Notes under the pieces: generated by a model
What the model was told of the DNA's origin: nothing
The model's database searches: none
The model's input: the letters and a program-made list of their open reading frames with translations, nothing else
Part shown: in pieces, positions 1 through 64,000 of the stretch
Layout: each line of letters begins with the position of its first letter
How positions within the stretch are numbered: position 1 is the first letter of the stretch
Assembly (NCBI GenBank): GCA_038139415.1
Contig: JAYOSV010000012.1
Location: 1-64,000, forward strand
Direction: 5' to 3'
Origin: Verrucomicrobiales bacterium
Lineage (GTDB): Bacteria; Verrucomicrobiota; Verrucomicrobiia; Limisphaerales; UBA1100
DNA: 64,000 bases
Position numbers and translations under genes: made by a program

Positions 1-348
1 CGAATGGGCCACGCCACCATCGTTACTCTGCAAGGCCCAGACCACCGCCAATACAAATGCGGTAACGGCCGAAACCAACGCCACGGTGGTGGGCGTGTTT
101 TGCCGGACCCAAACCCAGGCGGCGTTGGGTTCACGGGCCGTTTCAGGCTGTGGCAGAACTTCCAGTTCCGGGAGGACTTTCGGCTCCTCAACCTCAACCG
201 GTTCCGCCACCGCCGAAGCCGATTCCGTCTTCAACTGGGCTTCCAGTGCGATGCGAAGCTTATCCAGATCCACTGAGCCATCAGTCGGCAGGCGTAACCG
301 CAACTTGACGTTGGGTTCCTTGCGCGATTGATGGCGGGGTTGGCTCAT
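1..348 (-). CDS. Hypothetical membrane protein, 5' partial (N-terminal 116 aa; the gene runs off the window start)
   Basis: Manual reverse-complement translation from the ATG at 346-348 gives MSQPRHQSRKEPNVKLRLRLPTDGSVDLDKLRIALEAQLKTESASAVAEPVEVEEPKVLPELEVLPQPETAREPNAAWVWVRQNTPTTVALVSAVTAFVLAVVWALQ..., with no stop before position 1. A hydrophobic TM-like segment sits at the end of the visible part. The start lies 3 nt after the stop of the PLD gene on the same strand. The ORF track omits it because it has no in-window stop. Confidence 0.45.
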   Translation of the reverse strand, partial: MSQPRHQSRKEPNVKLRLRLPTDGSVDLDKLRIALEAQLKTESASAVAEPVEVEEPKVLPELEVLPQPETAREPNAAWVWVRQNTPTTVALVSAVTAFVLAVVWALQSNDGGVAHS

Positions 349-351
349 GGA

Positions 352-1056
352 TCAACTGAAATCGCGCCACAGTTTATCAAACATCCGCGTAAAATCCTTA
401 AGGAGATCGCGGTCGGTGGTAATGAGAAAGTTTTCCTCGTTATGCAGCGAGGCTGAACGCGTCCAGTTGTAGCTGCCCGTGAGGAGTTTTGATTTATCGA
501 AGATGGCAAACTTATGGTGCATGTGATGCTCAGAGCGATCCACGCGCACGGGAATCCCCATACGCCCAAGCCGGTCGATATCAGAACCGGCATCCATGGC
601 CTTGTCATCATCGCTGATCACCCGCACCTGCACATTGCGCCGATGGGCGCGCTCCATGGCATCCACAATCCGGTTGTCCGTAATGGTAAACACACACACA
701 TCTACCGAGGCGCGAGCCGTGCCAAACATTTCCGTGATCTTGCCTACGCAATTGTCATCCGGACTAAAGTAGGATTTGGCCTCCTCGCGCTTGCCGCCGG
801 CCGGAAGATTCTCTGCGGGGTGTAGGGTTTTGACCGTGCCTTCCAGCCAATCCAACACCTGAAAGCGTTGGCCGGCATCGGCCTTGGCAAGGGCTTCGCG
901 GGCGGCATCAAAGGCCATGCTCCGATAAAGCGCGCGGCGCTGCTCGTCGCCACGGACATTATCTAGCAAATCGCGGAGTTCGTTGCGTTCTTTCTTAGTG
1001 AGTTGATAATCCTCCAGCGTTTCCTGGAGTAGGGCTTTGACCTCGTGATCTTTCAT
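352..1056 (-). CDS. Phospholipase D-family (single HKD motif, Nuc-like) nuclease/phosphodiesterase with ~100-aa coiled N-terminal extension
   Basis: Canonical HxK(x4)D(x6)GSxN motif: HHKFAIFDKSKLLTGSYNWT. A single copy in 234 aa is typical of Nuc-type PLD enzymes that act as dimers. Confidence 0.8.
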   Translation of the reverse strand: MKDHEVKALLQETLEDYQLTKKERNELRDLLDNVRGDEQRRALYRSMAFDAAREALAKADAGQRFQVLDWLEGTVKTLHPAENLPAGGKREEAKSYFSPDDNCVGKITEMFGTARASVDVCVFTITDNRIVDAMERAHRRNVQVRVISDDDKAMDAGSDIDRLGRMGIPVRVDRSEHHMHHKFAIFDKSKLLTGSYNWTRSASLHNEENFLITTDRDLLKDFTRMFDKLWRDFS

Positions 1057-1245
1057 AATTATAGGTATGCGTTACCCGCGAATGGCGGGAGCGTTGGGAC
1101 AGTGATCACCCTACCGAGCCGATCCATAACCGCCAAGAATTAACCCACGGATTTTCGGCGAAAAATGTTCCATATATTCGTCTTTTCGACTAATCTCCCA
1201 TTACCCACTCGCTGCGAACTACAACCCACAAGGGAAGGCTCTGTC

Positions 1246-2100
1246 ATGGCCAAGTTTCTAGATAATTGGAAAAACAAAGTTACGACCTATAAAAACAAGG
1301 CGGAAGAAATTCGCGCCATGATCGAGGAAGGCGCGGAGACGATTCGCGACATTCGTGCGGATGTCGAGGGCACCGTCGAGGATCTTAAAGCAGACAGCGA
1401 GGTAAAGATGATGGAAAGCCTGGAGAAAATCCAGGACTCCGAGCGAGTCTTCAAGAAGGCTGGGTATCTGCTTAGCGCAATCGAACTGGAGATGGGGTTC
1501 AACCCCAAGGTCGTTGCCGTGCTGAAACGCGAATCGGAAATCGGATCCCGCAAAAAAGAACGCCTATTGAAACAGCACGAGAACAACAAACTTCTATCCA
1601 CCGTGCTCACCTCCCTGTTCAAAGCCGAGGCGCTGGAGGATAAGGTTCATCTTCGACGGCTGACCTTCAGTGAGGTGCACATTGAGATGGGCCTCGTCCC
1701 CGCCGTGCATGTGTTGTGGAAAGACAAGGCCGCCTCCAGCATCAGTACGGACGCCATTCTGCCGATTGAGGAAAGCCCCAGCAGCAGCGGCAGCTCGTTT
1801 ACCTCCAACTCCTCGTTCACCAGCAGCCGCTCATCCTTCGTAAGCCAACCATCGGCCTTTACCTCCGGCGAAACCGCCGAAGCAGCCCCGACCGAAGAAG
1901 AAACCCCACCGCTGCCTCCAGCGGAACCGACCGCCGAGGAAGCTGCCGCGCCACCGCCACCACAAGCTGAGACCGAGGAGGAAGAGGATGCAGAGAGCTT
2001 CACCGCCCCGGTGGTCAGCGCTAGTGCTCGTGATCCGGAAGATGACAAATGGACCAGCTTTCCGGACATCTCCTTCCCATCGAGTAAGGACGACAAATAA
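1246..2100 (+). CDS. Hypothetical protein: coiled/helical N-terminal half, Ser/Thr/Pro/Glu-rich low-complexity C-terminal tail
   Basis: The ORF track starts at 1165, but the first ATG with a sensible N-terminus (MAKFLDNWKNK) is at 1246. The C-terminus has SFTS-type repeats and an acidic Pro/Glu-rich tract. No recognisable catalytic motif. Followed by a strong terminator. Confidence 0.5.
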   Translation: MAKFLDNWKNKVTTYKNKAEEIRAMIEEGAETIRDIRADVEGTVEDLKADSEVKMMESLEKIQDSERVFKKAGYLLSAIELEMGFNPKVVAVLKRESEIGSRKKERLLKQHENNKLLSTVLTSLFKAEALEDKVHLRRLTFSEVHIEMGLVPAVHVLWKDKAASSISTDAILPIEESPSSSGSSFTSNSSFTSSRSSFVSQPSAFTSGETAEAAPTEEETPPLPPAEPTAEEAAAPPPPQAETEEEEDAESFTAPVVSASARDPEDDKWTSFPDISFPSSKDDK

Positions 2101-2114
2101 CTAACTTATCTCAA

Positions 2115-2148
2115 CAAAAAGGCCGGCATCACGCCGGCCTTTTTTTTT
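2115..2148. terminator. Bidirectional rho-independent terminator between convergent genes
   Basis: A-run, then a perfect hairpin GGCCGGC-atcac-GCCGGCC, then T9 (aaaaaggccggcatcacgccggccttttttttt). It serves the + gene ending at 2100 and the - gene ending at 2163. Confidence 0.8.
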
Positions 2149-2162
2149 GGAAATTCAGCACC

Positions 2163-5100
2163 CTACTCCGCCGGAGGTGATTCCTGCCCCTCGGCCGGCG
2201 GCGCTTGTCCTTCGGACTGTTGCTGGGCTTGAGCCGTTTTAAGCTGGTCCAAAATCTGTTGGATCAGTTCATCGCTGTTCTGCGTCATTTGTTGACTGAC
2301 ATCCACCACCACTTCGCTCGGCTGCGACTCGCGCAGTTGCCCCTGTAATTCAGTGACTCTCTCCTGATAATTGCCGAACAATGCACCCACCTGTTGCAGT
2401 GCCGTCTGCAGTTGTGCGGCCTGAGCGGAGGCCTGAGATTGGTTAATCGTTTGGGCCAATTGCTGGTTGCTCTGCTGGATGAATTCCATCATGGCCTGTT
2501 GGCGGTCGGCCAACATCTGCTGATTCCCTTCCGCCACCGCAGATGCCTGACTGGATTGTTCCAGATATTTCTCAATCGCCGCGCTGATCGCTTCCATCTG
2601 ATTGGATGAAACGGGAGCCGGCGCACCCTCGACTGCCCCGGCAGTTTCCCCTCCTGCGACCGGAGCATTAGCAGAATTTTCGGCCAATGTTTGGCGAAGT
2701 TTTTCCAGGTCGGCGCTTAACGCACTGGTGTCGATGGTGGTCGTGCGGTCCTTTGAAAGTTCTTCCTTGAGTGTGTCCTGGATCGACTCAAGGCCGCCGC
2801 TGAAGAGGGACAGCTGGCTAACCACGCGGCTGACGGGGTCGTTTTGGTCGCCGCCCTGCAGATATTGGTTCCGGCCGAAGGTGCGCTTAATTTCCTCCCA
2901 ACGCTCCGCTTCCTCCTCGCTCATCACGCCGATGAGTTGCTTAAACTTGAGGAAGTTTGCTTCGGCGCCGGTGGTGAGCGTTTGACTCTCACCCTTGTAA
3001 TGATCGAGCACGAGATCCATCAACTCCTGCTCGTTCATCATCGGCAACACCTTTTCGGCGAGACGGTTCATGTTCCGGTAGGAACCCTGCATCTTGAAAG
3101 CCGGCTCCGTACGGAATTCATCGGACTGCCCGGCGCTTTCGATGTAGAGTTGGTTCACCTTCAACACCACATCGCGGAGCGTGATCATCTTCTTGATCAC
3201 TGTGATTAATTCCTCTTGTTCGTTGGCGGAGAAATTACCCTGCAATTCGATGCCCTCGCGCTGATCGGTTTCAGCCATGCGAATAAACGCCTGAATATCC
3301 TTCTGCGCCGCCTTACCAAGCGATTGCAGTGCGGGGTTCGAAGTGATTGCGTTCTCAATGTAACTGCCGGAGAAAGCAGTTTCGCGGCCTTTCATGTCGT
3401 CACCGAGGTTGTAGGTGTCTGCACGGTTGGTGAGCATGTCCGGCACACGGAATTTTTCACCGCTCTCGGTGTAGGGGTTACCAGCCATCACCACCACCAC
3501 GCGGCGACCGCGCATATCGTAGGTCTTCGGCTGGCCGCGCCACACGCCCTCGATCTTGCGCTGGGCATCACACAACGAAATAAACTTCTGTAGAAACTCC
3601 GGATTACAGTGCTGGATGTCGTCCACGTAGATCATCACGTTATCGCCCATCTCAAGCGCGAGGTTGAGCTTCTTGACCTCCTCACGTGCACCAGCATTGG
3701 GAGCCTCCTCGGGATCGAGCGAGGTTACCTCATGGCCAAGCGCCGGGCCGTTGATCTTCATGAAAATCAGTCCCATGCGGTTGGCGAGATATTCCATTAA
3801 GGTGGTCTTACCATATCCGGGAGGAGAGATGAGCAGCAGCAAACCCATGAGGTCCGTGCGCTTGGCATCGCCGGCCGCACCAATCTGCTTGGCAAGGTTA
3901 TCGCCGACAATCGGCAGATACACTTCATCCACCAACTGGTTCCGCACAAAGGATGACAAAACGCGCGGCTCAAATTCATGCAGGCGCAGTGCCTCTTTTT
4001 CAGATTCGATAAGCGCCTGTTTCAACTCCTGATACGCCTCAAAGCGCGGCACCGATTCGCGGGCAAAGCGTCCGAGCTTCTCTTGGAAAGCCAGATAATC
4101 GAACGGATAATTCCCGCCCTCTTCCACTGCATCATGCGCGCCCTGAATACCTTCCAGAACCTGCCCGGTAGCCGCCTTCACCACGGCCTGTTTGTGGAGG
4201 TGGCCGCAGAAAACCAGTCCCGCCACTTCCTCGAGATATTTATTGGCGCCATTACGGTCGAGCAGGAAGCCGCGTACCCAGTCACGAATCAGCTGATAAT
4301 GACTGTGCGGATCCTTCTGAAGCGGTTTCTGCGCCTTGGCAAAATCGCTTTCACGACCTTTCTTCACGAGATGCCGCTCAAACTCCGTGAGCAGACTGTC
4401 GGCCTCTTGGCTGACCACCCAATCGCGGCCGTTGGTGTGTTCGTAGAAGAGATATTCGCCGGCCGGATCCGCATCCTCAGGCGGGAATAAACCGGTCTCT
4501 TCAACGAACGCGGCCACCATGGCACGCAGTTCGGCCACATAATCGGCCTGAGTGGGATCGCCCGGGAAAATTTCGTTACGGGTGGCAAAGCCCTCCAGAC
4601 GGGCGAGCATCATCTTCGCGGCATCCGGATCACAAAATTTATTCCAGAACACCGCCGCACAGGCGCGCGCGCGCGGATAATACCGCGCAAGTTGAAGCGC
4701 ACTTTGAGTGCTAAGCAGTGCCGCTAAAATCTTTTCGGCGTCCTGATCATGGATACCCTTGGTATAGGCCTCCGAATAACGGTCGCCCATGAAGCCCTGC
4801 ACAACCTTCAGGCGTTCCTCGACACTCATCTCCGCCACCTCGGTCATGCGGACGATGCCCTGCTGCTCCAGCTTTTGCCACAACAGGTAGGCGAGATATT
4901 CCGCGCGGTAAACTTCATTATCCTCAGACACCACCGTTTGATCCCACACCTCGCGAGTGGCCAAGAAGGCTTCATCGGTGACTTCATCGAAATATTGCGT
5001 GCCCGTCAGATGCAGATTCTGATCATTGCCGCGTCGCACCATGGTAAGATCCAAAGGCTGTGCGTTGACGGCAAACTTATGTTTTCCGAACTGGATGACA

Positions 5101-7721
5101 TTCTGCCCATCCACATACAGCTCCTGCTTATCCTTGAGCTGGCGTACGGCCTCCTCGTGAATGCTCTTGAGCTGACTTTGGATACCCTCCGCTTCGCCGG
5201 CCTTGTCCAGCGCTTGCAGTTCTTCCACGCGTTCGCGGATCGAATCAATCATCCGATCGCCAGCCATATAGCCATTGATGTCATTGACATCCTCAAACGT
5301 CCCGAGCTTGTGTTCGATGCTCTTGAGCATGCGCTCGGCAGATGACACCAGCGCGGTGGCTTTGCGGTTTCTGGCCTCTTCCAGTTGCAGGCGTTTCTGC
5401 TCAAAAGCCGTCTCCAGCTCACTACGTTTTTGGTCGAGCTGCTCGATGTATTCCGGGAAATCCGCAAAGTCACCACCGAGATCCTCAAGTTGATTGAGGA
5501 TGTTGTTAAAGTACTCATCGCACTTCTCCGGCGAGTCGGACATGTCCAAATAATTGGTCGCCGTCTGGCTCAGCAGCAAAATCTGTGCGTTAAACTGCGC
5601 GGCTCCTTCCGCCGTCATCAGCGAGCGCATCTTGTTCTTCAGCGCTTCCTTTACCTGATTGACCACCTGATAAATCGTCGTGATCCCCTCCACGATGCGT
5701 GTCTGTTCGGTGGTATCGTCAATCGACAGACTCCGGACGATGTCGATCAACATTTCCAGATCCGAGCCCGCCGTCGTTATCTCCTCCTCCAGCTCCTTGC
5801 CCTCTGCCACCTTGGTGACACCATCCACACGCCCGCGCTGTTCCTCAGCCCGTTCACGATAGGGATCCAACGATTCGGGCTGCAGCAAAAATTCCACGCA
5901 CTTCTGTGAGAGCACATCCACCTGCTCCTTCACCTGCGCTTCCAGCGCCTCCATGGCGGCGGCATCAATGAAACGCACCTCATCCTTCAGCGTAATAATC
6001 TCGCCGCGCATCCGTCGTAACCCGCCCAGATTGGCCACAAAATCATCCACAGACTTGAAATTGGCCCGACCCACCTGGCTAAAGAGTTCCTTAGAACGCT
6101 TGGCAATATCCTCGGATCGTTCACGAGCCTCCAGCTTGAGGCGGCGTACTTTGTCGAATTCCGCAATCGCTTTCTCCGCAGTTTCTGCGACGCCCTTGAG
6201 GACTTCGATAATCTTACCACCCTCCTCGGATCCCAGCCACGTATGCGCGCTGGGAATACTACCTGCCTTGGCGGCCATGTCTGCGTACAGATCAGCATAT
6301 GGCGATTCCTTTTGGATCAGCAGCAGTACCTCATTGCACTCCGCCATCGCTTTCACCACGGCTTTGTTGCCCACCTGAAACAACAACGAATCGCGTTCGC
6401 CGCTCTCCGGTTCAAAGCCTGGTTGATAAAAGGGCGATTGGCGCACCTGAATCATGTGATGCTTGATTGCCTCTTCCTCCGCCCGAAAACTCACCAAGTC
6501 ACCATTCGGAAACAACGAAAATCCATGGCAGGCAATACGTTCGGAGATCTCCTGTTCAATCAACCGATAGGGCATCAAGGCATACAGGCCGGACATGCGA
6601 TTGAAAAAGACGTATAGATAATCTTCTCCGTTCGGCGAGGTCATGGTCCGTTCCAGCAACATGTCGCCCTCTTCGGCCTCGTAACGCTTCAGCTCGCCGC
6701 TCTGGAGATAGTAGCCATCCGGAAAGATTAGGCCATGCTCTTCGGGTAGCAGGATGCAGGATTGCCCGATCGAATCCACACGGTGAACGGATTGCAGTTT
6801 TTCGTTGAAAATAAAATACCGGGTAACCTTCTCCCGGTAGGGCGTAATTTTGATCAGGATCAACGCGCCCTGAATAGCGTACTGAATCTCAGCATCGTCC
6901 AACTTCTGGTTACGATCCTCCACCGGTTCCGAATAAATGCCTTCCCCCGTGGCTGTATTATCCTCGATCTTGATCGTGAGATCGCCGCCCACACATTCCA
7001 CAAAAACCCGATCCTGAATCGATACATGCGGATTGTCACCGTGCCGAACATCACTCGGTGTGGAGTTGACCCATTGGAAATTAAACTCCGCTGGAAACGC
7101 AGTGTTTAAGTATTCGTTGGCCGCTCGATCATTGTCATAAACCAGTTGGCCATCAGCATTAATCAGCCACTTATAGACTGTGACATCCCCCACTTTGCTG
7201 CCCGTGCGGAACACCATATAAAAGTTCGAGCCAACCTGGGCAAACCGATGAAAGCGGGCATCCTTGTTGACTGAAAACATGACGCCAAACCGTTCCTGAA
7301 ATTTAGCATCATGCAGGATGGACAGATCACCTTCCTTGAATTCCTCCGCAGCCTCGTCGTAATCGTATACGGCGAATACGTCGCTCAGCTGCCCCTGCTT
7401 GAGGCCCAGCTCAACATTGAAGCCAAAGAGGAAATGATCGTGACCCAACTGAATCATATCCCGCGGCTCACAATTGAGCTGCGTGGACACGCGGGCCATT
7501 TTCTTAAGCTCCAGTTTCTTGGAGCCAAACACCTGTGCCCGGCGCTCATCCAGTTTCCCCAGCTCCTCGCGCAGGGTAGCGCCCTGGTCGTTCAGGCGCT
7601 GCTTGATGAGATCGTATGCGCCGCCCTCCAGCGCTGTCGTTGCGCCTTCTCCGGTATTTCCACTGTCGGGAGGTTCCGCCATGGATAGAGCCCCAATTGC
7701 CCCGGCCAATGACCGGGGCAA
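2163..7721 (-). CDS. Giant (≈1840-1852 aa) coiled-coil protein with a MoxR/AAA_5-like ATPase core
   Basis: Walker A LLLISPPGYGKTTLMEYLA, Walker B NVMIYVDDIQH and a MoxR-type sensor region VVVVMAGNPYTESGEKFRVPDMLTNRAD sit in the C-terminal third. About 1200 aa of unassigned N-terminal sequence. Extensive predicted coiled coil and a Gln/Ala-rich C-terminal tail. The ORF-track start at 7721 is a TTG; an in-frame ATG at 7682 (MAEPPDSG...) is the more likely start. It lies 10-48 nt downstream of the flotillin gene on the same strand. Confidence 0.75.
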   Translation of the reverse strand: MPRSLAGAIGALSMAEPPDSGNTGEGATTALEGGAYDLIKQRLNDQGATLREELGKLDERRAQVFGSKKLELKKMARVSTQLNCEPRDMIQLGHDHFLFGFNVELGLKQGQLSDVFAVYDYDEAAEEFKEGDLSILHDAKFQERFGVMFSVNKDARFHRFAQVGSNFYMVFRTGSKVGDVTVYKWLINADGQLVYDNDRAANEYLNTAFPAEFNFQWVNSTPSDVRHGDNPHVSIQDRVFVECVGGDLTIKIEDNTATGEGIYSEPVEDRNQKLDDAEIQYAIQGALILIKITPYREKVTRYFIFNEKLQSVHRVDSIGQSCILLPEEHGLIFPDGYYLQSGELKRYEAEEGDMLLERTMTSPNGEDYLYVFFNRMSGLYALMPYRLIEQEISERIACHGFSLFPNGDLVSFRAEEEAIKHHMIQVRQSPFYQPGFEPESGERDSLLFQVGNKAVVKAMAECNEVLLLIQKESPYADLYADMAAKAGSIPSAHTWLGSEEGGKIIEVLKGVAETAEKAIAEFDKVRRLKLEARERSEDIAKRSKELFSQVGRANFKSVDDFVANLGGLRRMRGEIITLKDEVRFIDAAAMEALEAQVKEQVDVLSQKCVEFLLQPESLDPYRERAEEQRGRVDGVTKVAEGKELEEEITTAGSDLEMLIDIVRSLSIDDTTEQTRIVEGITTIYQVVNQVKEALKNKMRSLMTAEGAAQFNAQILLLSQTATNYLDMSDSPEKCDEYFNNILNQLEDLGGDFADFPEYIEQLDQKRSELETAFEQKRLQLEEARNRKATALVSSAERMLKSIEHKLGTFEDVNDINGYMAGDRMIDSIRERVEELQALDKAGEAEGIQSQLKSIHEEAVRQLKDKQELYVDGQNVIQFGKHKFAVNAQPLDLTMVRRGNDQNLHLTGTQYFDEVTDEAFLATREVWDQTVVSEDNEVYRAEYLAYLLWQKLEQQGIVRMTEVAEMSVEERLKVVQGFMGDRYSEAYTKGIHDQDAEKILAALLSTQSALQLARYYPRARACAAVFWNKFCDPDAAKMMLARLEGFATRNEIFPGDPTQADYVAELRAMVAAFVEETGLFPPEDADPAGEYLFYEHTNGRDWVVSQEADSLLTEFERHLVKKGRESDFAKAQKPLQKDPHSHYQLIRDWVRGFLLDRNGANKYLEEVAGLVFCGHLHKQAVVKAATGQVLEGIQGAHDAVEEGGNYPFDYLAFQEKLGRFARESVPRFEAYQELKQALIESEKEALRLHEFEPRVLSSFVRNQLVDEVYLPIVGDNLAKQIGAAGDAKRTDLMGLLLLISPPGYGKTTLMEYLANRMGLIFMKINGPALGHEVTSLDPEEAPNAGAREEVKKLNLALEMGDNVMIYVDDIQHCNPEFLQKFISLCDAQRKIEGVWRGQPKTYDMRGRRVVVVMAGNPYTESGEKFRVPDMLTNRADTYNLGDDMKGRETAFSGSYIENAITSNPALQSLGKAAQKDIQAFIRMAETDQREGIELQGNFSANEQEELITVIKKMITLRDVVLKVNQLYIESAGQSDEFRTEPAFKMQGSYRNMNRLAEKVLPMMNEQELMDLVLDHYKGESQTLTTGAEANFLKFKQLIGVMSEEEAERWEEIKRTFGRNQYLQGGDQNDPVSRVVSQLSLFSGGLESIQDTLKEELSKDRTTTIDTSALSADLEKLRQTLAENSANAPVAGGETAGAVEGAPAPVSSNQMEAISAAIEKYLEQSSQASAVAEGNQQMLADRQQAMMEFIQQSNQQLAQTINQSQASAQAAQLQTALQQVGALFGNYQERVTELQGQLRESQPSEVVVDVSQQMTQNSDELIQQILDQLKTAQAQQQSEGQAPPAEGQESPPAE

Positions 7722-7730
7722 TTGAGTGAA

Positions 7731-10055
7731 TTATTTGCCGAGTTTGTCGCCGAGGATCGTGCTCGCCAACTCGCTGCCAATTTCCGTGCCGCGCACAGCC
7801 TTTTCGGCCGCCCGCATTAGGCCGCGAAGCGAGTTGTCTTCGGTCTTGGATACCATGGAAGCCAACAACGCGGAGATAGTGAGATTCTTCACATCCTCAC
7901 TCTTCAGGCCAGATGCCTTGATCCAGCCGGCCAATTTATTTTTCAGATGATCCGGGTCGCCGTTGAAGAAGGTGTTCTTCACGTCAGTGATGGTCTGGCT
8001 GTTATCGACCAGGCGATCGACTACCTTACCTTGGCTCACGGAGGAGACCACACGGTTGAAGAAGTCCTGCTCGCCGCCCACCAGATCGATGTTTGCGCTC
8101 TTGAGCGCCTCGCCCAACACGCGGGCCTGAGCATCGGCAATATCCTTCTTGATATTGATATCGGCCAACTCCACATCCTTGTCCTTGTCCAATTGCAGAC
8201 GGAATTCCTCGTGGTCCTGCGAAGCCTTGTTGAACAGCTCGATAGCCTTGGCCATCTCGGTTTTGGCCAACGCCTCGGCGAGGCCCAACTTCTCGGCGCC
8301 CTGCGCCTCGGCCAGACGGATCGCTTCCACGGATTTACCCTCGGCCACACCCTTCGATTCGATGGCCACACCTTCCGCAGTGCCCTTGGCAGCGATGCCT
8401 TTCGCTTCGCCCTCGCCTTCGGCAGCCCTGGCTTTACCAGAAGCTTGGCCCTGTGCCTCAATCACGGCGGCTTCAGCTAAACCCAAGGCCTTCTCGGCAT
8501 CGGCATCGACCGTCTTAGCCTCGGCCTTGGCCTTCATCACATTGGCCTCGGCATAACCGGCAGCTGCCTGCATGGCTGCCGTTCCTTCGGCTTCCTGTTG
8601 CATGGCGTGGTTGCGTTTCTCACTCGCCTTGGCTTCCGCATCGGCAGTGATTTGAATTTGCTCGGCCGTTTGCTCGGCTTCCAGCTTGTCGGCTTCCGCC
8701 TTAGTCACATCCTCGTACTTGAGGGCATCAGCTTTCTTTTGACGTACATCATAATCGGCTTGCGCGGCAATGAGGTCGCGTTTTTGGTCCGCTTCGGCGC
8801 GGGCCTCGGCCTCGATGTTCAACACGCGGCGCGCCCGTTCGGCGCTCATGTCCGCCTCCACATCCAGTCGTTGCTGGTGCTGGGTGGTCACTTCCTTTTC
8901 CTTGGCCTCCAAACCGGCCTTGCTCTCGGCAACGCCAAACGCGGCGGCGATGATGGCCGCTTCCTTCTCTTGCGTCGATAACCCCACACGGCGTTCACGA
9001 TCGACCTCAGCTTGCTGACCGGATTCCTTTTTCTCCTCCTCAAGTCGCAGCAAATCCTTGTCCAAATTCACGCGTGCTTCCTGCACCGATCGATCCTTTT
9101 GCACCGTGCGAACTTCCACATCCTCTTCAGTGCTCAACCGGGCATTCTCGGATTCTTTCCGTGCCTCCTGAACGCTCTTTTCAGTTATGGCAGACTCTTC
9201 CGCCTTGGTCACCTCCACCTCACGAGTTTGTGCAGCCAAGTGCTGCTCGTTTGTCCGATCCAATTCGCGCTGAGCAACCTCTGTCTCAATATCCTTGTTC
9301 TTGATCTGCAGCTCCATGTTCCGGTTCTGCTCATTGATTGTCTCTTGCTTGGCGGTATTCTGCTTGTTGATCTCTTCGTCCCTTTGAACTTTGCGCTGGT
9401 TCTCTTTCTCCTCCATTTGAGCAGTCAACTCCACAATCTTTGCCCGACCTACGGAGTCCAGCACGTTATTGGGGTCATGAGCATCCAATGGGGTTTGCTC
9501 GAGGTAATCAATCGCCACGTCCTCCAGCGTATAACCGTTTAGATCGCTGCCAATCGTATCGATGATCTCCTGACGGAACGGAATACGATCGGTGTACAGC
9601 TTCTCGAACTGCATCTTCTTACCGGCCGACTTGAGTGCCTCGGAGAACTTCGCCTCAAACAACTGCTTGAGCAGCTCAATTTCCGATGCCCGCTCGCAAC
9701 CCACCTGTGTCGCAACGGTTTTGATATCGTGAAAATCAGCTTTTTTCTGGCCATCTATCTTGGTCTTCTCGTCATTCACGCGCACGTAAAAGACCACTTC
9801 AATATCCGCGCGAATGTTATCCTCACAAATCAACCCGTCCTTACCTTTACGGACAACCTCCAACTTTTTCACAGAGAGATCCATGATCTGCAACTGCTGA
9901 AGAATCGGAATACGCAGCATCCAGTCTTTCTTAACCATGATACCACCGAAACCAGTTCGCACGCCGGCCTCACCCGGCTTGATTTTCTTAATAAATAGAA
10001 ACAGACTGATCACGGTGAAAAACAACAAACCAGCGATAATAAGGGCAGGGATCAT
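7731..10055 (-). CDS. Flotillin-family SPFH/band-7 membrane protein (YqiK/FloT-like), unusually long (774 aa)
   Basis: N-terminal TM helix (IIAGLLFFTVISLFLFI). SPFH domain. Long Ala/Glu/Lys-rich coiled coil with EA repeats. Flotillin-type C-terminal region. ATG at 10055 preceded by a strong SD (taggagtattaatATG). Confidence 0.85.
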   Translation of the reverse strand: MIPALIIAGLLFFTVISLFLFIKKIKPGEAGVRTGFGGIMVKKDWMLRIPILQQLQIMDLSVKKLEVVRKGKDGLICEDNIRADIEVVFYVRVNDEKTKIDGQKKADFHDIKTVATQVGCERASEIELLKQLFEAKFSEALKSAGKKMQFEKLYTDRIPFRQEIIDTIGSDLNGYTLEDVAIDYLEQTPLDAHDPNNVLDSVGRAKIVELTAQMEEKENQRKVQRDEEINKQNTAKQETINEQNRNMELQIKNKDIETEVAQRELDRTNEQHLAAQTREVEVTKAEESAITEKSVQEARKESENARLSTEEDVEVRTVQKDRSVQEARVNLDKDLLRLEEEKKESGQQAEVDRERRVGLSTQEKEAAIIAAAFGVAESKAGLEAKEKEVTTQHQQRLDVEADMSAERARRVLNIEAEARAEADQKRDLIAAQADYDVRQKKADALKYEDVTKAEADKLEAEQTAEQIQITADAEAKASEKRNHAMQQEAEGTAAMQAAAGYAEANVMKAKAEAKTVDADAEKALGLAEAAVIEAQGQASGKARAAEGEGEAKGIAAKGTAEGVAIESKGVAEGKSVEAIRLAEAQGAEKLGLAEALAKTEMAKAIELFNKASQDHEEFRLQLDKDKDVELADINIKKDIADAQARVLGEALKSANIDLVGGEQDFFNRVVSSVSQGKVVDRLVDNSQTITDVKNTFFNGDPDHLKNKLAGWIKASGLKSEDVKNLTISALLASMVSKTEDNSLRGLMRAAEKAVRGTEIGSELASTILGDKLGK

Positions 10056-10253
10056 ATTAATACTCCTATAGGATATAGTTTAAATCTACACACCAAAACA
10101 CAGGACACCATACGTTGGGGATACTCCGTCCGTCAGGACAGAAAGTGGTGTCATGCGTGGACTATAATCCATTGTGCTCGAAGGGCGCTACTATAATCTT
10201 TGGGAAAGTTTATAATGGGCGAATCGACTTTAGTTTTTTTACGGTTAGCAAAA
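10056..10253. promoter_or_regulatory. Divergent promoter region (flotillin operon leftward; thioredoxin–PDZ gene rightward) with three TATAAT hexamers
   Basis: AT-rich 200-bp intergenic region. TATAAT at 10164-10169, 10193-10198 and 10211-10216. The first two sit in a near-repeat gaCTATAATCc / taCTATAATCt. Confidence 0.3.
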
Positions 10254-11579
10254 ATGAGGCCCTTACCGTACGCTTTCCCCGTGAAATACACTCTCATTCT
10301 CTACGGACTTTGCCTGTCGCTATCCGTCCCGGCAGCCGTGCCCTCCTTACTGGATCGATTAGAGGATGAAAATGCCCGCGGCCAAAACCAATGGATTTAC
10401 AACGACCTTCAGCAGGCTATGGCCAAGGCCCGGAGCACAGGAAAGCCGATCTTTGTCACCTTCCGCTGTGTCCCTTGCAAAGCGTGCAAAGCGTTTGATG
10501 CCGAGGTGGCTAAGGGCAATAATGTGATCCGCGACCTGGCCGGGAAACATTTTATCACCCTACGCCAGGTGGAGATGAAGGGCGTGGATCTCAGTTTGTT
10601 TCAGTTTGATTACGACCTAAACTGGGCCGGTATGTTTATTAACGCCGACGGCGTGGTGTACGCACGCTATGGCACCCAGAGCACCGATGGCCCAGACGCC
10701 TACAATTCCATCGCCGGCCTCAAGAACACCATGGACCGCGTGCTCAAACTGCACGCCGCCTATCCGACCAACAAAGTGCAACTGGCCGGCAAACGCGGCG
10801 CGCCCAAGCCCTATAAGACCGCCATGGAAATGCCCGGCCTCGAAAACAAACAGGCATTCCGGCAAACTACCCATCGCAACAACTGTATTCATTGCCACAA
10901 CATCCATGATGCCGAGAACCACAAACTCCATCTCGAAGGCAAGCTAACTAGGGACAAACTGTGGCGCTATCCCCTACCGGAAAATGTCGGCCTGAATATT
11001 GACGCCGTGGACGGCCAACGCATTGCCAAGGTGTTGAGCGGCAGTGCAGCAGACCGCGCCGGGCTGAAGGCCGGCCAACGCATCACCCACGCCAACGGCC
11101 AACCCATCACCTCCATCGCCGATATCCAATGGGTGCTGCACAACCTCAGTAATAGTAAGGAGACGATCCGGTTCACGGTCGCCGGCAGCAGCCGCGCCCT
11201 TGTGGTGCAAACAGACACTGACTGGAAGAAAACCGATATCTCCTGGCGCGGTTCATTGTGGGCCTTGCATCCACGGATTCGGGTGTATTTCCCTGAAGCT
11301 ACCGCCAATGATCGCCGTCAGCTCAAACTCCCTGCCAACCGCGGCGCGCTCAAGGTGAAATGGATTAATACCGGCAGCAAGGAAGGCCGTGCCGCGCACA
11401 ACGCCGGTCTTCGCCTGAACGATTACGTGATTGGCATCGCCGGCAAACCGTTTGATCCCACCATCAATCATCGCAAATTCAACCTGCACGTGAAGATGAA
11501 TTACAAGTCCGGCCAGAAGCTGCCGCTGGATTTAATTCGGAACGGTCGCAAAATGCGGCTGGATTTACCGCTGCAATAG
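10254..11579 (+). CDS. Secreted thioredoxin-like (CxxC) protein with PDZ domain(s)
   Basis: Signal peptide MRPLPYAFPVKYTLILYGLCLSLSVPAAV. Thioredoxin-fold motif FVTFRCVPCKAC. PDZ-like regions (GLNIDAVDGQRIAKVLSGSAADRAGLKAGQRI; GALKVKWINTGSKEGRAAHNAGLRLNDYVIGIAG). The start is chosen at the ATG at 10254 rather than the track's TTG at 10200. Confidence 0.7.
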   Translation: MRPLPYAFPVKYTLILYGLCLSLSVPAAVPSLLDRLEDENARGQNQWIYNDLQQAMAKARSTGKPIFVTFRCVPCKACKAFDAEVAKGNNVIRDLAGKHFITLRQVEMKGVDLSLFQFDYDLNWAGMFINADGVVYARYGTQSTDGPDAYNSIAGLKNTMDRVLKLHAAYPTNKVQLAGKRGAPKPYKTAMEMPGLENKQAFRQTTHRNNCIHCHNIHDAENHKLHLEGKLTRDKLWRYPLPENVGLNIDAVDGQRIAKVLSGSAADRAGLKAGQRITHANGQPITSIADIQWVLHNLSNSKETIRFTVAGSSRALVVQTDTDWKKTDISWRGSLWALHPRIRVYFPEATANDRRQLKLPANRGALKVKWINTGSKEGRAAHNAGLRLNDYVIGIAGKPFDPTINHRKFNLHVKMNYKSGQKLPLDLIRNGRKMRLDLPLQ

Positions 11580-11593
11580 ATCATCCTGCCCAC

Positions 11594-12484
11594 ATGAACA
11601 GGACCCATCCATTTTTGAGCTGTCTCCTACCGTGGCTTGCTATTTTATGGGGAACCCACCTGCAGGCCGCGGAGCCTTTGTTTCGGTTTGGCGCGATCGC
11701 GGATTGCCAATATTGCGACCAGACCAGTGGCACCCGGAAATACAGTGAGTCCCCGCGCAAACTTCGTGAGTGCGTGACGCACTACAACAAAATGGACCTC
11801 GCTTTCGTGGTGCACCTCGGCGATTTCATCGACCGAGACTTTTCCAGCTTCGATGTGGTAGGCCCCATCTTCAACAAGCTCCGGGCCCCACGCTATCATG
11901 TATTGGGCAATCATGATTTTTCCGTGGCCGACGACAAAAAAGCCCTCGTGCCCAAGCGTATGGGTCTCAAAAACCGTTACTATGAGTTCATCCATAAAGG
12001 CTGGCGCTTTATTGTGCTCGATGGCAATGACATCAGTACCTACGCCTATCCCGCCAATGACCCACGCACGGCGGAGGCCAAGGCCTTCCATCGGCGGCTT
12101 CAAGCTGGCACTCCAGCTTGGAACGGCGGCCTTGGAAAAACTCAGCTAGCCTGGTTGAAAACCAAACTAGAGGCCGCCACCAAGGCCCAGGAGCGCGTAA
12201 TCCTCTTTTGCCATTTCCCGGTGCACCCACCCAATAACCACAACCTCTGGAATGCCAAAACCCTCACCGGATTACTCGCAGAATATCCCTGTGTCGCGGC
12301 CTATTTAAATGGCCACAACCACAAAGGTAATTACGGGCAACTGACCGGAATCCATTTCCTTACTCTTAAGGGAATGGTGGATACCCAAACCACGGCCTAC
12401 AGCGTGATCGAGGTGCACAAGGATCGGCTTGAGCTGAAAGGATTCGGCCGGCAACAGGGCCGCACGTTTTCCTTGAAACGCTAA
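11594..12484 (+). CDS. Calcineurin-like metallophosphoesterase (secreted)
   Basis: Signal peptide. Motifs GDFID, GNHD and GHNH, typical of the metallophosphatase superfamily. Confidence 0.8.
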   Translation: MNRTHPFLSCLLPWLAILWGTHLQAAEPLFRFGAIADCQYCDQTSGTRKYSESPRKLRECVTHYNKMDLAFVVHLGDFIDRDFSSFDVVGPIFNKLRAPRYHVLGNHDFSVADDKKALVPKRMGLKNRYYEFIHKGWRFIVLDGNDISTYAYPANDPRTAEAKAFHRRLQAGTPAWNGGLGKTQLAWLKTKLEAATKAQERVILFCHFPVHPPNNHNLWNAKTLTGLLAEYPCVAAYLNGHNHKGNYGQLTGIHFLTLKGMVDTQTTAYSVIEVHKDRLELKGFGRQQGRTFSLKR

Positions 12485-12486
12485 TC

Positions 12487-14124
12487 TCAATTCCACGCCG
12501 GCTTGTGAATATGCGGCCGGATGCGGATCACAAAGAGCGCCATGGTCAACACGGCCACCAGCACCACGAGATAAAAGATCTCCTGCGCGCCCACGCCCAA
12601 GTTGCGCAACAGATAGAACAGGCCAATGCCACCGACTTCCAGCACGGCATCAATGGCGTTGGAAGCAGCAATGTACTGACCTCGTGAATCCATTGGCGAC
12701 AGTTTTTGCAGCAAAGCCTGCAATGGCGTCACGTACAAACCCGCACTGGCTCCGACAACGAAGAGGCATCCCACCACAAACCAAAGATCGTTCCGGCGCG
12801 ATTCCACAGGCACGGCCACCAAGCCAGTCGGTTTCTCGCTGTCACTCTCGGTGAGATGATAAAATTCAGTGCCGTTGCTGTCCTTTTCCGGTGACACTTT
12901 TCGGTTCCGGAAGGTGTCCAGATAAGCCGAGGAAATCACCATGGCCTGATATTGACCGTCCTGCACATCCTGCAGGCGTTGATCAAGCGCAATGCCCTCC
13001 TTGTGGAGCTGCAGGTCGCCGCGCACTTCAGTAAGCCGTTCCTTGGAGCGTTCCAGATAATAACTCACCTTCGCCCCTTCCGGCAGACCGGCCAATCCCT
13101 GAGCCGCTCGTTGTTCATCGGCCGAATGGATTACCACATAACTGGACGGTGCCAGCGCGAGCAACAATCCCGCTACGCCAAACCCAATGCCTCCGGCCAG
13201 AATCAGGCGCGGTTGAATACCGCCTCTGGAAATGATGCCCGCAAATACGCTCCCCACCGCGATGGACACGCCAATGGTGCCAAACAGATACATGCTCACT
13301 TTCTTTTCGGAAATGCCCAACACCAGCGTGTAATCCGCCAGAATAAGCATCACCAGATAAGCCAGCAGATAAAACATCGCCTTTAGAACACACACGACCA
13401 AGATGGGTGTCTCGCCGCCGAGCATTTTGCGGATGGTTTGGATATAGGGCGCGAAAAAATCCCACTGCATCTTCATGCGCGGCGCACTAGCTGGAAGTGT
13501 CGGCATTTGTTTCGCCGACAACAAACCAAGTACCGCGAAGATCAACAGTGCCACGCCAGGCAGCCAGAGCTTGCCGTCCGGCGCACCATCGGCCGCGGAG
13601 CCTCGATAGGCCTCGTACAACGCACCGCCCACCACCACGGCAAGGATGGCCGCCACGTTGGTGAGCATGATGATGGTGGCGTTGGCCATGCTGATTTTGG
13701 AATCCGCCACCAATTCGGGGATCACCCCGTACTTGGCCGGCCCAAAGAATGCACTCTGGGTCCCGAGCAAAAACATCGCCAGCAACGCCAACCAAACGTT
13801 GTTAAAATAAAAGCCAGCGAACGCCACCACCACGATCAGGAACTCCGCCTGTTTTACCCGCAGGGTCACCAGCTGTTTACTGTAACGATCTGCCAACTGT
13901 CCGGCGATGGCGCCAAACAAGAGAAACGGCATCACCAGCGCTATGGCCACCCAGCTATGACCTCCCTCCCCCAGCACGCCACTCCACACGCCGGCCGCGG
14001 CCAAGCCAAAGGTGAGCACCTGCTTCAGCAGGTTGTCATTTACCACGCCAAAGAATTGGGTGATGACCAGCGACAAGAATCCGCGATTGGCCAGCGGACG
14101 GGATGGATTGTCGGCGTCACTCAT
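12487..14124 (-). CDS. MFS transporter, lysophospholipid transporter LplT-like, with a ~110-aa cytoplasmic insertion
   Basis: 12-TM MFS architecture. Immediately downstream of a PlsC-family acyltransferase, matching the Aas/LplT arrangement. Hydrophilic insert LAPSSYVVIHSADEQRAAQ...RRNDLWF between TM bundles. Confidence 0.65.
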   Translation of the reverse strand: MSDADNPSRPLANRGFLSLVITQFFGVVNDNLLKQVLTFGLAAAGVWSGVLGEGGHSWVAIALVMPFLLFGAIAGQLADRYSKQLVTLRVKQAEFLIVVVAFAGFYFNNVWLALLAMFLLGTQSAFFGPAKYGVIPELVADSKISMANATIIMLTNVAAILAVVVGGALYEAYRGSAADGAPDGKLWLPGVALLIFAVLGLLSAKQMPTLPASAPRMKMQWDFFAPYIQTIRKMLGGETPILVVCVLKAMFYLLAYLVMLILADYTLVLGISEKKVSMYLFGTIGVSIAVGSVFAGIISRGGIQPRLILAGGIGFGVAGLLLALAPSSYVVIHSADEQRAAQGLAGLPEGAKVSYYLERSKERLTEVRGDLQLHKEGIALDQRLQDVQDGQYQAMVISSAYLDTFRNRKVSPEKDSNGTEFYHLTESDSEKPTGLVAVPVESRRNDLWFVVGCLFVVGASAGLYVTPLQALLQKLSPMDSRGQYIAASNAIDAVLEVGGIGLFYLLRNLGVGAQEIFYLVVLVAVLTMALFVIRIRPHIHKPAWN

Positions 14125-14200
14125 GCGCGGGCGACAGTAACGGCTCCGGCATGAAGCATCTAATTGATTCGGGGAGAGTAACCATCAATTCAGTCGATAC

Positions 14201-15442
14201 TTAAAAGGACTCTCCACCCGGGTGAGAATTGTGGGCATTTATGTGATCCAGACCTGCCTGCACCCCGGCCTCGAATTGATCGGTCAAAGCCGCCATGGCC
14301 AGACGCGGCTTGGCGGCCGCCGCTAGTTGTTCGGACACACAAATCAGATCGCCAAAGCGGACGGTCACCGCGCGATCCGCATAGGCCGGAAACGCCCGCG
14401 AGTACAGGTCCTCCCGCATTTTCTCGATCGTTTCCCCCACTCGATCGAGCGTGGGTTTTTCACTGAGATAATTACCTGCATAGCTGAGAATCCGAAATGC
14501 AATGATCGCTTCATCGGCCCAACCGGCCGCGACCGCGTGATCAATCTCTCGATCCGGATCGGAACGCACCTTGTGAATCTCGCGACGTACGGCGCGGATG
14601 CGATCCATTAGGTCGTCGTCCTCATTGGTGTTCAACCCCATCTTCGCCTCAAGTTGATTCAAAATCTGTCGGGCGCATTGCTGTAGAAGCTTGGGCAGAT
14701 CGCTATAATCCGGATTCGGCGGCAGGAACCCACGCTGAGAAAGGTTACGTCGGATCATCGCCACGCCCACGGAATGCACCTGGGGAACGATACCATCTTC
14801 ACCGGAAATCTCTACCCCGAGCTGCTCAGCCATGTGATCTAGCGTCTCCCGCAAAGTCACCCTAGCATCGGTGGTGTGAGTAGCCTTAATTGAAACTGGT
14901 ACGGCAAAAATCCGACCGGCATCCTTCATCCCCTGTTGCGCCTTCATCGCGATGTACGCCGGACCTTCCAGAAACGGCGTCACGCGGTCGTTCATGAAAT
15001 ACACGTTACCCTCGGGAAATACCGTGAGCGCGTATCGGCCATCAATCACCGTGGCAATAGCGTCCTTCATGGACCGCCGATCACTCCCATCTCGATTGAC
15101 CGAGAAAGCCCCCATGCGCTGCATCATCCATCCCTGCGCCCGATTGCGCAGAAATACATCGTACGCTGCCATGAAAATGGACCACACCCCGACCTGCCGA
15201 CAGGCCTCAGCCATAATCATTGGATCACTATGCGTAGAATGGTTCGGCAACAACACCACCCGCGCGCCGTGTTCGCGCTGAATATTCTGCAACGGCCCGG
15301 CATTCTCCACCGTCACCGATTGGATCCGATGCTCCGGCCCTGCTAACAGATATCTCCGAGACCACCACTCCCCCAGCCAAGCAATCAGCCGGTTGGGTTT
15401 GGGCGGGAAATATTCGTAAGGCTGGTCGCTAAACTGCAGCAT
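14201..15442 (-). CDS. PlsC-family lysophospholipid acyltransferase (Aas-like) with C-terminal extension
   Basis: HxxxxD acyltransferase motif NHSTHSDP. FPEG motif (VFPEGNVY). 413 aa, so roughly 200 extra C-terminal residues. Confidence 0.7.
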   Translation of the reverse strand: MLQFSDQPYEYFPPKPNRLIAWLGEWWSRRYLLAGPEHRIQSVTVENAGPLQNIQREHGARVVLLPNHSTHSDPMIMAEACRQVGVWSIFMAAYDVFLRNRAQGWMMQRMGAFSVNRDGSDRRSMKDAIATVIDGRYALTVFPEGNVYFMNDRVTPFLEGPAYIAMKAQQGMKDAGRIFAVPVSIKATHTTDARVTLRETLDHMAEQLGVEISGEDGIVPQVHSVGVAMIRRNLSQRGFLPPNPDYSDLPKLLQQCARQILNQLEAKMGLNTNEDDDLMDRIRAVRREIHKVRSDPDREIDHAVAAGWADEAIIAFRILSYAGNYLSEKPTLDRVGETIEKMREDLYSRAFPAYADRAVTVRFGDLICVSEQLAAAAKPRLAMAALTDQFEAGVQAGLDHINAHNSHPGGESF

Positions 15443-15616
15443 GCAGTGAAAGAACCCTACAAAAAAACGGACGATATCTCAAGACATCGCCCGTAATAAT
15501 TAGGGATTTAACTCCTAGCCCTTCAAGGCCTTCGGCGATCCGACTGCGGTAGCCGCCGTGGCCAGTGTCCGTTGAAGGAATGTGCGTCGATTCATGTATC
15601 TTTAAGTTGAGTTAAA

Positions 15617-16555
15617 TTAGTTTAATTTCACGCCATAAAATGCAGCAGCGTTTTTCCAGAACAGCTTCTCCAGAACCGCCCGTCCTTTGGGCGCAAAATA
15701 ATCCTGAATGATCGCCAACTGCTCGTGGTATTCGCCGCCACGATCGGTCACCGGCCAGTTACTGCCGTAGATCACGCGATCCTCGCCAAACGCCTCGTAC
15801 ACCACCTCGAAGATCGGCGCGTAATAGGCCACCTCCTTGGGAGCCGGCATCCGGCCGCTGCGCTGGAAAATCCCGCTCACCTTACAACTCACATTCGCGT
15901 GCGCCGCGGTGGCCTTCACCTCAGCCGCCCAATCAGCCTTGGCCGGTTCGCCCGTGATGGTCAGGCCCGTGAGATGGTTCACCAGAATTTTCAAATTCGG
16001 CAAGCGCTCGGCAATTTGCCGAACATCGGCCAGTGTAAAATTGGCCATCAACACGTCCAGCGTGAGCCCCTTGTCCGAAAGCTGTTTCAGATCGCGCCAG
16101 ACTGCGTCGGTAAAGCCCTCGACGCCCTCCGGGAAACTCCGCAAGCGAATGCCCACATAACGTGAATCTTCAGCCAACCGGTTCAACTCCGCGGCAAAGG
16201 CATCCGTGCCCACGGGAAGATTCCCTACGACTCCCACGTAATGGCTGGGATTATGCGCCACCAAATCAAGGATCCATTGATTATCGGGCACCCGGTCACT
16301 GGCCTCCACAATCACCGTGGCCTTCACGCCATTGGCGCGGGTGACCGGGTCAAAATGCTCAGGCAATACCGGCCGGTATAACACCTGATCATCCTTCGGT
16401 GGCCACGGCACACCGTCAGCGCGCGAGGTATCGTACAAATGAATGTGCGTATCAATCACCGGAATATCGCCGGTCACCCCCGGTTGCGTGGTGCAACACC
16501 CCATGAAATTCAAAGCCGCAACAACGCACCCCAGCAAAACAGTCCATAAACGCAT
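15617..16555 (-). CDS. Amidohydrolase-2 family metal-dependent hydrolase (TIM barrel), secreted/lipoprotein
   Basis: IDTHIHLYD metal-binding start, then the pattern typical of the amidohydrolase_2 family. The ORF-track N-terminal 74 aa (Arg/Trp/Cys-rich) are rejected. The start is set at MRLWTVLLGCVVAALNFMGC (signal/lipobox). Confidence 0.7.
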   Translation of the reverse strand: MRLWTVLLGCVVAALNFMGCCTTQPGVTGDIPVIDTHIHLYDTSRADGVPWPPKDDQVLYRPVLPEHFDPVTRANGVKATVIVEASDRVPDNQWILDLVAHNPSHYVGVVGNLPVGTDAFAAELNRLAEDSRYVGIRLRSFPEGVEGFTDAVWRDLKQLSDKGLTLDVLMANFTLADVRQIAERLPNLKILVNHLTGLTITGEPAKADWAAEVKATAAHANVSCKVSGIFQRSGRMPAPKEVAYYAPIFEVVYEAFGEDRVIYGSNWPVTDRGGEYHEQLAIIQDYFAPKGRAVLEKLFWKNAAAFYGVKLN

Positions 16556-16619
16556 GCCCGACTTTCCAACGGCCCCACCCAGATGTCCACTAGAATTGTG
16601 AAGTGAGATCCCCCTCACC

Positions 16620-17657
16620 CTACCTCGCTTTAATCTCCACCGCCAAGTCCGGCAAATACATCGGCGAACTGCCGCACAACACGGCATCGGCTCCGGCCGC
16701 CATGAAATCCTCATAATCCTGCACCGACGACACCCCGCCCACCGCCGCCAACGCCAACGGCAATTCCTCGGCATCAATCACTGCCCGCGCCTCGCGCACC
16801 GCCTTGACGCACGGTTCATGGATGATTCGCCCCAACACACCGGCCCGGAGATATTGCTCCCCAAACACCGGTCGACCATCGGGATACCGCACCTCGCGTG
16901 CGATGCCGTTGACCAATGTAATTCCGTTCGCGCTACCGGAGACTGTCCGCAAAAAGTCCCGCTGTAATGGCGCATCTGGAAAAACCCCGATCTTTAACAA
17001 CAACGGCAAGTCCCCCATGCCCGAGCGAATGGTTTCAGTGACTGTTTCACTCAGGGCCACATCCGTGTACACCTGTCCTTCGGCTGAGCAGACATTGGGG
17101 CAGGAATAATTCGCCTCCACCACATCCGCCCCCGCTTCCACTGCCCAGGCCGCGCATTGCGCGTAATCATCGGCCACCTGCGCGGCACTCCATCCAGCTT
17201 CCGGGCTGGCCACCACAGAGACAATCAGCAATTGCCCCGGCACCAACGCCGCCTTCGCCCGGGCAATATCCTCACGCCAAAATGCCGGCTCACGAGATGG
17301 CATGCCGAAACAAACCGCTGAACTGACGGCCGCCGGATCCGCCGGAAACGTTTCGGTGGCAACCACCGGCCCCTCTCCGGCATCGGCATCCACGAATACC
17401 CAATTGGGTACTGGATAACATTCCCGTGCCACCGATCGCACCGTCTTGTAAGTCAACAAATCCCAACCCCGCGCCGCGTATGCCCCGATCCATTTGGCAT
17501 TGGGCAACAACCCGGCGGCTACGCCCAACGGACTATTAACCGCACGACCAAGAAACGGGCGTGGCGAAGTTTGTGGGACGGCAGGAACCGCATCGAGCTG
17601 CGGACCGCGCTCAAAGTTTTCAGCGTAAGTCGCAGCAATATCGTAGGCCAACTGCAC
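16620..17657 (-). CDS. Dihydroorotate dehydrogenase-like (class 1 DHOD/DHPD family) flavin oxidoreductase
   Basis: NYSCPN motif, as in the DHOD active-site loop (NxSCPN). TIM-barrel flavoprotein pattern with a C-terminal GG...D FMN-binding region. ~60-aa N-terminal extension. Could be pyrD or a paralogue. Confidence 0.6.
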   Translation of the reverse strand: MQLAYDIAATYAENFERGPQLDAVPAVPQTSPRPFLGRAVNSPLGVAAGLLPNAKWIGAYAARGWDLLTYKTVRSVARECYPVPNWVFVDADAGEGPVVATETFPADPAAVSSAVCFGMPSREPAFWREDIARAKAALVPGQLLIVSVVASPEAGWSAAQVADDYAQCAAWAVEAGADVVEANYSCPNVCSAEGQVYTDVALSETVTETIRSGMGDLPLLLKIGVFPDAPLQRDFLRTVSGSANGITLVNGIAREVRYPDGRPVFGEQYLRAGVLGRIIHEPCVKAVREARAVIDAEELPLALAAVGGVSSVQDYEDFMAAGADAVLCGSSPMYLPDLAVEIKAR

Positions 17658-17689
17658 GCGGAAAGGGTAATCGTTGGGAACGAAACTGG

Positions 17690-18706
17690 CTAGTTTTGAA
17701 CGAAGCGATAATTGCCGTCATTCTCCGCCGCGATTTGCTTGAGCACGGCTTCCCCCGATTTATCTTTGAAGGCAACGGTGTTTATTCGGATGACGGCTTG
17801 AGGATTGGCCTCCCGAATTTGGCCCAGCACTTCATGCTCATTCTTAAATTGACCGTCCGTCAGCAACCACACGGTATCGGGTTTGAGATTAAACGTAAAC
17901 CGCAAGGCATCGCGCGGATCGGTGCTGCCGCCCACATTACGCCCTTCGATCCAGCGCGCGGCCCACGCGACATTTTCCGGAGCCGCCGCCATCATCGCCT
18001 TCGCCGGCATTGGCTCCGCACCGTGATCGAAAAAGTAGACCATGAAGAGCGTGTCCGGTTTGAGGCTCCGCAGCGTGGCTATCAGTTCCCGCTTGGCTTT
18101 AGCGAGCCGGCCTTGGCTATTCATGCTGCCGGATTTATCGATCACAAAAACAAACCGTTTCCCCTTGCTGCGCGTGCCAAAGAAACTCACGCCCTCTTCC
18201 GGCTTGGTGTGAAGCATATGGAGATTCTGCACGGCGGCCCCGTGCCCCTGCAGGGCAGCTTTGCCCCACCAATATTCGGCCGCCGGCTTGTTCATGGGGC
18301 GACCTCGGCCGCTGAAAAATATATTCCCCAAATCCACCTGCGCCGCGGCATTCCCCACGGTGGCCTGGCGGATAAGATTCAGAATTTCAGGTTCCGAGGG
18401 CACCGGCTCTGGACTAGCCTCTCCGGATTGAACGGCTTGCGCGATTGGCGGCGTAGGATCCGACGCGGGTAACTTGCCCGGTTCGGGAGATTCTGGAGAA
18501 GGCGCCGTTTCCGCTTCGGGTTCATTGATCGAGGAAACCGCTGGTGATTCGTTTACCAACGCCTGCCCACTCTTCGCCACCCGTGGGTTTACAGGAGTCG
18601 CCGCGGGTTCATCTTTGGAACAACCGACCCAAGCCAAAGCTAACCAGAGGAGACTCGCGGTCGGGAGCAAAACACGCCTCATTGATAAAAATAACACTGT
18701 TTTCAA
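17690..18706 (-). CDS. von Willebrand factor A (VWA) domain lipoprotein
   Basis: Lipoprotein signal (LALAWVGCSKD). Pro/Glu/Ser-rich linker. VWA MIDAS motif FVFVIDKSGSM. Confidence 0.7.
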   Translation of the reverse strand: MKTVLFLSMRRVLLPTASLLWLALAWVGCSKDEPAATPVNPRVAKSGQALVNESPAVSSINEPEAETAPSPESPEPGKLPASDPTPPIAQAVQSGEASPEPVPSEPEILNLIRQATVGNAAAQVDLGNIFFSGRGRPMNKPAAEYWWGKAALQGHGAAVQNLHMLHTKPEEGVSFFGTRSKGKRFVFVIDKSGSMNSQGRLAKAKRELIATLRSLKPDTLFMVYFFDHGAEPMPAKAMMAAAPENVAWAARWIEGRNVGGSTDPRDALRFTFNLKPDTVWLLTDGQFKNEHEVLGQIREANPQAVIRINTVAFKDKSGEAVLKQIAAENDGNYRFVQN

Positions 18707-18720
18707 AGTCCCGCAACCGG

Positions 18721-19290
18721 CTAAGGGTCGAGGTATTTGCGGTTTTTATACACCGGAACCCCCAATAACTTCAGGTCACTGTGCACGGCCGTTCCCAGAG
18801 AGCGGACGGAAAACAAATGTTTTCCGGTGGCAGATTCATATCCAGTGATGGCGATGGCTGATTTACCCTCCTGGCGTTCGTATCTATAGAAATACGCGGA
18901 CGGCGTCTGGAAGGTACCCACGCTGGGTACGGGGATGGGAATAGAGGGGATGCCAATGTTTGTCTTGGATTCATCAATACCCAGACCGCCGGAGCGCGCC
19001 TCGACGATGACCTCAGCCTGATCGAGATCCGTCACCAGCTGGGCGCCCAATTGCAGTAACCGATCGCGCAACTCGCCTTGTGTGAATTCCACATCCACCG
19101 TCTTGAGATAAGTGACATTCACCGCCACCTTTTTGCCGGCCACTGCATCGGCCTGAATCTGGCGTGCGGCATCCTCCACGGCGCTGCTCATGATCAATTG
19201 CTCCGTAGCGGTACGTTCAGGCTGAGTCTCCCGCACAGACGTGCAACCCACGACACATAACAACGGCACTAGCAAAATCCATCGGGTCAT
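18721..19290 (-). CDS. Hypothetical lipoprotein
   Basis: Signal plus lipobox LLCVVGCTS. No recognised catalytic motif. Confidence 0.5.
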   Translation of the reverse strand: MTRWILLVPLLCVVGCTSVRETQPERTATEQLIMSSAVEDAARQIQADAVAGKKVAVNVTYLKTVDVEFTQGELRDRLLQLGAQLVTDLDQAEVIVEARSGGLGIDESKTNIGIPSIPIPVPSVGTFQTPSAYFYRYERQEGKSAIAITGYESATGKHLFSVRSLGTAVHSDLKLLGVPVYKNRKYLDP

Positions 19291-19327
19291 AACCCTCCCT
19301 TATCGCAGTTCCTTCCGCTTGGCAAGG

Positions 19328-20767
19328 TCACTCGCCCCAGCCTTCGGCCAAACGCACAAGCGTCCGCACGGCCACGCCGCTGGCGCCCGTGCCGCAGTTG
19401 GGTTGCGCCTTGTCCACCCAGCATGTGCCGGCGATGTCCAGATGCGCCCAGGGCGTGCCATCCACAAACTGTTCCAGAAACTTGCCGGCAGTGATGGTCC
19501 CAGCCTTACGATCCGCCGAGGCGTTACGCAGATCGCTCATGTCGCCCTTCATGGCGTCGAGATATTCCGGGTCCATCGGCAACGGCCAGAACCGTTCGCC
19601 GCACTGCCGGCCGCGCAGAGCGATGGCGTCGCCGAGATCCTTGTCGTTGCCCAGCAACGCCACCCGAATACTGCCCAAAGCGACACTCACTGCCCCTGTG
19701 AGCGTGGCGGCATTGACAATGTGCGTCGCGCCCAGACGGGTCGCGTAAGTCAAGGCATCGGCCAACACCAAACGGCCTTCGGCATCGGTGTTGATCACTT
19801 CAATGGTTTTACCGTTTAGCGCGGTGATGATATCGCCCGGGCGGGTGGCGGTGCCGCTGGGCATGTTTTCAGCCATGGCCAACAGGCAACTGACGCGCAC
19901 GCCCGGTTTGAGCCGGCCGATCGCGGTAATGGCGCCAAGCATGGTGCCTGCACCGCCCATATCATACTTCATTTTCTCCATGCCACCAGGCGGCTTGAGC
20001 GAGAGGCCGCCGGTGTCAAAGGTGATGCCTTTGCCGACGAGAAAGAGGTGATCGTTGCTCGTGGGATTTTCGGGCACATAACTCAGGCGCACGAGGCGCG
20101 GCGGACGCACCGAACCTTGCCCCACGGCCAACAGTGCACCGGCACCCATTTCGGAAAGGGCGGTTTCATCGAACACTTCCACTTCCAAACCGGCCGCCGC
20201 GCCTTCCTGCGCGGCCCGCATCGCAAATTCCTCTGGGCCCAAATCGTTGGCGGGAATCTCCACCAACTCGCGGGCGAGATTGATGCCCTGAGCTGTGAGC
20301 TGGCCGCGATCGGCTTCCGCCGGTTCCGCGCCGGTCAGGAGAATAACCTCCTCCACCGGCCACGATTTCTGATCTTTGTAACCACTTGGCCGATGCATAC
20401 CGTAGACCGCACCTTCAGCCATCAGTCGGGCATCCGTGCCTTCTGGCAGGAGAATAGCCACGGACCGACACTTGGCTTTGGCGGCTTGACGCACGGCCTG
20501 ACCGGCGGCGGCAAACCAGTGACGCGGCATCGGCTCGGCACCGACGCCCAAGAGAAAGAGGCGTTGCACGGAGGATTCGGGAACGCGATGGATTAGTGTG
20601 CATTGGCCGGCTTTGCCGGTCCATTCGCCGTTGTCGCGTAGTTCGCCGATTAAACCGCCTAGGCGAGCGTCCAGGGTCGCGTCCGGCGTGGTGCCGGTTG
20701 CCAGCGGAACTGCCAGCGCGTCAATGTCGAGTTCCTCCCAGTTTCCGGAGTGGATGGTGATTTTCAT
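19328..20767 (-). CDS. pepA: Leucyl aminopeptidase (M17 family)
   Basis: M17 signature NTDAEGRLVLADAL. Overall cytosol-aminopeptidase layout. The start overlaps the stop of the upstream acyltransferase gene (ATGA). Confidence 0.9.
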   Translation of the reverse strand: MKITIHSGNWEELDIDALAVPLATGTTPDATLDARLGGLIGELRDNGEWTGKAGQCTLIHRVPESSVQRLFLLGVGAEPMPRHWFAAAGQAVRQAAKAKCRSVAILLPEGTDARLMAEGAVYGMHRPSGYKDQKSWPVEEVILLTGAEPAEADRGQLTAQGINLARELVEIPANDLGPEEFAMRAAQEGAAAGLEVEVFDETALSEMGAGALLAVGQGSVRPPRLVRLSYVPENPTSNDHLFLVGKGITFDTGGLSLKPPGGMEKMKYDMGGAGTMLGAITAIGRLKPGVRVSCLLAMAENMPSGTATRPGDIITALNGKTIEVINTDAEGRLVLADALTYATRLGATHIVNAATLTGAVSVALGSIRVALLGNDKDLGDAIALRGRQCGERFWPLPMDPEYLDAMKGDMSDLRNASADRKAGTITAGKFLEQFVDGTPWAHLDIAGTCWVDKAQPNCGTGASGVAVRTLVRLAEGWGE

Positions 20768-21432
20768 AATGCTTCTTGGTCGGGGCCGGGCTCGATCTGA
20801 GCGATGGCGTGCAGTAGATCGGTGGCGGCCTGTTTATAGATTTCCTTCAGGCGATCCTTGTCCTTCGTCTGTTTTGCCTCGGCCCGAAGATCGGCGAAGT
20901 CGAGCGGTTCGCCAAACTTTATTTGTACCTGATACGGCCGGGGCAGCCAATGATGCCGCGCGTACGCCTCGTAGGCCCCGAATAATTTGATAGGCACAAC
21001 CGGCGCGGTACTCTTGATAATGATCAGCCCGATCCCCGGCTGCGGGGCGCGGATTTGGCCGGTGGGCGAGCGGGTGCCTTCGGGATACATGATCACCGCA
21101 TCGCCACTGCGCAGGCGGGAGAGGAACGTCTTCAGCCCGCGACCGGTTCCAGTTTGATCCACTGGAATGACGCGCCAACTGCGCAGTATGCGGCCGCCCA
21201 AGGGCACGTTGAAGGCACTCTCACGTGCCAACCCCACGACCATGCGTTCCAACGCGCTGACGACATAAACCGGATCCAGATAACTGACGTGGTTCGAGGC
21301 GAGGATCACTCCGCCCTTTGCCGGCACTCGCTCGCGATGGAGCACTTTCCAGCGAAACCAAATCCGGAAGAACATGCCAAATGTGAACCGGGCGAAACGA
21401 TACGAAAGCGTTGTCTCGGTTGGCTCAGGCAT
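20764..21432 (-). CDS. 1-acyl/alkyl-sn-glycerol-3-phosphate acyltransferase (PlsC/AGPAT family)
   Basis: HxxxxD motif NHVSYLDP and YPEGTRS motif. The start is set at MPEPTETT; the ORF-track 54-aa N-terminal extension overlaps the upstream gene and is rejected. Confidence 0.75.
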   Translation of the reverse strand: MPEPTETTLSYRFARFTFGMFFRIWFRWKVLHRERVPAKGGVILASNHVSYLDPVYVVSALERMVVGLARESAFNVPLGGRILRSWRVIPVDQTGTGRGLKTFLSRLRSGDAVIMYPEGTRSPTGQIRAPQPGIGLIIIKSTAPVVPIKLFGAYEAYARHHWLPRPYQVQIKFGEPLDFADLRAEAKQTKDKDRLKEIYKQAATDLLHAIAQIEPGPDQEAL

Positions 21433-21437
21433 GGCTG

Positions 21438-22250
21438 CTATTCCGTTTTGCCCTGCCCGCTGACCTTGCCACGCACCTTGCGGCGCAATAGGCCCGGCCA
21501 AAGCAGTTTTAGCCAGGGCACCAACCGCAGCTTGGCGGGCACCACCAATTCCCGATCCCGTCGACGCAACGCCTCGAGTACGGCCAACGAACATTCCTCG
21601 GCAGAAATGGATTCACTCGTGTGCGAGCGTCGACCGTCGCCGACCAGCGAGCCATCGGCCGAACAGGCATTGGCGCGCAGTTGGGTACCGCGTATCCAGT
21701 GCGGGTGCACGGTGAGCACGTTAATGCCCGTGCCTTCCAGGTCGTAGCGCAACGCCTCGCAAAAGCCTTCCAGCGCATGCTTACTAGCCACGTAACCTGT
21801 GTGGCTCGGCACGCCCATGCGACTTTGGATGCTGGCGATCGCGGCGAATTGGCCGCGACTCTTCTTGAGATACGGCAGGGCATGATGCATGCCGTGCACG
21901 GCTCCAAGATAGTTTACCTCCATTAACCGGCGGAAAATACTCAGGTCCTTCACTTCTTCAAACGGCGCCCACATGCTGAGGCCGGCGTTGGAGAGATACA
22001 GGTCCACTCCGCCAAATCGATTGACCGCGGCCTCCACCAAGGCGCCGCAATCCTCGGGCTGGGTGACATCGCCGATTACCGGGAGTGCTTCGCCGCCGGC
22101 TTCGTTGCAGATCTTGGCGGTTTCCTCCAACTCCGCTGCCTGGCGTCCGTGCAGCACGCAGTGTGCGCCACAGGACGCGAAGTCGCGCGCCAGTTGGCGG
22201 CCGAGGCCTGAGGAGGCTCCGGTGATTATGACGGTTTGACCGGCAAACAT
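21438..22250 (-). CDS. Short-chain dehydrogenase/reductase (SDR); candidate acyl/alkyl-DHAP reductase
   Basis: TGASSGLG cofactor motif. YxxxK (YVASK). The start overlaps the AGPS stop by 1 nt. Confidence 0.8.
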   Translation of the reverse strand: MFAGQTVIITGASSGLGRQLARDFASCGAHCVLHGRQAAELEETAKICNEAGGEALPVIGDVTQPEDCGALVEAAVNRFGGVDLYLSNAGLSMWAPFEEVKDLSIFRRLMEVNYLGAVHGMHHALPYLKKSRGQFAAIASIQSRMGVPSHTGYVASKHALEGFCEALRYDLEGTGINVLTVHPHWIRGTQLRANACSADGSLVGDGRRSHTSESISAEECSLAVLEALRRRDRELVVPAKLRLVPWLKLLWPGLLRRKVRGKVSGQGKTE

Positions 22251-23986
22251 CAGTTACCCTTCTTGAAAGATTGAATGACCTCTTCGGTCAAGCCCCATTC
22301 GGCCAACGGATGTTCGCCCGGGATGATCTTGCCGGGGTTCATGACCCCATTGGGGTCCAGCCCATTCTTTAGGGACGCCACGGCCTTGACGCCAGTGGGG
22401 GACAGATCCGCCTCGATCCACGGCAGATGTTCGGAACCCACAGCATGGTGATGACTGACCGTGCCGCCATGTTCCATGAAGGAATCTTCCGCGGCTTTCT
22501 TGACGTACAAATATTGATCCAACTCGCGCCCCTCGATCTGCCGGCAACCGAATGTGAAATAGAGGCTCGCGCCGGTGTGGTAGTTATGGCTGATGTGACA
22601 GCCCACCCACGGATCCGCGCCGGTGTCGCGAATGGCTTGGCGAATGTTTTCCAGTGTGCGGGTGTAGAGCGTCAGCAAATTGTCCCAAGTGGTGGCGGTC
22701 TCACTCACATCACCCATCACGCCACGGTCCATAAGATAATCGCGCACATGCGGGAAATCATATTTAGCCTCCTGAAAGGAGCGTCCAGGCCCTTCGCCCA
22801 GGCACACGCCGCCGTGGCGCTTGAAAATGTGGGCGGACTCCCGTCGTTGTTGGTGGAAGGTATCGTAATCCCCCTCACAAGCCGTAGTCATCATGCAGCA
22901 CTGGGTAAAGTCGAATCCCTTGATCGTGCGCAAATACCATTTCAGCGCGGCCCCGATCTGTGCCTTTAAGCCGGTGTCTGGTTTTTTGAATGCCGCACTC
23001 AGAGCCGTTTTGCCCGGATCATTCAACCGCGTGATCACCGGCATGATCCCCATGCGCATGCATGTCTGAATCGCCTTCACGCCGCTTTCGAAATCCGGAA
23101 ACAACCAACCTTCAAACACCTTATATTCCGGCAACCGGTGCACCTGCATGGTGAGCTCGGTAATCACTCCCAGAATTCCCTCACTGCCCACGCATAATCC
23201 GCGCACGTCAATTCCGTTGGAGGAATTCGGCACGGTACGGGTCACGATCGTGCCGCTGGGAGTAACCATGCGCAGAGCGATCACCATGTCCTCAATCTTA
23301 CCATACTTGTCGCTCTGCATGCCGGCCGATCGCGTGGCAACCCAGCCGCCGAGAGTGGAGTGCACAAAGGAATCGGGGAAATGCCCCAGCGTCACGCCTT
23401 CGGCTTCCAGCTGTTCCTCCATGTGCGGCCCGTACACGCCGGGTTGGATGCGGGCGATCAGGGATTTTTTATCCACCTCCAGCACTCGATGCATGCGACA
23501 CATGTCGAGGCTGACAATGAACCGGTTCTCGCGATCCTTGGGTTCCAGGCAGCCGGCGATGTTGGAGCCGCCGCCGAAGGGAATGAGCACCGCGTTGTGC
23601 TCGTGCGCAGCCTTCACGATGGCCACCACGTCCTCTTCACTGGCAGGATACACCACGAGGTCCGGCGCGACATCTACCTGCCCGCGACGCAACCGGAACA
23701 AATCCCGAAACGCCTTACCGGCCGCGTGCACCAAGCGATCCTTCTTGGTGGCGGACAATTGATTGGTCTTTAGCGCGACTTCTAGCGCCGCAGTGAATGG
23801 TCCATTCACCTTGGCCGCCGGTAAATCAACTTCCTCAAAGGAAACCGGTGGCGTGCGATGATCGTCGACCAAGCCCAGCTCACCCTTGAGGTACGGCCAC
23901 AGCTTCGGCTTGTCGGCATCGCTGAAGGTGACGTCTTCGTCGCCCCAGCCCCACCATTTCATGTGCCGCACAGTTGCATCAGCCAT
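22250..23986 (-). CDS. Alkyldihydroxyacetonephosphate synthase (AGPS; FAD-linked oxidase family)
   Basis: N-terminal KWWGWGDEDVTF, matching the AGPS RWNGWGY hallmark. FAD-binding PCMH-type domain. The AGPS-specific catalytic triple-His loop SHHHAVGSEH. The start overlaps the upstream acyltransferase stop by 8 nt. Confidence 0.85.
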   Translation of the reverse strand: MADATVRHMKWWGWGDEDVTFSDADKPKLWPYLKGELGLVDDHRTPPVSFEEVDLPAAKVNGPFTAALEVALKTNQLSATKKDRLVHAAGKAFRDLFRLRRGQVDVAPDLVVYPASEEDVVAIVKAAHEHNAVLIPFGGGSNIAGCLEPKDRENRFIVSLDMCRMHRVLEVDKKSLIARIQPGVYGPHMEEQLEAEGVTLGHFPDSFVHSTLGGWVATRSAGMQSDKYGKIEDMVIALRMVTPSGTIVTRTVPNSSNGIDVRGLCVGSEGILGVITELTMQVHRLPEYKVFEGWLFPDFESGVKAIQTCMRMGIMPVITRLNDPGKTALSAAFKKPDTGLKAQIGAALKWYLRTIKGFDFTQCCMMTTACEGDYDTFHQQRRESAHIFKRHGGVCLGEGPGRSFQEAKYDFPHVRDYLMDRGVMGDVSETATTWDNLLTLYTRTLENIRQAIRDTGADPWVGCHISHNYHTGASLYFTFGCRQIEGRELDQYLYVKKAAEDSFMEHGGTVSHHHAVGSEHLPWIEADLSPTGVKAVASLKNGLDPNGVMNPGKIIPGEHPLAEWGLTEEVIQSFKKGN

Positions 23987-24707
23987 GCAGTTCCTTCATC
24001 TTGCGAATACGTGATTCCATTTCGGTGGTGATGGCCGTGTAGATCGACCGCCCCTTGCCATGTTCCTCGGCAAAACGGTGCGGGTCAATCGCTTCGCCAA
24101 TATAAATTCGCACCCGCGTCGGGCGAATGATTTTCACGCCCTTAGGATAAGCGCGGTGGGTGCCGTCGATATACACCGGCACGATGGGCAGATTTAGCTC
24201 GGTGGCAATCATCGCCGCACCCTTTTTCATGGTCGACATATCGCCGGACTGCGACCGCGTTCCTTCGGGGTAGATGATGATGCTGCGATTCCGGTGCGAG
24301 GTAAATTCCCGGCAAGCCACCATCAACCGCACGATGCTCTCGCGCGACGCACCGCGATCAGCCGGGATCAAGTTCATCAGACGTGAGAGAAAATTGTTCC
24401 GGCTTTTGTTATCGAAAAAATAATCCTTCGCCGCCACCATGCCGTACTGGTCAAAATCCTCCCCGCCGGCATACATCAATGCCGCGCTGTCCATATGACT
24501 GCAGTGGTTGCTGCAAAAAATAAACGGCGCACTGGGTAGGTTCTCCCTTCCCTCCACCTTGGCTGGACACCAGAGATTGAAGAGTGCACGACAGAAGAGC
24601 TCAAAGCACTTGTGCCAAACCGCGGTCATCCCGCGCGGATCACTCTTTAGATACGCGTATTCCGGGTCCAGCTCCGCTTGCTTCAGCTTGTCCTGAAAGG
24701 TCGACAA
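23979..24707 (-). CDS. PlsC-family acyltransferase; candidate DHAP acyltransferase (GNPAT-like)
   Basis: HxxxxD motif NHCSHMDS. YPEGTRS motif. Position immediately 5' of AGPS. Confidence 0.7.
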   Translation of the reverse strand: MSTFQDKLKQAELDPEYAYLKSDPRGMTAVWHKCFELFCRALFNLWCPAKVEGRENLPSAPFIFCSNHCSHMDSAALMYAGGEDFDQYGMVAAKDYFFDNKSRNNFLSRLMNLIPADRGASRESIVRLMVACREFTSHRNRSIIIYPEGTRSQSGDMSTMKKGAAMIATELNLPIVPVYIDGTHRAYPKGVKIIRPTRVRIYIGEAIDPHRFAEEHGKGRSIYTAITTEMESRIRKMKELHG

Positions 24708-24709
24708 CC

Positions 24710-25861
24710 TTATCTCCCGAATTTAGCGTGAGCCTCGGCAAACTCATTGCTGACAATCGCGCCTGCCAATGAAATCTCCAACGCCAGCGCCGAGGCACAA
24801 ATAATTTCCGCCAGTTTACGCGAAGAATACTGCCCCCCCGCGCAGCCTACCAACTGCAGGTTGCCGTGCTGCGCGTTCAAGCGCGTCGCACCGCCCACCG
24901 TGCCGACCGTGAGGCTTGGCATACTAAGTGTGGCATACAAATCTTCCCCGCGTTTCTCATAAGTAGCAATGCCGATGGCGTTCTCCGCCACACAAGCCAC
25001 ATCCTGCCCCAGTGCCAGATACAACGCCGCCAGCGCATTGGCCACGTGCAGGTTCATACCCAGAAGGCCGGCCATTTGTGAGCCGAGATGTTTATCCACC
25101 AACGCCTCCAAAATCTCATCCGCCGAAACCCGCAGCAGCTTTTTTAACACCCGATTGGGCACCTGAAAACTGGCGATCACATGATGCCCTCGCCCCTTCA
25201 TGAGGCTGCGCTGCGCGGGGTTTTTGTCCGCGTTGAAATTACTCTCCACCAGATACCGGTACGGCGTGCCGTTGGAGAGATTCTCCACAATGTACCGGCA
25301 AGCGGCGTCGGTGCTGAGCGTTACCATGTTTTGGCCGGCAGCCTCCGCGGTGTCGTAAATGAAATCGAGAATCACCCGGTTGTGAATGGGGAGTTTATCG
25401 ATGCGCAGCAGCTTGCCGTGGTGCGTGGTGCTCTCGGCCGCCGCCTTGATCTCATCATAATGTACATCAATCTGCTCCATGAACTGGAGTGCCTGCTCGA
25501 TTTCATTAAAGCGAAACACCGGCGCGCGTGACAGCTCCTGCTTCACATGCCGTGTCTTAATGCCGCCGCTGCGGTGCGTGAGATAGAAGCCGCGCGTCAT
25601 AGAAAGTGACAACGTCCCCTCCACCGTGCACAAGGGCACATAAAAATCGCCCTGCGCGTAGGTGCCATCAATCTTGAGTGGACCTGACACACTCTGCGGC
25701 AGGCCCACGAAGCCCACGTGATTTTCGATCAGTCCCTTGAGATTATCCGGTTCATCCAGAGCAAACTCCGGCATCGCGTGCCCTGTCTGCTCCTTCAACC
25801 AAAGACGGCGCGCCTCGGTATCCGCCTGAGTATAGCCCCGCGGTGGTGTGAGTTTATTCAT
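24710..25861 (-). CDS. HMG-CoA reductase family (class I catalytic domain only, soluble) thioester reductase
   Basis: Aligns by eye to class I HMGR blocks: TVEGTLSLSMTRG (≈TTEGCLVASTNRG), AEAAGQNMV (≈GDAMGMNM), ALYLALGQDVACVAEN (≈AIYIACGQDAAQNV), TVGTVGGAT (≈EIGTVGGGT). The catalytic Glu, Lys and Asp equivalents appear present. The C-terminal His region is diverged. First gene of the operon, 2-nt gap to the next. Confidence 0.75.
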   Translation of the reverse strand: MNKLTPPRGYTQADTEARRLWLKEQTGHAMPEFALDEPDNLKGLIENHVGFVGLPQSVSGPLKIDGTYAQGDFYVPLCTVEGTLSLSMTRGFYLTHRSGGIKTRHVKQELSRAPVFRFNEIEQALQFMEQIDVHYDEIKAAAESTTHHGKLLRIDKLPIHNRVILDFIYDTAEAAGQNMVTLSTDAACRYIVENLSNGTPYRYLVESNFNADKNPAQRSLMKGRGHHVIASFQVPNRVLKKLLRVSADEILEALVDKHLGSQMAGLLGMNLHVANALAALYLALGQDVACVAENAIGIATYEKRGEDLYATLSMPSLTVGTVGGATRLNAQHGNLQLVGCAGGQYSSRKLAEIICASALALEISLAGAIVSNEFAEAHAKFGR

Positions 25862-25871
25862 TGTGTTTGGC

Positions 25872-25928
25872 CAAAAATCCCCAAAAAGGGGCCGCCTGCG
25901 TCGTTGGGTTTGTTACAAACAGGCGGCC
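25872..25928 (-). terminator. Rho-independent terminator downstream of the MMPL gene (minus strand)
   Basis: 9-bp perfect inverted repeat GGCCGCCTG / CAGGCGGCC (25890-25898 / 25920-25928). On the minus-strand transcript it is followed by CCCCUUUUUGGGGAUUUUUGG. Confidence 0.55.
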
Positions 25929-25961
25929 GAAATCTACCCAGCCACCTCCCATCGTCCAGCA

Positions 25962-28283
25962 TTACTTATGCTCTCCCTGTCCCAACCACACCGGTAACAG
26001 CACCAGTGCTGCCAGTAAAGCCCCTGCCAGTCCCACCGCCAATAATAGCCCGAAATGCACCACCGGCGGGAATACCGACACCCAGAAAACCATCATCATC
26101 CCCACCAAGATGATCGTGGTCGCCACAATCGGCCGCCCTTTTACCCGCAAGGCCGACCGGGTGGCTTCAGCCGGAGTCGCCCCCGTCAGCCGTTCATCCC
26201 GCCAATGCGTGATAAAATGAATCGTGTCATCCACTGCCACCCCCAAAGCGATCGCCGCCACCATGATGGTTATTGAATTCAGCGGCACACCGGCAAACCC
26301 CTGCAAGGCGATGATCATTCCCACAGGCAATAAATTCACCGCCAACGCCAGCACGGCCAATCCCACTGATCTCCACAGCACGGCCAAGATGACGCCGATG
26401 ACGCCCACGGACCACCCCACACTGCGGCGTTGGCTGCGCACGATCCGTCGGTCCGCTTCGAGGATACTTCGAATCCCGTTTTCCGCGGAGACCGTCACAT
26501 TCGTTGGAGCCGCCGTGCGCGCTTCGGTTTCCACTCGCTCCAGTAATTCCAAATACTCACTGCTCGGCATGTCGCGCGTGCGCAGAGTGAGTTGGGCCGT
26601 CTGGAAATTGGTGTCGCACAACATCGTGAGGAACGGCAGTTGCTCTTTCTGCGAAGCCACAAAGCCAGAAAAGAGCGTGGTCATCAGCGGATTTTCCGGC
26701 AGGCGAAACGTCCCTTCCTGACCGCCTTCCCACACCTCGTTAATCGCCGCCATTAATTGCGTGTAGGAATACACCGCCGTCACTCCCGGCTCACGCGCCG
26801 CTAGTTGATGCACCGAATCGAGGTATTGCAAAAAATAAGGATTGTTCAAACCGTTGGTGATGCCCGAATCCACCTGCACCTGCACCACATTAATGCCGCC
26901 GTAGGCATCGTCCATTTCCTCAATCATCACGCGCGTAGGACTGTTGCCGTTCAGGAATTCCACCGCCCGCACATCCGTCCGCACTTGACTCAACCCCACC
27001 AGCAGCAATACCGCACTCAACACCAATAACACCGCCATCGGCTGGCGCATTGCCTGCATACGATCCGCCCATTCCGACCAACCCAAACGATTCGCTTCGG
27101 GGTTGTATTCAGGCGCGGGTTTGTCTCGAGAAGACCGTTTCGCGAACAACACCGGCAGCCAGGCCAGCCCCGGCCCAAAGGTCAGCCCGAATAACATCGC
27201 AATCCCGCTCGCGCCAAGCACACCGAATTCGCGCAATTGCTCAACGTCACTGGCCACCAGGGCCAGTAACCCCGTAATCGTCGTCAGCGCCGCAAACCCG
27301 CTGGCGCGCAGGACTTCCCGGCCCATTGATTTCACGGCTACCATCGCCTCCTCGCCGGCCAGCCAAGCCCGCTGGAATGAGGTCGCCACATGCGTCAACA
27401 GCGTGAGATGCACCGCACTCAACAACGGCACCAACAGAGTTGTAAAAATATTCAGCTGCTGACCGGATAACTGATACAACGCCGGCAACAGCACCAGCCC
27501 CATCACTTGATTCGCCAGCACGTACACCATTAGGCGCGGGGTCCGACGAAAGGTGAACGCCAACACCACCAGTAACAGCCCCAACGCCGCCGGCACAAAC
27601 CGCGCAGCGTCCGTTTTCACGGCAGTTCGAATTTCATGCTCAATCAACGGCAACCCGATTGCGTTTACCGAATGACCGCGTTGCCGAAATTGTTCCAACA
27701 CCGCGCCAATTTCCTGATCAAACACCGTCTGCTCTTCCGTGGTCACCAACGGCCGGGTGTAATTGGCTAGGATCACCGTGTGCCGGCCGTTTTCCGCCAC
27801 CAGAATATTTCGGGCATAGGGATGTTTCTGCGACCAATGCCGCAGCTCGCTCATCCCCGAGGCATCCAGTCTGGATGGCACAATATTTTTCCAGACCAAC
27901 CCAAACCCTTGCCGCACCGGCCGTTGGGCGGTTACCAAACTGTGCACGTTGGTGATCGAAAACGCCTGCCCCTGCACATTGGTCACCTCCGTCACCGCCC
28001 CGGGCACTTTCCCCAGTTCCCATGTCACCTCGCGGATCAATTCCAGCCCAGCCGGCGAATACACCTCGCCGCAATCTAGGCTCACCGCAATTGGCACCGT
28101 CTCCCCCAGGACCTCCCGGGCCGTCTCGTAGCTTTGCAAGTTACGTTGATCGCCCGTGAGCAGATCATTTATCTCGGTATCCACTTCCAGATTGACCATC
28201 CAAACTGAAATTCCGCAGGCCGCTAGCAACACACACAGGGTGGCTCGCGGGAAATTCAGAAATGGATAACGCAACATCTTCAA
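25962..28283 (-). CDS. MMPL/RND-superfamily (HpnN-like) 12-TM exporter
   Basis: 773 aa. Two 6-TM bundles, each followed by a large periplasmic loop; the layout typical of MMPL/SSD transporters. Confidence 0.75.
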   Translation of the reverse strand: MKMLRYPFLNFPRATLCVLLAACGISVWMVNLEVDTEINDLLTGDQRNLQSYETAREVLGETVPIAVSLDCGEVYSPAGLELIREVTWELGKVPGAVTEVTNVQGQAFSITNVHSLVTAQRPVRQGFGLVWKNIVPSRLDASGMSELRHWSQKHPYARNILVAENGRHTVILANYTRPLVTTEEQTVFDQEIGAVLEQFRQRGHSVNAIGLPLIEHEIRTAVKTDAARFVPAALGLLLVVLAFTFRRTPRLMVYVLANQVMGLVLLPALYQLSGQQLNIFTTLLVPLLSAVHLTLLTHVATSFQRAWLAGEEAMVAVKSMGREVLRASGFAALTTITGLLALVASDVEQLREFGVLGASGIAMLFGLTFGPGLAWLPVLFAKRSSRDKPAPEYNPEANRLGWSEWADRMQAMRQPMAVLLVLSAVLLLVGLSQVRTDVRAVEFLNGNSPTRVMIEEMDDAYGGINVVQVQVDSGITNGLNNPYFLQYLDSVHQLAAREPGVTAVYSYTQLMAAINEVWEGGQEGTFRLPENPLMTTLFSGFVASQKEQLPFLTMLCDTNFQTAQLTLRTRDMPSSEYLELLERVETEARTAAPTNVTVSAENGIRSILEADRRIVRSQRRSVGWSVGVIGVILAVLWRSVGLAVLALAVNLLPVGMIIALQGFAGVPLNSITIMVAAIALGVAVDDTIHFITHWRDERLTGATPAEATRSALRVKGRPIVATTIILVGMMMVFWVSVFPPVVHFGLLLAVGLAGALLAALVLLPVWLGQGEHK

Positions 28284-28389
28284 GACGCCCGCTTTTACGA
28301 TGAATATCGGCTAGGAACGAACCTTTTCAGACCGTCTCCAGACAAAAGGAATTCCGTGACAGCCGCCAAGCACTCGTTACCATCGCCTT

Positions 28390-29757
28390 ATGCTTTCCCG
28401 CAGAAACTGGCTACTCACCGCTTCCCTTGCCGCCGTCGCGCCCATGACAGGGCTGTCTCGGCTGCAACCAGCCGCACGCCCCGGCCGCACTGAGCCGGGC
28501 TTTCGTATCAAAGACATTCGGCGCACCACCGTCGCCCTGCCGTATCGCCCCGTGCCCGCACGTAACATGGCCCGCGAATTGCCGCATTGGGTGTACACGG
28601 AAATCTGCGAGGTGGAGCTGGCCAATGGAACAGTCGGATTTGGCGAGACGATGCTGTACTACACTTGGGGTGCCACAAGCGATGAGGATGTGAACTTTGC
28701 CAATGGCAAAAACGCCGCCACCATTATGTGGAATGACGAACTGGGTGCCGGATTGCAAATGGCCTGTTTCGATGCCGTCGCCCGCGCCATGGATGTGCCT
28801 ATCCACGCACTGCTCGGCAAACAGGCTCACACCCGTACGCCGGTGGCCTGGTGGGATATCGATCTGCCTCCGGAAGATGTCGCCGCCGAAACCAAAGCCG
28901 CCGCCGCCGCCGGATACACCGCCTTCAAAACCAAAGGCCGCCCGTGGTTTGATATCTGGGAACAAGCCAAGCAAGGCAACGCCGCCGCGCCGGAAGGGTT
29001 TTCGATCACGTTTGATTACAACGATACCCTGCTCGACGCCGAACGCGGCATTCCGATCCTCAAGGCCGTGGAGCAATATCCCATCAGCAAGGTGGTGGAA
29101 ACCCCCATCCCGCAGGGCGACATCCCCGGCAACCAACGCATCCGGCGGGAAACCAAATCTGCGGTGGCCATGCACTACGGAAATCCCTCGCCGGTCGTCG
29201 CCATCCGCCAGCGCGTGTGCGACGGTTTTGTCGTGGGCGGAGGCGCCACCAGGGTCATGACTGCCGGCCGCATTGCCGCCATGGCCGACATGCCCTTCTG
29301 GCTACAGCTCGTCGGCAGCTCAATCACCGGCGCATGGTCGCGGCAATTCGGCGCCGTCCTTAGCCATGCCACCTGGCCGGCCGTAACCTGTTTCCAGTTG
29401 TACGCCGCCCAACCCACCAAACAAAACGTCGAGGTGCGCAACGGGTTCACCCCCATCCCCAATACACCAGGTCTGGGCGTGGAACTCGATTGGAAAGTCA
29501 TCAACCAATACAAAGTGCCCAAACCGCCCGAACGCCCCGAGCCCGAACGCCTGCTGGAAACCCGCTGGCCCGACGGCCGCAAGCTCTACATCGGCAGCAA
29601 CGGCAACGTGAATTATATGCTGCGGAAATTCATGAAGCCCAGCAACCTCTCCTACTTTGAACCCGGCGTGACCTGCCATCTGCTGGTGAACGACGGCTCC
29701 AAGGACTGGCGCGATCTCTATCAACGCGCCCGAAGACGCCCCGTGCTGACGCGCTAG
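28390..29757 (+). CDS. Enolase-superfamily (mandelate racemase/muconate lactonizing enzyme-like) protein with TAT signal
   Basis: Twin-arginine signal MLSRRNWLLTASLAAVAP. MR/MLE-like blocks ACFDAVARAMDVPIHALLGK and AFKTKGRPW. Confidence 0.55.
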   Translation: MLSRRNWLLTASLAAVAPMTGLSRLQPAARPGRTEPGFRIKDIRRTTVALPYRPVPARNMARELPHWVYTEICEVELANGTVGFGETMLYYTWGATSDEDVNFANGKNAATIMWNDELGAGLQMACFDAVARAMDVPIHALLGKQAHTRTPVAWWDIDLPPEDVAAETKAAAAAGYTAFKTKGRPWFDIWEQAKQGNAAAPEGFSITFDYNDTLLDAERGIPILKAVEQYPISKVVETPIPQGDIPGNQRIRRETKSAVAMHYGNPSPVVAIRQRVCDGFVVGGGATRVMTAGRIAAMADMPFWLQLVGSSITGAWSRQFGAVLSHATWPAVTCFQLYAAQPTKQNVEVRNGFTPIPNTPGLGVELDWKVINQYKVPKPPERPEPERLLETRWPDGRKLYIGSNGNVNYMLRKFMKPSNLSYFEPGVTCHLLVNDGSKDWRDLYQRARRRPVLTR

Positions 29758-31568
29758 GCCGCGGCCATGGTACGGGTCTTTTCCTGCGCCGAAGCAATTT
29801 GATCGGGCGTCATGCAACGTTCGGTCAGCCGCTTGTATTTAGACGCTATATCTAGCCCTTGTGCTGCGGCGTGGTTAAACCAGACGTATGCCAGCACATA
29901 ATCCTCAGGTACTCCTCGGCCGCGCAAATAACAATCGGCCAGTAACAACTGTGCAGCGGCCACGCCCTGCGCGGCCGCTGCCTTAAACCATTTGGCCGCC
30001 TCAGCCTCGTTGGCCTCCACGCCTTCACCGTGTTGATACAGGGAAGCCAACACATACTGCGCCGAGGCATGGCCCTGTCGCGCCGCGCGCTGGTACCATT
30101 CGATGGCTCCCGATAAGTCCGCCTCTCCACCACGGCCGGTGTGAAGCATAACCGCGAGGTTATACTGTGCACGCGGCAAACCCTGCTCGGCAGCCAAGGC
30201 GTACCAACGTAGGGCCGACTCCGGGCTTTCCTCCACACCGCGCCCGCGCTCGTACAGGGCGCCGAGGTTACATTGCGCACTGGCCACAGCCTGTTCGGCG
30301 GCTTGGCGAAAATACTCCGCAGCCCGAACATCATCCGGGATCACCCCGCGCCCCTGTAAGTACAGCACTCCAATGTTAAACTGTGCAGTGGCATGGCCGT
30401 TTTCCGCGGCCAAGGTGTACCAATCAATCGCATGCTCCGGATCCGGCTCGCAGCCTTCGCCGCGCTCCAAAGCCACGGCCACGGCAAACTGCGCCTCTAC
30501 CTTACCGCCCTCAGCCGCCTTACGATACCACTTGTAGGCCTCGGCTTGCGCCTTTTCAGAGCTATCCCCCAGAAGGGTTCCGTCGTCATACACGCCGGCC
30601 AAACAATACTGTGCCTCGGGGTGCCCCGCCACCGCGGCCAACCGGAGCCAATGCGCACCCATTTCGGCGTTCATCGGCACGCCATCGCCTTCCACCAAAT
30701 GTCGGCCAAGATTGTACTGCGCGGGCACGCATCCTTGTTGTGCCGCCGCGCCGTACCAGCGAATTGCCTCCGCGAGATCAGGCGTGGTGCCGCGCGCTTC
30801 GATCAGGCGCAGGGCGAGATTGTTTTGGGCGGTCACATGGCCTTGCTCAGCCGCCTTTCGATACCAACGGCTAGCCGCGCCTTTATCATGATCGCCGCCT
30901 TCTCCGGCGGCGCACATTTCCGCGAGGGCAAATTGCGCTTCGCTGAAGCCTGTCTTAGCCGCCTGCTGAAGAAGATCCCGGGCCACATCCGGTTCGGCCG
31001 CTGTGCCACGACCGTGCCGCAGCCGAATGCCGAGGTTGTGTTGAGCAGCGGTCAATCCCTGCTCTGCCGCCTTGCGAAACCAGCCAACCGCCTCAGTTTC
31101 ATTCGGCTCCACCCCGAGCCCCTCGGAGAGACAAATGCCCAGGCGGTTTTGAGCTGCCGCCACATCTTGTTCGGCAGCCTTACGGGTCCATTCGTAGGAC
31201 TCGGTTAAATCCTTTACCACGCCCTCGCCCTGCCAAAGATGGCGTGCCAAATTCCATTGGCCGGCGGCCATGCCTTGCTGTGCGGCACGGCGAAACCATT
31301 TCACAGCCTCCTCTAGCTGGGGGCTCTCCAATCGTTTTCCCGCCAGCAAAAGCCCAAGATTGTTTTGCGCCGGAGCAAAATCCTGTTGAGAAGCTTTGCG
31401 ATACCATTTGACGGCCTCGGCGACTTCCTTGGGGCCGTTTTCGGCCGTGCCCAGTTTGATACCCAATAAATACTGTGCCCGCACCGAGCCACCCCGGGCG
31501 GCCAGCCGCAGCTCCACTAGCTCCTTCAATGAGGCGGTCTTATCCTTGATGTCGCTTGGTATGGACAT
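29754..31568 (-). CDS. Sel1-repeat (TPR-like) protein, ~14 repeats
   Basis: Tandem ~36-aa repeats with the A.(Q/E).NLG..Y..G.GV..D...A..W(Y/F)R.AA.QG pattern. The start is set at MSIPSDIK; the track's 21-aa extension is not required. Confidence 0.8.
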   Translation of the reverse strand: MSIPSDIKDKTASLKELVELRLAARGGSVRAQYLLGIKLGTAENGPKEVAEAVKWYRKASQQDFAPAQNNLGLLLAGKRLESPQLEEAVKWFRRAAQQGMAAGQWNLARHLWQGEGVVKDLTESYEWTRKAAEQDVAAAQNRLGICLSEGLGVEPNETEAVGWFRKAAEQGLTAAQHNLGIRLRHGRGTAAEPDVARDLLQQAAKTGFSEAQFALAEMCAAGEGGDHDKGAASRWYRKAAEQGHVTAQNNLALRLIEARGTTPDLAEAIRWYGAAAQQGCVPAQYNLGRHLVEGDGVPMNAEMGAHWLRLAAVAGHPEAQYCLAGVYDDGTLLGDSSEKAQAEAYKWYRKAAEGGKVEAQFAVAVALERGEGCEPDPEHAIDWYTLAAENGHATAQFNIGVLYLQGRGVIPDDVRAAEYFRQAAEQAVASAQCNLGALYERGRGVEESPESALRWYALAAEQGLPRAQYNLAVMLHTGRGGEADLSGAIEWYQRAARQGHASAQYVLASLYQHGEGVEANEAEAAKWFKAAAAQGVAAAQLLLADCYLRGRGVPEDYVLAYVWFNHAAAQGLDIASKYKRLTERCMTPDQIASAQEKTRTMAAA

Positions 31569-31715
31569 TTTTACCCTGCACAGGTACGGCCTAATGTGGA
31601 AAAGACGCCTTTTAGACGTTTTTTCTGACATTTTCCAGGCTTCTCCTTAGCGCAAAATTCTCGGGATTATTTGAGCAACCATTATGCCATTTTGTGAATA
31701 AACAGTTAATAACAC

Positions 31716-31739
31716 GAAAAACCCCGCCCGAAGGTGGGG
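31716..31739 (-). terminator. Rho-independent terminator for the 31776-32474 gene
   Basis: On the minus strand: CCCCACC-UUCG-GGCGGGG hairpin followed by UUUUU (plus strand gaaaaaccccgcccgaaggtgggg). Confidence 0.55.
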
Positions 31740-31775
31740 TAAACAGGCGTGGTTGGGTAGCCCGTTGAGGATAAT

Positions 31776-32474
31776 TTATTGAGTGTCGGTCTGCTTCTTT
31801 TTGCCGCGTTTTTGGCGTTTAAGCCGCGCACCGTCTTCGTAGGTTTCCTCTCCATCTGGTGAATCCACCCTAAGAATCTTGAATCCGCGATCAGTGATTT
31901 GCGCGAAAACCTTAGCTCCATCGCCGCATTCAGTTTCAACACTGATCAGCAAGCCGGTATCGGCCACCTTCCAAGTGCCGGTGAAAATCTCCCCTTCATT
32001 CGGGTCTTCCGCCGACCGAATTGAGGTGTGGCCGTTTGGCTGCAATTCAACCTGCATTCCCTCGCCATCAAACTCGCCGGTGTAAATGCCGGCGGGCCCT
32101 TTGTCCGCCAAGGCCTTTTTCTTAGCAAAGTGCGGTGCCATGAGTTCGTTCACTTCACCGTCCGGATTGATGATTTTCCTAAGAATTAGGTCGGCGCCAT
32201 CACGATGGAACACCACAGTGCCTTGGTCTCCATCAACGAAGGCGAGCTTGGCTGTCACGGTGTTGCCCTCTGCCTTCCAGGTACCGCGCATCACTACCTC
32301 CGGCTCGTCAGGAGACGGATGCACGATCATGGTGCCGTCGGCTTTCAGAATGGCTCGGGCTTCGTCGCCTTGCACCACGCCAACATAAACGCCGGCCAAG
32401 GCGGGTTTCTTATTATCGGCCCAAACCGAATTCAGCAGTCCGGTTACCAGAGCCAGTGTGAAAATGATACGCAT
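31776..32474 (-). CDS. Secreted hypothetical protein (signal peptide, Lys-rich C-terminus)
   Basis: Signal MRIIFTLALVTGLLNSVWA. No recognised motif. Confidence 0.5.
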   Translation of the reverse strand: MRIIFTLALVTGLLNSVWADNKKPALAGVYVGVVQGDEARAILKADGTMIVHPSPDEPEVVMRGTWKAEGNTVTAKLAFVDGDQGTVVFHRDGADLILRKIINPDGEVNELMAPHFAKKKALADKGPAGIYTGEFDGEGMQVELQPNGHTSIRSAEDPNEGEIFTGTWKVADTGLLISVETECGDGAKVFAQITDRGFKILRVDSPDGEETYEDGARLKRQKRGKKKQTDTQ

Positions 32475-32477
32475 GAG

Positions 32478-33842
32478 TTAAATCTCCCAGCCTTTCCGAT
32501 AGTCCTTGGTGGCCAGCGCGGCGGCTTTTTTGTTGGAGGAATTGAGCTTGTCCGCGTTCCAGTCGAATCCTTCGCCGACCTTCATGGCGATGTTGCCCAT
32601 AAGGATGGCTTCAGTGAAGTTACCGGCGTGGTTGAAGTTGCTCAGGGCAATCTCAGGTTTGCCGGCCTTGATGGCCTCGGCCCATTCGATTTTCATCCCC
32701 ACGTCGCCGCGGTTGTTGCGGGCCAGCACAGGGTCAACCTTCTTGTATTCAGGCGCCTTAGTGCCACCGGCCACGGGAAGGAGTTGCCAACTGGAACCAT
32801 AATCATTAGGCGAATATAGAATTCCCTTGGTGCCTACAATCAGCGAGCCGCTGTTGGGCGGGCGGTTGCCATGGAAAAGCTCCACGGGCGGCAGTTTCTT
32901 TTTGCCGTCCTGTTTGCCTTCGTACCAGAAAAAGTCCACGGGTCCGCGGCCTTTGATGGCGGGAAATTTCAGTTTCACAATTGCCCAAGCCGGGAAAGTC
33001 TCGGGATTGACAGGGCCAACAGTGATCGGCTCCACCCAGTTTGGCTGGGTGAGTTTGCAGCCCATGTAGGCAAGGTTGGCGGTGTGGCAAGCCATGTCGC
33101 CCATCGCGCCGGTACCGTAATCCCACCAGCCGCGCCACTTGAAGGGATGATAACCGGAATTGTACGGCCGCATTTCGGCCGGTCCGATGAAGGAATTCCA
33201 ATCCACATGATCAGGCACGGGTTGCTCGGGCAAACGCTTGGTCACTCCCGGGGCCTGCGGCCACACAGGGCGGTTGGTCCACACGTGGCATTCCTTGATC
33301 TCGCCAATGGCGCCGGCCCACAACGCCTCCACGCCCTCGCGCATGCCAGTGCTCGCGGTGCCTTGGTTACCCATCTGCGTGCAAACCTTGTTCTTCTCCG
33401 CCACTAACCGCATTTGGCGCGCTTCCCACACAGTATGGGTCAACGGCTTTTGGCAATACACGTGAATGCCTTGGTTCATCGCGCGGATGGCGGCCGGCGC
33501 GTGGGTGTGATCCGGGGTAGACACGGTGCAGGCATCGATGTCCTTGCCCATCTTGTCGAGCATCTCGCGGAAGTCGGTAAACTTCTTGGCCTTGGGCCAT
33601 TTCTTGGCCGCGCCACCGCCGCGATTGAAATCACAATCACAAAGCGCAATCACCTCACCAACCTCGCCGGCGCCGCTAATGTCGCTGCCACCTTTGCCAC
33701 CCACTCCGATGCCGGCCATGGTGATGCGTTCATTGGCGCCAAACACACGTGCGGGAAGGAAGTTCACAGCGATGGCCGAGGCCGTGCCGGCCTTCAGGAT
33801 GTCGCGTCGAGTATAAGTTTTGATGAGGGTCTTGCGTGACAT
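32478..33842 (-). CDS. Gfo/Idh/MocA-family NAD(P)-dependent oxidoreductase, TAT-exported
   Basis: TAT signal RRDILKAGTASAIA. Rossmann motif AGIGVGGKG. The pattern typical of this family in PVC bacteria. Confidence 0.85.
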   Translation of the reverse strand: MSRKTLIKTYTRRDILKAGTASAIAVNFLPARVFGANERITMAGIGVGGKGGSDISGAGEVGEVIALCDCDFNRGGGAAKKWPKAKKFTDFREMLDKMGKDIDACTVSTPDHTHAPAAIRAMNQGIHVYCQKPLTHTVWEARQMRLVAEKNKVCTQMGNQGTASTGMREGVEALWAGAIGEIKECHVWTNRPVWPQAPGVTKRLPEQPVPDHVDWNSFIGPAEMRPYNSGYHPFKWRGWWDYGTGAMGDMACHTANLAYMGCKLTQPNWVEPITVGPVNPETFPAWAIVKLKFPAIKGRGPVDFFWYEGKQDGKKKLPPVELFHGNRPPNSGSLIVGTKGILYSPNDYGSSWQLLPVAGGTKAPEYKKVDPVLARNNRGDVGMKIEWAEAIKAGKPEIALSNFNHAGNFTEAILMGNIAMKVGEGFDWNADKLNSSNKKAAALATKDYRKGWEI

Positions 33843-33976
33843 AAGAGAGAATTGATAGGGTTAACGGTGGCGTAAGTATCCGCCGCGTCCGCGGATGCGC
33901 AAGTGAAAAAGGTTGAAGATGAAATTGTTTTCCGAGCATCCTTTCCCTCGCCACGTCGTCTCTGGAACGTTACACC

Positions 33977-34276
33977 TTGGTTACGATGGAATATCTTTCC
34001 GAACACGCGCTGCAATACAAGGGCAGCGACTGGGCAGCGATGGTGTTTACCTTTGTTTCGTTGTATCTGCTGGGAAATAAAAGCCGCACCGGCTTTTTAA
34101 TAGGGATTATCGCAAATGTGTTTTGGTTCGCCTACGGCTATCTGACCGGTAGTGTCGCTAATATGTTTTGTTCCTCGGTGGTCATTTATCTACAAGCCCG
34201 CGGTTGGGTCAATTGGGGCAAGGATACAGACCAGCTTCCCGCTTCTGCAAACTCGACGAACAGCGAGTCCCAATAA
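33977..34276 (+). CDS. Small (99 aa) three-TM membrane protein, hypothetical (PnuC/LAB_N-like?)
   Basis: Sits in a 600-bp lower-GC intergenic region. Three hydrophobic segments. Followed by the hairpin ATGACG-gcattgg-CGTCAT and a T-rich tract at about 34298-34335. Confidence 0.35.
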   Translation: MVTMEYLSEHALQYKGSDWAAMVFTFVSLYLLGNKSRTGFLIGIIANVFWFAYGYLTGSVANMFCSSVVIYLQARGWVNWGKDTDQLPASANSTNSESQ

Positions 34277-34444
34277 CGTTCCAAGATCATGAAAACTCTC
34301 GTATGACGGCATTGGCGTCATCGTGTTCTTTTTCCTGTTTGCCATTAACATAGCCATCCTGCCCAATGGGGTTTGAATAGCTTTTCCTGCAGCTTCACCC
34401 TGCGCTTGCCTTTGCCGTGGCAGGATGCTTGAGTGGCCGCGACC

Positions 34445-35998
34445 ATGAAGTTCATCTCACGCATTGCCCTGTTGCTGTTGGCCGTTTGGCTAGCCATTCC
34501 GTCGAGCGCCGACGAGCGCCCGAATATCCTCTTTGTCTTTACCGACGACCACGCGGCGCATGCGATCAGTGCGTACGGCTCGAAGATCAACACCACGCCG
34601 CACATGGACCGCATCGCGAGCGAAGGGATGTTGTTCGAGAAATGTTATGTCAGTAATGCCATCTGCGGCCCGAGCCGGGCGGTGATACTCACCGGCAAGC
34701 ACAGCCATCTCAATGGCTTCTTCCGCAACGGCATTACCTTCAACGGTGAGCAGCAAACCTTTCCCAAACTGCTACGCAAAGCCGGCTACACCACGGCGGT
34801 AATCGGTAAATGGCATCTCGGTAGCACCCCCACCGGGTTTGATTATTACGATGTCCTCAAGGGGCAAGGACCTTACTACAACCCACCGATGATTACCGCC
34901 GATGACAACGGCAACCCAGTCACCAAACCGCACACCGGCTACACGACCGATATCATCACGGACAAGACCCTCGCCTGGCTCAAGAACGATCGCGACGAGA
35001 AGAAGCCCTTCATGCTGATGTACCAGCACAAAGCCCCGCACCGCAACTGGCAGCCCGGCCCAGCCCATCTCACCACCTTTGACGACATGGAAATCCCCGA
35101 ACCGGAAACCTTGTGGGACGACTACAAGGGCCGCACCTCGGCCGCCGCCAAACAAGCCATGACCATCGCGCGGCATCTCAGTGAAAACGATCTCAAGCTC
35201 AACCGCGGCCCCGGCAACCTCACCCCCGAGCAGCGCAAACTCTGGGAATCCGCCTACGGGCCCAAAAACGAAGCCTTCCGCAAAGCCAACCTGCAAGGAG
35301 AGGAGCTCGTGAAATGGAAATACCAGCGCTACATAAAGGATTACCTTCGCTGTGTGCAGAGCGTGGATGACAATCTCGGCCGCGTGCTCGATTACCTCGA
35401 CAAAAGCGGTCTCGCCAAGAACACCATCGTCATTTATAGCAGCGATCAGGGTTGGTACCTCGGCGATCATGGCTGGTACGATAAACGCTGGATGTACGAG
35501 GAAAGCCTCGTGATGCCGCTGCTTGTCCGCTGGCCCGGCGTCGTGAAGCCCGGCAGCCGCAACAGCGAAATCGTCTCCAACCTCGATTTTGCCCAGACCT
35601 TCCTCGACATCGCCGGCGTTAAATCCCCCGACGACATGCAAGGCGGCAGCCTCGTACCGCTATTCAAGGGGCATGTTCCCAAGCATTGGCGCACCCATTT
35701 CTACTATCACTACTATGAATTCCCCGGCGCCCACAGCGTGGCTCGCCACTACGGTGTCACCAACGGTCGGCATAAGCTCATTCATTTCTATCAGAACAAT
35801 GAATGGGAACTTTTCGACTTGAAGAAGGATCCAAACGAACTTCAAAGCGTGTACGGCAACAGCGATTATAAGACGATCCAGAGCGATCTCCTCGCCGAAC
35901 TCAAGCGCCTGCGCGTCCACTACAAGGTGCCCGAGGAAGATCCCGTACCCCCAAAGCGCAAACGGCCCAACCAACCGAATAGGCCGAAGAAAAAATAA
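34445..35998 (+). CDS. Sulfatase (arylsulfatase/N-sulfoglucosamine sulfohydrolase family), secreted
   Basis: Signal peptide. FVFTDDH. Formylglycine motif [11 protein letters not shown]. The start is taken at MKFIS (34445). Confidence 0.85.
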
Positions 35999-36006
35999 CC
36001 CGACCC

Positions 36007-36034
36007 AAGGCGAGGGCAACCTCGCCTTTTTTCT
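36007..36034 (+). terminator. Rho-independent terminator after the sulfatase gene
   Basis: GGCGAGG-gcaac-CCTCGCC followed by TTTTTTC. Confidence 0.75.
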
Positions 36035-36046
36035 TGTACCCCTGCA

Positions 36047-37360
36047 ATGGCGGCCGATTCCACTTCACCGCTGACGCAAAGCGTCATCATTCGCACCTGG
36101 CTGCCGCTCGCTGCCAGTTGGCTATTGATGGGCGCGGAGCTGCCTCTGCTTAGTGCGGTGGTGGCACGACTGGAAAATCCCGACATTCATTTGGCCGCCT
36201 ACAGCGGTATTGTCTTTCCGCTGGCCCTGGTGATCGAGTCGCCCATCATTATGCTGCTCACCGCCGCCACCGCCCTGGGGCGCGATCTGAATGCCTACCA
36301 CAAACTCTGGCGGCTCACCAATCTACTCGGGCTAGCCCTCACCGCCCTGCACATGCTCCTGGCGTTTACGCCGTTATACGATTGGGTCGCTCGATCGCTG
36401 ATCGGGGCGCCGGAGGAAATCATTGAGCCTGGTCGAATTGGCCTGCAAATCATGACCCCCTGGACCTGGGCCATCGGTTACCGGCGTTTTCATCAGGGTG
36501 TCCTCATTCGGTTTGGCCATGCCGGCGCAGTCGGCTGGGGCACCGCCATGCGGTTGCTGGCGGATGTGGTGGTGCTCGGAATTGGGTTCGCCTTACACAA
36601 GTACTCGGGCATCGTGGTGGCTACCTCGGCCGTAGCCGTTGGGGTTCTCGCCGAGGCGGTCTACATCCGCTGGCGATTCCAGCGTGTGCTCACCGGGCCA
36701 CTAGCCGAAGCCACCGGCCCGGCCATTACCATGCGCGAAGTGGTGCTCTTTTATCTGCCCATCGCCTTTGCGCCCACCATCGGATTGCTGGGCCAACCGA
36801 TCCTTACCGGCGCCATGAGCCGGCTGGAGGTTCCCATGCTCACACTCGCCGTGTGGCCCACATTAAACAGCCTGATCTTCATGCTGCGATCCGCCGGCAT
36901 TGCATACACCGAAGTGGTCGTGGCCCTGCTCGACCGCCCCGAAGGCCGCGCGCAATTGTTCCGGTTCACCGTGCTACTCAGCGTGGTCTTATCCATCCCT
37001 CTGCTGGTGCTCTGCCTCACGCCGTTGATTGATGTGTGGTTTGAGAAATTCATCGGCCTGCGACCTGAGCTGGCTGCGATGGGCAAGACCGCCCTATGGT
37101 TTGCCGTCGCCTTGCCAGCGTTCACCACATGGTGCTGTTACTTTGAGGGAGTGCTGATCCATCACAAACGCAGCACGCCGGTAACCGAGGCGGTGGTCTT
37201 TTATATCGTCACTCTATTCACTTTTTTGTATTTCACCGTGACCGCCCAGAGCCAACCCGGCCTCAACGCCGCCGTCAGCGCCATGACCCTCGGCGGCCTT
37301 AGCCAAATGCTCTGGCTCGGCTGGCGCAGCCGCGGCTTGCACACGGAGTCGGCGCGCTGA
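36047..37360 (+). CDS. Multipass (≈12 TM) membrane protein, MOP/MATE-superfamily-like, hypothetical
   Basis: 437 aa, hydrophobic throughout. No catalytic motif recognised. The family assignment is tentative. Confidence 0.4.
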   Translation: MAADSTSPLTQSVIIRTWLPLAASWLLMGAELPLLSAVVARLENPDIHLAAYSGIVFPLALVIESPIIMLLTAATALGRDLNAYHKLWRLTNLLGLALTALHMLLAFTPLYDWVARSLIGAPEEIIEPGRIGLQIMTPWTWAIGYRRFHQGVLIRFGHAGAVGWGTAMRLLADVVVLGIGFALHKYSGIVVATSAVAVGVLAEAVYIRWRFQRVLTGPLAEATGPAITMREVVLFYLPIAFAPTIGLLGQPILTGAMSRLEVPMLTLAVWPTLNSLIFMLRSAGIAYTEVVVALLDRPEGRAQLFRFTVLLSVVLSIPLLVLCLTPLIDVWFEKFIGLRPELAAMGKTALWFAVALPAFTTWCCYFEGVLIHHKRSTPVTEAVVFYIVTLFTFLYFTVTAQSQPGLNAAVSAMTLGGLSQMLWLGWRSRGLHTESAR

Positions 37361-37375
37361 TACCAAGCGGTTTTG

Positions 37376-37726
37376 TCAATCCAACCGGTTGTATTTGAGG
37401 TTACTCCCACGGGCTTTTTCAACCGGGTACTTGGCCGCGTTCTTGTCCAGCTTACGAAGCATTTCCTGACCTAGATCCATTTCAAGTAGATCGGCGAGTT
37501 CGAAGAGGTAGATGGCCACATCGGCCATTTCATCGGCCACGGCTTCGCGGTTCTCCTGTAAATGCGTCTCGCATTCCTTGGCGTTTTTCCACTGAAATTG
37601 TTCCAGCAATTCCGCCGACTCGATGCTAATGGAGACGGCCATGTCCTTGGGATTGTGAAACTGTTTCCAATCCCGGGCATCGCGGAAAGCGTTGATGCGG
37701 GTAGTGAGATCGCGAATGGAATCCAT
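37376..37726 (-). CDS. MazG-like nucleotide pyrophosphohydrolase (all-alpha NTP-PPase)
   Basis: 116 aa. ESAELLEQFQW and EMADVAIYL motifs of the MazG/dCTPase family. Confidence 0.75.
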   Translation of the reverse strand: MDSIRDLTTRINAFRDARDWKQFHNPKDMAVSISIESAELLEQFQWKNAKECETHLQENREAVADEMADVAIYLFELADLLEMDLGQEMLRKLDKNAAKYPVEKARGSNLKYNRLD

Positions 37727-37816
37727 GCCGCTGCCTAACGACCGCGCGCAGGCTTGGCAATGGCGACTTTTTCACTGGTAACCCCGCACTCGCCAGCGCT
37801 GTGGTTGAAAGTGAGA

Positions 37817-39001
37817 CTATTTGCCGAGCATTCCCAACAACGCTTTGGCGGCCGCCTTGGAGAATTGTGGTGCGTTAATGGAGCAGTCGAATTCTTCCAC
37901 GGCGATGTCGTCGCGCAGGTGAGTTTTAAGAGTGTCAAACAACGCCTCGTCCGCTGCGCCATCGTGAAAAGGTCCATCGGGCTGGCTAATCACACTGATG
38001 CCGCCTCTAGGCAGTAGCACTCTGACCGGACCGGTGGAGAGATTGATTTTTCCCGCGAGTAGTTTGCCTAAAGCCAGGCATTCATCTACCGAAGTGCGCA
38101 TGAGTGTGACCTGCGGGTTGTGATGGTAAAATATGCGGCCGGAAAATTTCGCTGGCACGGTATCCGATTCGCCGAAGTTGGCCATATCCATGCAACCCGG
38201 CGCGATAACAGCCGGAACGCCCGCACGGGCGGCAGCCTCCAATCGCGTAGGGCCCGCACCGAGGATGCCGCCGATGTGTTCATCCGCCCATTCGGTGGTG
38301 GTGAGATCCAGCACGCCTGCCACGAGTCCGGTTTCGATCAATGATTCCATCGTGCGCCCGCCCGTGCCTGAGGCGTGAAACACCAGCACCTCATATCCCG
38401 CTGCCTCAAGCAGGTCTTTCGCGTGATTCACGCAGTCGGTGGTGTTGCCAAACATGCTGGCGGCAATTACCGGTTTATCCTCAGCCGCCGGCACCACGGT
38501 CTCAACCATCCCGCAAATGGCACCTGCGGCATTGGCAAAGATGGGTCGCGAGATCCGATTCAGGCCGGCCACATCCACGATACTCGGCATCATGGTCACA
38601 TCCTTCACGCCCATGTAGACCGGCGCGCTTTCGCTCGCGGCAAGTGTGGAGACCATCAGCTTGGGTAAGCCCACCGGCAACGCTCGCATCGCCGATGTGC
38701 CGATCGCGGTGCCGCCGCCGCCGCCCAGTGAAATGATTCCGTCGATTTTCCCTTCAGCCACCAGTTTCGCACAAAACGCCGCCGCAGCTTGAGAGATGGC
38801 AGCCACGGCTTCACCTCGATCTGTAAAGGTTTGTGAACCAATGAGTTCTGTCCGGAGAACATCCGGCAACACCGTCGGCGCGCCTTGCGTGCCCACATCA
38901 ATCAACAGTACCTTGTGCCCGCGCGCGCGAATAAGCTCGGCCACATACGCATGCTCCTCCCCTTTGGTATCGAGCGTCCCGAGAATGGCGATGGTTTTCA
39001 T
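37817..39001 (-). CDS. UPF0261 / Tm-1-like N-terminal-domain protein
   Basis: MKTIAILGTLDTKGEE... with the overall UPF0261 pattern. Sits adjacent to its usual TIM-barrel partner. Confidence 0.65.
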   Translation of the reverse strand: MKTIAILGTLDTKGEEHAYVAELIRARGHKVLLIDVGTQGAPTVLPDVLRTELIGSQTFTDRGEAVAAISQAAAAFCAKLVAEGKIDGIISLGGGGGTAIGTSAMRALPVGLPKLMVSTLAASESAPVYMGVKDVTMMPSIVDVAGLNRISRPIFANAAGAICGMVETVVPAAEDKPVIAASMFGNTTDCVNHAKDLLEAAGYEVLVFHASGTGGRTMESLIETGLVAGVLDLTTTEWADEHIGGILGAGPTRLEAAARAGVPAVIAPGCMDMANFGESDTVPAKFSGRIFYHHNPQVTLMRTSVDECLALGKLLAGKINLSTGPVRVLLPRGGISVISQPDGPFHDGAADEALFDTLKTHLRDDIAVEEFDCSINAPQFSKAAAKALLGMLGK

Positions 39002-39058
39002 TGGTTCTTCATCGAGAACACTGAGGGTAAATTCTGATTTCTCTCTGTGTCTCTGTGG

Positions 39059-39940
39059 TTAATTACCCGGTAACTTAATTTCACAAAACTTCCGAACCTG
39101 CTCGGTGAGAGCCGTTTCCACTGGCAACCGTTCCATGGAGCTGGCGCCATAAAAGCCATCGATGCCTGGACATTGTTCGATAATGAACCGCGCATCCTCT
39201 GGCTCGGCGATCGGGCCGCCGTGGCAAATCACCAGCACATCATCCCGCACGGCCTTAGCCGCGTCGGTGATGGCTGTCACCGCACCTGCGGCGTCCTTGA
39301 GCGTCATGGCTGTTTCCGCGCCGATGGTGCCCTTGGTGGTGAGGCCCATGTGAGCAACGATGATGTCTGCCCCGGCGCGTGTCATGCGTTCGGCTTCGTC
39401 GGGGTTGAACACATACGGAGTAGTGAGCAAATCCAAATCACGCGCCGCAGCCACGAGGTCCACCTCCAGTCCATAGCCCATGCCGGTCTCTTCAAGGTTG
39501 GTGCGCATCTTGCCATCGAACAAACCGACGGTCGGAAAATTCTGAATGCCCGCGAAGCCCATATCCTTAAGCTGGCGCAGGAAATAATCGCGCAACATGA
39601 ACGGGTCCGTGCCGTTCACCCCGGCCAACACCGGCGTGTGCTCCACGGCGGTTAATACCTCAGACGCCATTTCTACCACGATCTCATTGGCGTTTCCATA
39701 AGCCATCAAACCACTGAGCGATCCTCGACCGGCCATTCGATAGCGACCGGAATTATAAATCACAATCAAATCAATGCCACCGGCCTCTTCGCATTTGGCG
39801 GAAATCCCCGTACCCGCACCGCCTCCAATAATAGGGCGCCCATCGGCCACCTTAGCCCGAAGCCGGGTCAGAATACCTGCTCGCGATTGATCCATGCTGC
39901 TCATGGGCCAAGCATTACCGGCGATTTGATCGGTTGGCAA
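39059..39940 (-). CDS. Phosphoenolpyruvate hydrolase-like TIM-barrel protein (Tm-1-like C-terminal-domain partner)
   Basis: Family-typical blocks [35 protein letters not shown] and [15 protein letters not shown]. Confidence 0.65.
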
Positions 39941-40131
39941 CGGTCAGCAATAATTTCCACCGTTGCTAAGGTTTTCCGATTTCATGAAATACCCTAATAA
40001 CCGCCGGTTGGGGCGGTCTTTAGTCGTCACGGAGAGGAGGCGCGATCAGGGGTCTCGGGTTGTTTGTGATCAACCTGCTCCGTGGCGACTATTTCAATTT
40101 AATATGAAAAAGGAACGCAATATGCTGGATT

Positions 40132-40205
40132 GGGTGATGATCGTCATCGCCACGATCTCGCTCGGCATTGTGATCTTTTCGATTTGGTCTATGATGCGTG
40201 CCTGA
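40132..40205 (+). CDS. Possible 24-aa hydrophobic leader peptide upstream of the ECF sigma gene
   Basis: ATG preceded by aaaaaggaacgcaat. Encodes MLDWVMIVIATISLGIVIFSIWSMMRA. Its stop overlaps the sigma-factor start region. Confidence 0.25.
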
Positions 40206-40746
40206 GATGGAACCGGATAAACCCATCCCCCACCAAATGCAGGTGCAGCAACTTTTTGTGAAACATCAGGGAGCACTCAAACGCTATATCCTCTCGCTTG
40301 TGCCGGATTTCGCGGATGCGGATGATGTGTTGCAACAGGTGTTTCTCACTGTCTCGGACAAGGCGGATGACTACGAACTGGAAACCAACTTCATGGCATG
40401 GGCCCGCACAATTTCACGCTACAAGATCATGAACTATTGGCGCCGCCAGAAATCCGCTCCCGAAGCGTTATCCGAAGAGGTTCTTGAAACGTTGGCCACC
40501 GAGCCGCCCGAGGAAGAGCCGGAGGAATCCGCCTTTGCCCGCAATCTTGGGGATTGCCTGAGCCAGTTGCCACCCACCGCGCGGGAGCTGGTTGAGCTGC
40601 GTTACCAACGCGAACTGAAACCCGGCGCCATTGCTGACCTGAAGAACTGGACGCCCAATTCTGTGTACGTTGCCCTTTCCCGCGCCCGCGCGCTATTGCG
40701 TGATTGCCTTGAATCCAAACTCACCCCCAATGAACCCAATGCCTGA
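40198..40746 (+). CDS. ECF-subfamily RNA polymerase sigma-70 factor
   Basis: Region 2 (FMAWARTISRYKIMNYWRR) and region 4 (ELVELRYQRELKPGAIADL) patterns. The track start at 40198 is a GTG; an ATG at 40207 is the alternative. Confidence 0.8.
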   Translation: MPEMEPDKPIPHQMQVQQLFVKHQGALKRYILSLVPDFADADDVLQQVFLTVSDKADDYELETNFMAWARTISRYKIMNYWRRQKSAPEALSEEVLETLATEPPEEEPEESAFARNLGDCLSQLPPTARELVELRYQRELKPGAIADLKNWTPNSVYVALSRARALLRDCLESKLTPNEPNA

Positions 40747-42163
40747 GGCCATGAATGATCCCCGATTAACCCTGTTGATAGACCGCTATCTGGACGGTTC
40801 CTTATCGCCCGCCGAGAAGATTGAACTGGAAACCGAACTGCTCGCGCACGCCGGGGCGCGCCGACAATTTTGGGCGCAAGCTCGCCTGCACGGTGCACTG
40901 CACGAGGCCATGCAACTCAGTGCCGCCCAGCCCAAGCACCACACCGGTTTCCGGGAGACCCTCGCGCATTGGCCGATGTGGAAACATTACGCGGCGTTGT
41001 TCGTGCTCTTCCTCGGTATTTGTTATTGGTCGTACAATTACAAACCCGCTTCAGCCCCCAAGACTCCACAGCAATTGGCCGTGCTCACCTATCGGGATGC
41101 GGCGGCAGCCAACGAGTTTGAGACCGGCGAAATCATCCTTTCCGGCGACCTGCGCATTGCTCAGGGCACCGTGGAGCTGAGCCTGTTTAATGCCGTCACC
41201 CTCACCGTACAAGGTCCTGCTCATTTGGATTTGCGTTCGCCGGAAAATATCATCCTACATCAGGGCCGCCTGCACGCGCATGTACCCGAGCCGGCCAAAG
41301 GATTTACCATCACCACGTCCGCTGGCCGATTGGTGGATCTCGGTACGGACTTCGGCGTCTCCGCCTTGGCGGAAAACCTCGTGGAAGCCGCCGTATTTAG
41401 CGGGCAAGTTGAAGTCTTTGCCGGCAAGGACCAGTTTATCCTAAACGCCAATGAAGGCGTACGATTGCAACCCGGCAAGGCACCTGAGAAACGCACCTTG
41501 AGCCAAGGCCATTTTCCTTTACCGCATAAACACTTGGGCAATCTGTTAGTGGATGGCGATTTCGAATCGGACACGCAACTCTCCACTTACGACATCCCCT
41601 CGCAAGCTGGCCGATGGAGCGGTGATGTCGCCCGGCTCGTGTCCGCCGAGAATGATATTACCCCCGAATCCGGCACCGGTATGCTTCGATTTATTAACAC
41701 CTTCAACCACATGGAGGATCCGGATCTGGAAGCCACCAACCTGGCCTGTGAACAATGGCAGGTGATCGATCTGGCTGAGTTCAAGAAACAAACTCCCGGC
41801 GCAAAATTTCAAGTGCGCGCTCAGGCCCGGTTCAATCGCGCCGCCGACTCCATTGATTCCGGTTTTGCCCTAGGCGTTTATGCCTACAACGGAACCCCAT
41901 CGGGAGCCCATGCCAGCTGGAAAAAACACAGCCTGCGTTTAGCTGGCCATTTCAAGGCGATCAACACCGATTCCGATCCCGCCACATGGGAAACCGCCAG
42001 CATCAATCTGAATGTCCCGCGCGAAGCCGACTTCCTCCTCCTGCGCGTATACGCCGTGGAAAACCGGAAAGATGATTCCATCTCAGAAACGGAATTTGCC
42101 GGTCATTACGCCGACTCCATCCAGTTCAACATCCAGCGCGCACCCGTGCCAGCCAGCAACTAA
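40730..42163 (+). CDS. Anti-sigma factor (FecR-like) with C-terminal beta-rich extracytoplasmic domain
   Basis: Overlaps the sigma gene end. N-terminal anti-sigma helix (LLIDRYLDGSLSPAEKIELETELLAH). Single TM. FecR-like region. The start is ambiguous: ATG at 40730, 40739 or 40751. Confidence 0.6.
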   Translation: MNPMPEAMNDPRLTLLIDRYLDGSLSPAEKIELETELLAHAGARRQFWAQARLHGALHEAMQLSAAQPKHHTGFRETLAHWPMWKHYAALFVLFLGICYWSYNYKPASAPKTPQQLAVLTYRDAAAANEFETGEIILSGDLRIAQGTVELSLFNAVTLTVQGPAHLDLRSPENIILHQGRLHAHVPEPAKGFTITTSAGRLVDLGTDFGVSALAENLVEAAVFSGQVEVFAGKDQFILNANEGVRLQPGKAPEKRTLSQGHFPLPHKHLGNLLVDGDFESDTQLSTYDIPSQAGRWSGDVARLVSAENDITPESGTGMLRFINTFNHMEDPDLEATNLACEQWQVIDLAEFKKQTPGAKFQVRAQARFNRAADSIDSGFALGVYAYNGTPSGAHASWKKHSLRLAGHFKAINTDSDPATWETASINLNVPREADFLLLRVYAVENRKDDSISETEFAGHYADSIQFNIQRAPVPASN

Positions 42164-42195
42164 TCGTTGCCGCGCCTCGCCCTCAACGGCACACT

Positions 42196-43086
42196 GTGCG
42201 CATGAATCGTCGGCAATTCCTCACCACTACTGCTTTGGCCGCGCCGTTATTGGCCGCTGAAACTCGCGGCAAAAAACGCCGCAATCCTTACTGCGTGTTT
42301 ACCAAGCCGCTGCAAATGCTGTCCTACGATGATCTGGCCGATCTCATCGCCGAGCTGGGCTTTGACGGTATCGAGGGCACCATCCGGCCCGGCGGCCAAA
42401 TCACCCCCGAGCAGGTGCCCGATGAGTTACCCAAGATGATGGCGGCGCTAAAAAAGCGCGGACTAGAGATGACCATCATGGCCTCGGGCATCAACAACGC
42501 CGATGACAAGCTGAACATCCAGCAACTCCAGGTCGCCGCCCAACTCGGCATCAAGCGTTACCGAATGGGCTACCACAAGTACGACCTCAAGAAGCCCGTT
42601 CTCAACCAGGTGAACGAACTGCGGCCGGTGCTCAAGAGCCTCGTGGCACTCAACAAAGAACTCGGTCTGCAAGCGATTTACCAGAACCATTCCGGCAGCA
42701 ACTACGTGGGCGCACCCTTGTGGGATTTGCATGAACTTTTCAAGGCACACGATCCCGCGCATCTGGCCGTAGGCTTCGACATGAGCCACGCCACTGCCGA
42801 AGGCACGCGCGCCTGGCCACTGCACGCCAACTTGCTCCGACCGCGCATCGGCGCCCTGTACGTGAAGGATTTTCGTTGGACCGAAAACAAGCGCGACAAT
42901 TGCCCCTTGGCCGAGGGTATTGTGGACCGAAAATATCCCGCGCAATTGATTGCCAGCGGCTACACGGGCCCGATCAATCTGCACGTGGAATACCTGAAAC
43001 CGTTCAACAAGGAAAACGTGCCCAACCAGATCGCCGCCATCAAGCGCGACTCCGCCACGCTTAAACAATGGCTCGGCTGGAGCTGA
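42196..43086 (+). CDS. Sugar phosphate isomerase/epimerase (xylose-isomerase-like TIM barrel), TAT-exported
   Basis: TAT signal MNRRQFLTTTALAAPLLAA. The pattern typical of the AP-endonuclease-2/xylose-isomerase-like barrel. Confidence 0.75.
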   Translation: MRMNRRQFLTTTALAAPLLAAETRGKKRRNPYCVFTKPLQMLSYDDLADLIAELGFDGIEGTIRPGGQITPEQVPDELPKMMAALKKRGLEMTIMASGINNADDKLNIQQLQVAAQLGIKRYRMGYHKYDLKKPVLNQVNELRPVLKSLVALNKELGLQAIYQNHSGSNYVGAPLWDLHELFKAHDPAHLAVGFDMSHATAEGTRAWPLHANLLRPRIGALYVKDFRWTENKRDNCPLAEGIVDRKYPAQLIASGYTGPINLHVEYLKPFNKENVPNQIAAIKRDSATLKQWLGWS

Positions 43087-43532
43087 TGATCGCCGTCCTC
43101 CAACGCGCTAGTGCCGGCCGGGTGACCGTGAAAGACCGCGTCATCGGCGAGATTGGCACTGGCTTGGTCATCTTGTTGGGCGTCGCGCAGGGCGATACGG
43201 AAGCCGATGCTGAATTTCTGGCCGACCGCATCGCGGGTTTCCGAATCTTCAATGATGCCGAAGAAAAAATGAACCTCTCCATCCGCGATGTGGCGGGATC
43301 AGCTTTGGTGATCAGCCAGTTCACACTGGCCGGCGATTGGCGAAAAGGCCGGCGACCCAGCTTTACCTCCGCCGCGCCGCCCGCGGAAGGCGAGCGATTA
43401 TACCACTATTTTTGCGACCAACTCAGAGCACTAGAGGTTCCCGTGCAGACCGGCGAGTTCGGCGCCATGATGGAGGTACAACTCACCAACGACGGCCCCG
43501 TCACCTTTGTGATGAACAGTCAGGATAGATAG
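43086..43532 (+). CDS. dtd: D-aminoacyl-tRNA deacylase
   Basis: MIAVLQRAS N-terminus. Invariant SQFTL motif. The start overlaps the previous stop by 1 nt. Confidence 0.85.
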   Translation: MIAVLQRASAGRVTVKDRVIGEIGTGLVILLGVAQGDTEADAEFLADRIAGFRIFNDAEEKMNLSIRDVAGSALVISQFTLAGDWRKGRRPSFTSAAPPAEGERLYHYFCDQLRALEVPVQTGEFGAMMEVQLTNDGPVTFVMNSQDR

Positions 43533-43533
43533 C

Positions 43534-43986
43534 ATGGACTGGAAACAAACCGCGCTCTGGAAGGAATCAGCCTACAACACCATGTGGTGCCTGATCGGCT
43601 GCAGCATTGGCGACCTCGGTGTGATCCTCGGCTTCCAGCACTTCAACCCCACCTACGCCGAGGCGCATCCCATGAACGTGATGGCTCTGGCAATGACCGC
43701 CGGTATTTGCACCAGCATTATTCTGGAAACCATCATCCTCAGCCGGACACAGCCGTTGAAGACCGCCTTTCGCACTGCCGTCGGCATGAGCCTGATCAGC
43801 ATGATCGGCATGGAAACCGCGATGAACGCCATGGATTGGGCCCTCACCGGCGGCGCACGGCTGACTTGGTGGGTATTGCCGCCCATGTGGCTGGCGGGCT
43901 TCCTCACCCCTTGGCCTTACAACTACTGGCGACTCGCCAAGCACGGTCAATCCTGCTGCGGCTGCTCGCAATCTACGCCTTCTTGA
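43534..43986 (+). CDS. DUF4396-like small membrane protein
   Basis: 150 aa, four hydrophobic segments, Cys-rich C-terminal tail. Confidence 0.5.
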   Translation: MDWKQTALWKESAYNTMWCLIGCSIGDLGVILGFQHFNPTYAEAHPMNVMALAMTAGICTSIILETIILSRTQPLKTAFRTAVGMSLISMIGMETAMNAMDWALTGGARLTWWVLPPMWLAGFLTPWPYNYWRLAKHGQSCCGCSQSTPS

Positions 43987-44021
43987 TCGACAGCCGGAGC
44001 CATTCCCCGCAACCTTTGGCC

Positions 44022-44429
44022 GTGAGTACATTTGATTCCGAACCCAGCGAAGACACTCCGTTTGATTTGGAAATATTGGAAACCAAAGCCACGACCGGCG
44101 ATGTGGAGGCCCAATACGAAATGGGCTGGCGCCACGCGCTCGGCATGGAGGTGGATCTCGACGACGACATCGCCGTGGAATGGCTCGAACAAGCCGCGGC
44201 CGCCGGCCATATGCTCGCCCAAAACAACATGGGCGCCCGCTACTACACCGGCGATGGCGTGGAACAGGATCACAAGCAGGCCTACCGGTTCTTCTTCCAA
44301 GCCGCCAATCAGGGCGACCGCAAGGCCGGCAAAAACCTGGACGCCGTCGCCCGCCAACTCACCGAAGCCGACCTCGAATCTCTCCGCGCCGAGATGGGCG
44401 AGGCGAATTTTGAATCGGAGGAAAACTGA
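44022..44429 (+). CDS. Small Sel1-repeat protein (GTG start proposed)
   Basis: Sel1 repeats (AQYEMGWRHALGMEVDLDDDIAVEWLEQAAAAGHMLAQNNMGARYYTGDGVEQDHKQAYRFFFQAANQG). No ATG is available, so GTG at 44022 is proposed. Confidence 0.4.
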   Translation: MSTFDSEPSEDTPFDLEILETKATTGDVEAQYEMGWRHALGMEVDLDDDIAVEWLEQAAAAGHMLAQNNMGARYYTGDGVEQDHKQAYRFFFQAANQGDRKAGKNLDAVARQLTEADLESLRAEMGEANFESEEN

Positions 44430-44502
44430 CCGCTTCGTTAAAATTCCTGCCCGACCGAACACTCTTGCTCATCCCGGCACTTCGCGGTAGGCTCCCATTG
44501 TT

Positions 44503-45366
44503 ATGCGAGGGCAATTCATCATTGGTTTCATAACCGGTACACTGGGGTTGTTTTGGCTGGGTTGCGGCATGATGCCCGGCGGCGATGCCCTACCGCCTCC
44601 GGAAGTCATCCTCACCGGGCCACCCACCGCCACCAACCACACCGCCCTCCCCTTGCCCACGCTTGAAACAAACCTCACGCAATCACCGCCGGCCACGGTT
44701 CCGGCGACGGATGACGGCGTGGCGACGTACAATCTGGCCCTGCAAAAGGATCAAACCGGTCATCCTGTAGAAGCAGCCGCCCTATATTCGAAGGCCGCTG
44801 ATCTGGGCGTTCCGCAGGCTCAATACAATCTCGGCTACCTCCATGAGCACGGCCAAGCCGGATTGCAGCAGGATATCACCCTCGCCGTCCAATGGTACAA
44901 TAAGGCTGCCGAACAAAACCTGCCCGAGGCCCAGCACATGCTCGGCGTGTTGCATACCGAAGGCCGCGGCGTTCCAGCAAGCCATGCCACCGCCTTCAGT
45001 TGGTTTGACAAGGCGGCCCAGCAAGGTCTTCCCGTGGCCGAATATCAACTTGGCGTCTTGTACGCGGTGGGACAAGGCGTGGAAACCAACGCCGAACAAG
45101 CCGCTCAATGGTTTCTACGCGCGGCCGAGCAAGGCGTTCCTGATGCACAATTTCAAATCGGCCACCGTTACGCCCAAGGCGAAGGCATTGAGCAGGATAT
45201 TATCCAGGCCTATGCTTGGTTTCATGTCGCTGCGATTGATGGCAAACACCAAGCCGCGCTGGAGGCCAAGCGCGGCGTCCATGCCCGGATGAGCTCCGAA
45301 CAAGTCACGGCAGGCCAAGTTGCCTATTCCAAACTACTGGAAAAGCTCCGGAATACAACACCTTGA
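44503..45366 (+). CDS. Sel1-repeat lipoprotein
   Basis: Lipobox LGLFWLGCG. About five Sel1 repeats. Confidence 0.75.
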   Translation: MRGQFIIGFITGTLGLFWLGCGMMPGGDALPPPEVILTGPPTATNHTALPLPTLETNLTQSPPATVPATDDGVATYNLALQKDQTGHPVEAAALYSKAADLGVPQAQYNLGYLHEHGQAGLQQDITLAVQWYNKAAEQNLPEAQHMLGVLHTEGRGVPASHATAFSWFDKAAQQGLPVAEYQLGVLYAVGQGVETNAEQAAQWFLRAAEQGVPDAQFQIGHRYAQGEGIEQDIIQAYAWFHVAAIDGKHQAALEAKRGVHARMSSEQVTAGQVAYSKLLEKLRNTTP

Positions 45367-45475
45367 GGTCCCGTGCCATTGCCACCGGTGAAACATTTAC
45401 CCAAAAGATCACCACTCGCCCGACAGTAGCCTTGGAGTTTTGCAGCTCCAGCGCAATCACCTGACCTGAGCAGAA

Positions 45476-46369
45476 ATGAACCGACGACGAGCCCTCACAT
45501 TGGCGGCGGCCGGTCTGGCCGGTTGCGTTTCTCCGGGGCGTTTGACGCGCGGGCACATCGACGCGCATAGCCATATCTGGACCACCGAGATCGATCGCTT
45601 TCCTCTGCGCGAAGGCGTGACGGTTGAAGACCTCGCACCTCGCAGTTTTACAGCTGAGGATCTTATCAAACTTGGCCATACCGAAGGTGTCACGCGGCAC
45701 GTGCTCATTTCGCATCGGCGCTATCACGGGTTTGATAACGACTACTACACTCACGCCGTGGCGGCACATCCGGGGGTGTTTGCCGTGGTCGGCGCACTGG
45801 ACCGCGCGGCCGGCGGCATTGCTGAACGCCTGCGTGCCAACCGGTCGCTGGGTATCACCGGCTATCGCATCAAGCCGGAGAACAACCCGCAGTGGCTGGA
45901 AAGCGATACCATGAAAACCATGTGGTGGGCCGGCGCGGAGCATCGCATCGCCATGTGCCCACTGATTCGGCCGGAGTACATCCCGACGCTGGAGCCCATG
46001 TGCCGGCAGTTTCCAGATACCCCAGTGGTGATCGATCATTGCGCTCGGGTAGATCTAGGCCAAGACGACCGACTGCAGCAACTCTGCGCACTCGCCAAGT
46101 ACCCCAAGGTGCATGTGAAAGTGTCCGCCTTCTACGCCTTCGGCGCCAAGAAACCGCCCTACGACGAGCAGGAATCCAAGGTGAAAGCGCTCTTCAAGGC
46201 CTTCGGCCCCCGTCGCCTCATGTGGGCCAGCGATTGCCCGTATCAGTTGAATGACGGCAACACCTACGCCGCCTCCATCGCCTTCGTACGCGATCGGCTG
46301 GCGTTTCTGAATACCCAAGACAAAGACTGGATCCTCCGCCGCACCGCCGAACAGGTGTTCTTCGATTAA
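45476..46369 (+). CDS. Amidohydrolase-2 family hydrolase, lipoprotein
   Basis: Lipobox LAGCVS. HIDAHSHIW metal site. Paralogue of the gene at 15617-16555. Confidence 0.7.
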   Translation: MNRRRALTLAAAGLAGCVSPGRLTRGHIDAHSHIWTTEIDRFPLREGVTVEDLAPRSFTAEDLIKLGHTEGVTRHVLISHRRYHGFDNDYYTHAVAAHPGVFAVVGALDRAAGGIAERLRANRSLGITGYRIKPENNPQWLESDTMKTMWWAGAEHRIAMCPLIRPEYIPTLEPMCRQFPDTPVVIDHCARVDLGQDDRLQQLCALAKYPKVHVKVSAFYAFGAKKPPYDEQESKVKALFKAFGPRRLMWASDCPYQLNDGNTYAASIAFVRDRLAFLNTQDKDWILRRTAEQVFFD

Positions 46370-46371
46370 TG

Positions 46372-47697
46372 CTAGCGCTTGCTAATACCGCCGTGATGCT
46401 GGCTCAGTTGCTCCAGTTTTTCGCCCCATAACTTCTGCGCCATTTCGCGGGCTGGCACAAAGGGGCACTTGGGCTTGGGATTCGAGTGCGTGGTGTCCTG
46501 ATGCCGCAGAGCGTACTGCGCGCCAGTAAGAACCGTGTTGCTGCCCCATTGGCCCTCGAGCTTTTGTATGGCCGCATCCAGCGCACCCCAGCGCTCGGCA
46601 TCGGTGGTGCCCCAGAGCGTGGGCTGAGTGTCGAGTGGCTTGAGATTATTGAACCCCAAACGGATCTGGCGCACCGGCTGCGCATGCCCCGCCATCACTT
46701 CATCAAAGAGCCCCTCGAGTACCGCGTTGATCACGGAGTTGCGAAACTGTGGATGGTCAAAGCGATGCATCGCTCCGCTCTCGGTGAAATCCGTGAAGCG
46801 CACCGTCAGACTCAGCTCCCGTGCCTGCAATCCTTCGCGTCGCAGCTGGCCGATCATCCGCGTGCTTTCGCTCAGGGCAAATACCAGCGCCGCCGTGTAG
46901 TCCGGCTCGTCGTACGGCAACGTGGTGTTGCTGGAGATCGTGGTACGATCCTTTACCTCTAGCAGCAACGGCTCGTTCCAGCGGCCATTGGCAAACAACC
47001 ACAACTGTTGCCCCCAAATGCCGAACCGCTGCTGCATTACCGTGGACGGCAACCGCGCCACATCACCGAAGGTCAAAGCGCCCAGCGCCGCCAGCGAACG
47101 TTCACGGCGCTTACCCACCCCGGCCAGTTCGCTCACGGGGCGTTCGGCCAAAAATTCCTGTTCGCGATCCGGCGGCACCTCCACAAAGCCTGGCTTGGCC
47201 GCGCTGGTCGCCAACTTCGCCATCCACGTGCTGCGCCCGAGCCCCGCCGAGACCGGCAGTCGCAGCTCCGTTTGAATGCGATCCCGCAGGCCGTTCACAT
47301 AATCCACTGCCGTCGGCACCGTGGTGTCACGCCAAACATGCCGATCCATGCTCGTAAGATCGAGAAACCCTTCATCGATCGACATCGGCACCAGCGTCGG
47401 CGTGTATGCCTCCATGATCTGAAACATCTCCTTGGACAACCGCCGATACTCGTCGTACTGCGGTTTGGCCAGCACCCCGTTCGGACACACGCGCTTGGCC
47501 TCGAAACACGCCATGCCCGTGTGAATACCAAACCGTTTTGCCTCGCGATTGGCCGCAATCACAATGCCGTCCCCGCGCCGACCGCCACCCACCCACACCG
47601 GTCGGCCCGACAACGAGGCATCCAACGCCACCTCGCAACTCGCGAAAAAGGTGTCGCCATCCACATGCAAAATGCGACTGGGCAGCCTCGAAACCAT
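46372..47697 (-). CDS. dinB: Y-family DNA polymerase IV
   Basis: ILHVDGDTFFASCE (≈HVDMDCFFA) and SIDEGFLD motifs with the catalytic Asp/Glu residues retained. Little-finger domain present. Confidence 0.8.
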   Translation of the reverse strand: MVSRLPSRILHVDGDTFFASCEVALDASLSGRPVWVGGGRRGDGIVIAANREAKRFGIHTGMACFEAKRVCPNGVLAKPQYDEYRRLSKEMFQIMEAYTPTLVPMSIDEGFLDLTSMDRHVWRDTTVPTAVDYVNGLRDRIQTELRLPVSAGLGRSTWMAKLATSAAKPGFVEVPPDREQEFLAERPVSELAGVGKRRERSLAALGALTFGDVARLPSTVMQQRFGIWGQQLWLFANGRWNEPLLLEVKDRTTISSNTTLPYDEPDYTAALVFALSESTRMIGQLRREGLQARELSLTVRFTDFTESGAMHRFDHPQFRNSVINAVLEGLFDEVMAGHAQPVRQIRLGFNNLKPLDTQPTLWGTTDAERWGALDAAIQKLEGQWGSNTVLTGAQYALRHQDTTHSNPKPKCPFVPAREMAQKLWGEKLEQLSQHHGGISKR

Positions 47698-47932
47698 CGG
47701 GGAACACGTCCACTCTCCGCGCAAAACCGCGCGCTGTCAACGAGCTCCCAAATTAGCCCACCGATGGGACAAATAACGTCCCTGCCCGAGGTACCGTAAA
47801 AAAATGCAATCCCGAACCCGGAACGGCATACCAAATCGAGATACGGATTACCCTGATTATCACGGATTATTTTTGGGGCTACGCGGAATGGTGACGGGTT
47901 GACAATCGTCGAGGTTCGCTCACCCTTGGTTC

Positions 47933-49111
47933 ATGAATCGCCGCACATTTCTGGCTGCCGGCAGTGCCGGTGTCGCTACTTCCGCGCTCGCGCTTAATCC
48001 GTCCCGCAAACTGCGCGTGGGCGTCATCGGCCACACCGGCCGCGGCGATTATGGGCACGGGTTGGATACTGTTTGGCTAAAGCTACCAGACACCGAAATC
48101 GAGGCCGTGGCCGATGCCCACATCAACGGCTTGGCCAATGCGCGCAAACGCCTGCAAGTGCCGCAGGGATTCGCCGATTACCACGAGATGCTGAGCAAGA
48201 TGAAGCTCGATATCGTGGCCGTCTGTCCGCGTCACGCCGATCAACATCACGACATGGCCCTCGCCGCCATCGAGGCCGGTGTACGCGGAATTTACATCGA
48301 GAAACCTTTTGTGCGAACACCGGCCGAGGTCGATTCACTGACTGCCGCCTGCAAAAAACACGGCACCAAAATCGCCATCGCCCATCGCAATCGCTGGCAT
48401 CCCATGCTCGCGGTGATCGACCAGTTTATTGCTGACGGACATATCGGCAAGATTCTCGAAATCCGCGGACGCGGCAAAGGAGACCGGCGCGGCGGCGGCG
48501 AAGATCTGTGGGTGCTCGGCTCGCACGTGTTGAATCTCATCCACTACTTCGGCGGCAAGCCACTCACCTGCTCGGCCCGGATGTTTCAGGATGGTCAACC
48601 CGTTGTCGGCGCGCACGTGAAAGACGGCAACGAAGGCCTCGGGCCCTTGGCCGGCAACGAACTGCACGCACGCTACGAAATGGAGCGCGGCATGATCGCC
48701 TACTTCGATTCCATCGCCAACGACGGCACGCAAAACCACGGCTTCGGTCTGCACCTCATCGGCAGCAAAGGCATCCTCGCTATCCGCAACGATCGCCAAC
48801 CCTTCGCCTACTGGGTGCCCGGCAATCCCCTCGGCCCGTCGCGCGAATCACGCCCCTGGACGCCCTTCACCACCGCCGGGCCCAGCAAAGAGGAACCCAA
48901 TATTCAGGCTGTAAAGGATGTGCATTCTCACATCACCCCCGCCAAAGATTTGATACGTGCCGTGCGCGATGACCGCCAACCCCTCTGCAATCTGGCCGAA
49001 GGCGGCATGACCGTGGAAATGATCTGCGCGGTATTTGAATCCCACCGCCAAGGTGGCCGCGCCGTGCCCATCCCCCTCAAGGAACGCGGCAACGCGCTGA
49101 CAAAACTGTGA
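47933..49111 (+). CDS. Gfo/Idh/MocA-family oxidoreductase, TAT-exported
   Basis: TAT signal MNRRTFLAAGSAGVATSALA. Rossmann motif VGVIGHTGRGDYG. Confidence 0.8.
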   Translation: MNRRTFLAAGSAGVATSALALNPSRKLRVGVIGHTGRGDYGHGLDTVWLKLPDTEIEAVADAHINGLANARKRLQVPQGFADYHEMLSKMKLDIVAVCPRHADQHHDMALAAIEAGVRGIYIEKPFVRTPAEVDSLTAACKKHGTKIAIAHRNRWHPMLAVIDQFIADGHIGKILEIRGRGKGDRRGGGEDLWVLGSHVLNLIHYFGGKPLTCSARMFQDGQPVVGAHVKDGNEGLGPLAGNELHARYEMERGMIAYFDSIANDGTQNHGFGLHLIGSKGILAIRNDRQPFAYWVPGNPLGPSRESRPWTPFTTAGPSKEEPNIQAVKDVHSHITPAKDLIRAVRDDRQPLCNLAEGGMTVEMICAVFESHRQGGRAVPIPLKERGNALTKL

Positions 49112-49147
49112 GGAAACTCGTGAAAAATCGGCTTTGCGGGCCGAGAA

Positions 49148-49330
49148 TTAATGGTGGTCGTCCGCCGGTGGCAGGAGACCGTATCGGGCAAAGATGTAGA
49201 TAAAACCCGCTAGATACGCAAGGAGCGGCACGGCGGACAGCAAGCCGGAGCCTTTCACCATGATCAGGATGGACACCGCAAACAGCACGCCCAAGGCAAT
49301 GGTGATACCGAATGACTTAAAGAATTCCAT
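49148..49330 (-). CDS. Small two-TM membrane protein, hypothetical
   Basis: MEFFKSFGITIALGVLFAVSILIMV... 60 aa. The ORF-track N-terminal extension is not needed. Confidence 0.3.
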   Translation of the reverse strand: MEFFKSFGITIALGVLFAVSILIMVKGSGLLSAVPLLAYLAGFIYIFARYGLLPPADDHH

Positions 49331-49373
49331 GCGCTGGGCAAGATAACGGGATTCGCTCGGCACGCAAGGCAAT

Positions 49374-49820
49374 TTAGTAAACGACCTTGATTCCGGGCAA
49401 CCGCTGCTTGAGCGCATCCACGGCATTATCGCTCACCCGGTTGGGATAAAGATAGACCTCGCGCAGGGAACGGATGTTCCCCAAGGCCGGCAAACCGGCA
49501 TCCGTCACACTGGTCCGCGCCAGACCGAGCACCCGGAGGTTGGGCATGGATTGGAGATGAACCAAACCAGCATCGGTCACGCCGGTGTTGGTGAGCCAGA
49601 GCTTCTGAATGCTTCCGTGCTGGGCAATGACCGCCAAATCCGGGTCACCCAACGGCCGACCGGTGAAGTTGGCCTCGACCACGTTCCCTGCAGTATCAGG
49701 TACCAATTGCCCTCCCAAACCGGCCAGCGCAGTGTTGTCGGGATGATTTCCTCCACCCGAGGGCGAACCGCAGCCGGCCCAAATGGGAAGGAGGAGAAAC
49801 AGAAAGCGCAGCCAAGTCAT
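49374..49820 (-). CDS. Leucine-rich-repeat lipoprotein
   Basis: Lipobox LPIWAGCGS. LRRs (LxxLxLxxTxVTDAGL). Confidence 0.55.
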   Translation of the reverse strand: MTWLRFLFLLLPIWAGCGSPSGGGNHPDNTALAGLGGQLVPDTAGNVVEANFTGRPLGDPDLAVIAQHGSIQKLWLTNTGVTDAGLVHLQSMPNLRVLGLARTSVTDAGLPALGNIRSLREVYLYPNRVSDNAVDALKQRLPGIKVVY

Positions 49821-50329
49821 GCGGGCACGCTACACAATCGGGTGTGGGGCGGCAAGATTAGGCCTGCAGATCGAATCGGACGAGCTTGCCGTGGCCGACG
49901 GCGTAGATCTTATCGGCAGCTTCGTTGAGGTTGAATTCATGGATGTGCATGGGTGCTTTCAGCTCGCGGGTGATTTTCATCTCATCGGTATTTACGAAGA
50001 TCAACCAGCCGGCAAGCAACAGCAGACTACGGGCTACACAGGCAATTCGTTGCATCATCACCCGACAGAAAAATAAGTCATAAACGGTGGCTTGAGCAAT
50101 TCCCGTTTGGCCTCAAATCGACGGCAACTTATGAGGATCATTCAGTGTTTTACGCGGAAAAAGAAGGAGGGCGGGCGCCTTGCAGCAACCCGCCCTCCGA
50201 GGCATGTCACAGACCTTGTATCCTCAACGAAAGTTTCTTTGTTAGCGAGGTCTGGTCCAACCTATCACTGGTATCTCTACAGCATGGGTCGTGCCATGGG
50301 ATGGCACGACGTAAACCACTTGTTTTCAG

Positions 50330-50372
50330 GGAAAAATAAAGGGGCAGAAATCACGCACCGGATGGGTGCGTG
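50330..50372 (-). terminator. Possible terminator after the MR/MLE gene
   Basis: 8-bp perfect stem CACGCACC-ggatg-GGTGCGTG. On the minus strand it is followed by a U-rich tract (auuucugccccuuuauuuuu). Confidence 0.4.
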
Positions 50373-50404
50373 AAGTTCACCCGTTTGGCGGAAAGATTTT
50401 GCGC

Positions 50405-51508
50405 TTATTCGACCGTCAAGACCGGTTCGCCCAACACATCCATGCGTGGCGTCACGCCCAAGCCTGGTGCCGTGGAGGCGGCCAGTCGACCACCCTGCCG
50501 TTGAGGCGCGCCTTCGGCGATGGATTGGGTCACATAGCTGTTGAAATCCGTGGAGCTAAAGAGCAGTTCCGGCGGCGTACTATGCGCCAGCGAGGCGATG
50601 GCCGCGGTGACAATATCGCCGCCCCAGCTGTCCTCGACCGTCATCGCAATACCGAGATCAATACACAGATCCCGCGCCTGCTTGAGCTTAGTGAGGCCGC
50701 CGAGTTTGCTGATCTTTAGATTCACCACATCCATCGCGCCATCAGCATGGCCGCGCAGGAGCGGCGCCAGACTGTCGATGTTTTCATCAATCACAAAGGG
50801 ATGATCCGTGCGTTGACGAATGGCGAGGTTCTCCTCGTACTTGGCGCAGGGTTGCTCGATATACACATCCACCTCGCGCACGGCCCGCACCACGCGGGCA
50901 GCCTCGTGCATCAGCCAGCCGGTATTGGCATCGGCCACCAGCTTGTCGGTCGGCTCCAAAATCGCGCGCGCGGCATGGATGCGTTCGATATCCTCGTTGG
51001 GATCGCCGCCCACTTTGAGTTGAAACCGCCGATACCCTTCCTCGCGGTACCCGGCAATCTTGCGGGCCATCTCCTCCGGCGCCTCCTGCGAGATGGCGCG
51101 GTACAAATGAAAATCCTCCCCATAACGCCCCCCGAGTAATTCACACACACTCTGACCGCTAGCTTGTCCAAATAGATCCCAGCACGCCATATCCAACGCG
51201 CTCTTCACATACGGATGCCCCTGCAGGGCCTTGTCCATCAGACGATTGATCGGCCCCAGTCGAGTGGGATTCTGCCCGATCAGGTGCGGCCCCAATTCCC
51301 CCACCCCCGCGCGCGCGCCGGCGGCGTAGGCCGGCAGATAAAACGGCCCCAGCGGACACACCTCGCCGTGCCCTGTAAGCCCGGCATCGGTCTCAATCGC
51401 CACCACCGTGCTGTCGAACACCTCCACCGATTTGCCGCCAGACCATTTATAGCTGCCCTCATGCAACGGCAGATCCACCTGATACACCTTAATGCGCGTG
51501 ATTTTCAT
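50405..51508 (-). CDS. Mandelate racemase/muconate lactonizing enzyme-family (enolase superfamily) enzyme
   Basis: KVGGDP, DANTGW, IEQP and VIDE metal/catalytic blocks. The start is taken at [10 protein letters not shown]. Confidence 0.8.
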
Positions 51509-51659
51509 GAACGCAGAGGGGATACCGTCCGAAGCAATTTTAGCCAATCCTCAAATGCATCGATAGCAGTCGCATTTATCAACGAAGAGTTTACAAATTC
51601 GATTGTCGTTGTGTTCCCCCTAAATTGATCCTAGTGTCCGAAATCGTCGCCGACTAGGC

Positions 51660-54500
51660 ATGTTTCCTGATATACAATTCAATGGTGAGTTGCGTCCTTC
51701 GCAGGCGGATGTAGTTAGAATTGCGCGCGAGCAGCTCGAAGCAGGCGAACGCCAGTTGCACATCGTGGCCCCACCTGGATCAGGCAAGACAGTCACTGGA
51801 TTGTACCTCTGGGCGGAGGTGATCCAGAAACCTACACTGGTACTTTGCCCAAACTCCGCCATCCAAAGTCAATGGGCGGCGCGAACGGATTTGTTTTCGG
51901 CAGATGGAAAAGCGTTGCCCAAGCATTGGGTGAGCACAGAGACGGAACAACCTAGCCTATTGACTTCGTTAACCTATCAATCCGTTACGCTACCGTCGCG
52001 TGATGATTCGACGCTGGATACGATGGCTATTTTCAGCTGGGTGGACCAGCTCATCGAGAAAGGTGAGGCAAAAGATCCTGCAGAGGCGCAGGTTTGGATC
52101 GAAAGCCTTCAAAGCAAGAATCCACATTATTATCACGATCGGCTTAGTTTCTTTCGAAAAAAAGTTCGGGACGAGGTTTCGTTAGGGGGCGATACGATGA
52201 AATTGCTGCATACATCCGCACTAGCCACACTGAAGCGGTTGCGCGATAACGGCCTAGGGTTAGTGATTCTTGATGAGTGCCACCACCTCATGAGCCATTG
52301 GGGCCGCGTGCTGGCAGCAACGAACGAATTCCTCGGCAACCCTATTGTACTGGGACTAACAGCCACGCCGCCTGAACAGGCCGAGAGGGACACGGTAGAT
52401 GCCAAACGTTACCGTGCCTATTTCGGTCCAGTGGATTACGAGGTGCCCGTGCCTGCGGTGGTAAAAGATGGGTTTCTTGCGCCGTACCAGGACCTAGCGT
52501 ATTTCGTACGACCACTGGGCAAAGAGTTGGAGTACATCACGCAAACTTCAGAGACGTTCGACCAGTTGGTGGAGGACTTGTGCAACCCTCCTTTAGATGA
52601 CAACGGGCACCCTGTGCGTGAGAGCATGATAGACTTTACGAGTCGTGTGCTGGCCGAGCGCGACCTGATCATCATGAAAGCGGACTCATGGAATGATTTC
52701 GAAGGCCGTGCCGGATCGTTCTCCGAGGCCGGCCGCATTTTTCTTAATGACCGTGGCGTTGCGTTTCCTGAAGGTGTTCCAGAGCTCGAACTTACACCAT
52801 ATGATGAAATTGTATGGGCCGACCCGCTGGACCGTCTTTTTCCTATTCTCTCATGGTACATTCGCCATGGCTTGAGGCGGTCCGTTAAAAAGGCCGATCA
52901 AGATCTGGCTCAACACGCAATCAGTCGCCTGCGGCTGCTCGGCACGCAGATCACCGAGACGGGCTCTCAACAATGCGCCTCACCGGTCTCGCGTATCTTG
53001 GCCTACTCACGAGCCAAGGCGCGAGCCCTGATCCCTATTCTTAAGCGCGAACAAACCGAATTGGGAGACACAATTCGCGCGGTTGTGATTTGTGATTACG
53101 AAAAAACCTCTGCCGTAAGTGCCGAGCTGGACCATCTTCTTGATGATGAAGCCGGAGGTGCTATCGCAGCCTTTCGCGAATTACTTACAGACGAGAACAC
53201 GGATAAGCTGGATCCGGTACTCATCACCGGTTCTACAGTGCTAGTAGATGATGACCTGAGGCCAAAGCTGGAGAGTGCCGCATTACAATGGCTATCCCTC
53301 AATAAATTTTCTGTAGAGTTCGTTTGGCAGGAGTCTGAAGGCTTTCACGTTCTTTCCGGAAAAGGCTCTGACTGGTGTCCACGGGTATACGTGGAAATGA
53401 TCACCGAACTTTTTCAGCAGGGCATTATCCGCTGCCTAGTGGGCACCCGCGGGCTACTTGGCGAAGGATGGGATGCAAATAAGATCAATGTACTCATTGA
53501 CCTGACCTGTGTAACCACCTCAATGACCATCAATCAATTGCGCGGCAGATCTTTCCGTCTCGACCCGGATGTACCAAAAAAACTGGCCAATAACTGGGAT
53601 GTCGTTTGCATCGCGCCGGAATTCAAAAAGGGCCTGGACGATTACCATCGGTTTCGCAAAAAGCACAATAACCTATACGGAGTAACCGACGATGGTTGCA
53701 TCGAAAAAGGCGTAGGACACGTACACGCCGCATTCACAGAGATTGAGCCAGAGGGCGTGGAAGAAAACATGGTAGAGCTCAACCGCGACATGCTTGAACG
53801 GGTTGAGCAGCGATCGCACTTTCGCAGCTTGTGGAAAATTGGCGAACCGTACCATCCCGAACCTATCCTAGCGGTTGAAAAAAAATACGGTGGTGGCAAC
53901 GGCTTTAAGCCAATGTCACCGCTCAGCCAAGAATGGACTGAAGGCTCTCTCACCCAAGCCATCGGTCGCGCGGTTATTGGCGGCCTAGCTGAAGCCGAGT
54001 TACTGGAAAACATGAGTTGGAATGAGGCCGAGCAAAATATTCACGCAGCAGAACGAGCAGGCGGTTATGTACGCATATTTCTTGAAAATGCCGATGAGGA
54101 TACCAGCCGCATGTTTGCCCAAGCGATGGCCGATGTGTTTGGGCCAGTAGCAGACGCACGCTACGTCATCCAGCGCAAAGCTGATTTTGAATACTCAGAA
54201 AGTCGTTTCAAAGACACATGGATACTGGATAAAACGCCAGAATTCATTTCCCAATTCATCGAGAAGCGCACCCAAGTTACTAAACGCCGACGCGAAGTAC
54301 TGAAGGTGCACGCCGTCCCAAAAATTCTTGCCCGAAACAAGGAGCGCGCCCTGCTCTTCCAAAAGAATTGGAATATCCACGTCAGTCCTGGAAACGTGTG
54401 GTACTACACTCACGAAGGGACCAAAAGCATGCTTCAGGAAGCCAGCGAAAAAGGTTGGCTACCGAAAGATCCTGTCCATCAAAAGGACGTGTTCATGTAA
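51660..54500 (+). CDS. SF2 DEAD/DEAH-box helicase-family protein (946 aa) with long uncharacterised C-terminal region
   Basis: Motif I LHIVAPPGSGKT. Motif II VILDECHH. Motif III GLTATP. Motif VI INQLRGRSFRL. Large insertion between the RecA lobes. About 350 C-terminal residues without a recognised motif. The region is visibly more AT-rich than its flanks. Confidence 0.8.
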   Translation: MFPDIQFNGELRPSQADVVRIAREQLEAGERQLHIVAPPGSGKTVTGLYLWAEVIQKPTLVLCPNSAIQSQWAARTDLFSADGKALPKHWVSTETEQPSLLTSLTYQSVTLPSRDDSTLDTMAIFSWVDQLIEKGEAKDPAEAQVWIESLQSKNPHYYHDRLSFFRKKVRDEVSLGGDTMKLLHTSALATLKRLRDNGLGLVILDECHHLMSHWGRVLAATNEFLGNPIVLGLTATPPEQAERDTVDAKRYRAYFGPVDYEVPVPAVVKDGFLAPYQDLAYFVRPLGKELEYITQTSETFDQLVEDLCNPPLDDNGHPVRESMIDFTSRVLAERDLIIMKADSWNDFEGRAGSFSEAGRIFLNDRGVAFPEGVPELELTPYDEIVWADPLDRLFPILSWYIRHGLRRSVKKADQDLAQHAISRLRLLGTQITETGSQQCASPVSRILAYSRAKARALIPILKREQTELGDTIRAVVICDYEKTSAVSAELDHLLDDEAGGAIAAFRELLTDENTDKLDPVLITGSTVLVDDDLRPKLESAALQWLSLNKFSVEFVWQESEGFHVLSGKGSDWCPRVYVEMITELFQQGIIRCLVGTRGLLGEGWDANKINVLIDLTCVTTSMTINQLRGRSFRLDPDVPKKLANNWDVVCIAPEFKKGLDDYHRFRKKHNNLYGVTDDGCIEKGVGHVHAAFTEIEPEGVEENMVELNRDMLERVEQRSHFRSLWKIGEPYHPEPILAVEKKYGGGNGFKPMSPLSQEWTEGSLTQAIGRAVIGGLAEAELLENMSWNEAEQNIHAAERAGGYVRIFLENADEDTSRMFAQAMADVFGPVADARYVIQRKADFEYSESRFKDTWILDKTPEFISQFIEKRTQVTKRRREVLKVHAVPKILARNKERALLFQKNWNIHVSPGNVWYYTHEGTKSMLQEASEKGWLPKDPVHQKDVFM

Positions 54501-54535
54501 CAAAAAAACGCCGGACCTCTCCATGAGATTCGGCG
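54501..54535 (-). terminator. Rho-independent terminator for glnK (minus strand)
   Basis: On the minus strand: ACGCCG-(17 nt)-CGGCGU stem followed by UUUUUUU. Confidence 0.45.
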
Positions 54536-54554
54536 TCGTGATTGGATCGGCAGA

Positions 54555-54893
<339 letters not shown>

Positions 54894-54915
54894 TCAAATA
54901 TTCCTTAGTTTAGGA

Positions 54916-56313
54916 TTAATCGTTGTAACCCGCCTCACCATGGGCGGAGATATCGAGACCACTGGTCTCATCCTGTTCATCCACCCGCAGGCCAACCATT
55001 GCATTCACCACCTTGAGGATGATCCAAGTAGCCACGAGCGTGTAAAGCCCCACCGCGGCCGCCGCCTTAAATTGTATGGCGAACTGGGCTCCACTCTCGT
55101 AGTCCCCGCGCCCATCCAATGTGCCGCTCGCACCGAGGAACGCCAGCAACAGCGTGCCGATAATGCCGCCCACACCGTGAACACCGAAGACATCCAACGA
55201 ATCATCGTAGCCGAATTTCGCCTTGATGGCCGTGCTCGCGTACCAGCAGACGAAGCCGGAGGCCAAGCCAATGATCAACGCACCCTGCGGCCCCACAACA
55301 CCGGATGCCGGCGTAATCGCCGCCAAGCCCGCAATCGAGCCAGTTACGATTCCCAGCACCGTGGGTTTCCCGTTCTTCATCCACTCAATAAACATCCACG
55401 TCAATGCCGCCGTCGCCGCAGAAATCTGCGTCACCACAATTGCGGTGGCCGCATCGCCATTGGCCGCCACAGCACTACCACCGTTGAAACCAAACCAACC
55501 CACCCAAAGCATGCCGGTACCGGCAACAGTCATCGGCAGATTATGCGGCATCATTTGCGCATTGGGATATCCCTTGCGCGGCCCCAAAACGATACAGGCT
55601 ACCAAAGCTCCCACACCGGCAGTGATGTGAACCACGATGCCACCGGCAAAATCTTGAACGCCTTCTACTCCAAAAATACCGCCGCCCCAAACGGTGTGAC
55701 AGGCAGGAACGTAGACAATCAATGCCCACAAACCGGTGAACCATAACATGGCCGAGAAACGAATCCGTTCCACAAACGCTCCGACCATCAGTGCCGGAGT
55801 AATGATGAAAAAGGTCATTTGAAAGATAAAAAATAATTCGTGAGGAATGGTGTCCGCATTGCCATGCGGTTCACCACTCAATCCGTTCATCAACGAATAC
55901 TTCAGGTCACCGAAGTATTTTCCTGTCTCAGAAAATGCCCCCGAATACCCCACCACCAGCCACAAGACGGTCATGAGACAAGTCAGCACGAAGCAGTGCA
56001 TCAGCACTGAGAGCACGTTTTTCTTCCGCACCAAACCGGCGTAAAAGAACGAGAGACCAGGGATGGTCATAAAGAGGACCAAGGCGCTCGCGGTCAGGAT
56101 CCATGCGGTATCACCCGAATCAATCTTCGAGGGCGGCGTATCGCCTTCTGTGGTTGCCCCGCTATCATCGCCGTCGGAGTTTGTATCCCCCGCGGTATTT
56201 TCCTCCGTAGCCGTAGTTTCGGTGGTGGTTGGATTATCGGCTGTTTCGTCAGCCCAAAGAGTTCCCCCGACAAAAGTCAGGGCTAGCAGGATACAGGGTA
56301 TGATTTTTTTCAT
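54916..56313 (-). CDS. amtB: Ammonium transporter
   Basis: Signal peptide. 11-TM Amt pattern (DTAWILTASALVLFMTIPGLSFFYAG). The start is set at MKKIIPCILL (ATG 56313). The ORF-track 55-aa extension is rejected. Confidence 0.9.
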   Translation of the reverse strand: MKKIIPCILLALTFVGGTLWADETADNPTTTETTATEENTAGDTNSDGDDSGATTEGDTPPSKIDSGDTAWILTASALVLFMTIPGLSFFYAGLVRKKNVLSVLMHCFVLTCLMTVLWLVVGYSGAFSETGKYFGDLKYSLMNGLSGEPHGNADTIPHELFFIFQMTFFIITPALMVGAFVERIRFSAMLWFTGLWALIVYVPACHTVWGGGIFGVEGVQDFAGGIVVHITAGVGALVACIVLGPRKGYPNAQMMPHNLPMTVAGTGMLWVGWFGFNGGSAVAANGDAATAIVVTQISAATAALTWMFIEWMKNGKPTVLGIVTGSIAGLAAITPASGVVGPQGALIIGLASGFVCWYASTAIKAKFGYDDSLDVFGVHGVGGIIGTLLLAFLGASGTLDGRGDYESGAQFAIQFKAAAAVGLYTLVATWIILKVVNAMVGLRVDEQDETSGLDISAHGEAGYND

Positions 56314-56435
56314 GGCCAGATGCTGCCACAAGCGCGTTGGGCAGATATTAATTTCATTCATCAAATTGATGAACGAAACAAACGAGTCAGTTACTACCTG
56401 AAAACAGGATAAAAGCGAGCAGTATTTATGACAGA

Positions 56436-57608
56436 TTACGCCAATTGCCCGGCCAATTGCTGGTGGGCGGCGTGCCATTGAGCGATGGCATCGCGGAGTT
56501 CGACCACGGCTTCGTCAAAGCGGGCGCGGAGTTCAGCAAGCTGTTCCTTGGTGAGATTGAGTTTTTTCTGAGCGGCCTTGGAGTATTCGTTTTTGGCGTG
56601 CTCCCAAGATTCAACCGCGGAGTGCAGCTTAACCCCGGCCTCAGCGAAGAGGGCCTGCGTCTTCTCACAGACTGGCTCGGGCGTATTGGAAAGCTGCTCG
56701 GCCAGTTCCTTATCTTTCTGGCGGATTTCAGCCAGCTCGATTTTCTCATCCGGCACGCGCCGCAGATCGCTGGTAAGGCCTAGCTTGCTTAGTGTCCAGG
56801 CCGCCCATTTGGTTGGATCAAACTGCCACGGCTTCACGCCATTCCGATAGTCATGCTGAAATTCGTGATGATAGTTGTGGTACCCTTCTCCAAAGGTCAG
56901 TAGGGCCATAAACCAAGAATCGCGCGCGGTGTGTGAGGAAGAATACGGCTGCGTGCCCATGTAGTGGCAAAGGCTGTTAATGAAAAAGGTGCTGTGGTGA
57001 CAACATGTGAGTCGAAACATTCCACCAAGCAGGAGACCAAGCAGAGCACCCTGCCAAGAACCCTCAATTAACCAACCCGCATAAGCCGGAAAAACAAATC
57101 CAACCAACAGGGCGATCTCGATCCACCAGCGATGTTGCCACATCACAATTTTGTCGGCCATTAAATCCTTAACGTTATCCTTGGCTGGAGCGAGTTTCTT
57201 CTTGAATAAGATCCAACCAATATGGGCATGCCAAAAGCCTTTGGTAATATTGTAAGGGTCATCTTCGTGATCCACATGCTTGTGGTGACGGCGATGATCT
57301 GCACTCCAAACGAGAGCCGAATCCTGCATAGCTGTAGCTCCACCGATCAGAGCGAATAATTTGACTGGCCACTTGGCCTTGAAGGAAATATGCGACAACA
57401 AACGATGATAGCCGAAAGTGATCCCCATCCCCGAATAAATGAACAAAACGAGCGCAATGAGAATATGTGCCCACCAATGCTGAATATCAGCACCAAATTT
57501 CCATATGAACATTGGGAGCCCCACCACCGAGCCCAATAGAATCAGACCCAGGAAAAAAGTGTTGCCAAAGTGGATACCGTTCCACACGTACTTTCTTGTT
57601 TGAGACAT
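56436..57608 (-). CDS. Acyl-CoA (stearoyl-CoA-type Δ9) fatty-acid desaturase with C-terminal coiled-coil extension
   Basis: Three His boxes HRLLSH, HRRHH and HNYHH. Membrane desaturase topology. Confidence 0.85.
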   Translation of the reverse strand: MSQTRKYVWNGIHFGNTFFLGLILLGSVVGLPMFIWKFGADIQHWWAHILIALVLFIYSGMGITFGYHRLLSHISFKAKWPVKLFALIGGATAMQDSALVWSADHRRHHKHVDHEDDPYNITKGFWHAHIGWILFKKKLAPAKDNVKDLMADKIVMWQHRWWIEIALLVGFVFPAYAGWLIEGSWQGALLGLLLGGMFRLTCCHHSTFFINSLCHYMGTQPYSSSHTARDSWFMALLTFGEGYHNYHHEFQHDYRNGVKPWQFDPTKWAAWTLSKLGLTSDLRRVPDEKIELAEIRQKDKELAEQLSNTPEPVCEKTQALFAEAGVKLHSAVESWEHAKNEYSKAAQKKLNLTKEQLAELRARFDEAVVELRDAIAQWHAAHQQLAGQLA

Positions 57609-57713
57609 ATTTAATTCCTTCGCCCCTAGGGCGGGAAGATCGCACGCTTCAAAGAATTGTAAACAAAAACATGCTACCTTTTCTCTGTTTCAACCTATAT
57701 CTTCCCAAAAACT

Positions 57714-59141
57714 ATGAATTACACTAAAATTCACTGGCTCCTAAGTGTTCTTATTTTTCCACTTATTTCGTTTGCTGATAAACCGAATGTCCTACTGATT
57801 GCTGTCGATGACCTAAATGCAGATTTAGGCTGTTACGGACACCCACTGGTGAAATCGCCCAATGTTGACCGACTAGCTGAACGCGGCCTTCGATTCGATC
57901 GCGCCTACTGCCAATATCCGGTTTGTAATCCCAGTCGGTCATCATTTATGACCGGTCTCTACCCTGAGCAGACCGGAGTACTGTCCAATGCCGGCCATTT
58001 TCGGGATAAACAACCGGACATCGCTTCTCTCTCGCAGCATTTTATCAATCACGGTTACTTTGCCGCGCGAATAGGTAAAATATACCATTACGGCGTACCC
58101 ACCCAAATCGGCACCGATGGCGAGGACGACAAGGCTTCCTGGAACAAGGTTATCAATCCCATCGGCATCGACCGCACGCGGCAGGATGAAGTGATCACCC
58201 TGCGCGCCGGCTCGTACGGCGGCACGATGAGCTGGCTCTTGCTCGACAGCAAAGACGAGGAACATACCGATGGACAGGCCGCGCTCGCCGCCGTGAAGTT
58301 GATGGAGGAACATCATCCGAACAAAACCGGCAAACCCTTCTTCCTTGCCGTCGGATTCTATCGCCCGCACACGCCATACGTCGCGCCGCTGCATCACGCA
58401 CGGCATTATCCTCTGGATAAAATCAAGCCCGTACTCGAATTGCCCGGCGACCGCGACGACATCCCGCCCGCCGCCCTGCCCGATCGGCCAAACCAACGCG
58501 AGCTCACCATCGAGCAACGCAAGGAGATCATCCGCGCCTATTACGCCTCAACGACATTGATGGACGCCTGCCTCGGCCGCGTACTGGATGGGCTGAAAAA
58601 ACTCAAGCTCGACGACGACACCATCGTCGTGTTTCTCAGCGACCACGGCTACCATCTCGGTCAACACGGCCTCTGGCAAAAGAGCGATCTCTTTGAAGGC
58701 AGCGCGCGCGTACCGTTCATCATTTCGGTGCCCGGCATGAAAACCGCCGGCCAGTCCTCCAGCTCACTCACCGAACTCATCGATCTTTACCCCACCCTCG
58801 CCGATCTCTGTAATCTGCCGCAGCCCAAACATCTCAAAGGCCACAGCCTCGCGCCTCTGCTTGCCAACCCCAAGGCTACCGTCCGACAGGCCGCCTACAG
58901 CACCACCCGCATCCGCCCGCGCCTGCCTGGCTTCACCGGCAAGGTCAAACCCCTCGGCCGCTCCATTCGCACCGACCGCTATCGTTATACTGAATGGGCA
59001 GATGGCAAATACGGTGTGGAACTGTATGATTACCAGACCGATCCCAGAGAAATCACCAACCTCGCCCGATCCGCAGCGCATACCGACAAAGTGAAGCAAC
59101 TCAAAACCATTTTCGATCAAACCCGAAAACACACCCGTTAA
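57714..59141 (+). CDS. Sulfatase (iduronate/arylsulfatase family), secreted
   Basis: Signal peptide. VLLIAVDDL. Formylglycine motif CNPSRSSFMTG. Confidence 0.85.
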   Translation: MNYTKIHWLLSVLIFPLISFADKPNVLLIAVDDLNADLGCYGHPLVKSPNVDRLAERGLRFDRAYCQYPVCNPSRSSFMTGLYPEQTGVLSNAGHFRDKQPDIASLSQHFINHGYFAARIGKIYHYGVPTQIGTDGEDDKASWNKVINPIGIDRTRQDEVITLRAGSYGGTMSWLLLDSKDEEHTDGQAALAAVKLMEEHHPNKTGKPFFLAVGFYRPHTPYVAPLHHARHYPLDKIKPVLELPGDRDDIPPAALPDRPNQRELTIEQRKEIIRAYYASTTLMDACLGRVLDGLKKLKLDDDTIVVFLSDHGYHLGQHGLWQKSDLFEGSARVPFIISVPGMKTAGQSSSSLTELIDLYPTLADLCNLPQPKHLKGHSLAPLLANPKATVRQAAYSTTRIRPRLPGFTGKVKPLGRSIRTDRYRYTEWADGKYGVELYDYQTDPREITNLARSAAHTDKVKQLKTIFDQTRKHTR

Positions 59142-60290
59142 ATGAAATCTCTTGTTTCGCTAACTCTTCTACTCAGCCTCCTCCCGGTCTTCTCCGCCGC
59201 TGAAGTGAAGGGAAACTGGAAACGCCACGTCGTTTGGGAAGGTCTACGAAACAATGTCGCCGTAGCCGCCGATTTCACAGGAGACGGCAAAATCGATATC
59301 ATCAGCAACGCTGGCGGCAAAACGCGACTGTTCATAGCGCCAAATTGGAAAGAGGTCATCATCGGGGACCACAAGGACCACACCTTTATCCACGGCGAAA
59401 CTATGGATGTGGACGGTGATGGAGATGCGGATTTCATCGGCGCCCGGTACAAGCCTGGCCTCATTGTGTGGTTTGAGCAGCCGAATAAAAACCCCACCGG
59501 CGGCCCGTGGAAGGCGCGCATTGCCGAGGATGAAATCATCGGCATCCACGGCGTACTCAAGGCGGATGTCAACGGAGACGGCAAACTAGATCTACTCGCC
59601 AACAGCGGCCAGCCCATGGGCAAGTTCCCCAACTCCGCCGTGTGGCTGGATATCCCCAAGAATCCCAAGACCGCCCAGCGCTGGAAACGATATGTGTTCG
59701 CCAAGGAAGACGCCCCGGGCCTGAGCCATTACCTCGGTGCCGGCGATCTCAATGGCGACGGACGGCTCGATATCACCCTCGCCGCCAAGGGCGGCCCGCA
59801 GGATAAATCAGGCAAGGGCGAATGGTTTGCGTGGTGGGAAGCCGGCAAAGACTCCACCAAGCCGTTCAAGAAACATCGCCTTCCCGGCAAACACCCCGGC
59901 GCCACTAACATCATGCCCGCCGACGTGAACGGCGACGGTAAACTAGACATCATCGCCAGCCGCGGCCATGGGGAGGGGTTGTTGTGGTACGAGAATCCTC
60001 GCTGGAATTTTCATAACATCAACACCGACCTCGCCTCGCCGCATTGCCTGCAGGTGGGCGATATCGACGGCGACGGCGACATCGATGCCATCACCTGCGC
60101 CTATCTCAGTCGCAAAGCCGCATGGTTTGAGAACGACGGCAAAGGCAAATTCACCACCCACATCATCCACGATGATCAGGCTGCGTACGACATCCGCCTG
60201 GTGGACATGGACGGCGACCGAGATCTCGATGCGCTCATCGCCGGGCAACAAAGCAAGAACGTGGTGTGGTACGAAAACCCCCTGAAGTAA
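59142..60290 (+). CDS. FG-GAP/VCBS-repeat secreted protein (7 repeats)
   Basis: Repeated D(x)DGDG(K/R)xD(I/L) Ca-binding loops (DFTGDGKIDII, DVDGDGDADFI, DVNGDGKLDLL, ...). The start codon immediately follows the sulfatase TAA. Confidence 0.8.
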   Translation: MKSLVSLTLLLSLLPVFSAAEVKGNWKRHVVWEGLRNNVAVAADFTGDGKIDIISNAGGKTRLFIAPNWKEVIIGDHKDHTFIHGETMDVDGDGDADFIGARYKPGLIVWFEQPNKNPTGGPWKARIAEDEIIGIHGVLKADVNGDGKLDLLANSGQPMGKFPNSAVWLDIPKNPKTAQRWKRYVFAKEDAPGLSHYLGAGDLNGDGRLDITLAAKGGPQDKSGKGEWFAWWEAGKDSTKPFKKHRLPGKHPGATNIMPADVNGDGKLDIIASRGHGEGLLWYENPRWNFHNINTDLASPHCLQVGDIDGDGDIDAITCAYLSRKAAWFENDGKGKFTTHIIHDDQAAYDIRLVDMDGDRDLDALIAGQQSKNVVWYENPLK

Positions 60291-60415
60291 CGTGCCGTGT
60301 TCCTCGCGGAATCCCAATCCCCATCCTCGACACCGCCGCCCAATGCAACACCGAAATCAACCGCGCCCGATCGTACTTGGAAAAGTGCCTCGCAAAAGTT
60401 TAACTCCCTCCATCC

Positions 60416-60991
60416 ATGAGTGATTCCTCCAAACCCAAGGTCCTGATTATCATCGGCGATGCCGCTGAGACGGTGGACACGATGTATCCCTACTTCCGCC
60501 TGATCGAGGGTGGCTACGAGCCGGTGATTGCCGCGCCGGAGAAACGCACCTACCAGATGGTTATGCACCAGAACAAACCCGGCTGGACCATCACCAAAGA
60601 ATGGGAGGGCTACACCATGGACGCCGACATCGCGTTCGCCGACATCCAGCCCGAGGACTATCTCGGCATCTTTTTCAGTGGCGGCCGTGCGCCGGAGTAC
60701 ATTCGTGAAGACGAGGATCTCCTTCGCATCACGCGTTATTTCTTCGAGCAAAACGCCCCCATCGCCAGTGTGTGTCACGGTGTGGAAATCCCCGCACGAG
60801 CCGATTGCGTGAAAGGCCGGCGCATGGCCACCGTGCCCAAAGCGAAGTTTGATCTCGAAATCTGTGGCGGCACATTTGTCGATGAACCCTGCGTGATCGA
60901 CGGCAACCTCATCAGCGGCCGCACCTTCTGGGATCACGGCCATTATATGGGTCCATGGATGAAGCTCCTCGATGAAGCCCGCAATGCCTAG
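60416..60991 (+). CDS. DJ-1/PfpI-family protein (class I glutamine-amidotransferase-like)
   Basis: Nucleophile elbow ASVCHG. The DJ-1/PfpI pattern. Confidence 0.85.
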   Translation: MSDSSKPKVLIIIGDAAETVDTMYPYFRLIEGGYEPVIAAPEKRTYQMVMHQNKPGWTITKEWEGYTMDADIAFADIQPEDYLGIFFSGGRAPEYIREDEDLLRITRYFFEQNAPIASVCHGVEIPARADCVKGRRMATVPKAKFDLEICGGTFVDEPCVIDGNLISGRTFWDHGHYMGPWMKLLDEARNA

Positions 60992-61155
60992 TCCTGACGC
61001 GCGAAGCGGTCGAGGTACGGCGTCTTCACAATCTGGTTTCCGTAACAACCAATGTCGCCATAGCCGAGATCATCAGCCAGCACGACAATGAATTGGGCGG
61101 GAGATGTTCCGCCACGGTGGCGAAGGTAAACAGGAACAGAAGTAAAATGTTTCAT
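60988..61155 (-). pseudogene. Sulfatase N-terminal remnant (55 codons, then a stop)
   Basis: MKHFTSVPVYLRHRGGTSPAQFIVVLADDLGYGDIGCYGNQIVKTPYLDRFARQD* is a sulfatase signal peptide plus the first conserved block. It stops after 56 codons, where the DJ-1 gene begins on the other strand. Confidence 0.55.
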
Positions 61156-61940
61156 GAGATGAGGTCTGGCGGAGGTTGATCGGGGCGAAGATCGATGTAA
61201 TCGGGATTGTCCGCCTCTCCGCGCACCAGGTAGACGGGCACCCAGTGCTCGGCGGTGTTGACGAACACCGTGCGGGCATTGGCGTAGCGCATGGTGTAGG
61301 CGGCGCGCCGGCGGCCGCTGGTGTTGGAGTCGCTGCCGTGCAGCACAAAGGAATCGTGCAGGGACAAACTGCCGGCGGCCATCTCCAGACACTCCGCAGC
61401 CGACTCCATTGCAGGCGTAACCTCCACGGTGAGTCCAAGCAGGTCATCGCCGCCAGTGCTCACCTTGTCCATCTCGGGATAGCCCTCGTGCGTGCACGGG
61501 ATTACCTGCATGCAGCCGTTGGCGCGGTCGGTGTCATCAATCGCTAGCCACACGGTGGTCACGTCAGTGCCCTGCACGCTGTGCCAATAGGTGTTGTCCT
61601 GATGCCATGCCACGGGCAAGCCGTCACCGGGACGTTTCACGATCAGGTGGGACATGATGAGAATGAGATCAGGGCCGAGAACACTTTGCACAGCATCAAG
61701 CACGCGCGGATGACGGCATAGCTCCAGCCAAAACGGATGCTTGGGATGTGGCTCGGTGAGATACTCAGGCCGAGCATCGAGCTCCTGATGTTTACCATCC
61801 TTATAGACCAGTTGGCGCGCGGGCAAATTGGCCAACATCGCATCCAGTTCTATTCTCACAGCAGAGATTTCCTCTGCATTCAGCACATCTGTGTAAACAC
61901 AATACCCTTCAGCGGTGTAATTGGAAGGGGTGACATTCAC
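61152..61940 (-). CDS. Phytanoyl-CoA dioxygenase (PhyH)-family Fe(II)/2-oxoglutarate oxygenase
   Basis: WHQDNTYW (HxD) with a downstream His. The PhyH pattern. Confidence 0.75.
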   Translation of the reverse strand: MNVTPSNYTAEGYCVYTDVLNAEEISAVRIELDAMLANLPARQLVYKDGKHQELDARPEYLTEPHPKHPFWLELCRHPRVLDAVQSVLGPDLILIMSHLIVKRPGDGLPVAWHQDNTYWHSVQGTDVTTVWLAIDDTDRANGCMQVIPCTHEGYPEMDKVSTGGDDLLGLTVEVTPAMESAAECLEMAAGSLSLHDSFVLHGSDSNTSGRRRAAYTMRYANARTVFVNTAEHWVPVYLVRGEADNPDYIDLRPDQPPPDLIS

Positions 61941-62035
61941 AGGTGGATTCTAAGTTTTCCCCGTGAAAAAGCCGATGGTTTGGCAAAGCACATTCACCAA
62001 CATTCTCTTAAGAATTGTCTAAAACCTGCAACAAT

Positions 62036-62569
62036 TCAGTTTTTGGTCTCGATTCCCAACTCCTTAAGGGTCTTGGCAGCATTTGCTCCATCCTCAGAAG
62101 GACTGACATCTTTATCAATTTTGAGAATTTTCCCATCCTTACCGATATAAAAGGTCCACCTTCGAGGTAATGGCCAAACACCCGAAACCACACCATATTT
62201 CTTTGCTGTCTCCTTACTTGGATCGCTTAAGATGGGGTAATCAGCATCTAATGACTTGGCGAAATTTGCATTTCCTTTCTTTCCCTCAAGCGGATCACAA
62301 CTTGCGGTAAAGTAAGCAACGTTAAACTTTCTCAATTCGGTGCCATTAGCACTGAACGACTTGCATTGCTTAGTGCAGCCTCCAGTAAAAGCTTTTGGAA
62401 ACCAGGCAATGACAACAGCCTGTTTCCCCTTAAGGTCAGAAAGTCTGTGAGTTTTCCCATCACTCCCGGTTAATGCAAAATCAGGAGCTAGATCCCCCAC
62501 ATCCAGACCAGACGGCCCTCCACAACCTCCGAATAACACTAAACTCATGATTATAAATTTGTTTAGCAT
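62036..62569 (-). CDS. Peroxiredoxin/redoxin (AhpC-TSA/Bcp-like) lipoprotein
   Basis: Lipobox LFGGCGG. Redoxin motif FTGGCTKQC. The start is taken at [10 protein letters not shown]. Sits in a lower-GC region. Confidence 0.75.
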
Positions 62570-62726
62570 CTTTGAACAAGAACCCAGGCTAGAACTGTGT
62601 GTGTTATGGATCAAGCTTACAAGTTAAGCACTTTCAACAATGTGTCAAATGACGATTTACTTTAACAGTTCCTAGAAAACTTTCTTTTGATCGCTTTTAT
62701 GCCGAATTCTCAACAGACTGTGCGCC

Positions 62727-63038
62727 TTGAAAGGTAAGCTTCTACATCGATTGCGCATGGTTGGGCTTTGCGAAGGCACATCCACTTTGCTCCTTTTTTT
62801 TATCGCGATGCCCTTAAAATATTTAGCGGGAAAACCGTTGGCCGTTTCAATTGTGGGCGCGATCCATGGAGGGTTATTCCTATTATACTGTGCAGTATTA
62901 TGGCATGCAATGACCGCCAATAAACGCCCGGTCAAATGGGCGGCAAAATATTTCATTGCGGCACTGGTTCCGTTTGGCCCGTTTGTGGTGGACGGCTCTC
63001 TCAAGCGTGAATTGGCGGAGTTGCCCGACGACGATTAA
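62727..63038 (+). CDS. DUF3817-like small membrane protein
   Basis: 103 aa, 3 TM. MPLKYL...HGGLFLLY...FGPF pattern. Confidence 0.5.
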   Translation: MKGKLLHRLRMVGLCEGTSTLLLFFIAMPLKYLAGKPLAVSIVGAIHGGLFLLYCAVLWHAMTANKRPVKWAAKYFIAALVPFGPFVVDGSLKRELAELPDDD

Positions 63039-63039
63039 C

Positions 63040-64000
63040 GTGGCGGAAGAAAAGCTAACTTCCAACGCCTCCGGATTCTGGGGCGTGCGTACTCCGTTCG
63101 CCCCGAGCGCATGCCCATTCTTTTACGGCTGGGTCATTGTCTTTGCCGCCACCCTCGGCACGATCGCCAGCATCCCCGGCCAAACGATGGGGTTCACGGT
63201 CTTCACCGATGTGCTCATGGAGGAACTCGGGCTGTCCCGCGTGGAGCTTAGCCTAGCCTACTGCCTTGGCACGGTGGCCAGCGGGCTGACGCTGCCGTGG
63301 TTGGGGCGCGTCCTCGATCGTTGGGGTGAACGAAAAATGGCTGTGGCCTCGGTGGCCGCCACCGGCGCGGTGCTATTTTACCTCGCGGCCTGCGCGCCGA
63401 TGAGCCACGGATTGGGCCGCATCCTGCCGACGGGGTTCGCGGCGTTTGTGGTGATTGGAATTGGCTTTTACCTTGTGCGCGCAGCGGCGCAGGGGGTGTT
63501 GTCCATGACCTGCCGAAACGCCATCGGCAAATGGTTTGATCACCGGCGCGGCCTGGCGATGGCGATCAGCAGCATCCTCGTGTCGTTCAGTTTCTCGATG
63601 TCTCCCAAATGGATCGAGTGGCTGAAGGAACGCCACGGATATGACGGGGCATGGATAATTATGGGCCTCGGCACGATTTTTATTATGGGTCCACTCGCGT
63701 GGCTGCTCTTTCGCGATACCCCGGAGGATGACGGCCTGTTGATGGACGGTGGGGCCAAGCCGGCGGCCCACAATAATCCGGACATGCACATCGAGCGGGA
63801 GTTCACGCGCGATGAGGCGGTGCGCGATTATTCGTTTTGGGTCTTCAACGCCGCGTTCGGATTCTGGGCCTTGTTCGGCACGGCGTTCACATTTCACGCC
63901 ACCTCGCTGGGGGAAGAATACGGTTTCACGCGCGAACGGATCATCAATCTCTTTGTGCCCATCGCCGCTACCAGCGTGACCACCAATCTCCTGTTCGGCG
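63040..64000 (+). CDS. MFS transporter, 3' partial (runs off the window end), GTG start
   Basis: Manual translation from the GTG at 63040 (VAEEKLTSNASGFWGVRTPFAPSACPFFYGWVIVFAATLGTIASIPGQTMGF...) is open to position 64000 and has MFS-like TM helices. It is absent from the ORF track because it has no stop. The antisense ORF 63373-63897 is rejected. Confidence 0.5.
   Translation, partial: MAEEKLTSNASGFWGVRTPFAPSACPFFYGWVIVFAATLGTIASIPGQTMGFTVFTDVLMEELGLSRVELSLAYCLGTVASGLTLPWLGRVLDRWGERKMAVASVAATGAVLFYLAACAPMSHGLGRILPTGFAAFVVIGIGFYLVRAAAQGVLSMTCRNAIGKWFDHRRGLAMAISSILVSFSFSMSPKWIEWLKERHGYDGAWIIMGLGTIFIMGPLAWLLFRDTPEDDGLLMDGGAKPAAHNNPDMHIEREFTRDEAVRDYSFWVFNAAFGFWALFGTAFTFHATSLGEEYGFTRERIINLFVPIAATSVTTNLLFG

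Follow-up and report, generated by a model that had tools for sequence, protein, structure and literature searches.

What does a flotillin do beside a giant AAA+ ATPase? The question is raised by two adjacent genes on the minus strand of the 64-kb stretch of DNA analysed here (the window). A pair of open reading frames on that strand, one of 774 aa at 7731-10055 and another at 2163-7721, had been described in a sequence-only reading, and both are present. The first is a YqiK-type flotillin gene and the second encodes a DUF3686-family ATPase, whose gene spans 2163-7682 from ATG 7682, with TTG 7721 as an alternative start. The length of 1852 aa first given for the ATPase is correct for the frame opened by TTG 7721, but 1839 aa from ATG 7682 is favoured by a homologue (P0001), 99% identical and 1839 aa long, which matches this start and thus a gap of 48 nt between the two genes, within the 10-48 nt originally proposed. 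The intergenic region 5' of the flotillin gene (10056-10199) holds the expected Shine-Dalgarno sequence, GGAG at 10063-10066, 7 nt ahead of the ATG. A divergent thioredoxin-PDZ open reading frame begins at 10200. For the divergent promoter proposed at 10056-10253, the sequence shows only an intergenic gap, in which a simple consensus scan found no sigma-70-like match on the minus strand; a promoter upstream of the flotillin gene is presumed. The neighbourhood in the window resembles housekeeping genes, and its GC content is uniform.

Homology places the 774-aa protein among the YqiK-type flotillins. It aligns with E. coli YqiK over the transmembrane (TM) and SPFH region (BLASTP E 4e-27, 28% identity; hhalign 100%). 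The SPFH domain initially assigned to it stands through this relationship, although Pfam (Band_7 included), NCBIfam and PDB sequence searches gave no SPFH match. The TM helix was also correctly recognised: residues 2-22 (9990-10052, minus strand) are hydrophobic and followed by KKIK. The SPFH-homologous region covers residues 1-338 (9042-10055) and an Ala/Glu-rich coiled coil about residues 210-600. Beyond it, residues 601-735 (7851-8255) form a family-specific C-terminal module, whose conservation equals that of the SPFH region and which is also found in the homologue from pQBR103.

The association of the two genes extends far beyond this locus. Among the related loci with enough upstream DNA, 65 of 67 have a flotillin homologue directly 5' of the ATPase gene on the same strand, where a share above one half had been proposed as support for a conserved system, and this synteny indeed identifies the pair as one. 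Two loci (L019 and L040) carry the ATPase without an adjacent flotillin. The gap between the genes is at most 150 nt in 38 of 73 loci; in Bacteroidota, variable small genes sit between them. The distance matrices of the two proteins are correlated (Mantel r 0.75, reached by 0 of 2000 permutations), to which shared species phylogeny may contribute. The pair was found in Verrucomicrobiota, Planctomycetota, Bacteroidota, Desulfobacterota, Clostridia, Lentisphaeria, Gammaproteobacteria and Actinomycetota, with a patchy distribution and some copies on megaplasmids; no phage copy was found. Flotillin and giant ATPase are a conserved and widespread module of the cytoplasmic membrane.

The architecture had first been considered without match among known systems. 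An operon of this type has, however, already been described by Ravi et al. 2024 (PMC11237479, section 19), as a flotillin, a YqiJ/YuaF protein and a “novel AAA+ ATPase with coiled-coil and beta-propeller”. According to that section, PspA-CesT is frequent in the operon, PLD occurs in some operons, and a role in sub-membrane dynamics is proposed from comparative genomics alone. Our literature search found no experimental characterisation of any member. The window locus adds a new member to a system that is known from computation and still uncharacterised by experiment.

How it differs from the other members is best seen at the flotillin's usual partner. In E. coli yqiJ-yqiK and B. subtilis yuaF-floT, an NfeD-like gene accompanies the flotillin gene. 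Likewise, 54 of 82 loci have a YqiJ homologue immediately upstream of the flotillin gene, and the complete triad of YqiJ, flotillin and ATPase can be read in annotated records of the Pseudomonas plasmid pQBR103 and of Streptomyces. In contrast, no YqiJ/NfeD-like open reading frame is present within the 64 kb of the window. The absence of an NfeD partner, as first stated, thus holds for the window but not for the system; it is a lineage-specific loss, shared by the Limisphaerales clade of the window and a few others. The E. coli operon differs in turn, since no giant ATPase lies next to yqiK and the C-terminal module conserved in ATPase-linked flotillins is unrelated to the YqiK C-terminus.

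The two genes of the window are separated by a 16-bp stem-loop (7692-7726, minus strand), which lies between the flotillin stop codon and the ATPase ATG (dG -31.5 kcal/mol, z -5.1) and occurs only once in the window. The corresponding gap of locus L004 differs in sequence yet pairs too, and 15 of 29 short flotillin-ATPase gaps of relatives fold with z <= -3. Such a hairpin would probably lower translation of the ATPase relative to that of the flotillin.

The 1839-aa protein belongs to a family combining DUF3686, DUF7902 and an AAA+ module, which comprises 614 clusters at 50% identity and is found in at least 588 species genomes. Of the 1200 residues initially left unassigned, about 520 fall in Pfam DUF3686 and DUF7902. 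The DUF3686 region (6255-7574, minus strand; PF12458, E 2.3e-154) was modelled by AF2 with a mean pLDDT of 77 as an N-terminal helix that leads into a beta-rich, propeller-like domain (model residues 58-415). Its top Foldseek matches are mostly beta-propeller-containing proteins, at best with E 1.8e-5 and with low TM-scores; prolyl oligopeptidase and the terminal domain of clathrin are among them. DUF7902 (5625-5873) lies within a long helical region (model residues 433-714). At the other end, a Gln/Ala-rich helical tail (2163-2807) appears to be lineage-variable, since tblastn alignments with most relatives from Bacteroidota and Clostridia stop near query residue 1640. The protein has neither TM segment nor signal peptide, and the Pfam domain search detected no protease, other effector, DNA-binding or nuclease domain. 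The latter result bears on the names given by NCBI and Pfam, “DNA repair ATPase” and “ATPase involved in DNA repair”. A function in DNA repair would agree with these names and with weak RuvB matches at the P-loop level, but the RuvB similarity is limited to the 74 columns between the two Walker motifs, the partners conserved beside the gene are membrane proteins and no paper mentioning DUF3686 or PF12458 was found, which leaves this function scarcely credible.

The AAA+ module itself (2808-4037, minus strand) gives only generic AAA+ matches in PDB, hhalign and Foldseek comparisons. The three motifs first reported are all exact: Walker A SPPGYGKTT at 3801-3827, Walker B VDDIQH at 3609-3626, and VVVVMAGNP at 3474-3500 with a sensor-1-like AGNP. 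Candidates for the Arg finger (NRAD, 3417-3428) and for sensor 2 (GSYR, within 3063-3089) were added. In an alignment across phyla (A3), mean column identity reaches 73%, and Walker A and the DD Walker B are invariant, which argues for strong purifying selection. As Walker B reads DD and not DE, ATP may be hydrolysed slowly, or hydrolysis may have a regulatory part. Confidence in the AF2 model of the core is low, so that ring formation and the AAA+ clade are both tentative. This clade had been proposed to be MoxR/midasin-like, which would make the protein a MoxR/AAA_5-type chaperone ATPase. Pfam AAA_5 does match (positions 2-126 of 139, 27.1 bits for a cut-off of 22), NorQ is among the weak Foldseek matches, and the sensor-1 region, NP-x-TE-x-G-x-x-F-x-x-P, resembles what we take to be the MoxR motif. 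However, Pfam AAA, AAA_22 and RuvB_N score about equally, the hhalign probability is 21% for E. coli RavA but reaches 96% with RuvB and 92% with FtsH (the latter over 36 Walker A columns), and no MoxR-family chain occurs among the 60 PDB profile matches listed. Unlike RavA-ViaA, the system lacks a VWA partner, both in the window and among conserved neighbours, and the ATPase is about four times as long as RavA (498 aa). MoxR membership is thus unsupported by hhalign, PDB profile matches and Foldseek, and appears very improbable.

Downstream of the ATPase stop, an intrinsic terminator (2115-2148), already noticed in the first reading, has a 7-bp GC stem between an A-run and a T-run. It is unlisted by the simple consensus scan, but forms a hairpin on either strand (z -5.3 and -6.3) and is thus bidirectional. 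It separates the ATPase gene from a convergent one (1246-2100, plus strand). The 284-aa product of this accessory gene has an N-terminal domain of ~170 aa, a disordered tail rich in Ser, Pro and Glu, and a short motif conserved at its C-terminus, with no similarity to Pfam, PDB or YqiJ. The gene is clade-specific: it adjoins the ATPase stop both in the window and in 9 of 9 related loci of this Limisphaerales clade without YqiJ. It is on the ATPase strand in L001, L002, L005-L007 and L024, whereas the window, L003 and L004 have it inverted. We found no mention of such a soluble ~280-aa protein in section 19 of PMC11237479. Farther on, 352-1056 (minus strand) encodes a single-HKD PLD-family protein of the Zucchini/MitoPLD/Nuc-like type (Pfam PLDc_2 1e-30; PDB 9lkx 8e-28, Nuc 1byr 1e-10), as near some of the published operons. 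A PLD gene lies near the system in 5 of 82 loci, recurring in L003, L004, L025 and L073, and is a possible peripheral component. The window locus is a reduced variant, without YqiJ and with the accessory and PLD-family genes beside the pair.

A PLD nuclease could be the effector of an anti-phage or conflict system, in which scaffold and ATPase would sense infection. A domain-level match of the PLD protein to PADLOC DrmC (5e-12), the patchy distribution with megaplasmid copies, the XRE-type regulator of Bacteroidota loci and the variable small genes between their core genes are all compatible with this view. We consider it unlikely: the best PADLOC match of either core protein is a P-loop (E 0.022), the low PLD count and the lack of phage copies speak against it, as do the housekeeping-like surroundings of uniform GC, and the identity of the AAA+ module across phyla is unusual for arms-race genes.

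A role at the membrane itself is more likely, with roughly even chances that the best explanation, a dedicated ATPase remodelling the flotillin scaffold with ATP, is right; this role we infer. The single TM helix would anchor the flotillin N-out/C-in, which places its body in the cytoplasm. Like other SPFH proteins, its oligomers would form a cage or a scaffold for a microdomain at the cytoplasmic side of the membrane; flotillins build membrane-attached cages, as described in PMC11260169. The ATPase, predicted to be soluble, would assemble into an AAA+ ring and use its propeller-like and helical N-terminal part to dock onto the C-terminal module of the flotillin, an interface inferred from conservation, or else onto an adaptor such as YqiJ or the C-terminal motif of the accessory protein.

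The flotillin could alternatively serve as a platform only, the ATPase acting on other microdomain substrates, such as PspA/ESCRT-III-like polymers or damaged membrane proteins, much as FtsH-HflK/C minus its protease domain. The likeness would lie in an SPFH scaffold coupled functionally with an AAA+ machine at the inner membrane. FtsH, however, is a protease anchored in the membrane, with HflK/C on the periplasmic side, whereas the window ATPase lacks both a TM segment and a protease domain, and the body of its flotillin is predicted to lie in the cytoplasm. SPFH cages with AAA+ proteases inside are established (PMC13220708, PMC12005517), and peptide binding is common among propeller-like domains, in line with the Foldseek matches cited above. 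The envelope-stress genes PspA and CesT_Tir and an XRE regulator lie upstream, PspA and CesT being co-operonic, in 15-17 Bacteroidota loci, and the pQBR103 triad is joined to a PspA-associated polyamine cluster, as compared with section 19 of PMC11237479. Yet PspA is a minority partner (17 of 82 loci) next to the near-universal flotillin, no protease or effector domain was detected in the giant protein, and neither PspA nor CesT is present in the 64-kb window, which matches in this respect the “abbreviated operons” of that section. A link to envelope stress is thus indirect for the window locus, and action on other clients seems a distinctly less probable, though serious, alternative.

Remodelling of the flotillin scaffold by its own ATPase would resemble the action of Vps4 on ESCRT-III in archaea and eukaryotes. 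The proposed likeness lies in a soluble AAA+ ring, an N-terminal recognition domain, a membrane-bound polymer to be remodelled and an adjacent substrate gene. It is an analogy only: the comparisons found no sequence relationship past the AAA+ fold and no MIT domain, and the proposed substrate in the window is an SPFH protein, not ESCRT-III. According to a 2025 review (PMC7619361), a Vps4-like ATPase appears to be absent from bacteria. On its flotillin scaffold, the giant ATPase would be a functional analogue of Vps4 on ESCRT-III polymers, with ATP spent on remodelling, dismantling or recycling the scaffold, or what it holds, in membrane maintenance or stress.

The flotillin and giant ATPase genes form a conserved system. 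Among related loci carrying ATPase homologues, the best 80 from species genomes and two from metagenomes were taken in (82 loci, labelled L001, L002 and so on), and their ORFs were searched. Of the 67 loci in which the upstream sequence reaches 2.5 kb or more, 65 have a homologue of the window flotillin upstream of the ATPase gene and in the same orientation, and a partial flotillin is found at the contig end in 8 of the 15 loci that are cut off upstream. The sequence-only reading had looked for such co-occurrence in more than 50% of cases as the sign of a conserved system, a share that is clearly exceeded. The gap between the two genes is at most 150 nt in 38/73 loci. Carriers belong to the Verrucomicrobiota, Planctomycetota, Bacteroidota, Desulfobacterota, Clostridia and Lentisphaeria, and cultured organisms with the ATPase include Hymenobacter, Aquimarina, Leeuwenhoekiella, Rubritalea and Streptomyces as well as the Pseudomonas plasmid pQBR103. 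The same order, hypothetical protein, SPFH/flotillin and 'DNA repair ATPase', can be read in the annotated records of the Pseudomonas fluorescens plasmid pQBR103 and of a Streptomyces linear plasmid. Pairwise distances within the two families are correlated (Mantel r 0.75, a value reached in 0 of 2000 permutations), a correlation to which shared species history contributes.

A giant ATPase without a neighbouring flotillin was observed twice (L019:4369-7014 and L040:2291-7471); a STAND-type NTPase and a TPR protein are encoded upstream in the former, and a solute-binding protein, Uma2 and a TonB_C protein in the latter. The ATPase at L041:9923-15238 and the flotillin at L026:7328-9414 are each broken into two ORFs, which points to a decaying system or to errors in assembly. 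In many Bacteroidota loci, unrelated small genes on the same strand are found between the two core genes. Sites of such small genes are L015:8609-9695, L032:6992-8158, L073:7835-9735, L050:8516-9940, L033:9392-9949, L036:9530-9952, L021:5662-6186 and L002:7176-7628. The inserted genes include those of a DMP19-like protein, DUF3997, a lipoprotein and IS200-type Y1 transposases, as well as homologous ORFs of ~140-185 aa that resemble, by eye, DUF559-type endonucleases. The spacing between flotillin and ATPase thus looks like an insertion hotspot within the operon.

In the window itself, both minus-strand ORFs were recovered as the sequence-only reading had described them. The flotillin gene (7731-10055, 774 aa) is preceded by a GGAG with a 7-nt spacer before its ATG, in agreement with the strong Shine-Dalgarno sequence proposed earlier, and the proposed membrane helix corresponds to a hydrophobic stretch at residues 2-22, which aligns with the N-terminus of YqiK. 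The KKIK that follows this helix predicts, by the positive-inside rule, a cytoplasmic location for the body of the protein. The flotillin identity, also borne out, was less direct to establish. The 774-aa sequence has no match in Pfam, NCBIfam, PADLOC, PHROGs or the PDB by sequence, and PF01145 (Band_7) misses it, reaching only 2 of 29 members of its family. Its identity had therefore to come through E. coli YqiK, which matches over residues 1-338 with E 4e-27 (BLASTP) and matches the family profile with 100% probability and E 3e-41 (hhalign). PF01145 is present in homologues of 56-58% identity, which NCBI and JGI name flotillin or YqiK. Judging from these alignments, the protein is a divergent YqiK-type flotillin of the SPFH/Band 7 superfamily.

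Its SPFH domain is followed by a long Ala/Glu-rich coiled coil, which aligns with that of YqiK; the only PDB match of the family profile is to the coiled-coil region of QmcA (8z5g). Beyond it lies a C-terminal module (aa 601-735; 7851-8255, minus strand), with a mean conservation of 0.71, against 0.72 for the SPFH domain. This module, also present in the pQBR103 homologue, bears no relation to the YqiK C-terminus of E. coli (hhalign 0.3%), and appears as the best candidate site for docking of the ATPase.

The ATPase ORF extends over 2163-7721 on the minus strand (1852 aa) when read from the TTG at 7721. Since the homologue P0001, 99% identical, is 1839 aa long, the start better fits the ATG at 7682, which leaves a gap of 48 nt after the flotillin stop codon. 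The three motifs listed earlier, SPPGYGKTT (3801-3827), VDDIQH (3609-3626) and VVVVMAGNP (3474-3500), are exact on the same strand. The large N-terminal region had been considered unassigned; the ATPase is in fact matched in Pfam by DUF3686 (PF12458; E 2.3e-154, profile positions 2-443 of 448) and by DUF7902 (E 4e-21). An AlphaFold2 model of residues 1-720 (mean pLDDT 77) predicts an N-terminal helix, a beta-rich part (58-415) and long helical bundles (433-714). The comparative-genomics study of Ravi et al. (2024; PMC11237479, section 19) gives a beta-propeller as the fold of this N-terminal domain. The family comprises 614 clusters at 50% identity, among 1.84 billion representatives, with listed full-length members of ~1,600-2,000 aa, and at least 588 species genomes encode a member.

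The AAA+ module is unusually well conserved, with a mean column identity of 73% across phyla. SPPGYGKTT and DDIQH do not vary in either of two sets of diverse members (21 and 25), and the Walker B motif is Asp-Asp rather than Asp-Glu in all aligned members, a feature which may point to slow or regulated ATP hydrolysis. The earlier description of this core as MoxR/midasin-like, which would make the protein a MoxR-type chaperone, is not supported. Pfam AAA, AAA_22 and AAA_5 all match weakly, with about equal scores, and hhalign gives 96% for RuvB and 92% for FtsH, against 21% for RavA, of the MoxR family. No VWA-domain partner was seen among the window neighbours or the conserved neighbour clusters. 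Attempts to assign an AAA+ clade failed: PDB profile matches (p97, Rix7, NSF, RuvB) cover the Walker A only, the AAA+ core is of low confidence in the AlphaFold2 model of residues 700-1700, and Foldseek matches are weak and mixed (Skd3, NorQ, RuvB, dynein, RFC).

A role in DNA repair would follow from the name 'DNA repair ATPase' given by NCBI to relatives of the protein. No evidence was found for it: no DNA-related domain was detected in the ATPase, and literature searches on DUF3686, PF12458, 'DNA repair ATPase' with flotillin, and YqiJ/YqiK with ATPase yielded no papers. The name is probably misleading.

The sequence-only reading had taken the architecture for an unmatched one. It has in fact been described computationally: the operon of Ravi et al., which joins the CesT/Tir-PspA dyad with three more genes including that of a YqiJ/YuaF protein, is the same system. 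As in that operon, the window flotillin gene is followed on the same strand by the giant AAA+ ATPase gene, and, as in some of its versions, a PLD (HKD) gene is nearby; their paper mentions PLD in some Proteobacteria too, and abbreviated, PspA-less operons as more widespread. The window differs by lacking the three-TM YqiJ/YuaF protein and, unlike the full operon, the CesT/Tir-PspA dyad. The locus is a new, reduced member of a system that is computationally described and experimentally untouched.

The lack of an NfeD partner, claimed earlier, holds for the window and not for the system. A multi-TM protein of ~220 aa is encoded directly upstream of the flotillin in 54/82 loci, and is homologous to E. 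coli YqiJ (hhalign 95.7%, E 9e-9). The corresponding pQBR103 protein matches this YqiJ-like family at 99.7%, and Pfam YqiJ_N and NfeD matches to the family are weak. The usual form of the system therefore has an NfeD-like partner. An HMM of 50 YqiJ-like neighbours retrieved no such ORF in the 64-kb window, and YqiJ is absent from its whole Limisphaerales clade (L001-L007, L024). In 15-17 Bacteroidota loci, the yqiJ-type gene is itself preceded by genes for PspA, a CesT_Tir_1 protein and a divergent XRE-type regulator, none of which was detected in the window with HMMs built from these Bacteroidota neighbours. In the pQBR103 locus (L087, plasmid positions 87079-106296), the YqiJ-flotillin-ATPase triad comes directly after genes for DUF2491, DUF350, DUF1190 and a glutathionylspermidine synthase, which correspond to the PspA-associated polyamine cluster described by Ravi et al., and a gene of the PLD family is situated ~8.6 kb downstream of this triad. 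A literature search combining pQBR103 with SPFH terms listed no paper mentioning the plasmid.

The YqiJ-less Limisphaerales clade has an accessory gene of its own, found only there, which encodes ~265-300 aa and directly follows the ATPase gene. It is on the ATPase strand in six loci (L001:13540-14334, L002:13644-14453, L005:15445-16356, L006:14904-15513, L007:15629-16492 and L024:9362-10207), its start overlapping the ATPase stop codon in L005 and L006. It is inverted, and convergent to the adjoining ATPase gene, in L003, L004 and the window (1246-2100, plus strand). In the protein, an N-terminal domain of ~170 aa is followed by a disordered tail, and a short motif at the C-terminus is conserved; no relatives were found in Pfam or the PDB. 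That it could be a divergent NfeD/YqiJ was ruled out (hhalign probability 0.04%, no PDB relative).

The PLD gene (352-1056, minus strand) is separated from the ATPase gene by this one convergent gene. Its product has a single HKD motif (PLDc_2) and is closest to the mitochondrial cardiolipin hydrolase MitoPLD/Zucchini (E 8e-28), followed by Nuc (1e-10). Other PLD genes near the system were seen in L003, L004, L025 (beside PspA) and L073 (beside the regulator). A rival view would make the module a defence system with the PLD as its effector, and is in line with the patchy distribution of the system and with a domain-level match of the PLD to DrmC in PADLOC. It is opposed by the high conservation of the system and by the same database, in which the flotillin has no match and the ATPase only one to mad8 (E 0.022) over the P-loop. 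Nor was any phage copy found by tblastn in 50,697 phage records, which also rules out a phage origin.

GC content is even across the region. The element at 2115-2148, earlier read as a terminator, consists of a GC stem of 7 bp between an A-run and a T-run. Since it folds well whichever strand is read (z -5.3 and -6.3), it is a bidirectional terminator, common to the ATPase and the convergent gene. On the other side, the 'divergent promoter' proposed earlier reduces to a 144-nt intergenic gap, since a search of the minus strand ahead of the flotillin gene gave no sigma-70-like site. The divergent neighbour there (10200-11579, plus strand) encodes a thioredoxin-like and PDZ protein and did not emerge among the conserved neighbours in related loci. 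Between the flotillin stop and the ATPase start, a 16-bp stem-loop (7692-7726, minus strand; dG -31.5 kcal/mol, z -5.1) takes in the purine-run GGGG located 9-12 nt before the ATG. It is a single copy, which rules out a REP-like repeat within the window. The corresponding sequence of L004 differs yet pairs too, and among 29 related short flotillin-ATPase gaps, 15 fold with z <= -3. Such a structure may lower ATPase translation relative to flotillin, or may protect the upstream transcript.

What the pair does can be approached from its conservation and its partners. A role in membrane maintenance is favoured by how extremely the AAA+ module is conserved and by the linkage to PspA. Ravi et al. 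propose a chaperone-like function in putting together membrane-linked complexes. Flotillins build membrane-attached cages, according to PMC11260169. In the most likely scheme, the flotillin would form a membrane scaffold on the cytoplasmic side. The soluble ATPase would assemble as an AAA+ ring and dock by means of its N-terminal region, which is propeller-like and helical, the flotillin C-terminal module being the best candidate site. ATP hydrolysis would then serve to remodel the scaffold or to recycle it, in analogy to the action of Vps4 on ESCRT-III. It is a tentative proposal, with the odds rather against it, that the DUF3686 ATPase is a dedicated assembly and disassembly motor of bacterial flotillin (SPFH) scaffolds. 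Its propeller-like domain would then recognize either the C-terminal module specific to the flotillin or short motifs at the C-termini of adaptors, and in the window's clade a soluble adaptor with such a motif would have replaced the membrane adaptor YqiJ. As a rival, the flotillin may be a platform only, and the clients of the ATPase may be PspA polymers, for instance, or damaged membrane proteins.

What is of interest is the system taken whole more than the window locus, which itself adds no more than a reduced variant: YqiJ is missing, and an accessory gene specific to the clade and a PLD are close by. In the question of how SPFH/flotillin scaffolds come together, reach their size and come apart, a highly conserved ATPase encoded nearly always directly after the flotillin is the obvious candidate for the motor. 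A survey of P. aeruginosa SPFH proteins (PMC13086221) makes no mention of an ATPase, and a Vps4-like ATPase appears to be absent in bacteria according to a 2025 review (PMC7619361). Since the ATPase is present in cultured organisms, the motor question is directly testable. If the motor proposal were true, the DUF3686 ATPase would be a counterpart of Vps4 in bacteria, and the first machine to drive the turnover of an SPFH cage with ATP.

Follow-up and report, generated by a model that had tools for sequence, protein, structure and literature searches.

The genes described here lie on the minus strand of a 64,000-nucleotide stretch of DNA (the window) from a marine Verrucomicrobiales bacterium, a source that agrees with the "PVC-like" host proposed in an earlier sequence-only reading. 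Five open reading frames span positions 20764–25861, with the coordinates given in that reading, and encode, in order, an FcrA-like homologue of HMG-CoA reductase (HMGR), acyltransferase 1, alkyl-DHAP synthase (AGPS), a short-chain dehydrogenase/reductase (SDR), and acyltransferase 2. The junctions confirm the tight coupling of these genes. A 2-nt gap separates the FcrA-like gene from the TTG start of acyltransferase 1 (TAA-GG-TTG), an 8-nt overlap joins acyltransferase 1 to AGPS (ATGGCTGA), and a 1-nt overlap joins AGPS to the SDR gene (TGATG), all three as previously read; the last gap, between the SDR and acyltransferase 2 genes, is 5 nt (TAG-CAGCC-ATG) rather than 6 nt. The longest open reading frame for acyltransferase 2, with its start at 21594, would reach 157 nt into the SDR gene. 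This start is disfavored, as orthologue matches in tblastn begin just after the SDR stop codon, and the orthologues instead support the ATG at 21432.

The AGPS gene (22250–23986, minus strand; 578 aa) encodes FAD_binding_4 and FAD-oxidase_C domains. These Pfam domains are common to GlcD and D-lactate dehydrogenase (D-LDH), and the NCBIfam matches are to GlcD, well under the cutoff. Accordingly, one could read the protein as a D-lactate, glycolate, or 2-hydroxyacid dehydrogenase, in which case the cluster would not be an ether-lipid pathway. This is extremely unlikely in light of the full-length matches to solved AGPS structures, with 445 bits (E 4e-132, 41% identity) to the Dictyostelium enzyme (2uuu) and 311 bits to the guinea-pig enzyme (4bby), versus about 100 bits to the next VAO-family chains and a similarity to GlcD and D-LDH confined to the N-terminal half. 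The motifs WWGWG (11–15) and SHHH (511–514) are present, and R320, Y469, and H512–H514 align with guinea-pig R419, Y578, and H615–617; the AGPS-specific WGWG motif, Arg, Tyr, and HHH loop are kept by the AGPS of every cassette compared. Judged by its sequence, the protein is a genuine member of the AGPS family (EC 2.5.1.26) and belongs to the Dictyostelium-like subtype, and its earlier identification by the WGWG N-terminus and HHH loop holds.

Upstream lies the FcrA-like gene (24710–25861, minus strand; 383 aa), the role of whose product had been left unassigned in the sequence-only reading. FcrA is an HMGR-derived fatty acyl-CoA reductase, characterized in 2025, that does not reduce HMG-CoA; its reported hallmarks, in human HMGR numbering, are the replacement of Ser684 by Glu and of Leu862 by Phe, and the loss of Lys735 (Grossi et al.; PMC11948995). 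The window protein has a strong match to PF00368 (HMG-CoA_red; 330 bits), its best solved match is an archaeal HMGR (6hr7, 263 bits), and the HMGR catalytic tetrad is kept (E81, K213, D287, and H378, corresponding to human E559, K691, D767, and H866). Moreover, Lys257 occupies the position of the HMG-binding Lys735, whose loss is the third FcrA hallmark. These features would suit a true HMG-CoA reductase of the mevalonate pathway whose adjacency to AGPS is incidental or, as a variant, one supplying isoprenoid alcohols for isoprenoid ether lipids. Several lines of evidence make this very unlikely, however. The protein fails the HMGR equivalog cutoff (TIGR00533; 283.8 bits versus 441.8), and E206 at human S684 and F374 at human L862 are the states of FcrA, which is inactive on HMG-CoA (PMC11948995). 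In the alignment, both of these states hold in nearly all 80 relatives, whereas the column of Lys735 varies across the family. In addition, neither the 64-kb window nor any of 55 cassette neighborhoods contains another mevalonate-pathway gene, and the FcrA-like gene is fixed beside AGPS across phyla. A neighbor-joining tree places the protein with other homologues bearing the E/F-W signature, apart from two canonical HMGRs and within a distinct subclade (100% support) physically linked to AGPS. On the strength of the FcrA hallmarks and the failed equivalog cutoff, the gene very probably encodes an FcrA-type reductase that supplies fatty alcohol, with predicted dependence on NADPH and fatty acyl-CoA or acyl-ACP as predicted substrate. 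With the missing fatty acyl-CoA reductase so provided, the predicted pathway would be complete from acyl thioester and DHAP, and a canonical FAR would be unneeded.

The remaining enzymes are less distinctive. Acyltransferase 1 (23979–24707, minus strand; 242 aa) belongs to the PlsC superfamily, with 81 bits to PF01553, 66 bits to TIGR00530 (PlsC; cutoff 103), and a single solved match, Thermotoga maritima PlsC (5kym, 69 bits). The motifs NHCSHMDS (67–74), PADRG (115), and YPEGTRS (146) were identified, and the protein resembles PlsC and Aas, with no sequence feature that separates DHAP from G3P or lyso-lipid acceptors. Thus, its earlier placement in the PlsC family stands; the label "GNPAT-like" finds no sequence evidence in this small PlsC-like protein. 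By the logic of the pathway, it would be the DHAP acyltransferase that makes 1-acyl-DHAP. The SDR (21438–22250, minus strand; 270 aa) is a classical member by adh_short (156 bits) and NF004825 (283 bits; cutoff 215), and the motifs TGASSGLG (10–17) and YVASK (153–157), on which it had first been recognized, are borne out. An Arg follows strand β2 (HGRQ at 34), which under established SDR rules points to NADP(H). The protein is otherwise generic by sequence, and we infer that it acts as an NADPH-dependent acyl/alkyl-DHAP reductase yielding 1-O-alkyl-sn-glycerol-3-phosphate.

The co-directional run does not end with acyltransferase 2. It continues through the coupled leucyl aminopeptidase gene pepA (19328–20767, minus strand; ATGA overlap), a DUF6655 lipoprotein gene, a VWA gene, and others, with no clear terminator before a strong one at 15494–15467; the whole run of more than five genes is possibly co-transcribed. 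Because this coupling extends to pepA, proximity by itself does not prove shared function, and the five genes could be read as mere neighbors. Comparison across genomes renders this very improbable. All 80 FcrA-like loci compared derive from MAGs or SAGs, and synteny was assessed in those species genomes whose FcrA-like gene shows 47% identity or more and is followed by sufficient DNA. The acyltransferase and AGPS genes lie directly downstream of the FcrA-like gene in 48 of 56 such genomes, and the SDR gene is also next in 41 of the 52 with more downstream room; counted by cassette, the SDR follows AGPS in 41 of 44 with sufficient downstream DNA. An order shared by 48 of 56 related genomes from several phyla is far beyond chance. 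These cassettes occur in Verrucomicrobiota, Planctomycetota, Marinisomatota, Bacteroidota/Ignavibacteria, Calditrichota, Gemmatimonadota, and Pseudomonadota, and Spirochaetota have the FcrA–AGPS pair only. The four-gene core (FcrA-like, acyltransferase, AGPS, and SDR) thus stays together over about eight phyla, including abundant uncultured ocean groups, while its surroundings change, and the cassette persists even where AGPS is of a different, animal-like subtype. Clustering of all open reading frames neighboring the cassettes revealed no conserved gene beyond this core. Therefore, of the five-gene operon originally proposed, the tight coupling remains, but the conserved unit comprises four genes and the run is longer than five.

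Acyltransferase 2, pepA, and an upstream transporter gene are Verrucomicrobiales additions to this core; the pepA overlap and the transporter gene are absent from the earlier reading. Acyltransferase 2 (20764–21432, minus strand; 222 aa) is PlsC/Aas-like, with 82 bits to PF01553, 58 bits to 5kym, a best, partial NCBIfam match to the Aas acyltransferase domain (PRK08633, 94 bits), and the motif NHVSYLDP (47–54). It occurs only in Verrucomicrobiales-type relatives (loci L001, L003–L007, and L010). The family and motif of this AGPAT-type enzyme were correctly read, but it is a lineage-specific add-on and not part of a conserved pathway unit; here it presumably acts as the sn-2 acyltransferase for 1-alkyl-G3P. 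The PepA protein (Peptidase_M17, 385 bits; NF002073, 473 versus a cutoff of 432) is probably a passenger of the transcription unit and not a pathway enzyme, its adjacency being kept only in L001, L003, L004, L006, L007, and L010. The MMPL/HAE3-type RND transporter gene (25962–28283, minus strand) lies 100 nt upstream of the FcrA-like gene on the same strand. Its product matches PF03176 (90 bits) and TIGR00921 (HAE3; 132 bits), with weaker HpnN matches. The gene precedes the cassette only in L001–L004, L010, and L058, and its product shows 39% identity across genomes in which the FcrA-like proteins share 97%; the transporter is thus lineage-specific and dimorphic among close relatives. It is possibly a lipid exporter and, as such, might move the ether lipid.

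Taken together, the gene identities, which are strengthened along with their coupling by the cross-phylum synteny, support the ether-lipid reading of the operon, and we assign a probability of roughly 0.75 to an AGPS-dependent route to 1-O-alkyl (plasmanyl) glycerolipids. In the proposed pathway, the FcrA-like protein would reduce a long-chain acyl thioester to a fatty alcohol with two NADPH, using HMGR-type chemistry (Glu81, Lys213, Asp287, and His378). Acyltransferase 1 would convert DHAP to 1-acyl-DHAP, on which AGPS, a flavoenzyme, would swap the acyl chain for the fatty alcohol, giving 1-O-alkyl-DHAP and a free fatty acid. The SDR and NADPH would then reduce the C2 ketone to 1-O-alkyl-sn-glycerol-3-phosphate, and the sn-2 acyl chain would be added by acyltransferase 2 in this lineage and presumably by a housekeeping PlsC elsewhere. 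The resulting 1-alkyl-2-acyl-G3P could enter ordinary phospholipid head-group synthesis, and none of these steps should require oxygen. The acyl donor would be a thioester of CoA or ACP; no acyl-CoA synthetase is linked to the locus. Neither is a desaturase of the CarF/PEDS1 kind, and the predicted product is therefore alkyl and not alkenyl (plasmalogen).

The end product is most plausibly a membrane lipid. As an alternative, the core enzymes may act as proposed with a neutral or signaling ether lipid or free alkylglycerol as output, or acyltransferase 1 may be the sn-2 acyltransferase for 1-alkyl-G3P, with acyl-DHAP drawn from another (PlsB/PlsY-type) enzyme. Both acyltransferases are generic and under family cutoffs, the conserved core holds only one of them, neither the 64-kb window nor the cassette neighborhoods contain linked head-group enzymes, and FcrA elsewhere serves wax-ester storage (PMC11948995). 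Conversely, DHAP acylation is the one step missing from ordinary bacterial phospholipid synthesis, and the simplest reading of a dedicated acyltransferase with a fixed place between the FcrA-like gene and AGPS is a DHAP acyltransferase, like the FAR/AGPS-tied acyltransferase of myxobacteria and eukaryotes (PMC13012113). Furthermore, no WS/DGAT gene is found near any cassette. We consider this alternative unlikely, although it carries some weight, and favor the plasmanyl membrane-lipid route. Carriers of elbD homologues without detectable ether lipids have been reported; gene presence is thus no guarantee of product.

The locus is thus very probably a peroxisome-like bacterial ether-lipid operon in which a repurposed relative of HMG-CoA reductase provides the fatty alcohol. 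We found no published description of this cassette; its parts are known, and the FcrA–AGPS link has already been suggested. In the eukaryotic peroxisomal pathway (FAR1/2, GNPAT, AGPS, DHRS7B/PexRAP, and AGPAT), the predicted reaction sequence and the key enzyme AGPS are the same, the ketone is likewise reduced by an SDR (as predicted here), and the acyltransferases come from the same PlsC/GPAT superfamily. The earlier term "eukaryote-type" is nevertheless strictly true for AGPS only, as the alcohol maker is FcrA-type, HMGR-derived, and a non-homologous replacement of FAR. Mammalian GNPAT has roughly 680 aa, whereas the candidate DHAP acyltransferase of the locus is a 242-aa PlsC-like protein. 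The bacterial pathway also lacks an organelle and a linked PEDS1 and is encoded in one operon.

Other bacterial routes, namely ElbD/elbB-E (myxobacteria and Acidobacteria SD4), anaerobic PlsA/PlsR, and Ger, also yield sn-1 alkyl or alkenyl glycerolipids but are unrelated in mechanism. ElbD combines FadD, ACP, FAR, and PlsC domains in one protein. PlsA/R and Ger act on an ester bond that is already in place, which they reduce by means of oxygen-sensitive enzymes of the benzoyl-CoA-reductase/dehydratase type (BBD-domain). Neither AGPS nor an HMGR homologue takes part in any of these routes. A closer bacterial counterpart is the MXAN_1676-1675-1674 operon of Myxococcus xanthus, which encodes AGPS and a FAR-GNPAT fusion and whose ether-lipid route is blocked by deletion of MXAN_1676 (PMC13012113). 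This operon is likewise AGPS-centered, with an alcohol-forming reductase and acyltransferase beside AGPS. However, its FAR domain is fused to the acyltransferase (FARAT), whereas the present locus has a separate FcrA-type homologue and a stand-alone acyltransferase, and has the SDR in its conserved core. In addition, myxobacteria possess CarF/PEDS1 and produce plasmalogens; no such desaturase is linked to the present locus. Finally, the FcrA proteins characterized from Halobacteriales and 'Ca. Promineifilum breve' share with the window protein the class-I HMGR fold family, the catalytic tetrad, Glu at Ser684, and a bulky aromatic residue at Leu862 (PMC11948995). They differ in serving wax-ester synthesis and in having an N-terminal Lad domain and a small residue at Lys735, whereas the window protein is core-only and retains Lys257. 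Grossi et al. independently suggested that some FcrA may supply alcohol for AGPS, the closest link they cited being an AGPS gene nine genes away (PMC11948995).

A five-gene, translationally coupled operon for eukaryote-type ether-lipid synthesis had been proposed at 20764-25861 by the sequence-only reading, and the five ORFs are all present on the minus strand, exactly where it placed them. In order, they encode an FcrA-like homologue of HMG-CoA reductase (HMGR; 24710-25861; 383 aa, HMG-CoA_red), acyltransferase 1 (23979-24707; 242 aa, acyltransferase domain), the alkyl-DHAP synthase AGPS (22250-23986; 578 aa, FAD_binding_4 and FAD-oxidase_C), an SDR (21438-22250; 270 aa, SDR domain), and acyltransferase 2 (20764-21432; 222 aa, acyltransferase domain). 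Every motif listed for these proteins was also found, namely NHCSHMDS, WWGWG, SHHH, TGASSGLG, YVASK, and NHVSYLDP. The junctions, read off the sequence, are a 2-nt gap between the FcrA-like gene and acyltransferase 1 (TAA-GG-TTG), an 8-nt overlap between acyltransferase 1 and AGPS (ATGGCTGA), a 1-nt overlap between AGPS and the SDR (TGATG), and a 5-nt gap between the SDR and acyltransferase 2 (TAG-CAGCC-ATG); the first three agree with the earlier spacing, and the last corrects a reported gap of 6 nt. The longest possible acyltransferase 2 ORF begins at 21594, within the SDR gene; the ATG at 21432 is supported as the start because orthologue alignments begin just past the SDR stop codon.

Two neighboring features were absent from the earlier account: the downstream gene pepA (19328-20767, minus strand) is joined to acyltransferase 2 by an ATGA overlap, and a gene for an MMPL/HAE3 RND transporter (25962-28283) lies on the same strand, 100 nt upstream of the FcrA-like gene. 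Only one minus-strand terminator in this region is convincing (15494-15467), so the co-directional run may be transcribed well past the five genes. The terminator scan was otherwise no better than shuffled sequence (18 terminator-like sites versus a shuffle mean of 16.8), promoter-like sites showed no excess over shuffled controls (1 versus a mean of 7.1), and an Rfam scan of the window returned zero matches. By composition, no horizontally acquired island is apparent, as the G+C content of the operon (0.56-0.61) is that of its flanks. None of the five proteins has a 19-residue stretch of the hydrophobicity typical for a transmembrane helix.

Several other genes in the window deserve mention in their own right. 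Downstream of pepA, at 16620-19290 (minus strand), are co-directional genes with short gaps encoding a DUF6655 lipoprotein-like protein, a protein with VWA and Sel1 domains, and a dihydroorotate-dehydrogenase-like protein; several further Sel1-repeat genes occur at 29754-31631 and 43584-45366. Just past the 15494-15467 terminator, an MFS transporter gene (545 aa) adjoins a third PlsC-family acyltransferase gene (413 aa) at 12487-15442 (minus strand), a pair resembling LplT/Aas-type lysophospholipid recycling. Two adjoining ORFs occupy 2163-10055 (minus strand): one encodes 1852 aa and carries AAA, DUF7902, and DUF3686 domains, the last described as "ATPase involved in DNA repair", and the other, of 774 aa, has no Pfam match. 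Two genes for lipid-modifying enzymes are not linked to the operon: one at 56436-57608 (minus strand) encodes a fatty-acid desaturase of PF00487, which is not the CarF/PEDS1 family, and one at 61152-61940 (minus strand) encodes a PhyH-family dioxygenase.

The central enzyme of the proposed pathway is, by every available sequence test, an AGPS-family protein. It matches PF01565 and PF02913, the two-domain architecture of VAO-type enzymes, and aligns over its full length with Dictyostelium AGPS (2uuu) at 445 bits (E 4e-132) and with guinea-pig AGPS (4bby) at 311 bits. Its residues R320, Y469, and H512-H514 align with Arg419, Tyr578, and His615-617 of the guinea-pig enzyme, which we take, from the solved-structure literature, to be catalytic or active-site residues, and these are kept in all cassette AGPSs of both subtypes described below. 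An N-terminal W-x-G-W-G motif also precedes the FAD domain (MKWWGWGDE, residues 9-17), with the counterparts IKWNGWGDT in Dictyostelium AGPS and MKWNGWGYN in guinea-pig AGPS. The sequence-only reading had raised the alternative that this FAD enzyme is a D-lactate-dehydrogenase-type oxidase. D-lactate dehydrogenase, glycolate oxidase, and other VAO chains do match the protein, but at approximately 100 bits or less and mostly over the FAD domain; given the far higher AGPS scores, the retained catalytic residues, and the WGWG motif, this alternative is therefore very unlikely. As an AGPS, the enzyme would putatively convert acyl-DHAP and a fatty alcohol to alkyl-DHAP and a fatty acid.

The main addition to the earlier reading concerns the source of that alcohol. 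A recent study characterized FcrA, an HMGR-derived fatty acyl-CoA reductase that neither reduces HMG-CoA nor is inhibited by statin (Grossi et al., 2025; PMC11948995). Its hallmarks are that the catalytic tetrad is kept, that Glu stands in place of Ser684 (human numbering) and a bulky residue in place of Leu862, and that the lysine which binds HMG is lost; in N. pharaonis FcrA, Glu360 and Trp528 occupy the Ser684 and Leu862 positions, and the lysine that binds the HMG carboxylate is generally replaced by a small residue (Grossi et al., 2025; PMC11948995). The paper prints this lysine as "Lys795", which we read as Lys735 because the N. pharaonis numbering sets it 44 residues past the catalytic Lys, as is human Lys735. 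Further criteria for the class are an elongated, hydrophobic pocket for the substrate, a preference for C14+ acyl-CoA over HMG-CoA, and a genome devoid of the other mevalonate-pathway genes.

The window protein matches PF00368 at 330 bits and keeps the tetrad (Glu81, Lys213, Asp287, and His378), which is invariant in alignment A1 of its relatives and in the 80 loci fetched with the resulting profile. The Ser684 position is Glu206, in a column where 77 of the 80 relatives have Glu, one has Asp, and two have Ala, and the Leu862 position is Phe374, with Phe or Trp in all relatives covering the column; the canonical HMGRs 6hr7 and 8ecg, in PDB alignments, have Ser and Leu at these respective columns. 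Canonical class I HMG-CoA reductase is accordingly a very unlikely assignment, with a TIGR00533 score of 283.8 against a cutoff of 441.8 and Glu and Phe at the two diagnostic positions. The remaining hallmark, loss of the lysine, is not seen in the window protein, which has Lys257 at the Lys735 column, next to an indel of one residue. Across the orthologues, this column is K/L/M/C/S/G/F and thus unconstrained, unlike in HMGR. His226 is the equivalent of human Lys704, as counted along the alignments. The protein is core-only, with neither a Lad nor an ACP domain. In a rough NJ tree built without N. pharaonis FcrA and Pb-FcrA, the enzyme of 'Ca. Promineifilum breve', the window protein fell in the AGPS-linked FcrA-like subclade, which received 100% support; this subclade grouped with the other homologues bearing the Glu and Phe/Trp signature, apart from the two canonical HMGRs, with 81% support. 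No mevalonate genes were found among the window ORFs scanned (64 kb) or in the neighborhoods of related cassettes. On these signatures, the "HMGR" of the window is very probably the fatty-alcohol-forming reductase of the pathway, of the FcrA type.

The remaining enzymes are assigned more cautiously. Acyltransferase 1 matches PF01553 and carries the HX4D and EGTR motifs (NHCSHMDS at 67 and YPEGTRS at 146), and its only solved-structure match is Thermotoga maritima PlsC. Both acyltransferases resemble Thermotoga PlsC and the acyltransferase domain of Aas, in each case below the curated cutoffs. From its position and the logic of the pathway, acyltransferase 1 is a candidate DHAP acyltransferase, and acyltransferase 2 presumably acylates sn-2 of 1-alkyl-G3P. 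The SDR scores 156 bits against adh_short and has the TGASSGLG motif, the catalytic residues S140-Y153-K157, and an Arg after beta-2, which suggests NADPH as the cofactor. Its solved-structure matches are generic SDRs (such as 3-hydroxybutyrate DH and 11-beta-HSD1, 80-98 bits); because the SDR follows AGPS in 41 of 44 cassettes, we infer that it acts as the acyl/alkyl-DHAP reductase, a function of the DHRS7B/Ayr1 type.

Linkage of these genes extends well beyond the window. A profile of the FcrA-like protein (alignment A1), searched against contigs representing one genome per species, identified 578 relatives, and the best 80 loci were fetched. Among these, 67 have FcrA-like proteins at least 47% identical to that of the window, 56 of them with at least 2.6 kb of downstream DNA and 52 with at least 3.6 kb. 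Orthologues of acyltransferase 1 and AGPS lie immediately downstream of the FcrA-like gene in 48 of the 56, and the SDR is also present in 41 of the 52. As labeled, the carriers belong to Verrucomicrobiota (including Lentisphaeria), Planctomycetota, Neomarinimicrobiota/SAR406 (the largest group), Bacteroidetes/Ignavibacteria, Caldithrix, and Gemmatimonadales, with Porifericomitaceae and Halothiobacillaceae labeled as Pseudomonadota; in two Spirochaetia loci, the FcrA-like gene is followed directly by AGPS. The remaining 13 of the best 80 loci have more distant FcrA-like genes, at 39-44% identity, and none of these lies near an AGPS. When every ORF within ~6-7 kb of 55 cassettes was clustered, only four genes (FcrA-like, acyltransferase 1, AGPS, and SDR) proved conserved, and all else varies with lineage; no acyl-CoA synthetase, CarF/PEDS1, head-group enzyme, or WS/DGAT recurs beyond single lineages. 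Of the further genes described for the window, acyltransferase 2, pepA, and the MMPL gene upstream accompany the cassette only in Verrucomicrobiales relatives. Thus, the functional unit is a four-gene cassette, of which the window holds a lineage-specific extended version.

The nearest proteins and genome loci to the window come from marine-type Verrucomicrobiales MAGs, including the loci L001 (JAYQQG01) and L002 (WTHG01), at 97% identity in the FcrA-like protein. In the public assembly collection, 134 indexed blocks contain the identical protein, with the same neighbors in every contig shown. Within this group, the MMPL/HAE3 gene between an MR_MLE gene and the FcrA-like gene is dimorphic: copies at the same site (window, 25962-28283, minus strand; L001, 5391-7715; L004, 2721-5060; L003, 7510-9912) are 39-42% identical where the FcrA-like and AGPS proteins are 92-97% identical, a pattern suggestive of gene replacement or of two anciently diverged alleles. 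A different, undescribed context occurs in two Parachlamydiales loci (L059, 10001-13411, and L065), in which the FcrA-like gene is not beside AGPS; the genes after it encode a 230-aa protein of the FA_hydroxylase family (PF04116) and an outer-membrane transporter of the FadL type, the run lying downstream of bamA and lpxD. In seven other loci, one from Verrucomicrobiota (L009, 4548-5501) and six from SAR406 (L033, 8918-9883, and five others), a same-strand 321-aa gene, judged by eye to be aldo/keto reductase-like, lies upstream of the FcrA-like gene, with another ORF intervening in L009; its product may be an accessory reductase.

The cassette AGPSs fall into two deeply split subtypes. For type A (27 loci, including the window), the nearer eukaryotic enzyme is Dictyostelium AGPS, at 38-45% identity (373-465 bits), with guinea-pig AGPS at ~32%; for type B (28 loci), it is guinea-pig AGPS, at 37-45% identity (384-474 bits), with Dictyostelium AGPS at ~30%. 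Identities to the nearer enzyme were also recorded as ~41-44% for type A and ~40-44% for type B. Type B is carried by SAR406, Lentisphaeria, and one Spirochaetia locus, and the loci noted for the subtype split include L016, L020, and L031-L061. Dictyostelium and guinea-pig AGPS share only 34% identity (305 bits), so each bacterial subtype has a closer relative in one of these enzymes than either of them has in the other. Judged from these identities, the two subtypes may bear on the unresolved origin of eukaryotic AGPS, for which the cassettes supply bacterial lineages.

In the proposed pathway, the FcrA-like enzyme would make the fatty alcohol and acyltransferase 1 the acyl-DHAP, AGPS would exchange the acyl group for the alkyl chain, and the SDR would reduce alkyl-DHAP to 1-alkyl-G3P. 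The sn-2 position could then be acylated by acyltransferase 2 or, in other lineages, by the housekeeping PlsC, and the product would pass into ordinary head-group synthesis. The substrates given in this scheme for both acyltransferases and for the SDR are presumptive, as are the acyl donor (CoA or ACP) and the class of lipid finally made. No acyl-CoA synthetase is linked to the operon, and no CarF/PEDS1-type desaturase is linked in the window or the cassette neighborhoods, so the predicted product is an alkyl rather than an alkenyl lipid. No step would need O2, which fits the presence of the cassette in lineages reported from suboxic and euxinic water. Sequence and comparison show that the FAD enzyme is an AGPS-family protein, that the HMGR homologue bears the FcrA-type signature, and that a widespread four-gene core stays linked; these findings support the ether-lipid interpretation of the sequence-only reading, and we put the probability that the locus makes AGPS-dependent alkyl glycerolipids at roughly three in four.

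Synthesis of sn-1 alkyl ether lipids in bacteria outside the myxobacteria and the anaerobic PlsA/Ger route is largely unknown, and surveys count isolated Agps homologues only. A compact cassette with complete reaction logic offers a directly clonable four-gene test of bacterial ether-lipid synthesis, and a clean answer to the question of the means by which many non-myxobacterial bacteria may make such lipids, with geochemical and evolutionary implications. It would also widen FcrA enzymes from wax-ester storage to membrane-lipid synthesis and offer organic geochemists candidate producers of marine alkyl glycerol ethers, anoxia included. A bolder and rather doubtful combined proposal is that the cassette is an undescribed O2-independent module serving as the main 1-O-alkyl glycerolipid route of several abundant uncultured marine lineages (SAR406/Marinisomatota, marine Verrucomicrobiales, and Planctomycetota), and that each of its two AGPS subtypes is, separately, the sister group or the donor of one eukaryotic form of the enzyme, Dictyostelium-type in one case and animal-type in the other. 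Were it true, the marine carriers would be major unrecognized sources of non-isoprenoid alkyl glycerol ethers in sea water and sediments, and two acquisitions of AGPS, not one, would be implied.

Specialists would not be greatly surprised, since FcrA was described in 2025 and Agps homologues are known to be spread among bacteria. A role in ether-lipid synthesis was suggested for some FcrA enzymes, with two examples: an AGPS gene located nine genes away from Pb-FcrA and, in Coxiella, a plsC-like neighbor of fcrA (Grossi et al., 2025; PMC11948995); beyond this speculation, no earlier description of an HMGR-like/AGPS cassette was found in open-access papers and preprints. For ether lipids in Verrucomicrobia or SAR406, the open-access literature gave only homologue counts, from Black Sea and sponge studies that tallied Agps homologues in MAGs of Verrucomicrobiota, Marinisomatota, and other groups and gave no gene context. 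The cassette is a variant of a known pathway and not categorically new. It follows the same reaction scheme as the eukaryotic peroxisomal pathway and the M. xanthus MXAN_1676-1674 operon, in which AGPS lies beside a FAR-GNPAT fusion. In the window, by contrast, an HMGR derivative not homologous to FAR appears to take over the FAR step, the acyltransferase is small, PlsC-like, and unfused, and the SDR belongs to the core.

Follow-up and report, generated by a model that had tools for sequence, protein, structure and literature searches.

An HMG-CoA reductase-like protein of the FcrA type as the probable source of fatty alcohol in a bacterial AGPS operon

Alkylglycerone-phosphate (alkyl-DHAP) synthase, AGPS, must be supplied with an alcohol as co-substrate, and the Verrucomicrobiales locus described here raises the question of which of its genes would form that alcohol. 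In the window, by which we mean the whole 64 kb stretch of DNA that was analysed, genes for an HMGR-like reductase, a PlsC-type acyltransferase (AT1), AGPS, a classical SDR and a second PlsC-type acyltransferase (AT2) follow one another in this order on one strand (Table 1). The genes are tightly coupled at the level of translation, with operon junctions of +2, -8, -1, +5 and -4 nt, and the preliminary description of this DNA was right to place the reductase as gene 1 of the operon. The longest AT2 ORF extends to 21594.

Table 1. Coordinates of the operon genes and of the upstream hairpin within the window.
Feature	Coordinates	Strand	Description
Terminator-like hairpin	25873..25928	-	GGCCGCCTG ... 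CAGGCGGCC then CCTTTTTGGGGATTTTT; read from the sequence
HMGR-like reductase gene	24710..25861	-	Operon gene 1; ATG start; 383 aa, catalytic domain only; assigned to the FcrA type
PlsC-type acyltransferase AT1	23979..24707	-	242 aa; TTG start 2 nt past the reductase stop; PF01553, 81 bits
AGPS, alkylglycerone-phosphate (alkyl-DHAP) synthase	22250..23986	-	578 aa; 8-nt overlap of its start with the AT1 stop
Classical SDR	21438..22250	-	270 aa; ATG overlaps the AGPS TGA; adh_short, 156 bits; NF004825, 283 bits, above its cut-off
Second PlsC-type acyltransferase AT2	20764..21432	-	Probably 222 aa, ATG at 21432, 5 nt past the SDR stop; PF01553, 82 bits

Against Dictyostelium ADPS (2uuu) the AGPS of the window scores 445 bits, and against mammalian AGPS (4bby) 311 bits, in both cases over nearly the full length; it contains FAD_binding_4 and FAD-oxidase_C domains, the HHH motif (residues 512-514) and the catalytic Tyr loop, which reads 'NYHTG'. 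Judged from its sequence, it is a true alkylglycerone-phosphate synthase and a close orthologue of the characterised AGPS enzymes. Among solved structures, AT1 is closest to T. maritima PlsC (5kym, 69 bits), a generic PlsC. The upstream MMPL gene and the reductase start codon are separated by a 100-nt gap that holds the terminator-like hairpin. Its stem is present in the computed fold, with a whole-region z-score of only -1.4 and an energy not distinct from that of shuffled sequences, and a simple terminator scan does not list it. The position of the hairpin between the MMPL gene and the reductase hints that the HMGR-like gene may open its own transcription unit. When the operon region was scanned for sigma-70 promoters, no site fell upstream of the reductase, and the total was lower than in shuffled controls.

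The scanned ORFs of the 64 kb window, the operon included, contain no Rossmann-type FAR (PF07993), as the preliminary description had maintained for the operon, and its remark that no other mevalonate gene lies nearby likewise holds for all scanned ORFs of the window. Neither MEP genes nor a wax synthase were found among these ORFs. The operon SDR was weighed as a candidate for forming the alcohol and set aside: with 270 aa it belongs to the classical SDRs and lacks PF07993 and the FAR C-terminal domain, and it also follows AGPS in many of the cassettes described below and fits the alkyl-DHAP reductase step.

The HMGR-like protein matches PF00368 (HMG-CoA_red) over the full length of the profile (330 bits, residues 16-383 against profile positions 3-368), and this is its sole match, with no hit to PF07993 (NAD_binding_4, extended SDR). 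It belongs to class I, scoring 284 bits on TIGR00533 and 30 bits on the class II model TIGR00532, and its closest solved structure is 6hr7, the class I HMGR of M. thermolithotrophicus (263 bits, 37% identity). The domain scan of the reductase found no membrane domain, no N-terminal Lad domain (PF25653) and no carrier domain. The ORF and these profiles bear out the earlier reading of a 383-aa, catalytic-domain-only class I HMGR homologue, and the blocks that had been taken to align to human HMGR (EGTLS..TRG, AAGQNM, LGQDVA and GTVGGAT) do so. An AF2 monomer built from a 12-sequence alignment is of moderate quality (pLDDT 66.5, with active-site loops including residues 205-224 below 50), and a fold search with it returned HMGRs only, at TM ~0.5, which adds nothing to the sequence result. 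The active site of the reductase lies between subunits, and the model is a monomer.

TIGR00533, the NCBIfam equivalog model for canonical class I HMGR, has a cut-off of 441.8 bits, and the reductase scores 283.8 bits, 158 bits under it. All canonical (S-K-L) controls pass (P0234, 508 bits; P0254, 488 bits; P0257, 468 bits), FcrA-type controls score 311-347 bits, and two members of the reductase's own clade, P0096 and P0125, score 287 and 256 bits. Among the nearest representatives of 50%-identity clusters, 143 of 146 show a non-canonical signature. The window protein is almost certainly a member of the FcrA family and not a canonical HMGR. FcrA reduces fatty acyl-CoA and is derived from class I HMGR (Grossi et al. 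2025, ISME J 19:wraf035, PMC11948995). The enzyme from 'Ca. Promineifilum breve' (Pb-FcrA) uses NADPH to convert C14-C18 acyl-CoA to alcohol; it has no activity on HMG-CoA, and simvastatin does not inhibit it (PMC11948995). The activity considered here for the window protein is taken from this literature, where it was measured on a Lad-domain relative.

This assignment is further supported by the catalytic residues and the HMG-binding positions. Positions were mapped to human HMGR by anchoring on K691, with 21 human positions verified. The catalytic set is complete, comprising E81 (human E559), K213 (K691), D287 (D767) and H378 (H866), and these four residues do not vary among 120 homologues or among the clade members (22/22); the preliminary description had already noted that the catalytic Glu, Lys and Asp seem conserved. 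The C-terminal catalytic His region (...VSNEFAEAH) had been read as diverged, which is correct for H861 (Glu, E373) and L862 (Phe, F374) but not for the catalytic His itself, which is kept as H378 and invariant in the family. The C-terminal helix that carries it is present, as in canonical class I HMGR.

Around this catalytic set, several positions have changed. S684 is replaced by Glu (E206), a state shared by 120/120 homologues and 22/22 clade members, and the same column holds nine Glu and one Asp in Lad-type proteins and Ser in 6/6 canonical HMGRs. The Phe at L862 recurs in 22/22 clade members, with Trp in 10/10 Lad-type proteins and Leu in 6/6 canonical HMGRs. M657 is Gln (Gln177) throughout the clade (22/22), K692 is Asn (N214) in 18/22 members, D653E is frequent in the clade, and M655 of human HMGR is Ala in the reductase, a change common to Lad-type proteins. 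The replacement of A556 by Cys78 and K692N are clade-specific changes near the active site and are absent from Lad-type FcrAs. The NADPH motif DAMGMN reads EAAGQN, and the cofactor of the reductase is therefore uncertain.

K735 is one of the HMG-carboxylate ligands of HMGR. The window reductase still has Lys at this position (K257), adjoining a one-residue deletion, and K257 is kept in the Verrucomicrobiales lineage. The column reads C6, K5, M4, I2, S1 and others among the 22 clade members, and K59, L16, C16, I11, M9 and S4 among 120 close homologues; the constraint on K735 is lost at the level of the clade, yet not in the lineage of the window protein. R590 is conserved as R112. The HMG-binding residues to which the preliminary description had drawn attention are thus not fully conserved, S684E, K692N and L862F being changed while K735 and R590 are retained. 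Lad-type proteins share S684E/D, the loss of K735, an aromatic residue at 862, M655A and M657Q. In the Natronomonas pharaonis FcrA, S684 corresponds to Glu360 and L862 to Trp528, and a generally small residue in place of human K735 (which the paper numbers Lys795) is a published criterion for FcrA (PMC11948995). Further FcrA criteria are an elongated hydrophobic pocket with room for an acyl chain of 14 or more carbons and a place within the monophyletic FcrA/putative-FcrA clade, separate from canonical class I HMGRs.

These observations bear on whether the protein could be a genuine HMG-CoA reductase, acting degradatively or making mevalonate for isoprenoids, with lipid genes as its neighbours by chance. 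Such a role is compatible with an HMGR fold that is full-length and has kept its catalytic tetrad, and with the retention of R590 and, in this lineage, of K735; the public annotations of the protein all read hydroxymethylglutaryl-CoA reductase. It is nevertheless argued against by the distance to the TIGR00533 cut-off that canonical controls pass, by the invariant S684E, which places a negative charge at the HMG carboxylate site, by K692N and L862F, which are invariant or nearly so and respectively remove a ligand and add bulk, and by the lack of conservation of K735 across the clade. Bacteria whose HMGR-like homologue is their only one are without the mevalonate pathway according to the FcrA paper (PMC11948995); the window has no mevalonate gene among its scanned ORFs, and AGPS-pathway genes are conserved neighbours in every phylum examined. 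We consider a genuine HMG-CoA reductase very improbable.

Phylogenetic placement relative to bona fide HMGRs points in the same direction. In a neighbour-joining tree of 172 sequences with 200 bootstraps and no class II outgroup, canonical HMGRs split from the rest in 196/200 bootstraps, with the window protein on the non-canonical side, in a distinct clade of Lad-less, AGPS-linked proteins (195/200). Both this clade and the Lad-type proteins are nested within the non-canonical FcrA-type radiation, at ~36-40% identity to each other. A point against the assignment is that the mean distance from the AGPS-linked clade is as great to canonical HMGRs (1.33) as to other FcrA-type proteins (1.28). 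Pb-FcrA (CUS01882.1) and the N. pharaonis FcrA are absent from the tree, in which proteins of Lad architecture (PF25653) are their stand-ins. The biochemically characterised FcrA sits in another sub-clade, the Lad-type one, than the window protein.

AT1 and AGPS(-like) genes lie directly downstream of the reductase at 10/10 genome loci with at least 50% identity, across six phyla, and representatives at 44-53% identity are also linked, whereas the linkage is seen at 0/70 FcrA-type loci at or below 43% identity. An AT1 homologue (38-54% identity) comes right after the reductase at the ten loci and at L001, L004, L086, L088 and L090. An SDR follows AGPS at L001, L004, L006, L009, L010, L013, L015, L086, L090 and L091, and is absent from this place at L005/L007 and L087. 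The phyla that carry the module are Verrucomicrobiota, Planctomycetota, Fidelibacterota/Marinimicrobia, Ignavibacteria, Gemmatimonadota and Gammaproteobacteria. Complete genomes with the cassette include CP065001.1 (Ignavibacteriales) and OZ243038.1 (Ca. Porifericomitaceae). Among the genes listed around relatives of the reductase, the Pfam families for GHMP-kinase, HMG-CoA synthase and IDI are all missing. Within the clade, L003 stands by itself next to a transposase.

A relative with 90% identity has the same block as the window, with a 218-aa gene call at the position of AT2. No AT2 equivalent was found at that position in other phyla, where the weak AT2 matches are the AT1 gene itself; AT2 is lineage-specific and outside the conserved core cassette. 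The MMPL gene, AT2 and pepA were considered as core parts and rejected, being kept in the close Verrucomicrobiales relative only and not in other phyla.

The same neighbourhoods help to weigh a different use of an FcrA-type acyl thioester reductase, in which the substrate would be acyl-ACP or enzyme-bound, or an aldehyde would be released, or the alcohol would go to wax esters, free alcohols or a signalling lipid, with AGPS being supplied elsewhere. Relatives of the reductase occur as fusions with AMP-binding domains, PP-binding domains or both, and the N-terminus of one of them (P0130) is long-chain fatty-acid CoA-ligase-like. The PP-binding carrier fusions, found in the sister clade and in other relatives, suggest carrier-bound substrates in part of the family; the AGPS-linked clade itself, however, has neither a carrier nor a Lad domain. 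The published role of FcrA is in wax-ester synthesis (PMC11948995) and the altered cofactor motif of the reductase would also fit a departure in detail, but the scanned ORFs of the window include no wax synthase, and it is difficult to see why AT1 and AGPS should lie so strictly next to the reductase in six phyla if its product were not the co-substrate of AGPS. Since that co-substrate must be an alcohol, the adjacency also disfavours an aldehyde product. Pb-FcrA, moreover, does not reduce free aldehyde (PMC11948995), which is consistent with the aldehyde being held bound during the four-electron reduction. We regard this group of variants as having an outside chance.

The cassettes also bear on the nature of the acyl group. 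Reduction of another CoA thioester, such as a hydroxy-, branched or dicarboxylic acyl-CoA, would lead to an unusual ether-linked or diol lipid, and it could be read from K692N and Cys78 (A556), which are clade-specific and absent from Lad-type FcrAs, from the retention of K257 in the Verrucomicrobiales lineage, and from the cassettes at L008, L015 and L089, in which the FAD-oxidase partner is strongly diverged, at merely 29-30% identity to the window AGPS. The AGPS of the window, on the other hand, is close to characterised enzymes that take long-chain fatty alcohols. K735 varies freely within the clade, and is therefore unlikely to bind a substrate-defining polar group; no positive evidence points to any such substrate. 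An unusual acyl-CoA substrate thus seems highly unlikely.

We conclude that the reductase is very probably an FcrA-type enzyme with a remodelled pocket, which heads an ether-lipid operon and would convert a long-chain fatty acyl thioester to fatty alcohol. The recruitment of an HMGR relative to acyl-CoA reduction that the preliminary description proposed is supported along three independent lines, by the biochemistry of the FcrA family (PMC11948995), by FcrA substitutions together with the sub-threshold TIGR00533 score, and by synteny across phyla. In the mechanism that we envisage, the HMGR scaffold and its full catalytic set would have been kept and the pocket remodelled at Glu206, Asn214, Phe374 and Gln177, with the constraint on K735 lost across the clade. 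The reductase would carry out a four-electron NAD(P)H reduction of a long-chain acyl thioester, most likely an acyl-CoA, to a primary fatty alcohol, instead of reducing HMG-CoA to mevalonate. AT1, in a GNPAT role, would acylate DHAP, and AGPS would put the fatty alcohol in place of that acyl group, forming 1-O-alkyl-DHAP. The SDR, as a putative acyl/alkyl-DHAP reductase, would reduce the ketone to 1-O-alkyl-glycerol-3-phosphate, and in this lineage AT2 would thereafter act as the sn-2 acyltransferase on the 1-alkyl-G3P. The operon would then do in bacteria what FAR, GNPAT, AGPS and PexRAP do in eukaryotes, except that the place of the Rossmann-type FAR is taken by a reductase derived from HMGR.

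Neither the enzyme class nor the proposal that it is linked to AGPS is new, both being in the literature. The FcrA paper speculates that some FcrAs supply AGPS, and the link in P. breve is loose, the two genes lying nine genes apart (PMC11948995). What is new here is the distinct Lad-less clade and its synteny with the acyltransferase and AGPS, which give the paper's passing suggestion that FcrAs serve ether-lipid besides wax-ester synthesis its strongest genomic backing to date. More broadly, we lean towards the view that this clade is a dedicated ether-lipid alcohol reductase, that the four-gene cassette has spread by horizontal transfer, and that it provides an oxygen-compatible, eukaryote-like route to 1-O-alkyl glycerolipids in at least six phyla. 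Aerobic plasmalogen synthesis in bacteria has been described as largely restricted to Myxococcota (PNAS 2026 e2529738123). AGPS homologues are widespread in bacterial metagenomes, and in Black Sea MAGs they occur in 43/270 Verrucomicrobiota and 49/134 Marinisomatota (PMC11868695). The surveys consulted screened AGPS and ElbD alone, with the HMGR/FcrA neighbour unmentioned. If the broader view is true, bacterial ether-lipid synthesis of the AGPS type is not essentially confined to Myxococcota, and carriers of the cassette are unrecognised sources of environmental monoalkyl glycerol ethers. The 'HMG-CoA reductase' label on the missing alcohol-forming step would be a systematic misannotation that this reading corrects, and an adjacent reductase, acyltransferase and AGPS would be a much more specific genomic marker of ether-lipid capacity than AGPS alone. 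The four-gene cassette is directly testable by heterologous expression.

Compared with known systems, the window protein is closest to FcrA, with which it shares PF00368, the catalytic tetrad, Glu at S684, an aromatic residue at L862, the clade-level loss of constraint on K735, Gln at M657, a sub-threshold TIGR00533 score and the predicted reaction. It differs in having no N-terminal Lad (PF25653) or ACP domain, in carrying Phe and not Trp at 862 and Lys at 735, in the K692N, A556C and frequent D653E of its clade, and in its operon with AT, AGPS and SDR genes, whereas FcrA is associated with WS/DGAT. With canonical class I HMGR (EC 1.1.1.34; human HMGCR catalytic domain 1dq8/1dqa; 6hr7) it shares the fold and the catalytic residues, but it departs from it by S684E, K692N, L862F, M655A and M657Q, by failing TIGR00533, and by an ether-lipid context with no mevalonate genes nearby.

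To the Rossmann-type FARs (FarA/FAR1, AcrB and the ElbD reductase domain), the likeness lies in the predicted overall reaction and in the supply of alcohol for ether lipids or wax esters, without any relationship in sequence or fold. In the M. xanthus AGPS operon, the corresponding position is occupied by a FAR-GNPAT fusion (PMC13012113). As in Myxococcus xanthus MXAN_1676-1675-1674 and the eukaryotic FARAT (Lorenzen et al. 2014; PNAS 2026 e2529738123), a reductase is coupled in the window to a PlsC/GNPAT-type acyltransferase, AGPS and an NAD(P)-dependent reductase, the reductase stop and the AT1 start being 2 nt apart. The reductase of Myxococcus and protists is, in contrast, a Rossmann-type FAR fused to the acyltransferase, and that of the window a separate, unrelated enzyme of HMGR fold; AGPS comes first in the Myxococcus operon, and the reductase first in the window. 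The HMGR-fold reductase appears to be a clear example of non-orthologous replacement, standing where Myxococcus and the eukaryotic FARAT have a FAR module.

The HMGR-like gene encodes a full-length HMG-CoA_red domain (PF00368 at 330 bits in the Pfam profile search) that belongs to class I (TIGR00533 at 284 bits), not to class II (TIGR00532 at 30 bits); the protein has neither a membrane domain nor an N-terminal extension. This agrees with the preliminary description of the ORF as a class I, catalytic-domain-only HMGR homologue, and the sequence blocks quoted there do align with human HMGR. Among solved structures, the closest to the protein is that of archaeal class I HMGR 6hr7 (263 bits, 37% identity). 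The protein nevertheless misses the TIGR00533 equivalog cut-off by 158 bits. We calibrated this threshold on canonical-signature, non-canonical and own-clade relatives: three representatives carrying the canonical S684/K735/L862 signature (human numbering) pass at 468-508 bits, Lad-type (N-terminal domain PF25653), FadD-fused and further non-canonical relatives reach 311-347 bits, and members of the protein's own clade 256-287 bits. Judged by sequence, the window protein is not a canonical HMGR.

On one strand, the gene order runs from the reductase through a PlsC-type acyltransferase (AT1), alkylglycerone-phosphate synthase (AGPS), an SDR and a second acyltransferase (AT2) to an M17 aminopeptidase. 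The successive junctions of +2, -8, -1, about +5 and -4 nt suggest translational coupling. For AT2, the ATG in the table is the most likely start, since a relative with 90% identity has a 218-aa gene call there. PepA, which has no evident function in lipid synthesis, occupies the same position in that close relative (L091). The upstream MMPL gene is also present in L091, is not found beside the cassette (reductase, AT1, AGPS and SDR) in other phyla, and may encode a lineage-specific lipid exporter. Within the gap between the MMPL and HMGR-like genes, a GC-rich hairpin followed by T runs hints that the transcription unit opens with the HMGR-like gene. No mevalonate, MEP, Rossmann-type FAR (PF07993) or wax synthase genes occur among the Pfam-scanned ORFs of the 64 kb window, in line with the earlier remarks that the operon lacks such a FAR and that no other mevalonate-pathway gene lies nearby.

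Coordinates of the operon genes and of other features in the window
Feature	Position	Strand	Remarks
HMGR-like reductase	24710-25861	-	ATG start, 383 aa, PF00368
AT1, PlsC-type acyltransferase	23979-24707	-	operon gene
AGPS	22250-23986	-	445 bits to Dictyostelium ADPS 2uuu, 311 bits to mammalian enzyme; HHH motif intact
Classical SDR	21438-22250	-	operon gene
AT2, second acyltransferase	likely start ATG at 21432	-	operon gene
M17 leucyl aminopeptidase PepA	19328-20767	-	overlaps AT2 stop codon by 4 nt (ATGA)
MMPL/RND-type transporter, 773 aa	25962-28283	-	directly upstream of HMGR-like gene, 100-nt gap
PlsC-type acyltransferase, 413 aa	14201-15442	-	adjoins MFS transporter
MFS transporter, 545 aa	12487-14124	-	adjoins 413-aa acyltransferase
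PF00487 fatty-acid desaturase	56436-57608	-	about 30 kb from operon
PhyH-family dioxygenase	61152-61940	-	about 30 kb from operon
DUF3686/DUF7902/AAA ATPase, 1852 aa, then 774-aa protein without Pfam match	2163-10055	-	unrelated to reductase finding

A residue map anchored on human K691 and checked at 21 positions shows that the family-invariant catalytic residues are retained (E81, K213, D287 and H378, equivalent to E559, K691, D767 and H866). The conserved Glu, Lys and Asp proposed previously are thus in place; the catalytic-His region had been called diverged, which holds for residues one helical turn before the His but not for the His itself. The HMG-binding set, in contrast to the catalytic residues, is not fully conserved when aligned with human HMGR: S684 is replaced by Glu206, K692 by Asn214 and L862 by Phe374, with further changes at M655 (Ala175) and M657 (Gln177). 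The H861 equivalent is Glu373, and the NADPH motif DAMGMN reads EAAGQN.

These changes recall FcrA, a fatty acyl-CoA reductase related to class I HMGR (Grossi et al., 2025, ISME J, PMC11948995). In that study, the 'Ca. Promineifilum breve' enzyme (Pb-FcrA) uses NADPH to turn C14-C18 acyl-CoA into the alcohol, leaves HMG-CoA and free aldehyde unreduced, and is not inhibited by simvastatin. The diagnostics given there are conservation of the catalytic tetrad, Glu in place of S684, a bulky residue at L862, generally small residues at K735, an elongated pocket and a host without the mevalonate pathway. The window protein shows the tetrad, the Glu and the bulky residue, but differs in keeping Lys (K257) at K735. 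This column is unconstrained in the 22-sequence clade set (C, K, M, I, S) and holds K, L, C, I, M or S in 120 close homologues. A true HMGR is very unlikely, given the TIGR00533 threshold, the residue states and the genomic context together.

In a neighbour-joining tree (172 sequences, 375 columns, 200 bootstraps), built without a class II outgroup or named characterised FcrA sequences, the 22 AGPS-linked sequences form one clade (195/200), and canonical HMGRs split from all others (196/200). Rooted on the canonical group, the AGPS-linked clade is nested within the non-canonical radiation; its sister group includes AMP-binding and ACP fusions, and Lad-type proteins are basal. Its mean distances to canonical HMGRs (1.33) and to other FcrA-type proteins (1.28) are about equal. 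The derived residues common to the clade and FcrAs (M655A, M657Q, S684E, K735 loss, H861D/E and an aromatic at 862) argue for common ancestry more strongly than these distances do.

A one-genome-per-species scan gave 80 loci, against which the operon proteins were run by tblastn. In each of the ten loci with 50% identity or more, the reductase is followed immediately, on its own strand, by AT1 and AGPS(-like) genes, and in five of them an SDR comes next; neither AT1 nor AGPS was detected by tblastn within 8 kb at any of the 70 loci with at most 43% identity (among them Alteromonas, Ruegeria, Streptomyces and Runella). The lineages behind the ten loci are Verrucomicrobiales, two Gammaproteobacteria families, Fidelibacterota/Neomarinimicrobiota, Ignavibacteria, Gemmatimonadales and Planctomycetota, plus one uncultured bacterium of unnamed phylum. 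Independent look-ups agree: of four homologues at 58-61% identity, three have the cassette, and 5/5 cluster representatives at 44-53% identity are linked to it as far as contigs reach. The AGPS link of this sub-family is strict, not occasional, which makes an FcrA-type enzyme that uses acyl-ACP or serves another fate possible but less likely. There is no positive evidence for a different thioester substrate.

The cassette-less exception is a Planctomycetota MAG copy (L003 10001-11179, 61% identity), which stands alone beside DDE transposase and toxin-antitoxin-like genes, surroundings consistent with mobility of the reductase gene. In both Neomarinimicrobiota cassettes and one metagenomic contig (L008 10044-11741, L015 9895-11598, L089 1634-3145), the FAD-oxidase partner in the place of AGPS shares only 29-30% identity with the window AGPS, compared with 51-64% elsewhere; the slot is occupied either by an AGPS that has diverged strongly or by another FAD enzyme. 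At L087 6001-8943 (P0122, 48% identity), AGPS (46% identity) directly follows the reductase, with no acyltransferase between and no SDR after; the core pairing can therefore be reductase and AGPS alone.

The most likely reading, held with good confidence, is a four-step ether-lipid scheme. The reductase would transfer hydride to a long-chain acyl-CoA in two steps, as HMGR does with its substrate, and release the fatty alcohol, with thiohemiacetal and aldehyde intermediates remaining bound and H378 protonating the leaving CoA thiolate. AT1 would supply 1-acyl-DHAP, AGPS would swap the acyl group for the alcohol, and the SDR would convert 1-alkyl-DHAP to 1-alkyl-G3P; in the window's lineage, AT2 would then acylate sn-2. 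Gene content, residue states, clade and synteny come from this analysis and the family chemistry from the literature; the substrates of the reductase, AT1 and SDR, and the cofactor, are those we infer. The suggestion that an HMGR paralogue was recruited to turn acyl-CoA into fatty alcohol is supported by residues, threshold, FcrA precedent and AGPS synteny.

Elsewhere in the window, the 413-aa PlsC and 545-aa MFS pair (12487-15442, -) resembles pairs of lysophospholipid transporter and re-acylation enzyme, and, lying about 5 kb from the operon, may by analogy form a second unit for lipid remodelling. The Pfam scan assigned neither the desaturase nor the dioxygenase to a CarF/PEDS1-type family; the window thus offers no evidence of conversion of alkyl to vinyl ether (plasmalogen).

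An independent hint at function comes from fusions: relatives join the reductase domain to modules that activate fatty acids (AMP-binding, either alone or together with a phosphopantetheine carrier), and one has an N-terminus resembling long-chain fatty-acid CoA ligase. Many FcrA-type reductases (cluster representatives P0138, P0150, P0142, P0161, P0215) carry a C-terminal APH/EcKL/choline-kinase-like phosphotransferase domain, some with N-terminal AMP-binding and ACP modules as well. A kinase joined to a reductase that forms an alcohol suggests phosphorylation of this product in these relatives; the accessible portion of PMC11948995 does not mention this fusion. Other architectures join the reductase domain to an N-terminal PilZ domain of c-di-GMP-binding type (P0126, 741 aa) or to DUF3419 (P0142, 1109 aa).

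By its sequence features, the window enzyme is best filed as a member of the known FcrA kind, in a distinct Lad-less, AGPS-operon-linked clade. The FcrA paper (PMC11948995) also raises the possibility that certain FcrAs supply ether-lipid synthesis, an AGPS lying nine genes from Pb-fcrA, so that enzyme class and ether-lipid idea are both already published. What this analysis adds is the four-gene cassette, conserved in six phyla, of which we found no description in the literature searched; with it, the passing suggestion of the FcrA paper becomes a sharply testable prediction. In the Myxococcus xanthus AGPS operon, a Rossmann-type FAR is fused to a GNPAT-like acyltransferase ('FARAT', widespread in protists too; PMC13012113). 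The window operon likewise pairs a reductase with an acyltransferase, the genes being 2 nt apart, but its reductase has the HMGR fold, is unrelated to the Rossmann-type FAR and by this analogy looks like a non-orthologous replacement of it.
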